Shown here: positions 1 through 64,000 of the stretch, piece by piece | Position numbering within the stretch: position 1 is the first letter of the stretch | Layout of the letters: every line of letters starts with the position of its first letter | Source of the DNA: Paragordius varius | Taxonomy: Eukaryota; Animalia; Nematomorpha | Direction of reading: 5' to 3' | Assembly: GCA_964247055.1 (NCBI GenBank) | Contig: OZ176057.1 | Location: forward strand, 4,588,001 to 4,652,000 | Length of the DNA stretch: 64,000 nt | Made by a program: the position numbers and the translations under genes | Notes under the pieces: generated by a model | What the model was told of the DNA's origin: nothing | The model's database searches: none | What the model saw: the letters and a program-made list of their open reading frames with translations, nothing else

Positions 1-980
1 TTTTTTATAATATTTAAATCTTCAAGTTTTTACAGTATAAATTAAAATTATACGGATAAAACGTAGCAAATATAAAGACAAAAAATACACTAAAAATATA
101 TACGGATAAAAGCTAAAAATAGACAAATTTTCTAAAAGACAACCATACTTTTTTAAACCTTAATTAAGCTATTTAAATACAATTGTAAAATATAGAATAA
201 ATGCCGTTAGTAATATATATATCTATTTCAAACTTTGCAGTTTCAAACGATGAGTTTTATTTAAATAAATCAAGATTTAAAAAGTATGGTTGTCTTTAAA
301 AAAATATTTATCTCCATATAATTTTAGTTTTGTCCGTATAATTTTAATTTTTAGTGTATATATTTAAACTTACATTTAGTTTTAGTCAAATATTTATTAA
401 TGTAAATAAATATTTTACAATTATAAATATATATAATACATTTTATAACAATAAATTGAAATATATCATTTACACTATAACACCCTTGAACAATTCAAAT
501 CCTTAAACAATTCCACCCTAAATAAATTATGTGTTTTTTATGAAATAAATTATGTGTTTTTTATGATTAAAAAATTACTAAATTTGTTAAAAAATAAAAT
601 ATAGTTTATAATTAAAACAATACTGAAAAATAAACTAAGGCATACGGATATATGTCATTATAAATAATGGGTTATATAAGCCCGAAAATACATAATTTAT
701 TTTTAGAGTAAATTTGAATTGTTCAGGGGTAAAAAGGAATTTTTCTAGGGTGATTTGAATTGTTTTAGGGTAAATATAAATTGTTCAAGGGTGAATTTGA
801 ATTGTTCAAGGGTGAATTTGAATTGTTCGAGGGTATATATATTATAAATGGTATATTTATCGGTGTTACGCACCCCAAAGAAACGGGGAAAATAATTAAA
901 GAATAATATTTAAAATAAACCATTTTTTTTCCAAAAAACAAATTTATTATTTATGGGTTAAATTTAAATTAATAACTTAC

Positions 981-1060
981 TTGGGACAAAAGGTAATAGG
1001 TAATTCATGTAATTTTTCTTTGTCCAAAATTGCCAGCACCTCTAAATCAGTATCTAGAAT
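981..1060 (-). CDS. INPP5A: INPP5A exon 14 (ILDTDLEVLAILDKEKLHELPITFCP)
   Basis: 80 nt, donor gtaagt, aligns to D.E..L.EL.I.FPP. Confidence 0.9.
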
Positions 1061-4000
1061 CTATCAAATGAAAAATAAAAAATTATCAAAATTTAGATAT
1101 TTAATAGAAATATTTTTTTTTATTAAATAATATTACGTGAAAATAAAATTATTAAGAAGCATTTAAAAATCTAATTTATAACTATTTTATACTTATATAT
1201 ATATATATATATATATGCTAGAAATTTACAAAAAAATATATTATTACACACGTAAAATATAAATGTAACCTTTTCGAATTATTGCAAAAATTCCAAATAA
1301 AATTACATTAAAAATGAAATTATGCGGACAAAACGTAAAAATATAAAAGGCAAATATTTTTTTAAAAAGACAACCTTACAATTTAATCCTTAATATTATT
1401 AAATATAAATTGTATAAAGCTGCAAAGTATGGAAATGTATAATGGTGAAACAATCAATTATATTTTACGATTGTAATTAAATATTTTATATGGGAAAAAT
1501 TAAGGTTTTAAAAGTATGGTGTTGTCTTTGGAAAAAAATATTTATCTCTTTTTTGTCCGTATAAATCCAATTAAAAACAGTATCAAAGTAATTTTCAAAA
1601 GAATACGCGTCAAAAAATATGTTATGGAAAAAATATACCTAATATATTAAGTATTAATTTTAATACAAGAGATTCTAAAATTTTATATATAATCATTAAC
1701 TTACAAATTCAAGAAAAAAAATGACAAATTTAATTATAGGATAATGAAAAATATTTCAATTTTAAATTAGAATTAAACAAAGATTTACAAAAAACGCCAT
1801 ATTTTGCTTTATTTTTTTACAACAAATATAATGAAAGGTTAAAAGTAATATATAAAATATAATATACCCATTTATTTTTGGTGAACGTGAAATGAAATAT
1901 TTCTTCTTCATTGGGTTGTATATTAAAAATTTTAGTATCGATTTGAATCTACATAATAGAAATAGGTAGAGTTAAACCCAAAAGATATTTTTTTTTCAAA
2001 ATTTATCTTATGACATATTTTATGAAAAAATAACACTGCTAAAAACTTGATATGCCTACACTTATACCTTTTCACTTTTTTGTCCTAGCTTTCCTTTTGG
2101 GGTAATTTTATATCGTAAAACTCAATTTTGTTAATGACTCTTATATTTTTAGGTAAGATATACTTTTAATTTTTAAACAGTGTTATTTAAATAAGTAAAA
2201 TTTTATTTTGAAATAGGAGGAAAATTTATATATACCATTTCCTAGTAAACCGTTTTCCCAGTCAATCGATAATTTACCAGTCAATAAAAAAACATTTTAC
2301 CGGTCAATAAAAACATTATCCCAGTCAATAAAAACGGTTTTCTTTTTGATATAAATATCAAAAAAAGATATAAAAATAACTTTAACCATTGTGTAATAAT
2401 ATTAGCATATACCATTTACGATTCAAAATTACCCTTGAATAACTTAATTTCACTTTTAAACAATTCAAATTTACCCATGAACAATTCAAATCACCCTCGA
2501 ACAATTCAAATTTACCCTAAAAATGAATTATGAAATTTCGGTTTCATCATTAAAATTAAAAATTGTATTTTTATGGAAATGTTTATTATTTATTCAGTAT
2601 TATTTTTATTACATACAAAATTTCTTTTTTTTTAATATAAATAATATAGGTTATTTTTGATCTTAAAAAACACATAATTTATATTAGGATGAATTTGACT
2701 TGTTTAAGGTGAATTTAAACTGTATTATATTTTATTTTATAAAAATACAATTACACAATCATTAATGACTTATTCTTCTAAAGTTATATTTTATTACAGG
2801 ATAGTATTCCATAAAATTTGAGATATTTTAGAAAATAAAATATTTTTTCGATGGTTCGCATTAATAACCGGGGCTAACCTATATTTTGCTAAATATATCG
2901 TTTTCATTTCAAATCGGCCTTTATGGGATTTTAAACCAACTCTACCCTAATTTATATATTATTTGTCATTTTCAAATACATCTTTCATATTTAATCTAAA
3001 AAATATTTTTGTTTAGATATTCTTTTCCGACAGTATTTTTATCAACAAACTTTACATATTAAACCAATTTGAAGTTTTAAATGACCGATTCAAGATAAAA
3101 TATCTCAAAAACGCAAAATGGTCAAGTTAAAAGATATAACTTTTAAAAAATAAGTCAATTAATGATTGTGTATTGGCATATAACAAAAAAACTATCATTC
3201 AATAATTGTATTTTCCTTAAAATTAATATTATTAATGTGCTGATATTTTTATATTTTTTATATTTATTTATCAAAAATAAAACCGTTTTATTGCCTGGAA
3301 AGACGTTTCGATTGACTGAGAAAATTTTTTGACAGGAAAATGGTTATTATAAACTATACACAATTTAATTAAGACATTATTTGAAAAATTGTACTTTTTT
3401 AAAGAAAAAAAATACGTTAAAATGAAATACAAGCATAAAACTTTTTTTAGTTAAATAAATAAATTTTATTTAATTATTAAGTAAAAAAAGATCGATACCA
3501 AATATTTTTTGCTAAAATGATCTGAATGATGGTGTAAAACACTTTCGTGGGCAATAACATCAGTGCTATAGATAAGTTTATTCTCATTACCCTGATTACT
3601 TCCCCCCATTTTAGTCTGTGATATATCTTTTTCCATGCAAAATATAAAAAAAGTAAAGCAAAATAAATTATATATAATGGTTTTACAAGTATAAACATAT
3701 GTGGGGCTAATCAGTATGTCAAACATAATACAAAACTATTCAGCAATCAACATCTAATTAATAGTTTGAATCTAACTTTAAAACAGGAATGTCCAATTAA
3801 ATGGCTTGATATATATATAATCATTAATAAAGTTATATTAGATATTGTTGGCATGAAACTATAAAAGGCCAAAAACCAGAATATAAAAGTTTTTCTAGTT
3901 GTACATTGCCATTTGGTTGGAGGGTTCAAAAAATTTATTTAAATACCATTTACACTTCATATTCACCCAATAAAATTTTTAAGATTAAAAGTTACCTATA

Positions 4001-6794
4001 TTTTTTATGCAGATTCAAAAAATAAAAATTTTGCTTTAAATTAAAATAATACTGAAAATAAATTTATACCATAAACATATATTTCATATTAATAATGGGT
4101 TATATTAGTTCAAAAACGCAATAGTTATTTTTAAGGTGAATTTAAATTGTTCAAGGGTGAATTTAAATTGTTCAAAGGTGAATTTCAATTGTTCAAGGGT
4201 GAATTCGAATTGTTCAAGGGGGGTGAATTTGAATTGTTCGAAGATAAATTTAAATTGTTCAAGGGTGAATTTAAATTGTTCAAGGGTGAATTCGAACTGT
4301 TCAAGGGGGAATATGAATTGTTCAAGGGTGAATTTGAATTGTTCAAGGGTGAATATGAATTGTTCAAGGAGGGTGAATTTGAATTGTTCAAGGGTAAAAT
4401 TGAACTGTAAATGGTATATCCATCCATCCATTTTAGGTCCCAGGGTATCTGGGGTTTCCATGCACCAACTTTCTGAACAATGTACTATCAAAGACTTGTT
4501 CGTGTTCAATATTGAAGTGTGATAGATCTTGGGTCAGCTGTTTGGACCATGTGAGTTTAGGGCGGCCTTTTCTGTTTGGGCCGGGAATATTTAAATGTTG
4601 TATTTTTTGTACCCAGTTATCGGAATTCATACGTTGAATATGTCCGTAATATCGCAATCGATTGCGCTGAATGAATAGAGCTATGGGTTCATCTTCTTCT
4701 ATGGTATTATCAAAATTATTGTTGCAGATTTTGAGCATGTGATTTTCAGCTCTAGTAAGTCTATTTAGGTCTGTTGCTGTAAGGGCCCAGGTTTCTGTAG
4801 CGTATGTCATAGCTGGTCTTATTCCCATTTTGTAAATCTTTATCTTGTGATTCGATTTGATATATTTATTAGTTAAAATATATTTTAATTGATTGAATTT
4901 GGCCCATCCTTGTCTGATTCAATGAGAAATGGCATCCCTCAAAGAACCATCAGATGCTATATAATCGCCCAGATATGGAAAAGATGTTACAACTTCTAGT
5001 TTATCTCCATTAAAGTTTAAAGTACGTGGATTCGATATTGGCAGTGGTATTGATAAAGCACATGGTGTGCAGATAAAATTATTATTATTAATTAACTTTC
5101 CTTTTATGTTGGAACATTTTTTATGGACCCAATTTCTGCATTTTGTACAACAAAGTGAGTTTAGTTTTACCTCAGTGGTGCACACTGGGCATGGGAACTT
5201 TATAGTTTACGTTCATCTCCTGTGATTAGAATTTTAGTTTTGTTTGTATTGAAAAAAAATAAATGGTATATATATTATAAACGAAATATTACATTCAGCC
5301 GCATTAGGTCCACTGATAGATCCGGTTCGCTTATTAAGTATGTAGGATTGTCCTTCATCGCGGGCAGCAAAACGCTTGAAATGAATGTAATCACTATTAT
5401 CGGTTTGGGCCAAGGCTAACCAATACTGATAATCTTGGTGAGTTTCCATCAATTTCTAAAGTGGTTTTTTTATTCAAAATATGGAAAAACGTAAAATATT
5501 TTAACAGTTAAAACTAAATTAAATTTATTATAATAAAATTATTAAAACAGTAAAGTCCACACAAATATAATTTTTTGGATATCCTATGTTTTTGCAATCA
5601 AAAAATAAATGATCAAAAAGCTACAGTTACCATTTAAAAATGTTACTTAACACAACTTATGGGAAATGCTCAAAAATTTGCGGCGTTAACTACTCTTTTA
5701 TGCCTATGGTGTATTAAGCGTATAAATTTTGATAAATTTTCTTTGTTTTAAATTCACACAAATGATTTCAATAAATTTATATTTTTTTCAATTATTTTAT
5801 TTTCAAGTTTAGTCTTAATATTTACATTTTATTATTGTCAATTATAATTGACAATAATGTGTTGCAAAAAAATAAAAATTGTAAAAATGGATATTAGAAG
5901 ATCATGTGTGTGCTCCCTTTTGTAAGGTTGTAAAATTGTGATTTTTGATGTTTAATTTAAGTTTTTTTGAAAAAATTAAAATAGAAAATGCCAAAACATA
6001 AAAGATGATGAATTACCATTATTATCAAAGTTTAGTTTAATATTATTGGAGATTTTAAATATTACAGTTCAAATTCACTCTTGATTTTAAATATTACAGT
6101 TCAAATTCACTCTTGAACATTTCAAACCTAAAAAAAATTATGTGTTTTCGAACTAATAAAACTCCTTATTAATATAAAATAAATCTTGATGGATTAGTTT
6201 ATTGATTTTTCAGTATTATTTTAAACAAAATTTCATTTTTTTAAAAAATATAGGTTTTAAAACTTAAAAACACCTAATATATTTTAGAGTGAATTCGAGT
6301 TGTAAATGGTGTATATATATATATATATATATATATAAAGAGTAAAAATGAAATTATACCGACAAAAAACGTAAAATATTTAAAGACAAAATGTTTTTGG
6401 AAAGATAACCATACTTTTTAAAACTTTATTAATTCTATAAAAATCATTCAAAAATATATATACAATCATAAAATATATAATTGATTGTTAAACACACACA
6501 TCTCTATTTTATATTTTGCAGTTTAAAAACAATGAATGATTTATATTTGAAAATAGTCAAGTTGTTAAAAAAGTATAGGGTTGGTTGTCTTTTGAAAGAT
6601 AAATATATGGTTGTCTTTATATTTTTACGTTTTGTCCCCCCCGTATATAATTTCATTTTTTACTGTAAATATATATATTACTTCGACAAAAAGGCGTAAA
6701 TCTAAGCGAAAATTAAAGTCTCCAAATGCATACAAAAGCACTTTTTCCGCATTTTGATGATGTGATAAATTCTGTTTGATTCTAGAATTAAAAA

Positions 6795-6833
<39 letters not shown>

Positions 6834-9800
6834 CCATTTACATTTTAAATTCATCCTAGAACAATTCAAATACACCCTAAAATATACGTGTTAAGATTTA
6901 AAATTACATGTATTTTTTTAGAAAATGATATTTCGTTTAAAATTAACATATTACGTAAAAAAATAATAAACACATATATGTTTCATATCAATAATGAGTT
7001 ATGTGAGCCCGAAAAAACACTATTTTTTTAGGTAAATTCGAATTGTTTAAAGGTGTGAAGTGTAAATGGTATATATTTATAAAATTTTAAAAAAATTTTT
7101 AAAATATAATATATGTATAATCCTAAAATAAATCATGCGAACTATATAATAAATACAAAAATAAATTGAAATTGATTGTATATCCTATAAAATTATATGT
7201 AAAAAATAAAATTATTTCCCAAAATAAATATTAAAATTTTTAAATTAAACATGAATAAAAAATTACTCATGTAAGCACCAACTTAACGCTTTATTCCGAC
7301 ACTCTGCATATATTGACGGACTCTAGAGAAAAAAAAGGGTAAAATATAAAAATCAATAAAAAAAAATCTTAAAAATTAAAAAAATAATATAAAAAAATTA
7401 TATACCGTAAAAAATTAAATTTAAACGACAATAAACGTTAAAAGTAATTGACAATTTTATTAAAATATAAATTGAAATTATATACGGGGACAAAACGTAA
7501 ATATATAAAGAAAAATATTTTTATTTAAAAAACAACCCTACTTTTATTTTTAAATATAACTCATTGTTTGGAATTGCCAAGTATAAAATATGTATATTGA
7601 TAACAGAATTAATTATGAATTTTAAAATTGTATTTAAAATATAAGTTAAGAAGATAAATTTAAAACTATGGTTGTCATTTAAAAACTACAATATTTGTCT
7701 TTATTATACGTTTTGTCCCCGTATATTTTAAATATTTACTGTAATTGTTTTATTATAAATTTTTTAATCTAGTAAATGTGTAATAAAGTATTTTTCTAAA
7801 ATTTACATATCTATTCTTATTTTACGACGTAATACAATAATATATTTCTTAAATATTAAATATACGCTTAAACAAATTAATGTCACCCTTGAACAATTCG
7901 AATCCACCTAAAATAAAATATGTGTTTTTGAACATTAAAAACCTACTACCTATATTTTTTTATGTTTTGAAAAATGAATAATCGTTTAACATTAACATAA
8001 TATAGAAAAAATAATAGACTATATATGCCAAAAAGAAATATTTCATTTTAATATATAGAGTTATATAAGCTCAAAAACACATGATTTAGTTTTAGGGCGA
8101 ATTCGAAATGTTCAAGGGTAAATTAAATTTGTACGAGGGTGAATTTAAAGTGTTCAGGGGTATGCTATATATGTAAACTCTAATATCAGCTGTTCGTTTC
8201 AAAAAGCTTTACTAACTAAATTAGCCCGAAAACACATGTTGTTTTAGTTTTAGGGCGAATTCGAAATGTTCAAGGGTAAACGTTTTTTAAAGTGTAAAAT
8301 CAGAGCATACTTTTTGAAAAGCCGTTATGTTAGATGCATCATGAAATAGATGGAGATTCAACAAAGATATTTGCTTATCTCCAATTGACCAATGAGTTAA
8401 ACAAAATCCTTTTCTAGACCATTTCTCCTATAAACACACACGCATGGATATATGGAAAAAAATATTTTTATATTTATATTTATAAAATATATATCACTGT
8501 TAAAAAACTATATTAATTTACAGCATACATTTTAGGGGTTACGTATTTCACACTATAATTGGGCAATTTGTAACACAAAGTAGTATATATAAAAAAGCTA
8601 CAAAATGTTTGAATAAACAATTATTTCCTTTCTTATACCTAATGTGTTAAAAACTATCCAACTGTAGTGTGTTAGCGGTAGTTATATTAAGTTAAATAAA
8701 AATTAACTTTAATAGTTTATAGAGTCTATTTTTTAAAAATGTTCAACTATTTATATAAATATTGTGAACAAGAAGGAATATATTTCATGTTAAAATAATT
8801 AATAATTTAAATTATTCTCGCATATAATTTATTTGATAAAAATCTATATAAATTTGGTGGCATCTTTTTTAATGGATAATCTACTAAAAACAAATGAAAT
8901 AAAAAAAACGATAACAATATATATTAAAACAAAATATAAAATTATATTTTTCTCTTTTGCCAACACAGCACCATGTTTCGAAAAATTTTGGAAACATTTA
9001 ATATTACGAGAATCTGAATTATAGTATACATTTTAGGGGTTACTTAGTTTACAACACTATAATTGGGCAATTTGCAACAGACAGTAGTGTATGGAAAAAA
9101 GAAAAGGAAAAATTGTTTAATTATTATTTGTTATTTTTTTCCATACACTACTGTGTGTTGCAAATCGGCCAACTATAGTAAGTTAAATAAGCAACCTTTA
9201 AAATGTAGACTGTATTACGTTATTTATTATGCAATTTATCTGTCTAAGCCAGGGCAACACCCAACCCTATGTTCCTTATTAGAAAGTCCGTAAAAAAGTT
9301 GGAATTCTAATCCATAAATTATAACAATATGTGCAAATCTTAATAAAATTTATATTACTTAAACAATGTTTCTGAATAAGTGTTGATACATATGGCGAAA
9401 AACTGGAAAAAAAATGCTATATTATCGTCTTTACATTTTCCAGTTTTATGTTAGAAACGTAAAAATTTCCTTATAGATGTCACCTATATATATTTCGAAT
9501 GCGACCCGCGAAGCCATTTGTGTACTTATATAAAATATTACAGTAATATTGAAATTTGTACGAATACATAAACAAAATTTTTTTCAAAAGACATAAAATA
9601 CTTTTTGAACCTTAATTTATCCTATAATCATTTAATTACAAGCGTAAAATACATATTTAATTGTTTTATCAATTTATACACATTTCTATATCATACTTTG
9701 CATATAAAAAGTTAAAAAAATCAAAATTTAAAAAGTATGGGGTTGTCTTTCAAAAAAAATTATTTGTCCTTTTATTTTTACGTTTTGTCCATATATTATT

Positions 9801-11380
9801 ACCTTTTTACTGTAATTATAGGTTATATATCTATTGTTGACAAAAATAGACAAAATCAAATATTTTCCTTTCGTTTTTAGAATCAATTCTTAAAGAATTT
9901 AAATGTTTAATTTTGTTAAAAACAATTTAGTTGTATTTTTGAATCAAAGGTTAAGTTTTTTTCATTATACAACTTTTTCTTGTTTTACAGTAAAAATTAT
10001 AATTATATACGGAAAAAACGTAAAAATATATGGACAAAAAGTTTATTCTTAAATTCAACAATACTTTTTAAATCTTGAGTTTTTAAAATAACGCATTGTT
10101 TTAATCTGCAAAGTATAATATAGAAATGAATTAGAGTGGGACCATAATTAATTATGTGTTTTTGACGATTGTATATAAAATGATACTCATAGGATAAATT
10201 AAGGTTTAAAAAGTATGGGTTGTCTTTTGAAAAAAATATGAATTTGTCCTTATATTTTTACATTTTGTCTCCGTATATATAATTTCAATACTTATTTTTT
10301 ATCCATTCCAATATTGTAAGATAAAGTATTCTTACTTTAAAATTCCCTAATTTATCAAAACGAAATCAATTTAAGATCTGCAAAAAAACTTGTTAAAAAA
10401 TTTTTTTGCCTTTTGCATACTCTACTTAAAAAAGTGTCAGAAATAGTAATTTTTCATAACAAAAACTATTCGTTAAACTTTATTAATTTTTTTTTGAAAA
10501 AAAAACTTAATCATTTTAGATCAAAACGCATCTAAAACACTTATTCTAATCTAAAAAAACAATGTATCTAGTACATTTGCGAAGATATTATATATATATA
10601 ATAAGTTAAAAATTCATAGAGTAGGGGTCTAAAAATTAGAGATCCATTTCAATAACTATAAATTTGATAATTTTATTAAAGAAAAACCGTTTAAAATTCT
10701 ATACTTGTATATCAATAACATTAGAAATATATGTATATATATAATTAGAAATAATTCTTACATCTGGGAAATAGGATATAGGGAATTTTTTTCGAAACAC
10801 ATATGGAACATCAATTGATCGGTTATTTTCATTACATCGGAAAATCTAATTTAATTGTTATGGAAAAAAATAATTAAATTAGGAACTACATCATTAACTG
10901 AGTTTAGTATATATATATATATATATAAATACATGAAATATTATACGGACAAAACGTTAAAATAAAAAGGCAAAATTTTTGTTTCAAAAAAACAACTCCA
11001 TACTTTTCTATACCTTAATTTATCACATTAAAACCATATTACAATCATAAAATACATAATTGATTATGTCACCAATTTATATCTCTATTCTATTCTATTT
11101 GATACTTTTTGGTTTAAATCTATGAGTTATATTAAAAAAATAAAATAAAAGCATGGTTTTGTCTTTTAAAAATATATTTGTCTTTATATTTTTACTTCAT
11201 GTCCACCATATAATTTCAATTTTGACTATATATTAATAAATATTGATTTTGGCATATATGAGAATATAATTTTTTTTAAAATAAAGTATATTTTATGTAT
11301 TAATATTTGAAGGTAATCAAACAAATAGCCATGAAATATGCATTTAGATATTAACTTTCATAGATTTTAACATAAAATCG

Positions 11381-11418
<38 letters not shown>

Positions 11419-11738
11419 TTTAAAAAATTATTTTTATATATATAGTATGCATTTCCATGGTTGCTTATTTCAAACTACTGTGTTGCAAATTGCTTAACTA
11501 TAGTGTGAAATAAGCAACCATTAAAATGCTTCCATATATAATATAAAATTGCGAAAATATATTCTTATATATATATAATAACGTATAAAATTTACGAAAA
11601 TATCGGCTAAAATTCTTCAATTATAATATAATTCAATTTTTTAAAAACTAACAATATAATAATCTATAAAAAATTTATGAGTAAATTAAAAATTATATAC
11701 CAAATTGCCAGCGTTTAAGAGAGATTCATACTTATGAG

Positions 11739-11778
<40 letters not shown>

Positions 11779-14700
11779 ATTATAATGTGGTATTTATAAA
11801 TAAGACAAAAAATAGTGGACCCCGTCCCCCCTGTTTTTCATAATGTGTTTCTTTTTAAATTGTACATAGCGTTTACAGTTAAAAATTGAAATAATACCGA
11901 CAAAGGGTAAAAATATTAGAACAAGTATTATTTTTTTGCAAAAACAACCCCATACTTTTTTGGAAGCTTAATGGTAAAAAAAGGCATGGTTGTCTTTTGA
12001 AAAAAAACGTGTCTTTTCATAACGTTTTGTCAGTGTATTTTCAATTTAAATTTTTACTAGAATAAAATTATGTGGATAATCTCATGTAATTTTCAGTTCA
12101 AAAACAAGGGATCTTAGTTTTTTAGGTGACGTCCTTTACATTTATTAAAATTTTTATAAATTAGTATTTGTTTAAAAACTCATCAAATAACTAAATAAGG
12201 GGAGGGGGGAGGTCCATTGAATTAATCGTGATCTAATTACTTGAGAAATTATATATTTGGAAAGAATTTGCGATAGAGTTATGGAAGAAATAGATATTAC
12301 CCAAAGCCTGCAAAATGTAAAATATTATATAAAAATAATATATAAATCCAAAAAATTTATAATAAGGAAGTTACTTTAATATTACCATTTGCACTTCATG
12401 AATGTTCTTAAACAATATAGGACCAAATTGAAATGTTCAAGGACACTTTTGAAGTGCAAATGTAATAATTAGATTCAAACTTTTTTTAGGATAAGCTTAA
12501 ACAAAATTTTATAAATTTAGATTTAATCGTTTATATTAAAATTGAAATTATACAAAGGATAAAACGTTAAATCAAAATGACAAATAGTTTTTTCGTTGTA
12601 CTATTTAAACTTATTTTTTTAAATTAATTTATTGTTTAAAATGCAAATTATAGTGTAGACACTTAAATTGGTACATTCGATTGTATGCTACAATTGTAAT
12701 TAATTTATGTGGTTAGAAGGAAAAAAAGTCTAATTATTGTTTGAAAAAATTATTTTCTCTTAATATTTTTACGTTTTGTCTGGTAATTTTAATGTTTACT
12801 GGATTACCGGTAAATCATAATTGAATTTGATATACACTATGCCTTTTAATGGTTGCTTATTTGACACTATAGTAGGTCAAAAAACAGTTGTGTATGGAAA
12901 AAACAATTATTTCTCTTCTTTTTTCCAAACACTCCTGGGGTTGCGAATAGCCCTACTATAGTGTGAAATAAGCAACCATTAAAATGCACACTGTATAAAT
13001 ATATATATATATATATATAAATTTCAATTAGTTATATCTAAAAAATAGCAAATTATAAATTATAAAAACCTTAGGTCTAAAAATTAAATTTACTGTAAAC
13101 GTATCATCAAACCCATAATCTTCGTCTGCAAAAATGAATGAACTCTCATACTCCTTCAGACATTCAATCAGATGGTTGTCTTCATTTTCAATTGAAATAT
13201 AACTAAATATTTTTTTACAAATTTATTTTTTTAGATTCTAATAATTTTTCCCCCAAAAATAAATCTTTTAGGTTCTAGTTTTTAATTATTTTTGTATTAT
13301 AATACCATATCTTTATACTTCAAATTCACCCTCAAACAATTCAAATTTCTTAAACAATTCGAATTCACCTTCGAACAATTCAAATTTACCCTTGAACAAT
13401 TCAAATCATCATTGAACAATTCAAATTCACCCTCGAACAATATAAAATCCCTTGAACAATTCAATTTACCCTTAAACAAATTATGTCTGTGTTTTTAAAA
13501 GTTGAAAAAACCTATATTTTATGATATAACAAATTAAAATTTTGTTTAAAATTAAAATAAGGTTGAAAAAAAATTTGTTAAAGGGTGAATATTAATTCTT
13601 TAAGGGTAAATGAATATGTTTAGAAAAATAGCCTTCAAAAATGTATATAAATAATTTGTAAAAATAACCTTTATGTAATCTAATTTTCCGGCAAAATTTA
13701 ACAAATATATCCTTTATGATTCAAATAAAAAGTATATATTTTACAACAGTAAAAATTAAAATTATATGCGGACAAAACGTAAAACTATAAAGATAAATAA
13801 TATTTTAGTTTTCAAATGACAACCTCATAATTCCTTATAATACCATTTATTGTTCAAATTCACCCTTAAACAATTAAAATTCACCCTAAAAATAAATTAT
13901 GTCTTTTCACGCAAATATAACTCATCATTCATATAAATTATATTCTTATGGCATACTTTATTTTTTCAGTATTATATTAATTTTAAACAAAATTTCATTT
14001 TTTAAAAATATAAGAAAACATAGGTAAATTTTAATCTTAAAAAACATAAAATTTATTTTCGAGGGTAAATTTGAATTGTTCAAGAGTGAATGAACTGTAA
14101 ATGGTATATTTTTACTAAATTTAACACTTACTTAGCACTTTAACATATAACAATTGTGTTACCAATATACATCTCTATTTTACTTTGTAGTTAAACAAAA
14201 TTTATAAAGCATGAAAGTTGTTTGTTGTCTTTTCCAAAAAAATATTTGTCTTTAAATTTTTACGTTTTGTCCCGGATATAATTTCAATACTGTATTTATG
14301 GCAAATATTATTATAATAAAAAATTAGAAAAAGAAAAAAAAAAACATATTTATTTACAATGGTATTTTTTATATTTTAACACTTAAACACATTCATTTCA
14401 GTCATTCGATTCAAATAGGGGTAGTTACATACCCCATGCCTGTTTGAAATTAAAGAATTCAAAAAATGTGGAATCAATCGAAACCATGGCAAACATTTGT
14501 ACATTTATAACATTTATGAACCGAAATATATAAAAAATTTAATTCAAAAGTACTTGATATTACTTATTTCTAGGTAAAACCTCAAGGTAAAAATATAATA
14601 AATATGACATGTCTGCATTAGCTAAATTTAAGAATAATACATTTTTTTGTTTCTATCAATGTTAGATGTGATTTAGATTAAAAATAGGCTTTCATTTTAG

Positions 14701-16013
14701 CTTTAAAAACAAATAAATACGGTATTTTGCAAAAATGTTGTAAAATAAAAATGGTGTAGAAGTAGTTTGATATGGAACTTTTTTTTCAAATCCAAATTTC
14801 ATTTAAATATTTCAGCTTTTTTAGTTAATATTTATTAGGAGAGAAGCAGAAATTTAAATTAAGACTTTTTCCATCAGTAGTTTATAAAAATTTTTAACTT
14901 AAATACAGTCTGGGGTATTTAGATACCCCAAACGGAATCGAGTGTTAAACAAATTAAAAAAAATCTAATGTTTCCGGCATCCTTAAAAAATTTAAAATAA
15001 TTTATTTCATTCAAGCATGTCTAAAATGCTGCCCTGCAAAAATTTTGTACACCAAACACAAAATTATATAATCGAAAAAATTGACATTCATTTACAAAAT
15101 CCAAGTAAGATTAATATTTTTTATATTCAAGTCTACATACAAATTTTGCCAATGAAATGGGGTAAAATGCTAGAAAAAATGCATCTTTTTATTATGATTA
15201 CGTGAGACTTTTTTGTACGTTTTAAATTATTTTAAATTATTTCTTAATACTCGTATATCGGCCCGTTAAACTATTAAGTCAGCGGCCCCTGCTTTTTTAT
15301 TTAAGTTCCGATTCTAAAAAACGTAGTTTTGATTAAACTTTTTTTTGTTTCTGGAAAATTACAAAAAAAAACCTTAAAAATGTTTCCATATGGATTTGAG
15401 TGTTTTGATGAAATTTGCCTCCGACTTCTTGTAAATGCAAAGCAAAAACATGCGGTTTATATTCTAATATTTTCTAAAATATAATGATTATATCATCTAT
15501 ATATATATTAAATATATTATATAAACTAATGAAATCTGCAATGAAATATGTAAACTATTCAAATTTGAGAATTTTTAATTATTATTAACATTAATTGTGA
15601 TTGGAATTATAGATTTTTTGCTTTGTATAATAAAATCTTATGTAAAAAAAATTATATTAAAAATAAAAAAAAAGATTAAATAATTTTTATAAGATTATCG
15701 GAAAATGTTTAGTAAGGTGACCCATTAAACGAAAATTTGCAACTGTTGCATCTAAAACACAAAATACTTTGTAAAAATTATATTTAAAACTAAATTATTT
15801 TTTTACACGATAATTAAATTTAGAGTTAATACCTGGTTTAAGGCACCAAACCAATTTTTCATTAATGATGGCTAAATAGAAAAAGAATTAATTAAATTTT
15901 TTATAATAAAAAATACATCTAAATAAAATGTTTGAAAAAAAAAACAAAAAGTGTTAAAATTTTACATATTCGAATATAGATCCAACATTAGCCGTTATCA
16001 ACAAAAATTTCAT
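981..16013 (-). CDS. INPP5A: Type I inositol 1,4,5-trisphosphate 5-phosphatase (INPP5A-like), 14 exons in window, 3' end beyond window start
   Basis: Manually spliced GT-AG exons join in frame and give INPP5A-family motifs: LITANVGS, KPHVFALHLQEVGGK, ALGNIYFFH, KFPISYFPD, KWSRKGF..NLHLFHDASN, SPSIY..R.KAL, FGDFNFRLD, ELPITFCP. The C-terminal YPY/PAWCDR/GDHKPV exons are not in the window. Confidence 0.93.
1868..1948 (-). CDS. INPP5A: INPP5A exon 13 (IQIDTKIFNIQPNEEEIFHFTFTKNKW)
   Basis: 81 nt, phase 0-0, aligns by eye to the LQLEKKLF..EVF region. Confidence 0.8.
2235..3343. mobile_element. Third CCATTT-ended element with about 21-bp CCAGTCAATAAAAAC repeats; contains a nested family A copy
   Basis: Left TA|CCATTTCC + 4 repeat units; right inverted ATTGACTG/ATTGCCTGG...GGAAAATGG. 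Confidence 0.65.
3499..3626 (-). CDS. INPP5A: INPP5A exon 12, variable region (YISQTKMGGSNQ...HFSKKYL)
   Basis: 128 nt, phase 1-0, donor gtatcg; acceptor position uncertain. Confidence 0.55.
3946..4415. mobile_element. Family A foldback MITE (TA|CCATTTAC ends; 21-bp subterminal repeats TTCACCCTTGAACAATTCAAA), here with about 13 tandem units in the right arm
   Basis: TIR CCATTTAC...GTAAATGG. Other copies approx. 463-853, 2411-2725, 6055-6310, 6834-7070, 7880-8165, 13310-13630, 13840-14105, 28147-28426, 28750-29028, 39205-39563, 58192-58468, 58540-58745. Confidence 0.88.
4420..5259 (-). mobile_element. 5'-truncated RTE-clade LINE (PHD-like finger plus RT C-terminus), one nonsense codon, (TGGA)n tail, 12-bp TSD
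   Basis: CPVC..CTKCRNWVHKKC..CTPC, FPYLG, RPAMTYATETW, RLRYYGHIQR, GRPKLTW. In-frame TGA at 4919-4921. TAAATGGTATAT at 4408-4419 and 5260-5271. Confidence 0.92.
5293..5455 (-). CDS. INPP5A: INPP5A exon 11, variable region (KLMETHQDY...SGPNAAE)
   Basis: tttag/gtaata, 163 nt open, phase 0-1 fits the neighbours; little recognisable homology. Confidence 0.65.
6682..6781 (-). CDS. INPP5A: INPP5A exon 10 (IKQNLSHHQNAEKVLLYAFGDFNFRLDLRLFVE)
   Basis: 100 nt, phase 2-0, GDFNFRLD motif; inside ORF-track 6625..6837. Confidence 0.95.
7267..7322 (-). CDS. INPP5A: INPP5A exon 9 (SPSIYAECRNKALSWCLH)
   Basis: poly-T ctctag / gtaatt, 56 nt, phase 0-2. Confidence 0.92.
8311..8427 (-). CDS. INPP5A: INPP5A exon 8 (EKWSRKGFCLTHWSIGDKQISLLNLHLFHDASNITAFQK)
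   Basis: 117 nt, phase 0-0, diagnostic KWSRKGF and HLFHDASN. Confidence 0.95.
9022..9212. mobile_element. Family C palindromic MITE (CAGTRTRCATTTTA(G/A)(G/T)GGTT(G)CTTA...CACTATA)
   Basis: Near whole-length inverted symmetry, TA flanks; other copies approx. 8521-8690, 11443-11533, 12835-12993, 55119-55300. Confidence 0.85.
10762..10845 (-). CDS. INPP5A: INPP5A exon 7 (IFRCNENNRSIDVPYVFRKKFPISYFPD)
   Basis: 84 nt, donor gtaaga, KFP..YFP motif. Confidence 0.9.
11701..11738 (-). CDS. INPP5A: INPP5A exon 6 (THKYESLLNAGNL)
   Basis: 38 nt, phase 1-0; bridges the phases of exons 5 and 7; weak homology. Confidence 0.7.
12241..12307 (-). CDS. INPP5A: INPP5A exon 5 (ALGNIYFFHNSIANSFQIYNFS)
   Basis: ttttgcag/gtaatt, 67 nt, phase 0-1. 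Confidence 0.92.
13094..13202 (-). CDS. INPP5A: INPP5A exon 4 (YISIENEDNHLIECLKEYESSFIFADEDYGFDDTFT)
   Basis: 109 nt, phase 2-0, KEY..DE.Y..FT pattern. Confidence 0.88.
15373..15473 (-). CDS. INPP5A: INPP5A exon 3 (KILEYKPHVFALHLQEVGGKFHQNTQIHMETFL)
   Basis: 101 nt, phase 0-2, catalytic QE motif. Confidence 0.92.
15833..15871 (-). CDS. INPP5A: INPP5A exon 2 (PSLMKNWFGALNQ)
   Basis: tttag/gtatta, 39 nt, phase 0-0. Confidence 0.88.
15966..16013 (-). CDS. INPP5A: INPP5A exon 1 (MKFLLITANVGSIFEY)
   Basis: ATG at 16013, 48 nt, donor gtaaa; TANVGS motif. Confidence 0.92.
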
Positions 16014-16449
16014 TTAATTTTTTTTAAATTTACGGGTTCACATGATACCAACATATAAATATTATCATATGTAAGATTAAACAGCCGTTTGTGAAAAATA
16101 TTTTAGGGTATCTACATAAAATCTAAATAAATTAAAAAAGTTATTTTCGGTGATTGTCCTTTGGGTGCTTACAAAATATATTAAATATATATTTTTATAC
16201 ATTATCCACAAAAAAATATCCTGATATATACATGATTCGATAAGAAAATGTATCAGTATATCATAGTGCCTTTGGTATTGGCCCTTACAGATCATTTAAG
16301 TTATTTAAACTTTTGTGGTAATTCCGTATCAATTGCAATGCATTATATGTTAGACTTATTTGGTGAAAGCCATGTAGGATTCCAAAAATTATCACCAAAA
16401 TATATCATAAACAACATTTAGAAGCACAACAAAATTCTATGAAAATGAT

Positions 16450-16620
16450 ATTTTTATAATTGATGAATATATTCTGAAAAGTATGAGGGAAAGAGGACGC
16501 CTTAAAACGCGATGGATAGATACGCTTAATAGGGACATGGAATTGAACCTGAAACGCCCGGACGCCCTAAACAGGGTTCTATGGCTAAAGAGTTTACTGG
16601 TATGACCGCTCGAAAGAGTA
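16450..16620 (+). mobile_element. Decayed RTE LINE 3' fragment
   Basis: Reads approximately EGKR...KTRWIDTLNRDM...DALNRVLW, a typical RTE C-terminus. Confidence 0.7.
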
Positions 16621-16869
16621 TTATCATATAATGTAGTTATTATTATATGTAAACTCCGAAAGTCACATTTCTTTCTAAAATGGGCTAATTCTCTTAACAT
16701 AAACCCATACATTCTGCGATTGCGCTATAAAAATTTTGAATATATGCTTAATTTTAATATAAATTATATTTTTAGAAAATGCATATTTTAAAAATTTAAT
16801 TAATATATAAATTGTGTTTTTTACAAAAATTCACCAAAATTTTAATGAATACAAAGTCGTTAAGTTTAA

Positions 16870-17435
16870 CACTTGGATAAAACACATTTATTTTAATCCT
16901 TCGATTCAAATTGGGGTAGTTAAATGCCCCAGGCCTGTTTAAAATTAAATTCTTTAAAAAATGTGGAAGGAATCGAAACCATTGCAAAATTTTGCACTTA
17001 TATAATATTATTAACCGAAATATATAAGAAATTTTATTCAAAAATACTTGATATATATTTTAAACTAAAACCGAAAGGTAAAAACTTAGTCAATGTGACA
17101 GGTGTGCAATGATAAAATTAAAAAATAATACAAATTAAACCGCTTTTTTCCTATCAATGTTAAATGTAATTAAATAAAAAATTAGCTTTAATTTTACCTT
17201 TAAAATTAATAGATGACGATATTTTGCAAAGATGCAAAATAAAAATGGCGTCGAATTAGTTTGACATGGATCTTTTTTTCAAACCAAAATTTTATTTAGA
17301 TATTTTGGCATATTTATATAATTTTTATTAGGATAGAAGCATAAATTTAAATTGGGACCGTCTTCAGTAGTTTTTTAAAAATCTTAACTCAAATTTAGTC
17401 TGGGGTATTTAGATACCCCAATTTGAATCGAAGTC
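16870..17435 (+). mobile_element. Family D piggyBac-like non-autonomous element (TTAA TSD, about 550-570 bp)
   Basis: TTAA|CACTT...AAGT(G/C)|TTAA with subterminal CGATTCAAATTGGGGTA..TACCCCAG; copies 14380-14944, 24510-25073, 27353-27896, 56820-57312, 62277-62830. Confidence 0.85.
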
Positions 17436-18551
17436 TTAAACTTTGTATTGATAGAAATGTTCATCATAATCGTGTATAAATTAAAGAGTTTTAATTTATT
17501 AAAGCGTTTTTTACCCTTTCATCATAAAAAATATGGAGTAAATTAAATTTTGATAAAAGTATGCATTTTTTAAAAATATTTTTAGTCGATGTCAAAATTT
17601 GCACTATTTATAAAAAACTATCCCATCAATCTTGTTTTTGCATTTATTTTAAGTAAACTAACCCATATTAAAGGGCAAAAATATCGTTTTGGAGCCTACA
17701 TCTAAAAATCAAAATTTTATATAAATACAGTTTTCTATTGAATGTAGATTATAATTTTAGTGAAATTTTTTGTAATGAAGTTCCACGCTTTCATTAAACA
17801 TTGTTTAAAAAAATGTGTGAAAAGCGCCATAATAAATCCTGATATATTTTCCTAGAATATATATATTATATCAGGATATTTTTTGTGGACATTGTATACA
17901 TGATATATTATGGTACAAAATATATTTAATACAATTATTTTTATTTTATAGTTCAGTTCATGGTATTAGAATAGGAAGCGGTTTAAACAGGCTATTATAT
18001 AAACATTTTTTATAAAATTAATGATGCTAAACATTTCTTCTACCTTAGAATTTTGATTCGAAAATTCATTAGCCTCAAACGTAGAGGCTTCCGAAGTTCA
18101 AGTCGAAAAATTAAAATTTTATAAAAATTTATATTAATTTCAAATATAGCATATCATATAATATTATATGTTGGATAATCATTTAGTTTTATCAAAAAAT
18201 ATTTAACATAACTAACACTGCGTACTGAATCGAGCCTTAAAAAATATGCTGATGAAATATTTATTATAAATAAATGTATTATGATTATTAGTCATTTCAA
18301 AATACATTAATAATATATATCACGTACTATATATAAAACGCAAAACCATGTTTTATGTTTAGATAGGGCCCCCAGGTGTCTTAATTTTTTTCCCCTCTCA
18401 AACAAATTTTTTAAAACAAAAGAAACCGAGAATTTGAGATAAAAATGTTAGATTATAATATCAAAAAAAATTATTTAAAAAAATGCATTCTTTGTTAAAA
18501 AAATAATTTTTCAAAACAGCGGATGGTTAAAACGGTATAAACACTTTAAGA

Positions 18552-18784
18552 CAGTGGTTGTCAAAAGGGGGGCAGCGCCCCCAACGAAGGGCATAGAAAA
18601 ATTTAGAAGGGGCCGGGTTAGGTAAATAATGAAGATATCAGGTGTAAATTATCAAGATTTGTCACCTACAATATCAATGATTAGGATTTTAGTAATATAA
18701 ATTTATTTTTATCTTTGTTTTTTTAAGGGGGAGCAAGAATTATATTTTTTTGGTGGGGCGTGAACATAAAAAGGATGGGAACTG
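18552..18784 (+). mobile_element. hAT (Charlie/Buster-like) MITE with perfect 8-bp TSD CTTTAAGA
   Basis: CAGTGGTT left end, GGGAACTG right end, identical 8-mer on both sides. Confidence 0.82.
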
Positions 18785-19955
18785 CTTTAAGAAATTACAA
18801 AAACATTTTTTCCTCATTCAATGATGCTAATCCTTTTTTTTCACCTCAAAATATTGTGTTATTTATTACTTGAGCAATTTTAAATACCAATGTCTTAAAA
18901 AGTATTTGATCTATTGGGCCATTTATACGGGATTTCGACTTTAGCCCATAACTATGAAATATTCTATAAAAAATGCAAAATTTTTATCCATATCTCAAAT
19001 TTTTTTTTAAACATATGATACAACAGGCAAATAAATTATATTATGGTTAAATCTAAATAATCAACTTAAGAAAGCTTGTCATTTAGATTTTAACAGCAAA
19101 TCTATAATATCTAAAGATTTTTATATCAGCTGCTTGTTTCAATCACGTTTTGTCGCTATCTCCATTTTAGACTCGTTATAAAACTGTAAATTATAAGCTT
19201 TTTTCATATAATATTTTAGATTAATGTTAGATAATTAAATTTTCGCCAATACAACTTTCAAAACAGTAGTTTCTTTACAGGTTTCCCAAAATATAATCGC
19301 CTATAAAAAATTAAATTATAGGGATGAGTTAATGACGGATTATGCAGACATTATGGGCGGCTATTATTCGATATATTTAAACCGATATGCTTCCCATATA
19401 AATAATCGATAAATACTTAAATTTTATAATTTTTACCAATTTCTATATGTTTACATATTTGTTTTAGCTAATTATCCTAAATCTTTGAAATTCATTATGC
19501 ATTAAAAACATGTATAAAATTTGATTATCATTTTCACTAATTTCCAATATTTTTATTACATTAATCTCACATTTATACGATCGTTTGATCAATTTTTTGG
19601 CGAATTCAACTTAGAAATATAAAATATGTTAGATATATAAATATTACACAATAATTATATATCATACTTTACATTTTAATCAATTTTTCATATATCAAAT
19701 TGGCTTTTAAAATGGATTACTCATCCAAATATATATATATATATATATATATATTAATTCGCACTTTTATTAACTTAATATTTTCTTATGCAATAATTGA
19801 TAAATAATTAACAGTTATGTGGCTAATTAATTATCCAATAAAATATAAAAAGATTCAAAAACTAAAGGAATTTTGTGGCATCTAGCCTTGAAAGTTTTTT
19901 TATATTGAATTTTGATTATCTATAATTATATGTTCCCTAATCCAACATATTTGAT

Positions 19956-22283
19956 ATGATTAATAATAACAATAGTCATTATTGTGTGTTAAAGGAAGGC
20001 ACAATTGACCATTATATTTCGGTTGAAAACGCTCTTAAAATTTTTAAGGACTCTAAATACCGTTATGGACAGTTTTCGTATCCTAATAATATCATGCTTG
20101 ACAAAGACACCAATAGTATAGCCAACAATACTGTAATAACAGGAAACAATACGCATTCAACTCTTACATTAATCTTGTATGAATTTGCCTTCATATTTCG
20201 ACGTCAAAGGTCACGCAATATTCATTGTGTAGCGATTCCCATCTTAACGTTTTTGGGTATATGTGTAAATGTTTTAGCCCTCTTATTTCTGTGTTGGACA
20301 TACCATCACATACACCGTCGCCAAAAACCAAAAGGGAGTCTAGGCATACGACCCGATATAATTCCTGAGCAAAGGCACACGGAAACTGCAAATGGAAGCC
20401 CTCAAGTTGATTCAGGACACATTTTTTCAAAGTTGTGTTTTCGGCTCAGAAATGTTTTGTTTGAAACGCAAAAATGGTATGACATGCTTAAACAAACATT
20501 GGATCATAAATGGCAAGAATTAGAGAATATCATTGAAACATACTTGAATCGTTTCCCGCGTTTCCTAAAGGTACGATCTTGGCTAAATTCCAAATTGATT
20601 AGGTTTAGCCAATTCATGTATTCCCAAAGGGATCAAAAAACACCCAATTATCATTTGACCATTATTATGATGTTGTGTTTTGCCAACATACTACTTCAAA
20701 CAATTGTTCTTAGTCGTAATACCATTGAATGCATGGCTAACCATCCATTTTACTATGGGTTTACAGAGGAGAGAAAGCCCTCATCGATTACAAATACGTC
20801 TAATTTGACCAGTCAAGAAAAAATAAAAAAGTTTGCTAAAATCCAATTAGAAATTAAAGAAATTAGTAATGACTTTGATGTATTCACCACACCGGCAACA
20901 TTTGGTCATACATCTACTACGACAACAAATATGCAGACACCTGTATCAAATATATCACCCTATATAACAAAAAGCATCATAAAGGAAACTTTTCCTTTGA
21001 ACGATTCAAATTCAGATAAGGAGTTAAAAACGTCGGAAAGCGCAGAAATTGCTTGGAACCTAATTTTGGTTCCTCGAGAGTCATTTAGGATCAAAGCTTT
21101 TAGACTCTATCTCTCACGGTCTTGGAATGTCTACATGGGCTCTTTCATTTTCCCACTATTTTTTGGTCTGATCTCCTTTATCTATTGGCTCACGTTTGCT
21201 TATACATTGAACCGTTATCTTTCGGCCTGTTATCCCAACGAATATCATTATTGGTGTAATAAAGAGGGGACCTTGGCCCTTATAAGCATAAGTGTAGGTA
21301 TATCTGCCATTCTTTATTTCCCAGTAACGTATAATTTTCGTTTAGTTGAGGTAGTTGTTAATTTAAGTTCTCAGCTGTTAGCATGTATGCTAGATGTCAT
21401 ATTTGTTAGACAGCCGTATACATTGTCAGACAAGAGAACAACATTAACATTTTACTCCATTACCAAACGGATCATAAGACACAAACAACGTTTATTGGGT
21501 TATGAAATAGCTCGGGAGTGTCTTAGTAAAGGGATACCCTTTCTCATTACGCTACATATGTTACGGGCCTTATGGCTAAGATATCGAAAAAGTCGCACAA
21601 ACCTCACTCACCCATTATGTCTGGATGATTATGTCAATTTTAGTGCCAAACACTCTCCAGAAACTAAATATTCACCAAAAGCTTTTCATTCCTCCGAAAA
21701 ACCTAACATGCTAAGTGTATCGCAGTTTTCACTGTTAAAAAATCGGTTCTTTTTGTCTGAAGACAAAAAAAATGCAAGTACGTCTCAAGGAAAAAACCAA
21801 AACCCCTCTCCCATATTACCCAAAATTATCAATACAAATGTGGATGATGGCGTAGTTGAAAAAGTATTCATTCCGAATTCCCTGGGCCAACCCGTGAAAC
21901 AATCTACACGCTTTTCAGCCATACCAACATTGTATACTAAAAATTCGTTATTTTCAAAACAAAGCCATATCTCTGAGAACAAATTAGAACACAATAAAAA
22001 CCCAGAAATAAAGTCATCTCCTAGCTTAAGTAATATAAGTCAATGGTTAGTTTACCTGTATGCTACTGATTTCCTAACTACACTCATATTTTGTTTGTGT
22101 AATGTTGTATTTGCGTTTCCCATATCAATTCTACAGTTTACAACAAAATACTGGCATAATCGAATATTTTCGGAAAATGCAATGTATATCACTAGTATAA
22201 CTCAAATTCTTGCTGTGTTATATACTATTTTGCCATTTCTTTTGATTTGGATCGTTTCTCTCATTATAAATAAACTTTCATGA
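19956..22283 (+). CDS. Intronless 775-aa orphan class A (rhodopsin-like) GPCR, peptide-receptor-like, with long loops
   Basis: Seven hydrophobic segments. TM1 LGICVN, TM2 LCFANI, TM3 ending TLNRYLSACYP (DRY-equivalent), TM4 Pro (YFP), TM5 IPF, TM6 F..P, TM7 ILPF. N-terminal NxS/T sequons. Confidence 0.85.
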   Translation: MINNNNSHYCVLKEGTIDHYISVENALKIFKDSKYRYGQFSYPNNIMLDKDTNSIANNTVITGNNTHSTLTLILYEFAFIFRRQRSRNIHCVAIPILTFLGICVNVLALLFLCWTYHHIHRRQKPKGSLGIRPDIIPEQRHTETANGSPQVDSGHIFSKLCFRLRNVLFETQKWYDMLKQTLDHKWQELENIIETYLNRFPRFLKVRSWLNSKLIRFSQFMYSQRDQKTPNYHLTIIMMLCFANILLQTIVLSRNTIECMANHPFYYGFTEERKPSSITNTSNLTSQEKIKKFAKIQLEIKEISNDFDVFTTPATFGHTSTTTTNMQTPVSNISPYITKSIIKETFPLNDSNSDKELKTSESAEIAWNLILVPRESFRIKAFRLYLSRSWNVYMGSFIFPLFFGLISFIYWLTFAYTLNRYLSACYPNEYHYWCNKEGTLALISISVGISAILYFPVTYNFRLVEVVVNLSSQLLACMLDVIFVRQPYTLSDKRTTLTFYSITKRIIRHKQRLLGYEIARECLSKGIPFLITLHMLRALWLRYRKSRTNLTHPLCLDDYVNFSAKHSPETKYSPKAFHSSEKPNMLSVSQFSLLKNRFFLSEDKKNASTSQGKNQNPSPILPKIINTNVDDGVVEKVFIPNSLGQPVKQSTRFSAIPTLYTKNSLFSKQSHISENKLEHNKNPEIKSSPSLSNISQWLVYLYATDFLTTLIFCLCNVVFAFPISILQFTTKYWHNRIFSENAMYITSITQILAVLYTILPFLLIWIVSLIINKLS

Positions 22284-22323
22284 AGCCAATAAACGTCCTA
22301 CAGAGCTATATTTAATTTTGCTA

Positions 22324-23087
22324 CAGTAGCGTATGCAGTAAAAGATTGGTAGTGCAAAATAATCTTAATGAACACAAAACAGGGGGATATTATGGATATG
22401 TTTATAAATAGGACTGAATGATAATATATGAAAATTGAGGACATTTGGTCGGCACATTTGGTATTGAAAATCTAATACAGATGTTTTTTATTGAAAATTT
22501 ATTAAATGTTTATGAATACTCAGAGGCAAATGAAGCCACAATACCAAATATTCAACAAACTTCTAGAAATGTATTACAGGATATATCCAATTAAGATAAC
22601 GTTACTAGAAGATTAGATGTTGTGAAAACTACAAAAAATTAAGAAATCTAATAGTTTAGCAGTTAATAAGAGGTTAATAAATAATATAAGCAATGCATTT
22701 AACAAGTAAACTTAGGTAATTTATTTTTAACAAAAAACCCTAAATTTTAAAAATATTTTAATTTTTCACCTCATGCTTATTCAGTTTTAAATTGATCGAG
22801 AAAAGCAAGTAATAATTTAAATAAAGATCTTGTAGAATATCTAATTGTAGTTGTATACATTTCCATAAATTAAATCACAAAAATTAATATTTTTTTTTAT
22901 AAGAAATCTGGGAAATAATGTTTCACTAATATTTTTACAATTTTTCATCGCAATTTTACAAAAAATGCGCATTTTTACATATACCAAGATTGTCCCCTGA
23001 TTTTGTCTACACTATCCATAATATCCCCCTGTTTTGTGTTCATTAAGATTATTTTGCACTAACAATCTTTTACTGCATACGCTACTG
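22324..23087. mobile_element. Young TA-flanked element with about 75-bp near-perfect TIRs (CAGTAGCGTATGCAGTAAAAGATTG...)
   Basis: One mismatch seen in about 75 bp; TA on both sides; no intact ORF. Confidence 0.85.
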
Positions 23088-23656
23088 TATATAAATTTTT
23101 TACAGAATGCACATGTTGGCCATTCCACAAAATATTATATAATAATTCAATAATACAGTAGTGTATGGTTTATAATAACATATGGTTAAAATTCAACAAT
23201 TTTATCTTATATTCAATTTCACACTAATTACCTATTCAGACTACAAATCATGAAATAAAGATGTAAGTTGAGAACACATTCATTGATAAATATTGTACAT
23301 TTGTAATTGAATAAATAATATTTAAAAATAAAGTATGGATTCTCTTTTGTAAAAAAAAATGGTGTTTATGAAACTTACGGTTGTGAATGTATAATTATAA
23401 TTTTTATTCTCTCTACCCTACGTTACTGATTAAAATGAACAGTAATGTGAATTGGCTAACATAAATTTTTATATTGTAAACATTGTTGCAAAAAATTTTT
23501 TATCATATGATATCTATTATATTATTATATTTTTTGCGTGCAGAAAATATTGTAATTTATAGAAGTGGAATGATAAAATTTTCAAATTTTTTTGCCATCA
23601 GTTAAAAAATTCCAATTGTCTTACAAAAAATTATTATGTTAAAGTATACATAGTAT

Positions 23657-24406
23657 CCATTTGCACTTCAAGAGTGTCCTTGAATAATTCAAGTTGGTCC
23701 TTGAACATTTCAACTTGGTTGAACAATTCAAGTTGGTCCTTGAACAATTCAAGTTGGTCCTTGAACAATTCAAGTTGGTCCTTAAACAGTTCAAGTTGGT
23801 CCTTGAATAGTTCAAGTTGGTCCTTGTACATTTCAAGTTAATCCTTAAAATTTATAAATTTTGATTTAACCATAATTTTTGTATTTATTTTTTTATTTTA
23901 TTATTTATTAACCTAATTTTCCTTATTTATTATATATTTAATCATTTAAAAATAAATTTTTTTATTTAAAAACCACTTTTTTGTTTCAAAATATTTTTTT
24001 TCAATTGAACAAAATTATTGACTTTTAAATGTTTTTAATGAAAAATTTTAATTAATAACCCAGAAAACTTATATATTTTTTCATTTCGTGTTAGAATCTT
24101 AGAAATATACAAAATAATTTTAAGTAAATTAATAAAGATATACGGTTTATCAAAGATTAAAAGTTGATATTGATTTAAAATTTATGTTAAATAATAGAAA
24201 ATAGGTTAAAAACAATAAAATAGATGAATTATTTATAATTTGATTGATAAAAGTTAAAAACAAAACAAAAAAGTCAAAGGACAAACTTGAATTGTTCAAG
24301 GACCAACTTGAATTGTTTATGGACCAACTTGAACTGTTCAAGGACCAACTTGAAATGTTCAAGGACCAACTTGAAGTGTTCAAGGACACTCTTGAAGTGC
24401 AAATGG
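23657..24406. mobile_element. Family E foldback element (CCATTTGCAC ends; 21-bp repeats GTTGGTCCTTGAACAATTCAA)
   Basis: About 8 units in the left arm and about 5 inverted units in the right. Other copies approx. 12383-12465, 34135-34708, 43706-44130, 60623-61170. Confidence 0.88.
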
Positions 24407-26334
24407 TATATACCATTTACAGCTTAAATTCCTAAAATTAATGATGTTTTTTGAAAATAGAAAATTACCTTTATTTTTATATTTTTTAAAAAAATTTAAT
24501 ATCGTTTAACACTTGAATGCAACACACATTTTAGTCCTTCGATTCAAATTGGGGTAGATGGATACCCCAGCTGTTTAAAATCAAATACTTTATAAAGTAT
24601 GAAAGGAATCGAAACCATGGCAAAATTTTGCACTTATATAACATTAATAAACCAAAATATATAAAAAAATTTATTGAAATATACTTGATATTACTTATTT
24701 TAGGTTAAAACCAAAAGGTAAAAATTTCGTCAAAGTGACATGTGTGAAATATCAAAATTAAAAATTAATACAAAATAAACCGCGTTTTTTATTTTATCAA
24801 TTTTAGATGTAAATAGCTTTAATTTTACTCTTAAAATTAAATGAAGACGATATTTTGCAAAAATTTTGTAAAATAAAGATGGCGTCGAAGTAGTTTGACA
24901 TGGAACATTTTTTCAAAACAAAATTTTATTAATATATTTTGGCATATTTATATATATAATTTTTATTAGGATAGAAGCACAAATTTAAATTGGGACCGTT
25001 TCCTTCAATAGTTTTTTAAAAATTTTAATTTAAATTTAGTCTGGGGTATTTAGATACCCCAATTATCGAAATGTTAATATAATGATAAAACTAAAAAAAT
25101 ATGTCATAAAGAAATCCTTAAAGACAAAATTTATTTTTAAGAGGAATTGAAATTGTTCGAAGGTAAATTAAATTGTTCAATAAATTAGAGGTGTAAATGA
25201 TATATATTTTCAGCTACTCATTATATATTACAAAATTTTAATAAATATATATCATTGATTTATCTTTTAAGAAGTTGATTGTTGTGATTTTATGTTAGGC
25301 ATTAATACAGCAAATAGGCAAAAAATATATTTAATTTTTTAACATGCTTTCCATATCTCTTAAGAAAAATAAGTGTGCAACAGCTGGCGTTTGCCGACCG
25401 AGTTATTAATTAAACCAGGGATATCCACAAATAGCTTTGCGGGACGAATTTTTAGGTGACAAACGAGGGGCCGTTTGAATTATATATGGGCCTTCACAAA
25501 TAATTCTGCAGATTTCACACATAAAACGTTAAAAAGAAAACGGAATGCAGATTTTTCTCGTTCTTCCAATTTGGATAGACTTAGGCAGAAAAAATTGCCC
25601 AGGAATATAAATTTTACCAAAACTTTGTGTATCTGTTTTTTTTCTCAAAATTATGGATTTTAAAATTTAAGCGAGCTACACAGAGGTATATGGAAAACCG
25701 CGAGCTCAGGTAAACAGCTAAAACTTATGGTATCAAATCACACAATATATGTTCCTTATTTTAGTTAAATGTTCAATTTTGATTTTAACATTTTTAGCGT
25801 ATTTTTGGCCCTCATAAATAATGCAAAATTTATGTGAAACATTGGATACAATCAATGGTTTGAATGAGGCATCTGAATTCATTTAATGTGACTTTGATGT
25901 TATACGGTAGAAATTGAAACTATACAGACAAAACGTTGAATTGTTAAGGCAAACAAAATTTTTCCTAAAAGATAACCATACTTGTTAAACTTTAATTTTT
26001 ACGAAAATCATTTAATTCTAATCGTAAAATAGTTTATTACTGATTGTGTTGCCAATAAACCTCTCTAATTTGGAGTTTTAAATGATGAGTTAGTTATATT
26101 TAACAAGATCAACATTAAAAAAGTATGGTTTTCTATAGAAAAAACATTTGCTCTTATTACGTTATGCGCCTATAATTTCATCAATTTTTACTGTAAAATG
26201 GTAGCGTCGTGTTCATATAATAGTTTTGAGAATGTTTTAGACTTATAATTGGTATAAGTGTTCAATTTGAACTTTTTTACGGATAAAATTTTTTACAATT
26301 GTAATTATGTGAGTCCTAAAAATAATCGCCTTAC

Positions 26335-29300
26335 ATATGGGCATACCCGTCTTAATGCGGTATAAAAAATAAGTAATCCAAGTTATAATAAATAAAGACT
26401 CATTTTATCGATTACCATACGTCTGTTAATAGATAATGCTGTATGATAATTTTAAACCGTATTCCAATTATTCCTTCCCAATCGATTTTAAAAACTAATC
26501 TAATTACGTTATTAAAAAAGTTAAACAAGAATTTTATAATTCAAATAATTAGTATAAAATTGATTCACTTTAAATTATATAAAATGTTTTAAATACTTTT
26601 TCATATAATAATTCCATTTAAATTTAAGTATCTAAATGGCCTACACCATATCTAAATTGTTACTCAAAATATTACTGAAAAAAAAACGGTGTCAATATAA
26701 ATTTATGCTTCCATCCTAATAATTTTATAGCCAAAACTATAAATTTAGTTTTAAAAAAAAGTTTATCAAAATACTTCAACGCCATTTTTGTTTTGCAACA
26801 TTTTTGCAAATCCTGTTATAATTGAGCTTTTTAAGTTAAAATAATCAACCTTTTATTTAATCGTATCTTACAGTCATAAAACAGAAATGACGATTTTGTG
26901 TTTTATAATAAGACTAAAGCATTGATGTCGGGTTGACTAAATTTTTACATTTAGGTTTTATTTCTAAATAAGTAATTAAAGTATTTATGAATTTTTTAAA
27001 ATTTCTGTTCATAATATTATTATATAAGTGCATACTTTGGCTATGGTTTTAATTCCTCCTATATCTTTTTGAGTTATTTAATTTTAAACTGGCTTGGGAT
27101 ATCCAACAACCCCAATTTGAATCAATGAAACTGAAATGGTGTTGTATCCAAGTTAGGATCGATTTTGCAATTTTTTTTGTTTTTATTCCATTTTTTCATT
27201 TTTTAAAATATTATTTAAAAAAAAATCAGAATAAATAATAACGGTAAAAAACAAATACACCAAAAATGTTTGTAATATTCTGCAAATGCGGCCCGCCCAT
27301 CTTTTTTAATTCAAAGGCAAAGTCTGTTTTGAACACCCCTTTTCTAATCTAACACATGAATACAACACATTCATTTCAGGCCTTCGATTCAAATTGGGAT
27401 AGTTGAATACCCCAGGCGTATTAAAAAATAAATAATTCAAAAAACATCTAAATTGAAATTTTGGCATTGCACTTATATAACATTAATGAACCAATATAAA
27501 AAATTTATTTATAAAATACTTGATATTACTTATTGTAAGGTAAACTTCAAAAGAAATTTAGTAAACCTGACATGTGTGCATTAGCAAAATATAATAACAT
27601 ATAATAAACCCCTTTTTTCTATTTTTATCATTTTTAGATATGATATGAAAAAAATTAGCTTAATTTTAGGTTTTAAATTATATAGAAACGATATTTCGAA
27701 AAAATGTTGTAAAACAAAAATGTGGCAAAATAATTGAATTTTTTGTTCCAACAATTAAGATATTTCGGCGTTATTTAAGAATTTTTAGGATAATAGAAGG
27801 ATAAATTTAAATTGGGACCGTTTCTTTCAGTAGTTTTTAATAAATATCAAATTATATATTGTCTGGGGTATTAGTAATCCAATTTGAATTAAAGTGTTAA
27901 TACTACTTATTTGGCAAAGGTAAAATTAATTTTAAACTAAATTATTTGAATTTATTGTTATTTTATACATCCATATACAGATTAATGAATATCAAAAATG
28001 TAAAAATTGATGGACTACTGTTGCAAATTCATTCTTTCTAGCAATTGACGTATAAAATCTACACATATGCAAATTGCATTTACAGTAAAAATTGATTATA
28101 CGGACAAAACATAAATATATAAAATCTTTTTTGAGACAACTATGTTTATCATTTACAATTCTAATCCCTCGAACAATTCAAATTTTCCCTTAAACAATTA
28201 AAATCACTCTAAATTATGTGTTTTCAAGCGAATATAACTCTTTATTAACATTAAATATATCTTCATGACATAGTTTATTATTTTTTCAGTATTATTAAAA
28301 TTTAAATAAATATCATTTTTTAAAAAATTATAAAAAATATATAGGTAATTACGAATCTTAATAAAATAGACATTTAGTTTAGGGTAAATTTGAATTGTTC
28401 AAGGATGAATTTGAAGTGTAAATGGTATACTGATATCAATATATATATATATATATATATATTTAATTTATTTCATACTTTGCAAAACAAAGAGTTGCAT
28501 TTAAAAAAATTATAATAAAAGTATAGCGTTATTTTAAAAAATATATAGTCATTATATTTTTATCTTTTGTCCGCATAATTTTACTGTCTTAAATGCCCGA
28601 TTAACTACACTTTTGAAGTATGCATGGAAAAATTGAATTGATTAGTGTATTTGGAAAATTTTGAATGTTAAAATAAATTATTGTTAAATGAACGCTTTTT
28701 ACGAATATTTATGGAAGGTAAACTTTAAATTATTTATAATAATCATTAATTTATATTTATCCTTGAACAATTCAGATTCACCCTCGAACAATTGCGATTC
28801 ATATTTTCAACAATTCGAATTCACCCTAAAAATAAATTATGTGTTTTCGGATAAATATAACTCATCATTAAAAAAAATATATTTTTATGGCATAGTTTAT
28901 TATTTTTTCAGTATCATATTGATTTTAAATAAATTTTCAGTTTTTAAAAATATTAAAACATTGTTAATTTTTAATCTTAATTTATTTTAGAGTAAATTTA
29001 AATTGTACAAGGGAGAATTTAAATGGTATAATAATAAGTTTATTTTCACAAAACTAAAATTAAAAATGAAATTGTTTTATTTTATCGAGAAAAAAAAACT
29101 TGATTGAAACGGATTTCATTTCACAAACAGTTAAATCTAAAATATTAATACCTCGTAAGGACTGGCGATCAGCTTAAAGTTAGTGAAGAAAGTTGCAATA
29201 TATGCAGTAAAAATTTAGATTATACGGACAAAACGTAAATATATAAGGACAAATCTGTTTTTCAAAAGATAACCATACTTTTTCAACCTTTTCTCAAATA

Positions 29301-32300
29301 ATTACAATTGCAAAATATATAATTGATTTTGTTTCCTATATACATCTCTATTTTTCATACTTTGCATACAAATTTTATCCATATGTAATATTTATAAAAA
29401 TAAAAATTTTTTAATTTTAGAAAAAAATAATTTTCTTTATATTTTTATGTTTTGTCCGTATCTAATTACTGTATTTATTATAAACTTATAAATAGTAGCA
29501 CATTTTACACACAATATTTGATTTTCCGAACAATCCTGATATTTTCGGTAATATAAGCGAGTTATTTTGAAAAACGTTAAATTATTTTAAATCAATTTTT
29601 TGTAAATCTAAAATTAATTTTTTTACTAACTTTTGACATAATCTTCCAGTATATATTAACCGAAATTTGGTACACACAACTATGAATACTCATGATTTGT
29701 AAAATGATCATTTTTCATTCAAAAATTACATAAAAAACGCAACATTTTTTCAAGCAAAGACAACATTTTTTTTAAGCAAATTTCAAGAAAATTTTAAACA
29801 AATGCATTTTTAATCCTTAAATGTTGCATTTTGAAAAGCTAAAAAATTGTTTATTGGATATAATGATTCCTAAACATATATTCTTGCTAAATTTTATCAA
29901 TAAACTGGAATATATTGGTGATATAATTACAATATTATATATAACTTCAACATTTTTAAGTTTAAAAAAACATTAAATATGCGAAACTATAAATTTTCTG
30001 AGGTAGATAAAAATTGTAGCTCTTTAAGCTAAATATATTTTTAATAGGTAGAAAGGATACTCTTGAAAGATAAGAAATTATCTATTGAAAGGCACCCTAT
30101 TCACAATCTATTTCATCCTTTTGAATCATTTTAGAAAAATATAAATTATTTATGACAATATGGCAAAAAAAGTTTTAAAAAGGTTTGAAAGCAATCGGTT
30201 ATATAAAACATAATATATACATGACATTTACTCTAATTTTTGCTTTAATTAACCAATTTTTCGGGCATATATAAATTTTATGGAATATTCGATTTTTAGG
30301 CTAAAATACTTATAATACAATCTAAATATTTTTAGTTATCAGATGTACCTTAAATTACATATATTAAAATTATTTGATTATAATTACAAGACCAAGAAGT
30401 CATTTTCTATATCAAAAGTATAAGTTAATATTGTTGTTTTAAGAGTTTGACACTTAGTAGTCTCGTTTAATGTTACACATTTAAACTGGTCTAATTGGAA
30501 TTGTTATTTTTTAATCAAAGAGAAAAATAATTTTCGCATTACATGACTGAGATCGAATATGTTTTGACAATCTTACTACCTTTCATAAAAAGTGTGTGTG
30601 GCGCTACCGTTAAACTTAAAGCAAGGATGTCCAACACGCTCTTTTAAGTATGCAACTTTACAAAGTGCTTTATAACATAAAAAATGGATTTCAGTTAAAT
30701 TACTTACGATTATTAAAAGATTGATATATCATTCAAAAATTGGGCTTCAAAAAAAATTACAAAAAATCAAAAATTATCAAAACATCTGCAAAGATATTTG
30801 TTGGAAACCCCTGCTTTAGAGGTTTCTTTCAGGAGTCGTAGTTTTCATTTCTGGCACCCATTAACCTTCCCTGTAACCACTTGCGTGGATATGACCACTC
30901 ATAAATGGGTGATTTTTTGCAATAATCTGAAATACGTACAAAACGTAAAAATATGAAGGCAAAAATTTTTTTCTTAAAGGCACCATACTTTTTAATTCTA
31001 CATTTATTTCAATACAACTCATTACCCAAACACATTCTATATATTACATTGTAACTAAATAGCTTATATGCTAAAAATTAAGGTTTTGAAAAGTATGGTT
31101 GTCGTTTAGTAAAAACTATCTGTCTCTATATTTTTACTGTCCGTATAATTTCATTTTTCACTGTATGTATTTAAAATAATAACTTCTATTATTATAAAAT
31201 ATTTCATAAAATCCGCCACCTCTTTAACTACGGCGTGCATACTCTTTCCTCTAGAAACGCCTTAGCCCTATCCTATTATTTATTTTTACTCTATGATTAC
31301 CATTTACAATGATAAAGTTATTACCTATGATACTTTCCATATCCATCCCTATATTAATTATGTGATTAGATAAAAATTTGGGAACTTGGGAGTGATTCTA
31401 CGATATCTAAAATTGGATTAATATAAATGAAATTTCACAGTAAAATTTAATTTTTACGGACAAAACGTGAAAATATAAAGACAAATATTTTTTTCTAAAA
31501 GACAACCATACTTTTTAAATCATGATTTTTTTCAATATAACTCATTGTTTATGGAAAGGTGTGAAATAGAGATATATAGAACTCATACAATCACTATGTT
31601 TTACATTGTAACTAATAGCTTATGTGGGAAAAATTAAGGTTTAAAAGTATGGTTGTTTCTTAGAAAATATTTGTCTTTATATTTTTACGTTTTGTCCGTA
31701 TAATAACAATTTTTAAATGATATATATGCTGTAAATTTATAAATTTATGGGCAATACACAAAAAGTAAAAGACAACGCATTTTTGTGCGTATATTGAGAG
31801 CCCTTTCTTAGGATAACTTAGTGTCTAATTATATTTTTTGCTACATCTAAAATCAGTTGCCATCTATTTTTTACAGTTTGTCAATATTTTAGATCACGAG
31901 GTTGCCAATACGCTTTGTTCGGTGTTGCGCAGCTTTAAAAAATGAAAACATAATAATTTTGGTTTTAATCGAAATTTTGCCATTATATTTAAAATATATC
32001 ACCCCCTGAAATAGGGTTAAAAAAATTAAAACTAAAATAATTAAAGCAGCCCACATAGACATTTTTGTTGGACATCCCAGTTTTAGAGTTTGTAAAAATT
32101 CTGTTGTGTTATAAATTCCACATACCATTTGCTGTACTAATGAGGTCTAACATATAAAAAAAATATATGGTTAATGACTCAAAAAACAAAATTATATTGC
32201 ATAGTCATAGTTTTCAATAATCAACATATATAAAAACCAATGCGGCAGTATTTTAAGTCCCTTAGATAATAATCAAGCGAAATTTAACGGTGGTATTTTT

Positions 32301-32634
32301 TTTAATAATCCGCTAAGACTTAAAAATGCTTATTCTTTAGATCTAAATTTTAACAATTTTTTTGTAGAAAACTAAACTAAAACGCCACATTATTTAAAAC
32401 AATAAATTAATAATATTTTAGTATTGATTTTTTCTTTCACCTGAAAAAGCAGCCTGGTCAATGACATTCATTTGCTGTCGGATAACTAAAATATAAAATA
32501 GTCAATATCAAAAACCAGGGTAAATTTATAAGGTTGATATTAAATCACTTCTAAGCGTTTCTCTTGTGTCTAAAATTATTTTGGAAGATTTATTTTATGG
32601 TAAAAATTTATACTTGTAAGATGCCATTGGAAAG
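26335..32634 (-). CDS. Second micro-exon cluster (same gene or a neighbour): 32614-32634, 32549-32569, 32441-32485, 32126-32146, 31325-31348, 30580-30603, 29152-29172, 26416-26438, 26335-26350
   Basis: The first five join to xFQWHLT-NTRETLR-IIRQQMNVIDQAAFS-DLISTAN-GMDMESII. Strong splice sites at 32441 (ttttag/gtgaaa) and 32126 (tgttag/gtatgt). The last two (23+16 nt) are a frame-compensating pair. Confidence 0.55.
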
Positions 32635-35600
32635 CTATATATATAAAATATATATAATTAAGATTTCCATTAAAGGACAATTACACCTAAATCGCTTAAC
32701 TCTTGATGGCTTTAACACAGCTTGGCTAAGGTTGATATAAAAACTAGGGCTGAGCTTGAAACAGTTAAAAGACTGTGTGTTAACTAGCTTCAACAATTAC
32801 ATTTTTCTAAAATATAAAATTTTTAACTTGTTATCAAACGATATTATTTTGTTGATTATATTTTTTACAGTGACATTCATATCATAATATTTATATCTTG
32901 TGGGACTAAATTCGTTAATGTTCATAACATATAAATGCGTAAATGTCTTCAGTTCAAGGGGATCCAAAAATTTTAACAATAATGTATTAATTATTTTCGA
33001 AATTCTATTTATTATTTTTCATACCATCTTAATCTATTTTATAGAGAATGGAGACAAAAAACGCCTTGATGATAAATGTTAAACTGAAGTAAGAATACAT
33101 CAAGATTCTCATACTTTTATTTTAGTGCCTTTGAGTAAATTAAGAAGGTAAGTAATGTTTATCTTAAAATAACATATAATTTATTTGAGGGTGAATTTGA
33201 ATTGTTTAAGGGTGAATTTGATATATATAACAATAAAACAATATTTTATATGATTAAAATTTAGATCTTGAGTCCGAAAGCCCCTTTGACCCGTCTCAAA
33301 AAGGGATAGTTCTTTTTAACTAATCGTACAAAATGACAAGATGTCTTGAATTTTTTTTAATATATGCTAGAATGTGGCAAAAATATACTTTAGAAAATTG
33401 ACACTTGGATGTCCAAAAATTTACTTTTTATTAATTTTATTAAAAAGTATTTACTATGCTATTTTTGTGATTCAAAACGGTATAAATACGCTTTAAATTT
33501 TTATATGTAATTTGATTATACTAATAAAATTTATGAACAAACAATTTTGCTAAGATTTTTTGAGCTTAATATTTTTGCAAATTATAAATATCCAAATGGG
33601 CCGCATATAAAGCCTAGGCGTGTTTAAATGACCTTGTCCTAAAAATTCACAGTAACGTTCGTTTGTCATAATGTCAAAATCATTTTTTTAGATATATTTG
33701 AAGACGAACAACATTATAAATCAAAATTATGAGGTAGCAAAGAATTTTTGAATAAACATAAGATACTTAGCCTTTACCAAAAGGTTTTATTCGAGATAAT
33801 GACCATAAATTTGGATTCCTTCGGTTTTAACGACCCACAAAAGTGGTAATAACTTTTTTAATCCCTCCAAAAACTCGAACGCAACAGAATAATAAAAATA
33901 AATTTAATTGATTTTTATTTTTAATACGCTATTTAGTTTTCTTAATCATGCTTTACTTTGGTCTGATATCTTTAATAGTTGGTTTACTTTTAAATTGAAA
34001 TTAATTAATATTGAGTAGGTCATTCGTATAAATATGCAATTCGAAATTAAATAAATAAGTTTTTAAATAAACGAATAGCTAATTGAATTTGTCAAAAGGA
34101 GATTTAAGTTATGTTAATGACCACATATAATATATATACTTCAAGAGTGTCCTTGAACACTTCAAATCGGCCCTTAAACACTTCAAGATGGGCCTTGAAC
34201 ACTTCAAGTTGGTCCTTTGACTTTTTTGTTTAGTTTTTAACTTTTATCAATCAAATTATATATCATTTATTTATTTTATCGTTTTTAACCTATTTTAATA
34301 TAAATTTTTAATTTATATCAATTTTTAATCATTGAGAAACCGTATATTTTATTAATTTATTAAAATTATTTTATTTATCGGATTGAAAAAAGTAATATAA
34401 ATATATAAGTTTTCTGGGTTGTTATTTACAATTTTCATTGAAAACATTTATAAGTTAATAATTTTGTAACAATGAAAAAAATAGTTTGAATAAAAAAGTA
34501 GGCAAAAATTTTATTTTTGAATGAATAAATATATAATAAATAAAGAAAATTTGGTTATTTAAAAAAATAAATGCAAAAGTTATGATTAAAATTAAAAATT
34601 TTAAGGACCAACTTTAAGTGTTTAAAGACCAACTTGAAGTGTTCAAGGATCTTGAACTGTCCAAGGACCAACTTTAAATGTTCATGGACCAACTTAAAGT
34701 GCAAATGGTTTATTAGCTATAATAATTCTCTTTACTGCCTATCTTTGGCAATAATTAATAACTTTCTAGCAATATATGCACACATAATATACTTCTGAAT
34801 CGGTTTCTACTATTGAAATTTTCTAAATATCATATTATATATATATATATATATATTTCACAAAGTTATTTATATGCTGAAAAAATTTAATTATAAAAAT
34901 ACGTCAGGATTTTTATATTTTTTAAGTTTTGGGCTTACGTGTATAACGATTTCTTGATTTTGTATATCACAATAACCCCCATTATGCTGAATAAAAAATT
35001 TTTTGGTAATGCCAAATGTGGTATTATTTCAAAAAATTATTTATTATTATATACTATATTAAAAGTAATAATCTTTTTTATATAATTTTTGATAAGCTCT
35101 GATTGGCTTAAATTTATTCCTCATATCTATGGTCTAGTTTTTTAAAATAAAAGCCAGAAACTTTAAAACTTTGCAATGAAACATTTTAATATATGATAGA
35201 TTATGGCATCAAATAAAATTATTAGAAAGAAAATACTTTTAACATACATTTTCATTATATTGTACACAATGACAAAACGAGGTGGTTTTCTACCTCGGAA
35301 CATAAAGCAATAAATAACTACTTAATATAAAAGATAAATTATCTCAAGATCTTTTCTTCAGTAGTAAAAACTTGGTATTATATAATAACTTCTAAAGAAT
35401 CCCCAAAACGCCATTGATGCAACCAACTGATAAAATCAATAAATCGAAAAATCGCAGGGAAATTTTGAATCGAAACGAATGTTAATTAGAACCTTTAATG
35501 GCGGTAAAAAGGTTAAAGATGAGGATAGTTAAACAATTTTAAATTTTTTTAAAGTCCAACAGCTTTATATTTTGCTCATGATGGAAATATTTTTTATATT

Positions 35601-36619
35601 CTTTATTTCCCTGTGGTATGAATTGACCTCAAAAGGTAATGTGTTAAATAGTGTTTTAACAAAATCTTGTTGAGGCGTACTTTATGCTATTATAAAGCAT
35701 TTTGGAAACAGCATATACGATTTACATCTTATATATTTCTCATGCTATGAGTTTTGATAAATGAACATTTCTATCATCTCAAATTTTAACTAAAAGTTTG
35801 CCTATCTTCTAAATTAAATATAATTTTAGTCAAGAGGAAAACCCTTATATTTTTAATGTATAATTTGTATTATTAAAGAGGTTTTAATATTATTGTACGT
35901 AAAATAAGTTTATATTTAAAAAATTATTTGATGCCATAATTTTGCATATATAAAACAGAAAAAATATCGCAAGTATTCAAAATTTTGTTCTTTTTAATAC
36001 ACTAGCTCATTTTTAAGAAAAATATTAAGGCTTATCGGTGCCATCATATCTAAAATATGTTATAAATTTGAGAAATTTGGCTTTTAAAATTTTATTAACA
36101 ACCGCAAATTTACCGATTCGATATTAAGCCGTACCCACAAGAGTCTTATATTTTTTTAAATCATTCGTAAGCCCCAAACTCAAAACGATAAAAATCCAAA
36201 AGTTTTTGTGTGCACTCTCTATTTAAAAATATTACAGTAAAAATTAATTATGCGGACAAGCCTAAAAATATTAAGACAATTTTTTTTCTAAAAGAATTCC
36301 ATACAGTTTTAACCTTGAGTTTCTGAAATATAATTAATTTTTTAATATTGCAAAGTATAAAATCAGATGTAAAATGTAAAACACTCAATTTATTTTGCGA
36401 TTGTATAAATAATCTCTATAAGAAATATAAGGTTTAAAATATATGGTTATCATTTGAAAAAAATATTTGTCTTTTTATATTTTTCGTTTTGTTCCTCGTT
36501 AATTTCAATTATCAGAGTAATAAATGTGTAAGTTTTATCTATTATATTTATGGGGAAAATCTTTAAACGATATTGACGTAGATTGTGATTAACATTATAA
36601 ATCAAAAAAATAAATATAC

Positions 36620-36637
36620 CCAGTAAATTGATGAATT
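36620..36637 (-). CDS. Micro-exon 18 nt (EFINLL)
   Basis: cttttatag/gtatat. Confidence 0.55.
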
Positions 36638-39600
36638 CTATAAAAGAATATATAAATAATAGTATAATAAATTGTACAATAATATTAATAATAATGAATT
36701 CTATGATACTTAAAAAGATTTAATCAAATTTTATTATATGCTTTCTTGCCTTACCTTAAAATAATCAAATATTTTTTAGGCATTATTTAACCGGATCTGG
36801 AACATTGTCATATGCTGCCTCAATAAAATAAAATCTTGTAAAAATGATGGACTTGGAATTAGGGTCAACCATGATATTTTACTAATTTTAAGCAACATAT
36901 GCATTGCAATGACAAAATTTTCGCGTAAAATTAAATGATTAATTCATGAAAATTATAATATAAATTTTATGTTAAACTTAATACCATCATTTGTGGAAAA
37001 TGAATCCAAATTTGATTCTTTAATCAAATCACAGTAAAAAGTAAAAGTTAACGGACAAAAGGTAAAAATATGACAAAATTTTTTGCCGAAAGACAGCCAT
37101 ACTTTTAAATCCTGGTTATTTTAGATATAAGTGACTGTTTTAAAATGCAAGGTATAAAATAGCGATGTAAATTGATAACAGAATAAATTATGTATTTTAC
37201 CATTGTATTTTAATGTTTTTATAAGATTAAATAAAGTTTAAAAAAGTATGGTTGTGTTTGGAAAAAATGCCTTTTCACCCCTTTAAGGTCTAATTAATCA
37301 CATATGGTTAAATAAAAAAAGTTTTACGAATATTTTTGTTATGCTATATATTTTTGGGATAAAATAGTGTCACTCAGTCTTATATACATTGCAAGGGAAG
37401 CATTAAGATTCTATTATTTTGAATATTCAAAAAAAACGAAGGTTATTTCTATTAAAGCATTCATAATTTTTATGCTACTGAGTAAATAAGAATTTAACAT
37501 ATCGTACCATTACGAATCTCCAACATTCTTTGAATAACGGTATCCGAAACTATTATATTGATGAGAAGAAGCATAATTTAATAAAACTAATATGACTTGG
37601 TACTATTCTAACATGTAAAAAAAGTTGGTGGATTTTTCTTGCGTTTTCAATAAACTTTCCCATTGGAAAAGTCAACCATATAAAATGAGATTAATATTAG
37701 AATTGAGAGAATTATGCATTGTATTTAGAAATTTATTAAAAAAATTAAGCTGAAATGCGTACAACTATAAAAAATATATATTTTAATTTTCGACTTTTAT
37801 AGTAAAGTCTTTATTAAAAAAATATTAAATGAATTGTAACGTAATGCCTTATATAGTGTGATACAGGTAATTGATGAAAAAAACCAGTAACAGCAAAAAT
37901 TCTTGTATACTGGATCTTATTACGTTACAATTCATTTAATATTTTTTCGATAAAAACTTTACTATAAAAGTCGAAAATTAAAAAATATATTTTTTATATT
38001 TGTACGCATTTCAGGTCAATTTTGTTAATAAAATGAGATTAGTTTTTTGCCATGTACAGTTTCTGAAACAACATTATAAAACAGAGGGCCATACAATTAT
38101 ACAGCATAAAAAATTGTATTAATTTTAAAAAAGCTATTAAATGCTAAAAATAGTTGGTTTTTCTAGTTCGTTGTCAAATAAATAAATTATCCACAAGATT
38201 TGTTTAATTATCCATTTTAAAAGATTTCATAACCATATTTTTTCAAATTATGGATTCCCAAAATTTTAGCGGGCGGCCTATAAAAAATTGCTATAATTGT
38301 CAACAATGTGTAATTACATCCTGTCAATTATTTACTATTAACATATGCGCCACCCGTTTGGTCCTGAGATGGAAATAAATAAATAATTATTTAAAAAAAA
38401 GTTTGAAAATAATTATTTCTGGCAGCCGTCCAACATCTGAATAAGTAATACTAAAAAAGTAAGTTAATTTTCCGATGTTTTGCACACACATAAAACAAAA
38501 ATTGAAATTATACCGACAAAACGTAAAAATATAAAGACAAATTTTTTCTAGCAGAAAACAATATACTTTTTAAATCTTAAAGTTATTATATAACATAAAT
38601 TGTCTTAACTGTAAAGTATAAAATAGAGATGTATATATTAGTAACTTGATTAATTATGCCTTTTTCGATTATAATTAATTTTTTATAGGATAAATTAAGG
38701 TAAAAAAAAGTGTGATTGACTTTGGAAAAAAAATTTTTGTTTTTATATTTTTACGTTTTGTCCCCGTATTTAATTTCAATTATACTCACATATTGAATAA
38801 ATATATTCTTACAATGTATAAATTGTTCCGATACTAAATTAAATATATATATACAATTTTTTACATATTAATTGTTATATGTAATATATTTCAAGGATAT
38901 TACTGCGAGAAACGTGATCAGAACCTTTAGGGATAATTAAATAAAAATTAATAAATAGTCTCAACATTATATGATTGGAAAATATTAAAATAAATTTTAC
39001 ATTCCATGATATAACGGGCCTTTTCTAATCCATGTGTTAATAAAAATTTGATTTAATTAAAAAATAAATTCCTTTTTACAAAGTAATTATCAATTGATTT
39101 ATAGATATGAAGGAAATCTTACCAACAACTATTCGTACTATGATTAAATATGGTTGCATAATGATATATAATAAAAAAAATAGAATAAATTTTAAAACAA
39201 TATTTACCATTTACAGTTCTAAACCACCCTTAAACAATTCAAAATCACCCTTGAATTAAAATTCACCATAGAATTAAATTTATCTTCAAACAATTAATTC
39301 ACCCTAAAATAAATTATGTGTTTTTTAAGATTAAATATTACCTATATTTTTTTATAATTTAAACAAAAAGAAATCTTTTATGTAATCAAAAAAATACTGA
39401 AAATATAATAAACTTTGTAAATATAATTAATTTTAATGATGATTATATAAGACCGAAATTTCATAAATTATTTTTAGGGTGAACTTGAATTGTTCGAGGG
39501 TAAATTTGAATTGTTCAAGCGTGAATTAGAATTGTTCAAGGGTGATTTTTTATTCTAAATGTTATATATAAAAATACTTACGACTTTGACGGTCCATTTG

Positions 39601-39874
39601 CATCAATGCTAACAAAAATTAAATTTTTAAACAACTATGCATCATTTTATGATTGATAATATTTCATAACCTACTAAATGCAGTATTCCACTTTGGATCT
39701 TGGAAAAATTAAATAAGGTCATCAAACGTGAAAAAATGTGCATTTCAAAATTAAAATAAATATTTTAAATGAATACTTATATTTATAGCCTAACTGTAAT
39801 ATCAGTGTCTAATATAAATCAATTATTTTTCCTTAATTATGATTGATTTAATAAACGGGTATAATTGAATTAAT

Positions 39875-39915
<41 letters not shown>

Positions 39916-41445
39916 TTTAGAAATCCTACCGAGTAGTTACAACCATTTATTACATTGTGCCTTTTTTCGCTTTTATTATCTTCTTTGGATATAAAATAAG
40001 CTTAATTCTTTTATCTACATAAATTAGTTTTTGTTATAATCATATTACTATCACGACAAAAGAGCTAAATATAGTCCCATTAAATTGATAAAATATTCTA
40101 ATTTTCTAAAAAATTCGCGGCAAAAACCTTATTATAAAAGAACCGAATAGGGAAAGTTTTGCTATAAATTCGCTAACAGTCTTTAAACAAGCTCCCAATC
40201 ACCAAAGCACACCTAATTTTTTTACAATCAATCTCTACAGTCCACCAAAAAAATTTATCAATCAGGTTTTGTATGATTCCAACTGCTAAACAATATAATT
40301 TTTTTTAATTTAAAAAAGCACATTATTTTATAAGTTTTTTTTGCGCCTTATATTTTTTGACAATAAAATTGATTTTTTAAGGGATATCTATAGGAATTTA
40401 AAGATTACCATGTGAATAAAACAAAAATGTTGGAATTAGACAATTTTTTCTATCTACATTAATTCGTTTATAATATGGTGTAAATTTGTTTTATCCCAAA
40501 CGCAACTGTAAAGCAACAATAACGTGAATAAGCCAGCTAAATGTGTATTATGTAATGCAATTAAGAGTAAAATAAAAATAGGAATAAAATTTTTTAGATA
40601 AAACAAATAAATTCTTTCTGATTATGAGTTTGGAGGAAACTTCTACAAATAAATGGACAAACAAAATTCCTAACGCCATTATTTTAAATATAATTTTTCC
40701 GGAAAGGTTACTACTGGGTAGCCTAATACGAAAAAAACTCTCCTTTTTTGGCCACATTAGGAGATCTACTTGAAAAGTCACTGATGCTGGGAAATGAAAA
40801 ACTCGTTGTTAACATTTTTAAAAGAAACCTACCCATATAACTTAATGCCAGATCCGCTATTCGCAATGAATGGAGAAGTTATATTTTTAATGTTGGAGAT
40901 TGACAGAATCGACCTTAGTTACAACCCATATACTTTTTTATGTTTTAATATAGCTCCTTATCTAATGAAAAAGTATAAGTGTGCTATTATTTAAAAAAAA
41001 TTCTCTACATTTTGTCCGCATAAATTTAACTTTTAACTGAATTCTTCTAACAATAACACGATGGATACAATAATGACCTAATAAAGCGAACATTATTTAT
41101 GGTTAAATTCTTTGGATTACATCATACGCTTTGGTTTAAACAATTTATCTTTTCGTTAAAGTGCCATTTTTTTAATTTAATACCGATATTTTAATCTATT
41201 TTTGGTTAAAAAAATTCAATTTTTTTAATTATATTATAAATTTTCATGAGATATCCATATATTGTCTTGGCAGAAAACTTTGATCAACAAAACAAAAAAT
41301 GAGGGCAGGTCGATAGTATAATTTTATCTTGCATTTATAACTTTGTTGAATAACATTAATATTATAATGTAAAAATTACTTTGTACATTTCGGTTAACTT
41401 AAAAAGGAATAAAATAGTTAATTTATTTACCATAAAAATCAATTC

Positions 41446-41476
<31 letters not shown>

Positions 41477-44400
41477 AGGCTTATGGAAAAATTTTAACAA
41501 AATTTGCATTAATTATGAAATATTTACTTTCTTCAGGAGTCAAACGCGCTATATTAATATTATGTTATATTGACAAAAGATCCCACAAAAATAACACATA
41601 GATTTAAAAAAAATTAATTTTAACTTTGTTTATATATCAAACTTTCCAAAATCAATTAAGATACCCGAAGTTCCTGGCTGCTCATTACTTTGGGCTTGAT
41701 CTAAATGCAATTAATTTGGAGTTATTAGGAATAAAACTGTATAGATAACAATATAATGAATGATTGATATAACACACCCAATTATATATTGAGGATATAT
41801 GAAATGTGGGATTATATATTTTGTAAAAATAATTGTCCTTAAAGTATGACATTTTGTCACCTAATATATTTATGTGTCTATTGTAATACCAATATTTTAT
41901 ATAAGGTCTAAACATTTATTTATATGCATAAAATTGCCATATTTTATGTTCAAATCAAACATAGAATATTGAATAAATGATTATTTATGCTTTTATCAAT
42001 ATGATGAATAATTCTAATTTTAGTATAAGGTAATATTAATTACTTTGGCCTTCGCTACGAGATGTTGATGGCTCCTGATTATCTATGTAATTATGGAAAT
42101 AAAACCAGAATAGTACATGGTAAAATCAAATATCGGATATGTAGTTATAACATATTACCCTTAATAGGAAAAATCGTCAATAAAATGAATTTACACGGTT
42201 GATATGATGCGAATTCCACATTTTATTCACCTGACATCAAACGACATACACATATAAATTGAGTTTGCCAAAAACTATGGTCGTGTTAGTTACTATCATA
42301 CAACAAACATTAACCTTAAAAGTTTTGCTTTATTATTTCAAAGGCTGTTGAGAGTCAGATAGCTGGAAGAAACGAACAGTAATTAATGATATAAAAATGT
42401 GTAACATCATTTTGAAAAATTTAACATATGATTTCATGAGTATGCAATTTGGTATATTACGATTCCGCAGCCAATAGTTGGATAATGACTCACCTCATAC
42501 TATAAGTAAATTGGGGAACTCACTATATTATTTTAAAAACTCCTGGCTATCACAAAATATATGCTAAGTGGTATTTGCAAATTAAAAGCGAAAAAATGAT
42601 AGTACCTTGCCAAGCTTTACCATTAACAGGATAAATTACTTTGTTAAAAGACCATGCTCTGTGTCTGTGGAATCGACCAATATGTATAATTTTACGCAAA
42701 AAATTTTATTATTTTTTTCGTCCCGAAAAACCGGTAAAAACTTATGTACATGTGTATCTGATACGTTTATAGATTGATTGTTTTGATTAATGTTTTGCTA
42801 TTCCTTATTTTGATTTTGCCTCGCATTTTTTTTAATTTTTAATAGCTAATATCTAAAAACAGAAAGAGAATATAATTCGTCGTTTCAATTAATCAAATGT
42901 CTAAGAGATTATTTAATTCTTTCTGTTGACATATGAATGACATAAATAAATAATTTCATTTAAGCTATTGATATGTATTTTCATATGCCCTTATAGATAA
43001 TAAAAACAATGAAGAATTTTACCATATGTTAATATTAAAAAATATCAGGAGCACTATTATAGGCTATATCTATTTTTCCTTTTCATAATATAACACAGTA
43101 TTTATTATCAATTTTTTGCACGCGATAACATTTTGGGATAATTTATACCTTGGACATGTAGTAAACGAACCACTGTTTGAATATCGTTTTAGTTAATATA
43201 TAAAATTTCGCCCATATCTAAAAAAATAATTTTTACAGCTTTTTATAATATATCCAAATTTGGATGGATGATAAAGGCAAACAGCTGATAATGACTGATT
43301 AATAAAGAACTATGACAAGTGATGAAAGTGTTCATATTTAGTGTCAAAACAATAAATAGCAAAAATATTCTAGTAAATTGTAAGGCTTAATGTTGATAAA
43401 TTGTGTCCAACACGTGTTCGGACTAAGCAAAAGTGTCAAAAAAGTTTAATAAAATCGAAAAATTGGATTTGATCAAATTTTTTTATTTATTTGGAAGATA
43501 TAAGCGAAATTGGGCTTATAAAAAAATAAAAATTACCAAAAAAGCCAGCGTAGATATTTACGTTTGGACACCCTAGTTTTAATAACCGGTATCAAACTAT
43601 ATCAAAAGTTCTTGAGGTGATAATTAAATACTTTTTCTCCAAATTTTACACAAGAAAATAATTAAAAGATAATTATTTTGTATGTTTTTGATCGCATATG
43701 CATACCATTTAAAATATAGTATATAACACTTATTGGTTCTTGAAAATTTCAAAAGTGACCTTGAACATTTCAAGTTTGTCCTTAATTTTTTAAGTTTGCG
43801 CACAATCATAATTTCCGCATGTATTCACCTATTAATTTTTCTTTAATTTTTAATAATAATAACATTTTTTTGTTCCGAACAAATCTTAATCCACTGTGTC
43901 ATCAATAACAAAAAATTGCAATACTAACTTACATATTTATTCAAAGCTTGTTAAAATAAATTAACTTTTTTGAGAAATTAAGAAAATATTCGGTTTTAAA
44001 AATGAAAATAATTTGAAAGTTTAGTAATAATTATAGGTTTAAAATGAGATGTATATATGATACATGATTAATAAAAGTTAGAATCTATAAAAATGTTAAA
44101 TGACCAAATTAAAATGTTCACAAGAACTAACATAAAGTTCCTAACCTAACTTTTTCAAACTATCTTTTTATCCGTTTAAATTAAATCTTATATACCTCTA
44201 GAAGTGGATGGTTGGTCTATACAATAAATATCTTTAATGTAATTAAAATTTATACAATTATTTTAATTGTTTTTTTCAACAATCAATAAGGGTCAAAATT
44301 TGCAAAATATATTAAAATTAAATTTAAGTCCAATAAATCTAAAATATGTGCAGTATTTTTTAGCATAATTCACGCCACAAATAAAAATATTTTTATAGAG

Positions 44401-45616
44401 ATTCCCAAAAATTTAGTTTATTTAATATCACTATTTTTCTTTAAGGCTAATAAATTCCTCAATGAATCCTTCAAAAAGCTCATATTTTTTTAAACCGTAT
44501 CTATATATTTATAAAGATGGAAAATGCTGGATTTGTGATCTGGCACAGGAAAACCGATAGACCCATTCAAATCCAAACTTCGAAATATAATTATTAATGA
44601 ATGGCCCCACAATAACTTTGTCCTTCTTTTGAAATAGGTCCCCAGTTCAGGCCCACCCCATAACGGTTTTTTTTGAAAACTCCACAAAAATTGTGTCTTT
44701 AAGACAATTTTCTGGAGAATGTGTTGGTCCATTCTATTTCAAATATATTTTTTGTTTATTTTTGATCACGCTGAACATAGTCGTCTCGCTTTTTTGATTT
44801 AGGCCCTATTTTTACCCGCTTCCCCCGTAAAATGCCATTTTTTACAATCTAAGTCTACAAAAATAATTTTTTAAATCTATTTTTCGACCAAGGTATGAGA
44901 CCGTAAAAATTATATATGGATTCCACGTATTCCCTGTTAAAAAACAAAAATTTTAGTCAGGCATTTCTTTGTTGATAGCTGCTGGGTAAGGAGCTACCCG
45001 CTAAAAACTGATTCCTCATGTAATTTTGTGATCTGTTTCCGGAAAACCGGTGAACCCAATCAAATCGAAATATCGAAAATATATAATCATCAATGAATGC
45101 CCCGACAATAGCTTCGCCCTTTTTTGGAATTAGGTCCCCAGTTCGGGCCTACCCCGTGTGAAAAATGGGTTAAGTCAATTTTTTGGAGAATGTGTTGGAC
45201 CCTTCAATTTCAAATATGATTTTTGTTTACTTATTTTAGATTGCGCCGAACATAGTCGAGTCACTTTTTTGATTTAGGCCCTGTTTTTACCCGCTCCCCC
45301 ATAAATGCCATTTTTTTCAAAAAAAACAAAGTTCACAAAAATAATTTTTTGAATCTATTTTTCGACCTAAATATGAGACCATAAAAATTCAATATGGATT
45401 CCACGTATTCCCTCTTAAAAGGCAATTTTGGTCAGGCGTTTCTTTGATGAGAGCTGCTGGGTAAGGAGCTGCCCGCTAAAAACTAATTCCTCATGTAACT
45501 TTGTGATCTGTTTCCGGAAAACCGGTAGACCCATTTAAATCCAAACTTCGAAACCCCCCTTCCTAAAATTCCGAAGGACTTCCTCGGGCTGCGTAGCAGC
45601 ACCAGATTTACGCTAG

Positions 45617-45648
<32 letters not shown>

Positions 45649-48600
45649 TTGAAAAACATTAATTAAATCGTAAAATACATATTTGATGTTACCAATTTAC
45701 ATTTCTATATTATACCTTGTAGTTTTAAATAATGACTATTTTTAGGATTTTAAAGTATGGTTGTCTTTTCAAAAAAAATTGTCTTTAATTTTTATATTTA
45801 TCCGTATAATTTCAATTTTTGTAAGCCTAGATAGTACCTTGAGATGTGGATGGTCGAGGTTCCGCTGCTATATCCAATAAAAATCAATTACATTTGTAAA
45901 ATCATAAATTAAATCAATGCAATATTTTTATCAATCGGTTCTGATTAAGAAAAATGTTATTCTTTTTTAATAATGAAATTTTATGTAATAATACTTATCT
46001 TGAGGTTTAACTGGTGTTTTTAGTTATAATATATTCTGTTACTTTATGACCTGATATATAAAATGTACTTAAATTAACCCTAATGAAAAAAATCATATAA
46101 AAAAAATGTTGCTTTTAAATAAGAAAATATAATGTTTTAGCTAAAAATTGTTGCATTTTGGTTAGGTAAATATTTGCGTTAGCTTGGAAAAGTGTCGGAG
46201 TTTATATAATAATTAAGACTTTTAAAAAATCTAAAAACATATTAGGATTCAATTAAGTGGATAACGACGAGGATTTGTAATGTTAAGAATGTGGAAATCG
46301 TAAAATAACGTGAAAAATTTTTATTAGGAAAATCCAAGTTTGCTAAAAACTATTAAAAACATCTAAAATTTAATATATTAATTTAGTATTATGCTTGTTT
46401 TCAAAAATACCTTGAAATATATCAACCATTTCTAAAAAGGGCAAATATGATAATTTATAGTACGACATGTAAATGTTTATAGCAAAAATATAATTCCTCC
46501 AAAAAAATATACCTTGAACTAAAAATAAAAAAAATAGCTGTTACCCTAAAAATATTTTTCTGCAATTTATTTTATATATATTAAGAATTAATATCAGGGG
46601 TGTCCAATGTATAGCCCTCATATATATTTTGTATACGGCCTATAAATTTAATAATTTTTAATTTGCAAACATATGTTAAGATTTTAGTAATGATATTACT
46701 TAATTACATAAATTTCATGAAAACTTCTATATGGCAACGAATGATTATACAATTGTTATATTCTGCATTTTAAAGTCTTTTTCTAATAAAATATTTATAA
46801 ATGTCCATGCCAATTTTAAATGCGTGTGACCCGCAAAATAATTTGTGTTGGACACCTCTGATTTAAAAAGTATAAAAATTACTTACATTCAGGGCTAAAT
46901 TTTTTTCCAACGGCTAAAATAATTAGGACAAAAACAATTCTTCACATCTATAAATCTCGCTTAAACCCTACTCAAATAAAAAACTCTATATATGCACATA
47001 TATACACACATATATATATAAGTAATAAAACTATCGTCAAAAGTAATCACAGATTTGAATCGATATTGATTTTTAAGGGGTAAAAATCTGTAAAACAACA
47101 TACCAGTTGGGGGAGTTATATCTATATATAAAATTTTTTAACAGAGGGTATATTTTATTATAAGCCTTTATTTTGCATTTTTAACCAATCTTATAGAAAT
47201 TTTATTTGTGATATCATTTATAGTAAGTAATCTATTTTTATATATTGTCCATATTTAAATTTTATTAAAATTATGCTTATTTTGAATTATATTTGATAAA
47301 ATATAACATTTACAATATTGATTTAACCATTAAACAGATATATATTTTTAATGTGTTCTAACATGTAACCAGATATATCTTTTTTTTATTTAAAAAACAT
47401 CAGTCTAACCCGGTTTTTCTAACCAATTACCATGAGATGTGGATGGTTTAGGTTCCAATACTGTACGATATAAAAGTGTGATATTAGAATATAACATATT
47501 TTATCAATTGTTAATTAAAAAATGTGGCGATGATTTAAAAAAGTAAGAAAGAGATTTTTGTTGGAAAACATTATTAACCTTGAGTAGCAGACACGGAATC
47601 TATAAATTATACATATGTACTTAAGTAATAATTAAACAGGTAAACGTTGTCGAAAAAATAATTACACACAAAAAAAATCGTAAGAATTATAATATAAAAT
47701 GGATGAGGGTGAAAAAAGTTAAATTTTTTAAAGAATTTTTAAGCTGATGTTTGAATGGATTGATAATAATTAAAGGTTTTGATAAAGTTTGCAATAATGA
47801 TGAAAAAATGTCATTATATATTGATATTTGTATGTGAAATATTTTTGAGTCCAATACCAGAGAATTTATATTATACAGCTAAAGTTATTCTGAAACCAAA
47901 AAAATCGTAGATATTATTTTTAGAAAACCACTTTTTACCTACTACCACACTGCCCTTTTGCCCAATTCATATGGCATCGCGGGCTTTATTTTTAACTTAA
48001 AAATTCATACAAGTCATGAGTATTCATAAATAAAGTTTAACAGAGGACTGTAAAGTACTAATACAGTATAACAATTTTTACTGATTCGTTAGGAATCGAT
48101 ATGTTCCCAAAATTAGTTTATTAAATTTCGATTTTATTTATATATTTAAGCAAATAATTGCAAACTCGGGCCGCATATTAGACATATTTCAATAGATTAT
48201 CAACTGGAAAAATATACCAGCTGGGCGAGTTATATCTATAAATGAGAAATAGTTTAAACAAAATAATCATAAAAGTTTTTGCTACAAAAGTTTGAATTTA
48301 AACAATCTTATCGTCTAATTTTCAATTTTATCTGATTTATCTATCACTTTTTCCATTTCACCATTTTATGGCGATTTGAACAATTTTAGTTTAATCTAAT
48401 TCATAGCCAAAGTTTTCAAAGATAGAAGGTTTAAGATAATAATTTTATTCAAATTTCAATTTTGTTAGAGGCAATTTCTCGCGAGCTGCTTAAATATTTT
48501 AAAGGTGGGCGCGTGTTTTCATGGCTGCCGTGGATTTAAATTCTTATTGCACTTGAAGGGATGCCAATTTAAATTAATGTTTCACAATCCTTATCTTGTA

Positions 48601-49739
48601 TAAATAACCCCATATAATACCGATCAAAATTTTATAGATGTTTGACAGATTGGTAAATAATTATACATAAAATAAGTACATGAAAAATTAATAAAAAATA
48701 ATTATTCAGGGCCTAAAACCACTTTTAGGGCCGAATATCGCTCGTGGGTCGCGGTTTGAGTACCACTGGTGTGGCTTTTTAAGCTATAAACGGAAGATTT
48801 AAATATAAAATTGTCTGTATAATGTAAAATTAACAATGATGAAATTATATGCACAAAGGCAGAAAATATATGAAACGTTTTTTTTTCATATTAACCACTG
48901 GGTGCCTCAGCAATATACAGTAAAAATTGAAATTATGCTGACAAAACGTAAAAATATAAAGACAAATATTTTTTTTAATGGCAACAATACATTTTTTTAT
49001 ACTTTTTTTAATATAAATGATTGAATAAAATTGCAAAGTATGAAATAGAGATGTATAATGGTTAAACAATCAATTATATATTTTATTGTAATTAAATAAT
49101 TAATATGGGAAAAATTAGCGTTTAAAAAAGTATGGTTGTCCTTTGAAAAAAATATTTCTCTTTATATTTTTACGTTTTGATCGCATAATTTCAATTTTTA
49201 CTGTATCACCAAAAAATAATTACGTTTAATTATTTTATTTGTAAATTAAACTCGGGGTACAAATATATAAAGATAGGGGTTTCGAAAAAATTTAAAGTCG
49301 AACTAAATTAATTGATTTTTGGGTTTTTTATGTGAAAGGCAAAAATACAGTAAAATTTAAAAGTATACGGACAAAACGTTTAAATACAAAGACAAATATG
49401 TTTTTTAAAAGAAAAACATACTCTTCCTTAAATTTTCCCTCATAAAAATTAAAATTTTGAAATACTACCAACTCTTCTCTATTTCATACTTTGCAGTTTC
49501 AAACAATGAAATCTATTTAAATAAATCCATATCTAAAAAGTATCATTAGTTTTTTTAAAAAAATATTTGCCTTCATATTTTTACGTTTTGTCCATATAAT
49601 TTCAATTTTTACTCTAATTTCAAACATATACCCTACCTCTAGATGTAGATGGCTGTGGTTCCATAACTAAATTTTTTATTATAAATATGTGATCCAAATT
49701 TATATCTTTCTAATAACACAAACTTATGATTCTCGATAA

Positions 49740-49796
<57 letters not shown>

Positions 49797-52700
49797 ATTA
49801 CTGTAATAATATTCATGCCATATAGCTACTATATTATTCCTCAATTGGGAATCGTTTAATCACATCTTTAGATTTTTGATAAAAGATTTCTTTCGACTAC
49901 TTGACCAAAATTGACAGAATTTTTTTAAAAGATTTTAATGATGATCTGGAGAAAAATATTTATTATATTTTGTTATAAATGACTTTTCCAATTATTTCAT
50001 CCCAAAAGGTTGAATAATATAAAATTATTTGTTGTTCGTAATTTGACATTTTAAGTATTTTTACAAAAGATTTTATTTGAATAATATTATAAAGTATTGG
50101 CATTTCATTCGGTTTAGATTTTTAAATTTTTACAGTCTTTATTTTGTTTTAAACGTTTCACCATAAGAAAATAAACGAATCTTAAGACATTTTTTGAAAA
50201 GTTACAACATTTTTAAAAGAGACTAATAAACCTTGGGAAGTTGATGATTGGGCATCCATTTCTGTGTAATAAATTTAAATTTTTTAAATTAAGGCTGTAA
50301 TCCCGAGATTCGGTTAATAACTAATAATCCTAATAGGAGCGAACCTTATGTTAAAATCAGCTACGGTTTCTTTTTTTAAAGGCTTTTTTTAAATTAAATA
50401 TTATAATGATAATATAATTACTGTTGAAAAATAATTTCACAGAAAAAAACAGAAGCTTTTAAAGGTTTTAATCAGAATATAATTAGAAAATTAACATTTT
50501 ATTACCTATTTGGATAGTTTTATATCCTAGAGCGTTTTATAGTTTACATATCAAAAAGCATTTATGGTATGAGATCAAATAATTTGGATTCTGGTTTCTT
50601 TAAATATTAAGTGCATGCTTGGATTTTTTAAAAAAAAATATTGTAAAAATATCCTCTTCTCAAACTTTTGCCACCATTTTTTTCTACAAAAAATCAAGGC
50701 TAATAAATGTTAAATAGGTTAAAAAATTCAAATAATTGACTTGAGAAAGCTTTCAGAGTATTTTTATCATAAAACACTTGACATTGATTGATTATAAAAT
50801 CAGATGGTTATTTAAATCATTCTAAGAAACTGCCGCAATCAGAATCAAGAAGGAAATAGTATAGGCTTTATATATAATACAGGACATCAATGTTTTAGAA
50901 CTAAAACAAACATTTTTCAAAACCCTATTTTACCAGATAAAATTATGCGATATAAAACTACTCCAAAATGTCATGGTGTAAAAAAGTAAAAATTTGAATT
51001 TATGGCATAAGAGCCAAATTTTTTTAGTTATTTAAATCTTGGAATTAGGACTATTATTAACTGGCTCTGGTTCAAAAAGAAATTAGGCTTCCTCTTTAAA
51101 AATTAAAGAGTCACTTCTTCTGGCCGAATTATTCAATAAGTTTCTAAAATATACGCGTGGTAAAAATTGAGATTTTTCTACCCTTTAATTACTGATCGAT
51201 ATTAAAATATACTTTCTGAATAGCCATACAGTAATAAAATTTTTTATATTAAATCTTTGTTAAAGTTTAATTACTTAATTGCTAGTTTTTTATTTAAAGC
51301 TATGGGCCAAACGCAGATAGCCACTGTTCCATACATTTGTATGAACTCCCTTTGCCCTCTATTTATTGGAGGTACAATATTTATTATAAATAATTTTCAG
51401 TTTATTCTTATAAAAATCCCCCAAGAAAAATTCTCAATAAGACATAATCTATATTTGTATTAATATTATATATAATGTATTGAATTTACCTAGTTTTGGA
51501 CGCTTTGGCTCTATTTAATTATATAAAAAATATGATTGATTTCAAAAATGCTCTATTTATAAATTATATATATCATCTTATAGCTGAAGGCTTTAAAAAT
51601 AAATGCGTTTGACAATCTTAAAAAAAATTATTTAATTTTTATTGCATTTAGCCCACATGAAAAAATCGCATTCTTGTCGCACATTAGATCGGACAAAATA
51701 AAGTACAAGGGAGAAAAACGCCTAAACAAAATTTTATTTGATAATATTAGCCATAAGAATATTTTTAAACGCAAGAAATCAAAAAACATTTAAAAAACTT
51801 TGGCGTCTAATTATATTCTATAAATTTGTTATTTTGAAATAAATTTATATTTGTTTAATAGAGAAATTACCCAATATATCGCGTTTAAAAATATAAAAAA
51901 GAATTGCAATTCGCACCAAAATGGGATTACAGTATAGCCAAAATATATCATGTATTTTACTTATATAATTCGATTTAAGCAAAAACATCTATTGACTAAT
52001 TATTCATGAATTTTTTATGAGAATTTGGGTGCAAACTATAAAAAATTTCTAAACTCGATATATTTATATAGGGAATAAACACTATATATATGATTGTTGA
52101 AATAAAATTAGATGTTTACCGCAAAATAACAAGTTTAACGAATGAATTTGACGCCATGCGTTTTTTAGCATTTTCCGTTAGGGAAAAAATTTTAATAACT
52201 TTGTTTCCAGATTGTCAACCGCATTTATTTTTGATATTTATTATCCTGAAGGTTTTAGCAAATTGAGCATTTCAGCCGCGCACCTTATAGTTATTATTCC
52301 AAAAGTTTCATAAATGTAATGTTTAACCCAGTGCTTCCATATCAGATTGAGACCTTTTAACGGCTTTAGCAGAGTCCTGATTTTGACCGTTTGCAGCCTT
52401 TATAACCGAATTTTGATTCTTGTCAATATTTTTCCCCTTTATACTCGTCTTTTTGGCTTTACGAGGGACTGGGACCTCTGTATTGGGTTTAGTAGGATTT
52501 GGAGATTCGGTAAGATCTTGAGTATTTATGTTTGAGTCAGACTGGGATGATATTGTCGGGCCTTCACTTGGTTCCGCATGTGTAGACGAAGATGATTTAC
52601 GTTTCATCGCGAGGGGTGAAAAGGCGGCGGGTGCAGCTAAGCTTTTGGCTCCGCGGGCAACTAGCTTGGGGTTATCGGTTAAAATTTGTTTTCCCGTATC

Positions 52701-54594
52701 AACCAGTGAACTGCTTTGACTTGGTTCCATCACTTGTGTTTCTGCGCTATTTACCGTAAAAATTGAAATTATACAGACACAACTAGTACAAATATAAAGA
52801 AAAATATTTTTTTCCAAAAGAAACTATACTTTTATTAACAACCTTCTAATACATACATTTCTATTTCATAATTTGATATTAAAAACAATAAGTTATAATT
52901 ATATGGATTTAGTTTGGAAAAAGTAAAATTTTACTGTATATCTTGTCCAACAAATGTGTCTGATGTTGCTTGACTCAAACTCGTGCTTTGTTCAGGTAAG
53001 GATGATTCAAGGCCTTGTTGTTCCTCAATCGCCTGTAAAGCATTGGAAGATGATGGGGACTGTTCTGTTCCAGCATTAGTAACAACAGTTTCAGTTTCAA
53101 CTTCAAGGCCCTGAGCCATTTGACTTGAAGCCTGACCCGCGGCAACTTCTGTAGCCACCACGGTTTCTGCGGTCTCAAGAGCGCCCGCTGCAACTGAAGT
53201 AGCCACTGCGCTTGTACTGGCCACCGCGCCTGTGGTCGGGATAACCGCACCGACAGCAACAGCTGTTCCGGCTACAACTATGGGAGACGGTAAAAGATAG
53301 CGCGTAAAAATTGAAATTATATACGGACAAAACGTATGTAAAATGATAAAGATGATAAAATTTTTAACCTAAAAGGCAACCATACTTTTTGAATCTTCCT
53401 ATATTTATATACAACTGAATATTTTAAACTGCAAAGTATAAAATAGAGATATCGATTGGTAACACAATCCATTATGCATTTTATGATTGTATTTAAATCA
53501 TTTTATTTAATGTTTAAGAAATTATGGTTGGCTAATGAAAAAATTTTGTCTTTATATTTTACGTTTTGTCCGTATAATTTCAATTTTTGCATTTATATAT
53601 ATTATTTGTATATGAACGATAGTATATGTTTAAAATTTATTTGAAGGTGACTATTTTTATGTTCCGTCTTTAAAATAATAAAACAACTGCTTTAGCATTT
53701 TTAACCCTAAAATTTAATTTAATTTTAACTTCGAAACTATCCTATATGAAACTAATTACTGTCAAATTGCCCCAGATATATATTCCATTGTAAATAAGTT
53801 AAATTAAAAAATTTCATATTGAGAATAGTTTAAATTTACCTCCACCAGTGATACCTGGATTAACAATAAATAATAAAAATAAATTTTTAAAATAGAGCAA
53901 AATATTTTTTTAAAAAACACAAATTATATACCAACTGCAATTTTTCCAGGGGTCCATTTCGTTTCTGTCATTTGTTTTTCTATTGGTGTACCACTTTGAT
54001 GATTATAATACGAATGTGCTGAGGTTGGTGCTTTTAATAAATGGATATGTGACATGTTTTTTTTTCATATATTAAAAATGGTTAATAAAATAGGTTATAT
54101 CATACTAGCTTTGGGTTTACTCTTCTGTGGTTTTGTTGCATTCAAACCTAAAAATTAGATGATTTATATGGAGTCAAAACTTAAAAAATAAAAGACAAAT
54201 AAATGATAAAAAAGATAATTATTTTAAAAGAGTAGTATCCCTCGCAGCCCACGGCCACATTCTGCCCTCCAAAATTCAGCAGCCCACGAGAAATTTAAAT
54301 ACATAATTTTACTAAATCTAAATAAAATTCTTTTTCTTAACAAATTTTCTGAATAAGTCTTTTCAAATGAATGTCGGCATAGATAGTAATTTTAACAATT
54401 TTTTGTTTGAAATAAAATATTTCTTGATTCCTATATATTTTGTGATTTTAAATATAAGTCATTGTTTTAGGTCGCATAAAGGGGAATAGAGATGTAAATA
54501 TAATTTAATAGAGTAATTATATGGCATATGTGGGTAAAATCAAGGTTGAAAATATGATTGTCGCTTGGAAAAAAATATTTGTCTTAAAAATTTA

Positions 54595-54676
<82 letters not shown>

Positions 54677-57634
54677 ATTTATATATATATATTTAATGTA
54701 CTAAATAATTAATTTATTTGGTTATTTGTTTTTGTACTTGGATTGTTAGCAGGTGGCGTATTTTTCGACTCATGATTTCTTGATGTATTGGAATTTGAGA
54801 AATGCCCTAAATATAAAGGATTTAAAGCAAATATTTATTATTAGGAGATAATATAATTTGTTATTCGATGATAAATTTCAAATAAAAAAATGTCATTTTA
54901 AAAATGTGTAATTTTTTTGTTATATTTTTATTTAAAATAAACTTGATTTTGTACAGCCCTACTTACATGGAATAATCATTTATTTAAAGTTATTGGTATT
55001 TATATCATTTCACAACAAGTTAATCTTTAGTTTGATAATTTAAAACAACTAACCTTTTTTTATCACAATGATGAAAATGGGATATGCTTAATAACATTTA
55101 TCTTGAACGATTTCAAAATAGTTTATGCATTTTAATGGTCGCATATTTGACACTATAATTGGGCAATTTGCAACACACAGTAGTGTATGGAAAAAACATA
55201 AAAATGTTGAATTTACAATATCCTTTCCTTTTTCCATACCCTACTTGTGTTGCAAATTGCCTTACTATACCAATAAAAGGCATGTATATGCATATTTTTT
55301 GCAGGAATCGCCACATTAAAAAATTTCATTTTTATTTCTTATACATAGCTAACCTATAATTATAGGATTTACATGCTTTATAAGTTCTATATAAATAATT
55401 TATTCTTACGATTTTTCTCAATAAGCTTCGGATGCTTTATTGTAGAATCTATAATAGATGAAAATTTGACATTCCTTACTTGGACTTTTATTTGATGAAT
55501 CATGTCGTTTTCGCTCTAAATAAATTTTATTTAAAATTATTTGGTGTCTTTTCTATTAATAATTTACAATTACTTTGATGTTTACACAAAGTTTTGATAT
55601 TATAAATTAAATTAATGTCTGTATTTTTTTGACACCATTTTATTAATGCTCTTTTGAAATCAGGTCCAACCATTACCGAGACCGTTTTAAAAATAAAACA
55701 TTAAAATTTTTTTAACAAATCATTACCTCTAAAAAAACAGTAAATAAAATGCTAAAAATTAAATAGTATGAAAAATTATGGGAAATTAAACTTTTTTATA
55801 TAATTGACATAAGAGTTAAATGTTTTACAGTAAAAAGAATTAAAATTATTTAAATACACATTATAATATTTTGTATAATTCCTACATATTACATCCAATT
55901 AATTATTATTAATGAAAAGATGCGTTGTAAATCTAATCATTAATTATAATCTAAAATATATATGATATAATTTATTATTTGAAACACAACTTATAATATG
56001 TCGATAAAAAAAATTAACAAGATTAAATTATTAAGTAATTAACCTGATATAGAAAAGGGCTTTATAGCTTCTACGAGCTTTTTGTTTTGTGGTGGTTCTG
56101 TAAAAATAGCATTTGGTAAATTATAAATCTAATAATATGCATTATATTCATTCCTTTAAATCAAAGATCAAACAAATATTTTTTAATTCTGAATCTACCC
56201 TTCATATATATTTTTAGATTTCTACTACTCAATTGATTTTTTTGGTAAACCATATTTCAACTACTTAATTGTCATAATTTACGAATTCTGATGCAATATA
56301 CAGTAAAAAATTGAAATTATACCGACAAAAGGTATATAAAGACTATATTATTTCTAAAATAAAACCATACTGATCTAGATTTTTTTTCAATACAAATTAT
56401 TTTTCAAAATAACAAGGATGAAATAGAATTGAATATTGGTAACAATCAATTTTATGTTTTATAATCAGAATTAAATAATTATATGAGATAAACTAAGGTT
56501 TAAAAAAGTAGGGTTTTATTTTAGAAAAAATTTTTGTCCTTATATTTTTACGTTATGTCCTTATAATTTTAAATTGTACTGTATTTTGAACCGTCGAGTT
56601 TTGTAAAACTTAGTAAATATTAAAATCTAGATGATTTTCTCCTTTATACTACTATTTTTTTGTTTAAACACTTCTTAAATTAGGAATATTTTTATTGAAT
56701 CTAAAAACGCAACATTTTAGGTATATACACTGTGATATAATTCCTTTACCATAGAAAGTATTTTAATTGTTAAACATTTTTAAATTACGAACAAAGAAAT
56801 ATTTTTTTTAATTGTTTAATACATGGTGGCTACACCTTCATTTCAGTTCTTCGATATCGGGGTAATTAGATACCCCATTATTTAATATTAAATATTTTAA
56901 AAAATATGCAATAAATTAAAACCAAAGCAAATGTTTGCACTATAATAACATTAATGAACCGAAACAAAAAAAATCATTTTAAAATACGCTACTTATTCAG
57001 GGGTAAAACCCATAACATAAGTACAAAAATAATACGAAATTCACTTTTTTATTTCAATGTTAAATGTGAATATAAATAAAATCCTAATTTAGAGGCTTAG
57101 AATCTAATAAACAGATATTTTGCAAAAATGTTGTAAAATAAAAAAGGCCAAGTAATTTTATATGTAATTTTTTTAAAACTAAATTTTATATTTCGGCTTG
57201 TTATATATTAGGATAGACGCATAAATTTATATTGAAACTGTTTCTTGCAATATTTTTTCAGAAATAATTTAAATATTGTCGGGGGTATTTGGATACCCCA
57301 ATTTCAAAAGTGTTTAAAGAAAATACACTATAGGCAATGCTTTAAGGTACACAATAAATATACGATAATAAAAAATTTATTTTATAAATTATAGAAAACT
57401 AAAACTGCAAAAAATACGAATATTCTGAATAAATTTCGAAATAAAAAATTATATTAAACGTGGCGGTAAAAACAAGCAATGGACCAACTTAAAGAAGTGG
57501 TCAAAACAATTGAATTATTTATAGTGAATAGTCTTGTTAACATACCTTAGGAATTAAAAATTAAGTATTAGATGGTATAATTTATCTTTCTAAATAACTT
57601 AAAAACTTTTGATTTATTTGTAACGTCGTATCAG
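36620..57634 (-). CDS. Novel multi-exon micro-exon gene (core span): Gly/Ala/Val hydrophobic segment, S/T/Q/E-rich low-complexity region with PSTS repeats, possible folded C-terminal domain; start and stop not fixed
   Basis: More than 30 short GC-enriched islands bounded by T-rich AG and GT on the minus strand. Nearly all are phase 1-1 and 3n in length, and they join without stops to two large open exons. Manual prediction. Confidence 0.75.
36985..37017 (-). CDS. Micro-exon 33 nt (ESNLDSFSTND)
   Basis: attaaag/gtatta, phase 1-1. Confidence 0.52.
37508..37549 (-). CDS. Micro-exon 42 nt (xSDTVIQRMLEIRN)
   Basis: ataatag/gtacga, phase 1-1. Confidence 0.6.
37749..38015. mobile_element. Hairpin MITE with about 100-bp inverted arms, TTAA/TCAA flanks
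   Basis: Arms 37749-37845 and 37919-38015 match at roughly 90% by eye; loop about 70 bp. Confidence 0.75.
38343..38363 (-). CDS. Micro-exon 21 nt (xPNGWRI)
   Basis: tttccatctcag/gttaat; frame link to 38813 unresolved. Confidence 0.5.
38813..38833 (-). CDS. Micro-exon 21 nt (ISEQFIH)
   Basis: taatttag/gtaaga. Confidence 0.62.
38904..38924 (-). CDS. Micro-exon 21 nt (GSDHVSR)
   Basis: cctaaag/gtaata. Confidence 0.6.
39123..39137 (-). CDS. Micro-exon 15 nt (LRIVV)
   Basis: aatcatag/gtaaga. Confidence 0.7.
39582..39608 (-). CDS. Micro-exon 27 nt (TLMQMDRQS)
   Basis: tttttgttag/gtaagt. Confidence 0.72.
39675..39698 (-). CDS. Micro-exon 24 nt (xPKWNTAF)
   Basis: tttttccaag/gtaggt. Confidence 0.62.
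40600..40920 (+). mobile_element. Decayed RTE LINE 3' fragment
   Basis: IRKKLSFFGHIRR, frameshifted LEKSLMLG, RNEWRSY. Confidence 0.78.
41528..41548 (-). CDS. Micro-exon 21 nt (ARLTPEE)
   Basis: aatatag/gtaaat. Confidence 0.7.
41665..41700 (-). CDS. PSTS-family micro-exon 36 nt (NQAQSNEQPGTS)
   Basis: gcatttag/gtatct. Confidence 0.8.
42044..42082 (-). CDS. PSTS-family micro-exon 39 nt (DNQEPSTSRSEGQ)
   Basis: tacatag/gtaata. Confidence 0.8.
42606..42638 (-). CDS. Micro-exon 33 nt (VIYPVNGKAWQ)
   Basis: ttttaacaaag/gtacta. Confidence 0.48.
43149..43172 (-). CDS. Micro-exon 24 nt (VVRLLHVQ)
   Basis: caaacag/gtataa. Confidence 0.55.
44196..44216 (-). CDS. PSTS-family micro-exon 21 nt (DQPSTSR)
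   Basis: ttgtatag/gtatat. Confidence 0.8.
44500..45616 (+). mobile_element. Complete non-autonomous Helitron with about 2.1 internal tandem units (493 and 475 bp periods)
   Basis: A|TCTATATATTTATAAAG 5' end; GCTGC-GTA-GCAGC hairpin at 45588-45600; CTAG|T 3' end; no TSD; GTGATCTG landmark at 44535, 45028, 45503. Confidence 0.9.
45838..45867 (-). CDS. PSTS-family micro-exon 30 nt (AAEPRPSTSQ)
   Basis: atatag/gtacta; a NAGNAG acceptor also allows 27 nt. Confidence 0.85.
46411..46431 (-). CDS. Micro-exon 21 nt (EMVDIFQ)
   Basis: cctttttag/gtattt. Confidence 0.6.
46513..46518 (-). CDS. 6-nt micro-exon candidate TTCAAG (xQ)
   Basis: long poly-T + ag / gtatat. Confidence 0.5.
46887..46913 (-). 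CDS. Micro-exon 27 nt (AVGKKFSPE)
   Basis: attttag/gtaagt consensus donor. Confidence 0.72.
47104..47121 (-). CDS. Micro-exon 18 nt (DITPPT)
   Basis: atatag/gtatgt. Confidence 0.8.
47431..47460 (-). CDS. PSTS-family micro-exon 30 nt (VLEPKPSTSH)
   Basis: cgtacag/gtaatt. Confidence 0.85.
47579..47599 (-). CDS. Micro-exon 21 nt (DSVSATQ)
   Basis: tttatag/gttaat. Confidence 0.7.
48218..48235 (-). CDS. Micro-exon 18 nt (DITRPA)
   Basis: tttatag/gtatat; paralog at 47104. Confidence 0.8.
48918..49203. mobile_element. Family B MITE (Tc1/mariner-like ends; TIR CAGTAAAAATTGAAATTATACGGACAAAACG), representative of roughly 30 copies
   Basis: Long imperfect TIRs, TA TSD, about 285 bp. Other copies approx. 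32-375, 1310-1570, 6338-6665, 7445-7742, 9538-9813, 9988-10290, 10935-11226, 11877-12058, 12535-12800, 25905-26193, 29205-29471, 30930-31163, 31437-31710, 36235-36516, 37033-37270, 38500-38785, 49348-49614, 53301-53591, 56301-56581, 59537-59785, 63670-63910. Confidence 0.9.
49637..49666 (-). CDS. PSTS-family micro-exon 30 nt (VMEPQPSTSR)
   Basis: aatttag/gtaggg. Confidence 0.85.
50232..50261 (-). CDS. PSTS-family micro-exon 30 nt (EMDAQSSTSQ)
   Basis: tacacag/gtttat; homologous to 49637, 47431, 45838. Confidence 0.8.
51335..51358 (-). CDS. Micro-exon candidate 24 nt (EGKGSSYK)
   Basis: aaatag/gtatgg; needs a further exon before 50261 to avoid a junction TAA. Confidence 0.42.
51490..51510 (-). 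CDS. Micro-exon 21 nt (EPKRPKL, NLS-like)
   Basis: aaatag/gtaaat, phase 1-1. Confidence 0.72.
   Translation of the reverse strand, partial: SQSVQN
52328..52746 (-). CDS. Large exon 419 nt (HAETQVMEPSQSSS...SQSDMEAL)
   Basis: GC-rich open frame, acceptor taaatag, donor gttaaa; phase 2-1. Confidence 0.83.
52747..52934 (-). other. Predicted 188-nt intron formed almost entirely by a MITE insertion
   Basis: Starts GTAAAA inside the TIR (CA|GTAAAA) and ends TAAATAG 7 nt past the MITE; splicing restores the frame. Confidence 0.72.
52754..52936. mobile_element. Family B MITE, internally deleted copy, inserted in coding sequence
   Basis: Ends CCGTAAAAATTGAAATTATAC / TTTTACTG, TA duplication on both sides, internal homology to other B copies. 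Confidence 0.85.
52935..53277 (-). CDS. Large exon 343 nt (VVAGTAVAVGAVIPTTG...SDTFVGQDI)
   Basis: GC-rich open frame, pyrimidine tract ctcccatag; donor GTAAAA lies inside a MITE terminal repeat; phase 1-2. Confidence 0.85.
53840..53854 (-). CDS. Micro-exon 15 nt (GITGG)
   Basis: aatccag/gtaaat; links KIAV to VVAGTAV, forming one hydrophobic segment. Confidence 0.75.
53932..54030 (-). CDS. Exon 99 nt (TPTSAHSYYNHQSGTPIEKQMTETKWTPGKIAV)
   Basis: ttaaaag/gtatat, phase 1-1; an in-frame ATG at 54055 is an alternative start. Confidence 0.7.
54106..54147 (-). CDS. Micro-exon 42 nt (SLNATKPQKSKPKA)
   Basis: tttttag/gtatga, phase 1-1. Confidence 0.7.
54598..54672. repeat. (TA)n microsatellite, longest in window
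   Basis: Uninterrupted TA run; others at approx. 49744-49794, 39878-39912, 11740-11774, 11388-11415, 6799-6830, 19729-19754. Confidence 0.95.
54738..54806 (-). CDS. Exon 69 nt (RHFSNSNTSRNHESKNTPPANNP)
   Basis: atatttag/gtacaa, phase 1-1. Confidence 0.7.
55480..55515 (-). CDS. Micro-exon 36 nt (ERKRHDSSNKSP)
   Basis: ttatttag/gtaagg, phase 1-1. Confidence 0.68.
56044..56097 (-). CDS. Exon 54 nt (xPPQNKKLVEAIKPFSIS)
   Basis: tttttacag/gttaat, phase 1-1. Confidence 0.62.
57599..57634 (-). CDS. Micro-exon 36 nt (xDTTLQINQKFL)
   Basis: tttttag/gttatt, phase 1-1. Confidence 0.4.
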
Positions 57635-60206
57635 CTAAAAATTATTTAACTTTAGCTTAAATATATATTTAACATTATGATTGTATTTAATCCGTCAACA
57701 CGCGACCTTTATGCTGCCCGCAAAATATAAAATTTTAACAAATTTAAGTAAAAATGATTTTCTTTTCCACTACAAATTTTTGTCGAATTTCGGCCATAGT
57801 GCAAAAAATTTTAAAATCCATAGGCCTTATTTTCACAAACTGATGTTTCATATCTTATGTTATACCCATATATTTTGAAAGGGCAGCTCGCCAAAATATT
57901 GATCTTCTAAGTGTATCTTGCAAAGTCATTAATGTTGGACACCCCTGATTTAAACATTAAACATGTATTCATAAAATGTTGCGATATCTTGAAAATCTTT
58001 GTTTTTATTAAAATAAAACTTGCCTTGGGTTTAGGAAAATTGATAATATTTATTGTAATATACCAAAAAAAATTCGGACATGTATATCGGTATCCGTTTT
58101 GTTCTCTAAAATGGTTAAAAAACATTCTATTAAATCAATTATAAACCAAATAAGATTGATAGACAAAAGTGCCACATAATTCGTTATATACCATTTACAG
58201 TTCGAAGTCACCCTTTAACAATTTAAATTTACCCCTCAATTCAAATTCACTCTAAAAATAAATTATGTGTTTTCGGTCTAATATAACTCCTCATTAATAT
58301 GAAATACATCTTAATGGAATAGTTTATTATTTTATTACTTTAATTTTAAACAAAATTTTATTTTTAAAAATATAAAAAAAAACATAAATAATTTTTAATC
58401 TTAAAAAACACCTAATTTATTTTAGGGTCAATTTAAATTTTCGAGGATTAATATATATTGTAAAGGTATATAATAATATAATCCAAATTCCATTTGATTG
58501 TTGTAACATATCCGATATGCGTATGCAGTATATACTATTTACTCAAATTCACCTTTTAACTATTCAATTAACCCTAAAAATAAATTATGTGTTTTTGAGC
58601 AAGTGTAACTCATCATTAATGTTTATTTCTCATAGTTTATCATTTTTTTCAGTATTATGCTAAATTTTTACGAAATTATTTGTAAAATATAAAAACTTAA
58701 ATATTTTATATCATTTACAGTTAAAGGAGGTGATGATTTAGAATGCAAATGATATAAAGCAAAAAAATTATTTTTAAATTTTAAATGATAATTTCCCATG
58801 TACTAATAAACGCAAAATTGCATGGATTTTATGGACTTAATTCTACAGTTTAAAGAGATTTCTATTTGGCCTCATGTTTGAAAAAAAATCTCTAATATGC
58901 AAAATATATTTTTTTATAATGAGTATATCTACATAACGTTTAGCCATATTATATCGCGTTCATAAAAAAATAAAATAGAAATAATTTTTAAAAAATTTGC
59001 ACCAAAGCGAAATAGTATAAATTTTTACACAACACCTTTAATAATATTTATCTAAAGCAATTCAATGGATAAATAACTTGTGACTTGATATATTAATTCT
59101 ATTATCTAAAATTAAGTTTATAAACCGAAATAGCCCCTTAAATATTTAATTTTGATTTTCAGGCATAACAACTCCGTGAATCAAAACTCTGAAATATTTT
59201 TTTTGGTAACAAAAAAATGTAATAAATATGAGAGGTTTTTATTAAAAATATTTTCTATTACTCATGGCATCTAACTTATTTATTAATCCCCTTATATTAT
59301 TATATATAAGTCTGCCATTGGGTAAATATTTTATAGGGTACATATAGACATTATGACAATGTATATATTAAATTTTTATAAAATAAAAAATAACAAGCTT
59401 TTGTAATTTCTACTTATTTTAATTGTATAATCTCTACATTAGTCTAACCTATTATTCATATGATACTATTGTACAAATTTAATTGCTGCTTTTCTGTTTG
59501 ATGGAATAACTTCTTTTCCTAGTATTTAATGCATTTACAGTAAAAAATATATGTACAAAACGTAAAAATATAAGGACAAAATATTTTTCTAAAAGACAAC
59601 CCACTTTTTTAAACCTTAGTTTTTCAACAAGAACTTATTTTCTTTTAAATTATATGATTGCTAATCCATATTTTGCAACCTAAATAAGTAAAAATTGCAT
59701 AAATAAATCAGAAAATATATGGTTGCCTTTTAGAAATATATGTCTTTATATTTTTACGTTTTGTCCGTATAATTTCAATTTTGATTGTATCATAAATTTT
59801 ATGATACACCATTGAATGTCCGCACAATGTGTCCAATTTCTTAAGCCGATAATACTTAAGCAAATTTTTGAGATATTTAATAATTAACCAATTCAAAGTA
59901 TATTCATAAATATGTAATACTTGTGTAGATTATATCATTTTCAATTTCAGTTAGATTGGTTTCTAGAATAATAATTATATAATATGTTAAATTCCCAAGT
60001 TATACAACTCAATATTCATGTAAAAATGTCATGTGTTATTTGTTGAACCGTTCTCAATAGTAATCATTTATTAGTTCCAAAAATTATTATTTACTCTTTT
60101 TTACAAGATCAAGTCATTATCACGATACAAGTTAATGAATAAAAATCATTTCAACAAGGTAAGCTACTGTCAATGTTATTTTTGTTTATCGTCTACAGGG
60201 GAAATT

Positions 60207-60380
60207 GGCGTGATGGTATAATAGGTAGGGCACCGGACTTTTACACTGGGTGCCTGAGTTCAAATATCCAAACTAAGCAATTTTTTCTTATCACTGTCAG
60301 CTCTGGGCAGGCGAGTGTTTCACATGTCCGGATACAATATAGGTCCTAGTTCTATTTATAAACCAAGAATCAAAAAATAA
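60207..60380 (+). mobile_element. tRNA-derived SINE candidate or tRNA-Lys(TTT) pseudogene
   Basis: A-box-like TGGTATAATAGG, B-box-like GAGTTCAAAT, anticodon loop CTTTTAC. Acceptor and T stems do not pair. GC-richer body follows, then an A-rich end. Confidence 0.55.
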
Positions 60381-62993
60381 AATTATCTTTTATTTTTACT
60401 TTTTGTCCGTAGAAGTTTAACTTTTACTGTATTATTATGATAAATTTTGCTAAATTATTTTTGCAGTGATATTACTTCACACCCTCTAAGTAGTTAATCA
60501 CTTCAAGCAGTTAAATTAGTTAATGTATGCTAAAAAGCATGAAACTAATCCAAGATAATTATAGATGAATGGTTCAACATGTATGTAACTTAAATTTATA
60601 ATTTAAATAACATATAATATATCATTTGCAATTCAAGAGTGTCCTTGAACACTTTAAGTTGGTCCTTTTGAACATTACAAGTTGGCCCTTTGATTGTATT
60701 GTTTTGTTTTAAACATTTATCATTCATACATATATCATTCATTTATTTAATCGTTTTTAACATATGTATTTGACATAAATTTTAAATGAATATCAACTTT
60801 TAATCATTGAGAACCCGTATATTATTAATTTCCTAAATTTATTTTGGATATCTATATGATTTTAACACATAATTAATAAATATATAAGTTGTTTGGGTTA
60901 TTATATACAATTTTTCAAAACATATTAACAATTTTGTTAAATTGGGAAAAAACTAAAAAGTGGTTTTTAAATAAATATTTTATTTTATATTAATAAATAT
61001 ATAAAAAAAAGAAAATTGTGTGAAATAATTATAAAATAAAATAATACATGCAAAAAATTTTATTAAATATAAATTTATTAGTTTTAGGGAACAACAACTT
61101 GACAAGGAACAACTTGATGTATTCAAGGGCCAACTTGACGTGTTTAAGGACACTCTTGAAGTGCAAATAGATATTATTTTTTTACAAGTTTATAAAAAAA
61201 TTTAAAACAATTAACATACCAATTTTAACAAACTGATCATCCGAAATTAGCACTATAAATATTATGGAAATCATACATACATCTGATAAATGTAATATCA
61301 TTTGCTGTTTCTATAAAATAAATATAAATATATGATGCAATAATTTGGTTTTTTTGTATATGTAAATTTGGAAATTACGATAAAATGTATCAAAAAAACT
61401 TTAAACAGTGAGTTTATAAAAAATATATATTTTTTAACAAAATGGCCACAACAAATAAAAGTTTATGATCCAATGAGCCTTAATTTTTACAATATAACGT
61501 GAAAAAAGCAAAAATGAGATTTTTAAATAAAACAATAATTACTAAAAAATTTATTTAATTCTGGTTGAAAAATGACTCCTAAATTCGTTTCATGAAGGAC
61601 ATGTGTCTCGTGATGTGGAAATATATATACTTTGTAAAATTTAGAATAATTAAATTCTACAATTCATGACACTTTCGTATATTATTCAAAAAAATTAAAT
61701 ATATTTGATCTCCAAACACATTGTCCATTTTACTCTAATTTATTGTTTGCATTTTGGATTTATGTGCCAAAAAAAGCTTTCAAAAAAATCTAAATTTTTA
61801 AAATCATCTTCTTTTATATAGGCGTGTCCAGCACAAGGCCCACGGATAGCATGTTGACCCTCTCAGACTTATGTGCGGCCCGTGAAAAATTTCAAACCCT
61901 AAATTATAAAAACACGCTTACAAATCTTAATAAAACTGATATTTGTTAAACATTTTTTATAAGTCTATCCAATCGGCAAAAAGTTGGAAAATTGCGATAT
62001 TGTCATTTCACAGTTTATATTATTTTAAATCTTATAAAAAATTTTTTAAATATCCATATATATTTCACGTTGCCTGATTTTCGGGTCGAAAATGCGGCCC
62101 TCGAAACCATTTGTGTTGGAAAGCCCTGATTTAAAGTGACCCCAAATTTTTTTATCCTGTGAATGAGTGTGATTTATTACCCATCCTTATAAATAAAAAT
62201 AAGCATATAATTTTTTTGATCCTAACTATATCATATCTTTCTTGCTCAATTTTTACAATATATATTATTATATTAACACCTGGATACAACACATTCATTT
62301 CAATCCTTCGTATTAAATTGGGGTAGTTAAATACCTTAGGCCTGTTTTAGATTAAATTAAAATATGGAAGGAATCGAAACTATGGCAAAATCTTGCACTT
62401 ATATAACATTACTAATCCGAAATATATAAAAATTTTATTCAAAAACACTTGATATTACTTATTTTTTAAGCCAAAACCGAAAGGAAAAATTTTAGTCAAC
62501 GTGACATGCGTGCAATTGCAAAATTAAAAAATATACAAAATAATCAGCTTTTTCTATTTAAAATGTATTTTAATGAAAAATTAGCTTTAATTTTACCCTT
62601 AAAATTAAACAAAGAAGATATTTTGCAAAAAGTTTTTAAAATAAAAATGGTGTCGAAGTAGGACATGGAACTTTTTTTTCAAAACAAAGTTTTATTTAGA
62701 TATTTTGGCATATATATAATTTTTTCAGGAGCATAAATTTAAATTGGGACCTTTTCCTTCAGTAGTTTTATAAAAATGCTAACTCAAATTTAGTCTGGGG
62801 TATTAGGATACCCCAATTTGAATCGAAGTGTTTATATATATTTTCTTGTTTTTTATGTAATAATGAGAATGATGGCCATTAAATTATATAATAGTATAAG
62901 AAATAGTATACCAATCAATCCACTTCTAAATAAATGTAAAATAATATGAAAAACAATAAAATTATTGGAACATATCCATACTATACTTTAGCT

Positions 62994-63225
62994 TAGGGGG
63001 TGTGCGGACCGCGAAAAATTTGGAAATTGCTAGCAAATGCCATAATTACCAAAAACATGCTCATAAAATCTTGGAAATGAAATTTTTAAACATACTTGCT
63101 ACTAATCCCCAATTCGGATAAGGAAACAATTGGTTAAATAAATATCAGTAAGTAGTTTTTTACACACATAAGTATAAAATTCAATATCAATATTTTATAA
63201 ATGTCCCCACGATAGACAACCCCTG
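62994..63225 (+). mobile_element. hAT MITE, CAGGGGT(G/T)TCCAAC-type ends
   Basis: TSD CTTTAGCT/CTTTAGAT. Related copies 30622-30813, 31895-32080 (TSD 7/8 match), 46595-46860, 61819-62128, approx. 57690-57947, approx. 43398-43576. Confidence 0.75.
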
Positions 63226-64000
63226 CTTTAGATTTTTAGCCTGATAAAACCGTTATTTCAAGTTAAATGAGTTACCTTATAAAGTGTGAAAATTTAAAAA
63301 ACTTTATGTTAATACGCCTATATTGGAAATAAATAATAAAAAACCCAAAAATGAATTTAAGATTACCGGCACAAAAAGATTCCAATAAAAATTATAAACA
63401 TAGTATGGAATTTCCTAATACAGAAATGATAAAAAATGTAGAGATAAAATTAAAATATAAATTTAAAATTTTACAATGTTTATCTTATGGTGTTTTGGTT
63501 TAAAATAATTTTATTATATTTCTAATTTGGTTTTGAACTGGGGTCAAAGTAATACATTATCTAACATTACAATTTTTGAAAATTAAAATATTATATTTTT
63601 AACAAAACTTATGTTTAAGGAAAACAACCTGTATAAAATTTAACATTATAAAGAAATTAATTTTGGCTATAGTAAAAATTTAAATTATACCAACAAAATA
63701 AAAAGCTAAAATATTTTGTAAAAGACAACCATACTTTTGAAATCTTGATTTTTCCTACAAAATTTATATTTTAAGTAATGTAATTAATCATAAAATAAGT
63801 CTATCAACAATATCTCAAGGATTATAAAATCCCTATTTAAGTTGAAAAAATATGGCGTCGTCCGTAAAATAGTGTGATATTTAGTTTTTATGTTTTTATT
63901 TATAATTTATAGTTTTTCTTGTAAATTAGGTGTCAACGCCATATGATATAGTGAATGTATGGTTGGTTAAACATCCTATGTCTTCTACAGTGTATATTAT

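Follow-up and report, generated by a model that had tools for sequence, protein, structure and literature searches.

A probable array of duplicated micro-exons, one short motif per exon, in a minus-strand locus of the hairworm Paragordius varius

Large exons and micro-exons of the locus

The window analysed is a stretch of 64,000 nt of the Paragordius varius genome (contig OZ176057.1, positions 4,588,001 to 4,652,000) with a GC content of 24% and scattered GC-richer islands. Its minus strand carries, over at least ~54018 to 41528, what is probably a genuine protein-coding gene, specific to its lineage, with a tail made up of a duplicated array, one motif to each exon, as judged from the organization of the sequence. 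The 5' half consists of two ordinary exons and the 3' half of about 13-15 micro-exons of 6-39 nt, from 51510 to 41528, separated by introns of 0.1-2.1 kb which contain MITE-like repeats. All gene features below are on the minus strand.

The two large exons proposed in an earlier note on this DNA were found where it had placed them, with AG and GT borders. Large exon 1 (53277-52935, 343 nt) enters in phase 1 and leaves in phase 2; its GC content is 0.52 against ~0.23 around it, and its product is Ala/Val/Thr/Gly-rich, then turns into an acidic Ser/Gln-rich segment. Large exon 2 (52746-52328, 419 nt) enters in phase 2, opens with a PSTS-type motif (VMEPSQSSS), contains basic clusters and ends with ...GAA GCA CTG G|GT (...EAL + G), i.e. 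in phase 1. Removal of the 188-nt intron between them (52934-52747) puts both exons in a single frame. Five differences were seen in exon 2 among the DNA runs, four synonymous and one Ser>Thr. If about a quarter of random changes are taken as synonymous, the chance of at least four out of five is ~0.016 by our own arithmetic, and this mostly synonymous variation argues that the large exons are coding.

In a BLAST search against the window, the 188-nt intron turned out to be mostly a MITE-like (miniature inverted-repeat) element: the ~90 nt at its 3' end match the terminal repeat of one such family, and the acceptor AG coincides with the end of the repeat. This family has about 40 copies in the window, in both orientations (families D6, D11-D13 and D15). 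The same repeat end is also found 25 nt upstream of exon 53277 and directly past the donors of exons 49666 and 45867.

Upstream of the large exons, a candidate 5' coding exon (54018-53932, 87 nt) is open in phase 1 only and ends in G|GTATAT. It contains an in-frame ATG at 53971 and joins exon 53277 in frame (G+TT = Val); in the contiguous DNA the first in-frame stop upstream is at 54067, with another ATG in between. A further candidate exon of 15 nt (53854-53840, GITGG, bounded by AG|...G|GTAAAT) is a multiple of three in length (3n), open in phase 1 and similar in composition to the start of exon 53277. The start could also lie at ~54055 or still further 5', where 54147-54106 and 56097-56044 are candidates. 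A GC-rich island located ~200 nt 5' of the candidate first exon (54223-54295, minus) contains CGTGGGCTGC twice in identical form, at a distance of 35 nt; with at most one mismatch, this sequence has 3 matches in the window for 0.14 expected, and the pair could be a promoter element.

Each of the peptides that the earlier note had read from the tail was recovered on the minus strand, in a short island with AG before it and GT behind it. The most upstream of these micro-exons is EPKRPKL (51510-51490, 21 nt), a singleton with a donor score of 9.2, an acceptor score of 2.4 and a GC content of 0.48. It is followed by two 30-nt exons of the PSTS family, EMDAQSSTSQ (50261-50232) and VMEPQPSTSR (49666-49637), and by DITRPA (48235-48218, 18 nt) of the DIT family. 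Next come DSVSATQ (47599-47579, 21 nt), a singleton with strong sites (acceptor 8.3 and donor 5.8, given by a matrix not trained on it), VLEPKPSTSH (47460-47431, 30 nt, PSTS family) and DITPPT (47121-47104, 18 nt, DIT family). AVGKKFSPE (46913-46887, 27 nt) is a weak candidate, with matrix scores of 2.2 and 2.5, and the 6-nt exon TTCAAG ('FQ', 46518-46513; acceptor 4.5, donor 9.6) is a speculative one: it was picked for frame rescue and is similar to the 3' end of the following exon, EMVDIFQ (46431-46411, 21 nt), itself a singleton with a donor score of 8.5, an acceptor score of 3.0 and a GC content of only 0.24. The PSTS family then resumes with AAEPRPSTSQ (45867-45838, 30 nt), DQPSTSR (44216-44196, 21 nt, i.e. 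9 nt shorter), DNQEPSTSRSEGQ (42082-42044, 39 nt) and the diverged NQAQSNEQPGTS (41700-41665, 36 nt). The singleton candidate ARLTPEE (41548-41528, 21 nt) is the last in phase before support ends.

All 15 core micro-exons are 3n long and begin and end in phase 1. This symmetry would allow inclusion of most exon subsets, and the exons, which would be spliced into one mRNA, may be used to vary the number of motifs through exon skipping. Their open frame is the one left by the end of exon 2. Skipping is not wholly free: unless the 6-nt exon intervenes, the final T of exon 46913-46887 would form a TAA stop at a direct junction with 46431.

Three features of the introns were recorded. In the segment 48790-49784, word depth in all four DNA runs climbs from hundreds to 10^5-10^6, from which we conclude that it is a very high-copy repeat; it makes up most of the 1.4-kb intron from 49637 to 48235, the paralogous intron being 309 nt long. 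In the same intron, a 64-nt GC-rich island (48720-48783, minus; GC 0.52) has the best acceptor of the locus (gtttatAG, 10.4), but phase 1 is closed by a stop; the island may be an alternative exon that breaks the frame, or may be of no significance. The intron from 45838 to 44216 contains, at 44470-45620, a ~478-nt unit repeated in tandem about 2.3 times, its copies being 86-89% alike and their GC content ~0.43, an array not reported by Tandem Repeats Finder. These repeats were considered as exons or as a nested gene and rejected, having no open frame on either strand.

Paralogy and extent of the array

Nine of the micro-exons are paralogues, seven being of the type (E)PxPSTSx and two of the type DITxPx. 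As had been claimed, these nine exons, found by homology and without a frame filter, are all 3n long and in phase 1, the phase set by exon 2. Their lengths are 18, 21, 30, 36 and 39 nt and the differences are always multiples of 3. AG and G|GT are kept at homologous positions and the intron flanks are unalignable; within the P-S-T-S core, three of the four variable columns are third codon positions. A DNA pattern made of the PSTS core and its donor gave 5 matches for 0.00 expected, and one made of the DIT exon and its two splice sites gave 2 for 0.00, all on the minus strand and in the locus; since both patterns were derived from the same data, the matches show that the repetition is real and do not constitute an independent test. 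By read depth in the DNA runs the array exons are single-copy, and they are covered by no dispersed repeat. The marks of an exon-duplication array, namely paralogous exons, a conserved phase and a homology that fades into the introns, are all found here. Conserved splice sites, 3n length changes, variation of the coding type and continuity of phase uphold the proposal of a gene invisible to ORF finders and endowed with a run of symmetric phase-1 micro-exons.

In the DIT pair, about 200 nt of the upstream intron are ~60% identical, versus 16 of 18 positions (89%) in the exon. This diverged intron common to the pair points to the duplication of a block formed by a PSTS and a DIT exon, followed by free divergence of the intron. 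The array would have grown as single exons, and at least one such two-exon block (PSTS exon + DIT exon), were duplicated, each duplicated exon adding one short linear motif, (E)PxPSTSx or DITxPx. The repeat motif is also present inside the large exons (EQSPSSS and VMEPSQSSS), which ties the array to them; it suggests that the gene had the motif first and that the array extended it. Exon 47460-47431 reads VLEPQPSTSQ in other contigs, one of them a second form present in the best-matching sample; the two variant positions, 47449 and 47432, change K>Q and H>Q, in each case towards the consensus of the paralogues.

To delimit the array, we used a splice-site matrix trained on the homology-defined and large exons only. 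Further candidates were found at 10.2 per 10 kb in 52328-41500 (minus strand) versus 1.7-4.4 in seven unrelated control segments; the flanks 41500-36000 and 58000-53278, with 3.6 and 4.2, are at background. Candidate density in the core is about three times that of nine other segments. The earlier note had reported dozens of exons over more than 20 kb (36620-57634) and had proposed a comparison with randomised sequence. With its own loose criteria (AG-3n-GT, phase 1), there are 47 islands in that span, against 26-29 in three real-sequence controls of equal length and 20.6 ± 5.5 in resampled sequence. As ~27 phase-1 3n islands are expected by chance and the flanks are at background, a count of dozens over more than 20 kb is unsupported, and about half of the 21 kb is retained. 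Four to six of the array exons are singletons chosen by phase and length, and some of them score poorly.

Upstream, one possible exon, at 55264-55217, lies inside a palindromic repeat also found at 9058-9177. This repeat, at 55113-55359 and 9058-9293, displays mirror-image ORFs on both strands (...FPYTTVCCKLPNYS...). Downstream of the array, part of the stretch is a dispersed 21-nt satellite. Its tandem unit, AGGGTGAATTTGAATTGTTCA, forms arrays at 39476-39549, 4135-4404 and 13319-13441, as well as in at least ten other places in the window, and yields long spurious ORFs on both strands at 4105-4522.

The predicted protein and alternative readings of the locus

With the ATG at 53971 as start codon, the joined exons would encode a conceptual protein of 390 residues or more, which has a pI of 4.9 and no Cys, nor any Tyr after Met; Ser (14%), Ala (11.5%), Thr (10%) and Gln, Glu and Pro (8% each) dominate its composition. 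The motifs would be added to a protein that is acidic, Cys-free, Ser/Thr/Pro/Gln/Glu-rich and probably disordered. With a start at the ATG of the candidate exon (the upstream ATG is also possible), residues 10-28 (KIAVVVAGTAVAVGAVIPT) have a Kyte-Doolittle hydropathy of 1.87 and are followed by AVA|S, which looks like a signal peptide or an anchor only if the candidate first exon and the ATG at 53971 are right. Because of this N-terminal hydrophobic stretch, itself dependent on the candidate first exon, we infer that the protein may be secreted or surface-bound and O-glycosylated. Three basic clusters, KRPKLE, MKRKSSSS and PRKAKKTSIKGK, which resemble nuclear-localisation signals, speak for a nuclear protein and against a secreted one. 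Two other functional readings of the sequence were dismissed. The 10 SQ/TQ sites represent no enrichment over the 7.8 ± 2.3 expected from composition, and the PSTS motif as an SPOP degron fits the consensus in one exon only (AQSST).

Exon 2 had no match at E <= 0.001 in an exhaustive phmmer search of 1.84 billion representative proteins and none in a word-indexed protein search, and exons 1 and 2 belong to no Pfam family. An exact metagenome scan with the 3' end of exon 2 gave no match, the Atlas feature scores (0.72 at most) were at chance level, and Rfam and tRNA scans of the window found no structured RNA. As the protein database does not return even the window's own 775-aa ORF, the absence from it of transcript-derived proteins is uninformative. 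That ORF (19956-22283, plus strand) is uninterrupted and has hydrophobic stretches; it has no Pfam family and no relative in the word-indexed search.

The four sequencing runs that were aligned are genomic DNA, as shown by contigs colinear across exon-intron borders (e.g. 51662-52510, without differences). The joints listed in them all fall within the high-copy repeat, at 48974-49588. Words of exon 2 were searched for in RNA-labelled runs of the same species label and none was found; a run with another species label contained 6% of them.

One alternative is that exon 2 is the last of the gene (...DMEALG, with the stop at 52325-52323), the array being a rarely used alternative 3' extension or a separate transcription unit. 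A TAA is indeed present two codons past the exon 2 donor and AATAAA occurs 80 and 93 nt downstream, so that exon 2 could be a terminal exon; AATAAA is, however, common by chance at 24% GC. The array, for its part, has no better upstream partner, its first exon (EPKRPKL) has no in-frame start codon, its phase is that of the exon 2 end, and the PSTS motif it repeats is also in exons 1 and 2. These properties make an ending at exon 2 unlikely. Two other 3' ends can be drawn. One, at ~42355, uses the acceptor at 42363, which has a strong pyrimidine tract, and reads AI-stop and then AATAAA; the other, at 42036, comes from exon 42082 when its donor is left unused, reading ...SN and stop. All three possible ends precede the last in-phase exon, and the gene may also extend past 41528.

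The small exons might also be unused or decaying copies of exon fragments, that is pseudo-exons kept alike by gene conversion and not by selection on the protein. The K>Q and H>Q variants of exon 47460-47431 move towards the paralogues, as conversion would have it, and the start of exon 2 resembles a fused PSTS unit. The copies, however, do not form a tandem repeat: they are scattered across 9 kb with unrelated exons among them, and their flanks have diverged past alignment, yet AG, GT, frame and 3n length are all kept, with lengths differing by 6 or 9 nt and never in a frame-breaking way. We consider pseudo-exons an improbable account of the array. Still further down the scale is a chance pattern, or a motif belonging to a transposable element, in which case the islands would not be exons at all: the loose AG-3n-GT phase-1 filter does give 26-29 islands in any 21 kb of this DNA and the introns are rich in MITE-like repeats, but the motif patterns, with zero matches expected, were found in this locus only and on one strand, the read depth of the exons is that of single-copy sequence, and no copy elsewhere in the window covers them. 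Such an origin is very hard to credit.

Comparison with known micro-exon systems

In schistosome micro-exon genes (MEGs), most of the coding region is made of micro-exons and all the products have a signal peptide; alternative splicing is documented and the genes are said to be restricted to platyhelminths (PMC4350168). The likeness to MEGs that the earlier note had put forward stands for the architecture, i.e. small symmetric 3n exons separated by far longer introns, any subset of which could in principle be skipped without a frameshift, and for an orphan product invisible to ORF finders. It does not extend to the sequence, with which we found no relationship, or to the proportions: where MEGs are in majority micro-exonic, the supported micro-exons here account for 369 nt, against 762 nt for the large exons and ~40 nt for the first one, and thus for ~31% of the coding sequence that has support, a share that would be larger only if the further exons of the earlier note were real. 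Nor could the gene be placed in a described MEG family, exon 2 having no protein match and exons 1 and 2 no Pfam family. On this comparison the nearer analogue is not a MEG proper but Schistosoma VAL-6, which combines a conventional gene with a MEG-like part and for which recombination with a MEG is the proposed origin (PMC4350168). In both genes a conventional part is joined to very small symmetric exons; VAL-6 has the known SCP/VAL domain, whereas the gene described here has no known domain, and its array, sharing a motif with the large exons, would have grown from within the gene.

Another parallel is offered by the bicycle genes of aphids, which have ~17 exons on average, nearly all of them micro-exons starting in phase 2 (in the convention of that paper), and which code for secreted salivary proteins with an N-terminal signal peptide and paired, Cys-containing CYC motifs (PMC9168663). 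Many tiny internal exons of a single phase are common to both, and bicycle proteins are fast-evolving and without detectable homologues; the present gene differs by its phase (1) and by the lack of Cys, hence of CYC (Cys-Tyr-Cys) motifs. Arrays with one repeat per exon are also found in the titin PEVK exons, the schistosome polymorphic mucins (SmPoMuc) and the chicken BG heptad exons, where symmetric exons are duplicated in a disordered or extended segment and copy number can change via duplication and skipping. Compared with those, the present exons are smaller (18-39 nt) and have unrelated micro-exons among them, and the (E)PxPSTSx motif was matched to no described repeat. A literature search retrieved no paper linking 'micro-exon' and 'hairworm'.

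In the literature, micro-exon genes figure as a speciality of flatworms that live as parasites, the effector genes of aphids being a structural parallel. If a second parasitic phylum had a similar design, this would point to convergent evolution and to a class of genes overlooked when such genomes are annotated by standard means. It is conceivable, though we hold it to be doubtful, that the hairworm lineage independently evolved the flatworm-type design; skipping would then dial the copy number of (E)PxPSTSx, one motif per exon, and so set the valency or the glycosylation load of a secreted or surface protein meeting the insect host, the locus being one visible instance of a class of nematomorph micro-exon genes that is genome-wide and as yet undescribed. 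Whatever its function, the locus displays a route by which such an array can grow, a motif of ordinary exons being extended as single exons and a two-exon block are duplicated, in introns swollen by MITE-like repeats. It also makes a compact RT-PCR target on whether hairworms vary a protein by exon skipping.

Elsewhere in the window, ORFs on the minus strand at 4433-5185 resemble retrotransposon fragments. One of them has a PHD finger (Pfam E = 4e-05) and the ORF beside it ends in a ...RLRYYGHIQRM segment similar to the tails of LINE reverse transcriptases.

Follow-up and report, generated by a model that had tools for sequence, protein, structure and literature searches.

An old Tc1/mariner-type MITE within a constrained coding sequence of a nematomorph: a candidate for intron gain

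In the 64,000-nucleotide stretch of Paragordius varius DNA analysed here (the window), a shortened copy of a Tc1/mariner-type, TA-targeting MITE family, MITE1 (52754..52936, minus strand; 183 bp, 19.7% GC), lies inserted within the coding sequence of a small minus-strand gene. MITE1 is a recognizable member of its family, is present in several haplotypes, and is flanked on both sides by sequence under coding-type constraint. The most likely explanation, to which we give somewhat better than an even chance on the strength of the sequence, is that MITE1 is spliced out of the transcript as an intron, with the choice of acceptor a matter of prediction as well. The origin of new spliceosomal introns in animals is a long-standing question, and MITE1 offers a clean candidate case, open to testing, of an ordinary MITE giving rise to an intron in a gene that is constrained on both sides of the element. 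Transposon-derived introns are already known as a kind; MITE1 would be a new example in an unusual host.

Overall, the GC content of the window is 24.6%, and its GC profile contains a few GC-richer islands. In the ORF translation, the island at 52323-53277 (minus strand) holds two stop-free stretches in the same frame: an upstream stretch of 113 codons (53275-52937, minus strand) and a downstream stretch of 142 codons (52751-52326, minus strand), the latter closed by the stop TAA at 52325-52323 (minus strand). The initial annotation had given 113 and 139 open codons for the two sides; the first figure stands, counted from a putative acceptor at 53278, whereas the second is corrected to 142. 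On the minus strand, the site reads ...GGA CAA GAT ATA / CAG TAA AAT TTT AC ... CAATTTTTACGG / TA AAT AGC GCA GAA, with slashes at the two ends of MITE1; the upstream frame ends in ...TFVGQDIQ and a stop, and the downstream frame starts with VNSAETQ.... Deletion of MITE1 together with one TA gives GGA CAA GAT ATA AAT AGC GCA GAA (GQDINSAE) and a single frame of 113 + 142 codons, and the uninterrupted, MITE-free form of the site is ...GATATAAATAGC.... If MITE1 stays in the mRNA, translation ends at the in-frame TAA at 52931-52933 (CAG TAA, minus strand). The element's coordinates, the restored GQDINSAE and this premature stop had all been proposed beforehand, and each agrees with the sequence. 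That exact excision makes the frame continuous and that the surrounding 48 nt resemble exons in their GC content (~40%) together argue that MITE1 hit coding sequence rather than an older intron. Provisionally, the upstream coding piece is termed exon 2 (52935..53277, minus strand; 113 full codons, its last two bases, CA, coming from MITE1 if the donor in the terminal repeat is used) and the downstream piece exon 3 (52323..52746, minus strand; to the stop TAA, and starting at 52782 if an acceptor inside MITE1 is used).

As its terminal repeats, copy number, and TA duplication demonstrate, MITE1 is a Tc1/mariner (Stowaway-like) MITE. In the sequence, TA target-site duplications border it on the exon 2 side (52937..52938) and on the exon 3 side (52752..52753), and TA flanks the family as a whole, being found at 10/21 left ends and 11/18 right ends against a background of 12.5%; MITE1 has TA at both ends. 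The end motif ATAATTTCAATTTTTACGG has 17 matches in the window versus 0.6 expected, and blastn finds ~30 family loci in these 64 kb, in line with the number first reported; MITE1 is the only one located in coding sequence. Full-length copies of the family measure 265-324 bp and carry terminal repeats of ~30 nt starting CAGTAAAAATTGAAATTAT. Family copies share 80-90% identity with the window consensus; in the alignment, MITE1 reaches 74% overall and is without ~100 nt, among it most of the donor-side (exon 2-facing) terminal repeat, so that its earlier description as diverged and internally deleted is borne out. Its acceptor-side end, CCGTAAAAATTGAAATTAT, is intact, whereas its donor-side end is reduced to CAGTAAAATTTTAC. 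Both MITE1 and its family are old. Dating MITE1 from the consensus assumes that its source copy resembled that consensus, whereas the comparison of haplotypes is free of this assumption.

For that comparison, the region 51801-57800 was examined in four genomic DNA runs, which comprise two samples under the species label and one run labelled otherwise; SNPs here are differences between contigs rather than read-level calls, and the best-supported 40 of 142 are listed. Both borders between MITE1 and the exons are bridged by contigs of the second individual (X9 records 27, 28), and the interior of MITE1 is covered by both haplotypes of run X1 (52846: 312/572). All readable sampled haplotypes carry MITE1, and none of the 15 joints listed (307 more fall beyond the listing) is an empty-site joint. 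Inside MITE1, divergence between haplotypes is ~5%, at or above that of the exons; since the MITE1 haplotypes differ as much as or more than the exons do, the insertion predates the split of the haplotypes. Across 51801-57800, haplotypes differ by ~4-8% in non-coding DNA, and the two individuals carry at least three of them. A published nematomorph genome paper gives 0.55% heterozygosity, 26.9% GC, and 64% repeats, mainly DNA transposons; the haplotype differences at 51801-57800 far exceed this heterozygosity, and the terms ‘intron’ and ‘MITE’ are absent from the main text of that paper. The run labelled otherwise (X3, labelled organism B) yields contigs at 2-6x, and of its eight listed pieces, seven match the window exactly; the run may stem from a host or from mixed material, may have been mislabelled, or may represent the source sample under a second name.

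The same data show that both flanks are under purifying selection, as seen on this partial SNP list in a frame-specific excess of synonymous changes together with in-frame indels. Among the best 40 of 142 SNPs, 21 are exonic, and these divide into 13 synonymous, 8 non-synonymous, and 0 stop changes, where 6.4 synonymous would be expected of the 21 if the same base changes fell at random exonic positions (P=0.003). The excess is present in each piece separately, with 7 synonymous and 5 non-synonymous listed SNPs upstream and 6 and 3 downstream (P = 0.027 and 0.028, respectively), and it depends on the frame: reading the same 21 listed SNPs in the two shifted frames gives synonymous/non-synonymous counts of 4/17 and 6/15. 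Codon position 3 holds 13/21 of the listed exonic SNPs (P=0.007). In addition, SNP density, counted from contig pieces, is ~2-3.5% in the exons versus ~5-8% in MITE1, the intron, and nearby non-coding DNA. Net length changes are +6 and +3 in exonic contigs and -1 and +5 (+AA and +CGG) in contigs that mostly span MITE1. Within exon 2, a diverged 48-nt direct repeat (53136-53213; 30-nt cores 77% identical) codes for A/T/V-rich segments in repeated form, and the in-frame length polymorphism is likely to be located there.

Composition likewise has the character of coding sequence. The upstream piece has GC fractions of 0.65/0.56/0.33 at codon positions 1/2/3 and the downstream piece 0.50/0.48/0.35, and this GC3 of 0.33-0.35 equals the 0.33 of a 775-aa ORF of the window. 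The exons have 44-51% GC, versus ~20% in MITE1. A single frame of the six is stop-free in both pieces; the others contain 2-12 stops, except that one more is open in the upstream piece only. Neutral decay by substitution alone was simulated for 255 codons with the spectrum of this region: all codons stayed stop-free in 3.9%, 1.7%, and 0.2% of runs at 8%, 10%, and 15% divergence, respectively. Family copies stand 10-20% from the consensus. Open frames on both sides are thus unlikely under neutral decay, at 0.2-4% of simulations.

The gene is a single-copy, lineage-specific orphan. Neither coding piece matches a Pfam family, and homologs were found neither among 5.8 billion clusters (word-indexed search) nor among 1.84 billion representatives (exhaustive phmmer); in the protein atlas, both pieces are without a match and meet low recognition by the protein language model. 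Within the window, tblastn and blastn find no paralogs of the exons, and words from the exons have a 0.00 share in the listed RNA runs of the species. Because these searches gave no relatives, the gene has to be judged by its DNA. In run X1, the exons are covered by contigs to the same depth (~412-434) as unique flanks, which marks the locus as single-copy and outside repeats.

To survey the ways in which MITE1 might be removed, a full list was made of the GT/GC..AG pairs near the site whose use would leave the frame intact and free of stops. The candidate 5′ splice site is the GT at 52933..52934 (minus strand; G at 52934) in ACA/GTAAAA, which occupies positions 3-4 of the terminal repeat and is the sole GT with a GTAA core at or before the in-frame stop; as a donor it is weak, agreeing with the metazoan consensus at GTAA only. 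One candidate 3′ splice site is the exonic AG at 52747..52748 (minus strand), TTTTTACGGTAAATAG/C, which would give a 188-nt intron and the junction DIHAETQ; this AG (TAAATAG/C) lies 5 nt past the TA duplication, and splicing to it would swap N-S for H. The initial annotation had named this pair, CA/GTAAAA and TAAATAG/C, together with its in-frame DIHAE junction, and all of these are present. To the acceptor it named must be added a second in-frame AG inside MITE1 (52783..52784, minus strand; after TTTTTCTTTATATTTGTACTAG), which would give a 152-nt intron with the junction DIHCVCIISIFTVNSAE; compared with the exonic site, it has the better pyrimidine tract, and its use would add 12 MITE-encoded residues. 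Exon 3 contains three more in-frame AGs farther from the site (52721, 52715, 52712), each of which would cost more coding sequence. A hairpin of the terminal inverted repeats (TIRs) that pairs the splice sites was considered and is unsupported, as the RNA fold of the MITE1 intron is no better than its shuffles (z=0.29); the shortening of the donor-side repeat explains why MITE1 forms no notable hairpin.

The candidate donor adjoins a polymorphism. In a common +3 allele at 52933/52934, the GT is immediately preceded by three added bases (+CGG on the plus strand), such that the minus strand reads CAG CCG TAA...; the extra bases fall on the exon side, leave GTAAAA intact, and keep the frame of either candidate spliced form. 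This allele and a +AA allele at 52917, inside MITE1, both occur in both sequenced individuals. The end of the +3 allele reads CCGTAAAA, which is the start of the reverse complement of MITE1's other end.

The history we propose is as follows. A Tc1/mariner-type MITE copy, with its TA duplication and its repeat starting as in the rest of the family, entered a coding exon of the minus-strand gene long ago and introduced the in-frame TAA, and the gene survived. Being AT-rich, with 20% GC against 44-51% in the exons on either side, the insertion is most likely recognized as an intron, with splicing predicted to run from the GT at terminal repeat positions 3-4 (52934/52933) to one of the two in-frame AGs: the exonic one at 52748/52747, with N-S replaced by H, or the inner one at 52784/52783, with 12 residues gained. 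Since the flanks kept evolving as coding sequence with MITE1 in place, its removal from the mRNA is the simplest account.

Upstream of exon 2, the gene structure is more tentative. The putative acceptor AG of exon 2 is at 53278..53279 (minus strand; ctatcttttaccgtctcccatAG/TT), as judged from the sequence, and a second, full-length copy of the MITE1 family, MITE2 (53302..53592, minus strand; 291 bp), occupies part of the presumed upstream intron and stops 23 nt short of this good acceptor-like sequence, ctatcttttaccgtctcccatag/TT (...cccatag/TT) at 53278. Given MITE2 and MITE1, both introns of this small gene would be largely MITE sequence. Exon 2 starts with an A/V/G/T-rich, membrane-helix-like stretch, and there is no in-frame start codon between the preceding stop and its coding part, so at least one further exon is needed. 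A weak candidate for exon 1 is found at 53932..54055 (minus strand), with an ATG at 54055 and a donor G/GTATAT at 53932/53931; its phase-1 end fits exon 2, giving ...GKIAV-V-VAGTAV..., and it would complete a hydrophobic helix, ...GKIAVVVAGTAVAVGAVIPTTGAVA.... The four SNPs listed for it among the best 40 of 142 differences are all non-synonymous (4/4) and clustered, which keeps this exon model tentative; a micro-inversion as the source of the cluster was checked by hand and rejected. The gene product is probably a small protein that is anchored in a membrane and has a disordered tail.

One may argue that MITE1 split or shortened the gene instead, with the mRNA keeping the element and translation stopping at the TAA at 52931-52933 to give a shorter protein, while the downstream piece serves as 3′ UTR or is translated separately, with the ATG of ...TQVMEPSQ... 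as its start, as in a transcript that begins within the MITE. This is the main rival, and we consider it unlikely. It draws on the in-frame TAA at the very edge of MITE1, an in-frame ATG 8 codons into the downstream piece, the weakness of the donor, and the 0.00 share of exon words in the listed RNA runs. Against it, the 142 downstream codons are stop-free, with 6 synonymous and 3 non-synonymous listed SNPs (P about 0.03) and a coding GC periodicity; this constraint and periodicity mean that the downstream piece is not a plain UTR, and separate expression would need both a new promoter and a new start, which is less simple than splicing an AT-rich insert out from between GC-rich exons. One may also argue that the insertion inactivated the gene and that the two open frames are relics yet to decay. 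The want of homologs and of a protein family, the low recognition by the protein language model, and the absence of exon words from the listed RNA runs would all suit a dead gene; nevertheless, MITE1 is old and common to diverged haplotypes, the synonymous excess is specific to one frame, the exons vary in net length by multiples of three, and both frames would have stayed open by neutral chance in only 0.2-4% of simulations, so this reading is distinctly improbable.

Two further alternatives concern what MITE1 landed in. In-frame GT..AG pairs do enclose the site (donors 52974, 52980; acceptor 52743), and MITE1 might have hit an older small in-frame intron, such as TGA/GTCAAG...GCGCAG/AAAC, which is 48 nt long without the MITE, in which case no intron was gained. 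We find this very unlikely: the 48 nt have an exon-like ~40% GC, as opposed to ~20-25% in non-coding DNA here, and are stop-free in the frame of the gene, the donor GTCAAG is poor, with C at +3, and both SNPs listed in the 48 nt (among the best 40 of 142 differences) are synonymous. Finally, the orphan status, the low-complexity A/S/T/V-rich composition, and the internal 48-nt repeat would be compatible with there being no gene at all, only a GC-richer low-complexity island whose frames are open by composition and which received a MITE by chance. To this we give the least credence, as just one frame runs through both pieces free of stops, against 2-12 stops in the others (one more being open upstream only), GC3 matches the coding GC3 of the genome, no other frame shows the concentration of listed SNPs at codon position 3, and the SNP density of the exons (2-3.5%) lies below the ~5-8% of the adjacent MITE and intron. 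Removal of MITE1 by splicing is thus the reading we prefer.

Single exonic insertions of DNA transposons that are neutralized by splicing have a classical counterpart in maize, where Ds and dSpm insertions were reportedly spliced from exons (wx, adh1, and bz alleles) in the work of Purugganan and Wessler in 1992 and of Wessler and colleagues. Those alleles are recent mutants with leaky function, whose splice sites lie partly in the element and are partly cryptic exonic sites. MITE1, as a candidate, would resemble them in its small in-frame changes, whereas its insertion is an old one, to all appearances fixed among the haplotypes sampled, and the gene around it is still constrained. Compared with Stowaway-like/Tc1-mariner MITEs in general, which share its TA duplication, repeats starting CAGT, 180-320 bp length, lack of coding capacity, and many copies, MITE1 differs in no mechanistic respect and is unusual only in its location in a coding exon.

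DNA-transposon introners, known from algae, dinoflagellates, and others, supply one splice site and co-opt the other (PMC11282704). Introners, such as those of Micromonas pusilla, Aureococcus, and the dinoflagellate families, are short, non-autonomous elements with TIRs and a target-site duplication, as is MITE1; if its candidate sites are used, MITE1 would also be like them in having one splice site in its terminus (the candidate GT), the other taken from the flanking exon, and few residues changed. Unlike them, the family of MITE1 is an ordinary MITE family found mostly in non-coding DNA, with one of its ~30 loci in 64 kb in coding sequence; the frame at MITE1 would be kept by a chance AG and not by the target-site duplication, and splicing here is a prediction. 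A TA-G target, the nearest possible acceptor, would add 1 nt and cause a frameshift. An in-frame outcome is therefore not built into the element, depending as it does on a chance exonic AG, and MITE1 has the look of a copy that selection let persist, not of a specialized introner. Thus, as to the original proposal that a MITE had become a new intron in an introner-like event, the exonic insertion and the continued selection on its flanks are upheld, whereas the label ‘introner’ overreaches for an ordinary, mostly intergenic MITE family whose in-frame outcome hangs on a chance exonic AG.

In animals, introners were found in two groups only in the survey of 3,325 genomes by Gozashti et al. (PMC9860276 / 10.1101/2022.06.06.494994). 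A further animal case is the tunicate Fritillaria borealis, whose MITE-derived introns are, according to the account of Henriet et al. 2019 given in PMC11282704, mostly non-canonical (AG-AC, AG-AT). As summarized there, this system is like MITE1 in that MITEs with TIRs and target-site duplications lie in the coding sequence of an animal genome and are proposed to be removed as introns. The Fritillaria borealis introns, by the same account, need a modified spliceosome, whereas MITE1 offers a canonical GT..AG pair and invokes no spliceosome change.

Taken alone, the MITE1 locus is one unproven case, and the gene concerned is an orphan. It is possible, though we hold this only tentatively, that the locus is one case of a wider process in which Tc1/mariner-type MITEs create canonical GT-AG introns across the genome of a very AT-rich ecdysozoan. 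With its symmetry, the terminal repeat CAGTAAAA would supply a donor whichever way the element is inserted, and the marked difference in GC between exon and element might let the spliceosome treat fresh insertions as introns. If true, this would be a third metazoan lineage with introner-like activity, and a non-marine one; if further cases hold, they would provide a series of intron gains that differ in age and can be dated, and with it a natural test of the rescue of exonic insertions by GC contrast.

Elsewhere in the window, the 775-aa ORF mentioned above (19956-22283, plus strand) is a single-exon ORF of 35% GC with multiple hydrophobic segments, whose protein-atlas neighbours are rhodopsin-type GPCR clusters (score 0.92-0.93) and which has no significant Pfam match. 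The region 4105-4828 has no Pfam match at E<=0.1; within it, a reverse-transcriptase-like ORF fragment (4433-4828, minus strand) adjoins a tandem array that reads EQFKFTL.../NLNCSRV... on two strands. Upstream of the tentative exon 1, the stretch 54587-54731 is extremely AT-rich (8-14% GC), and reads are apparently cut there by the repeat filter.
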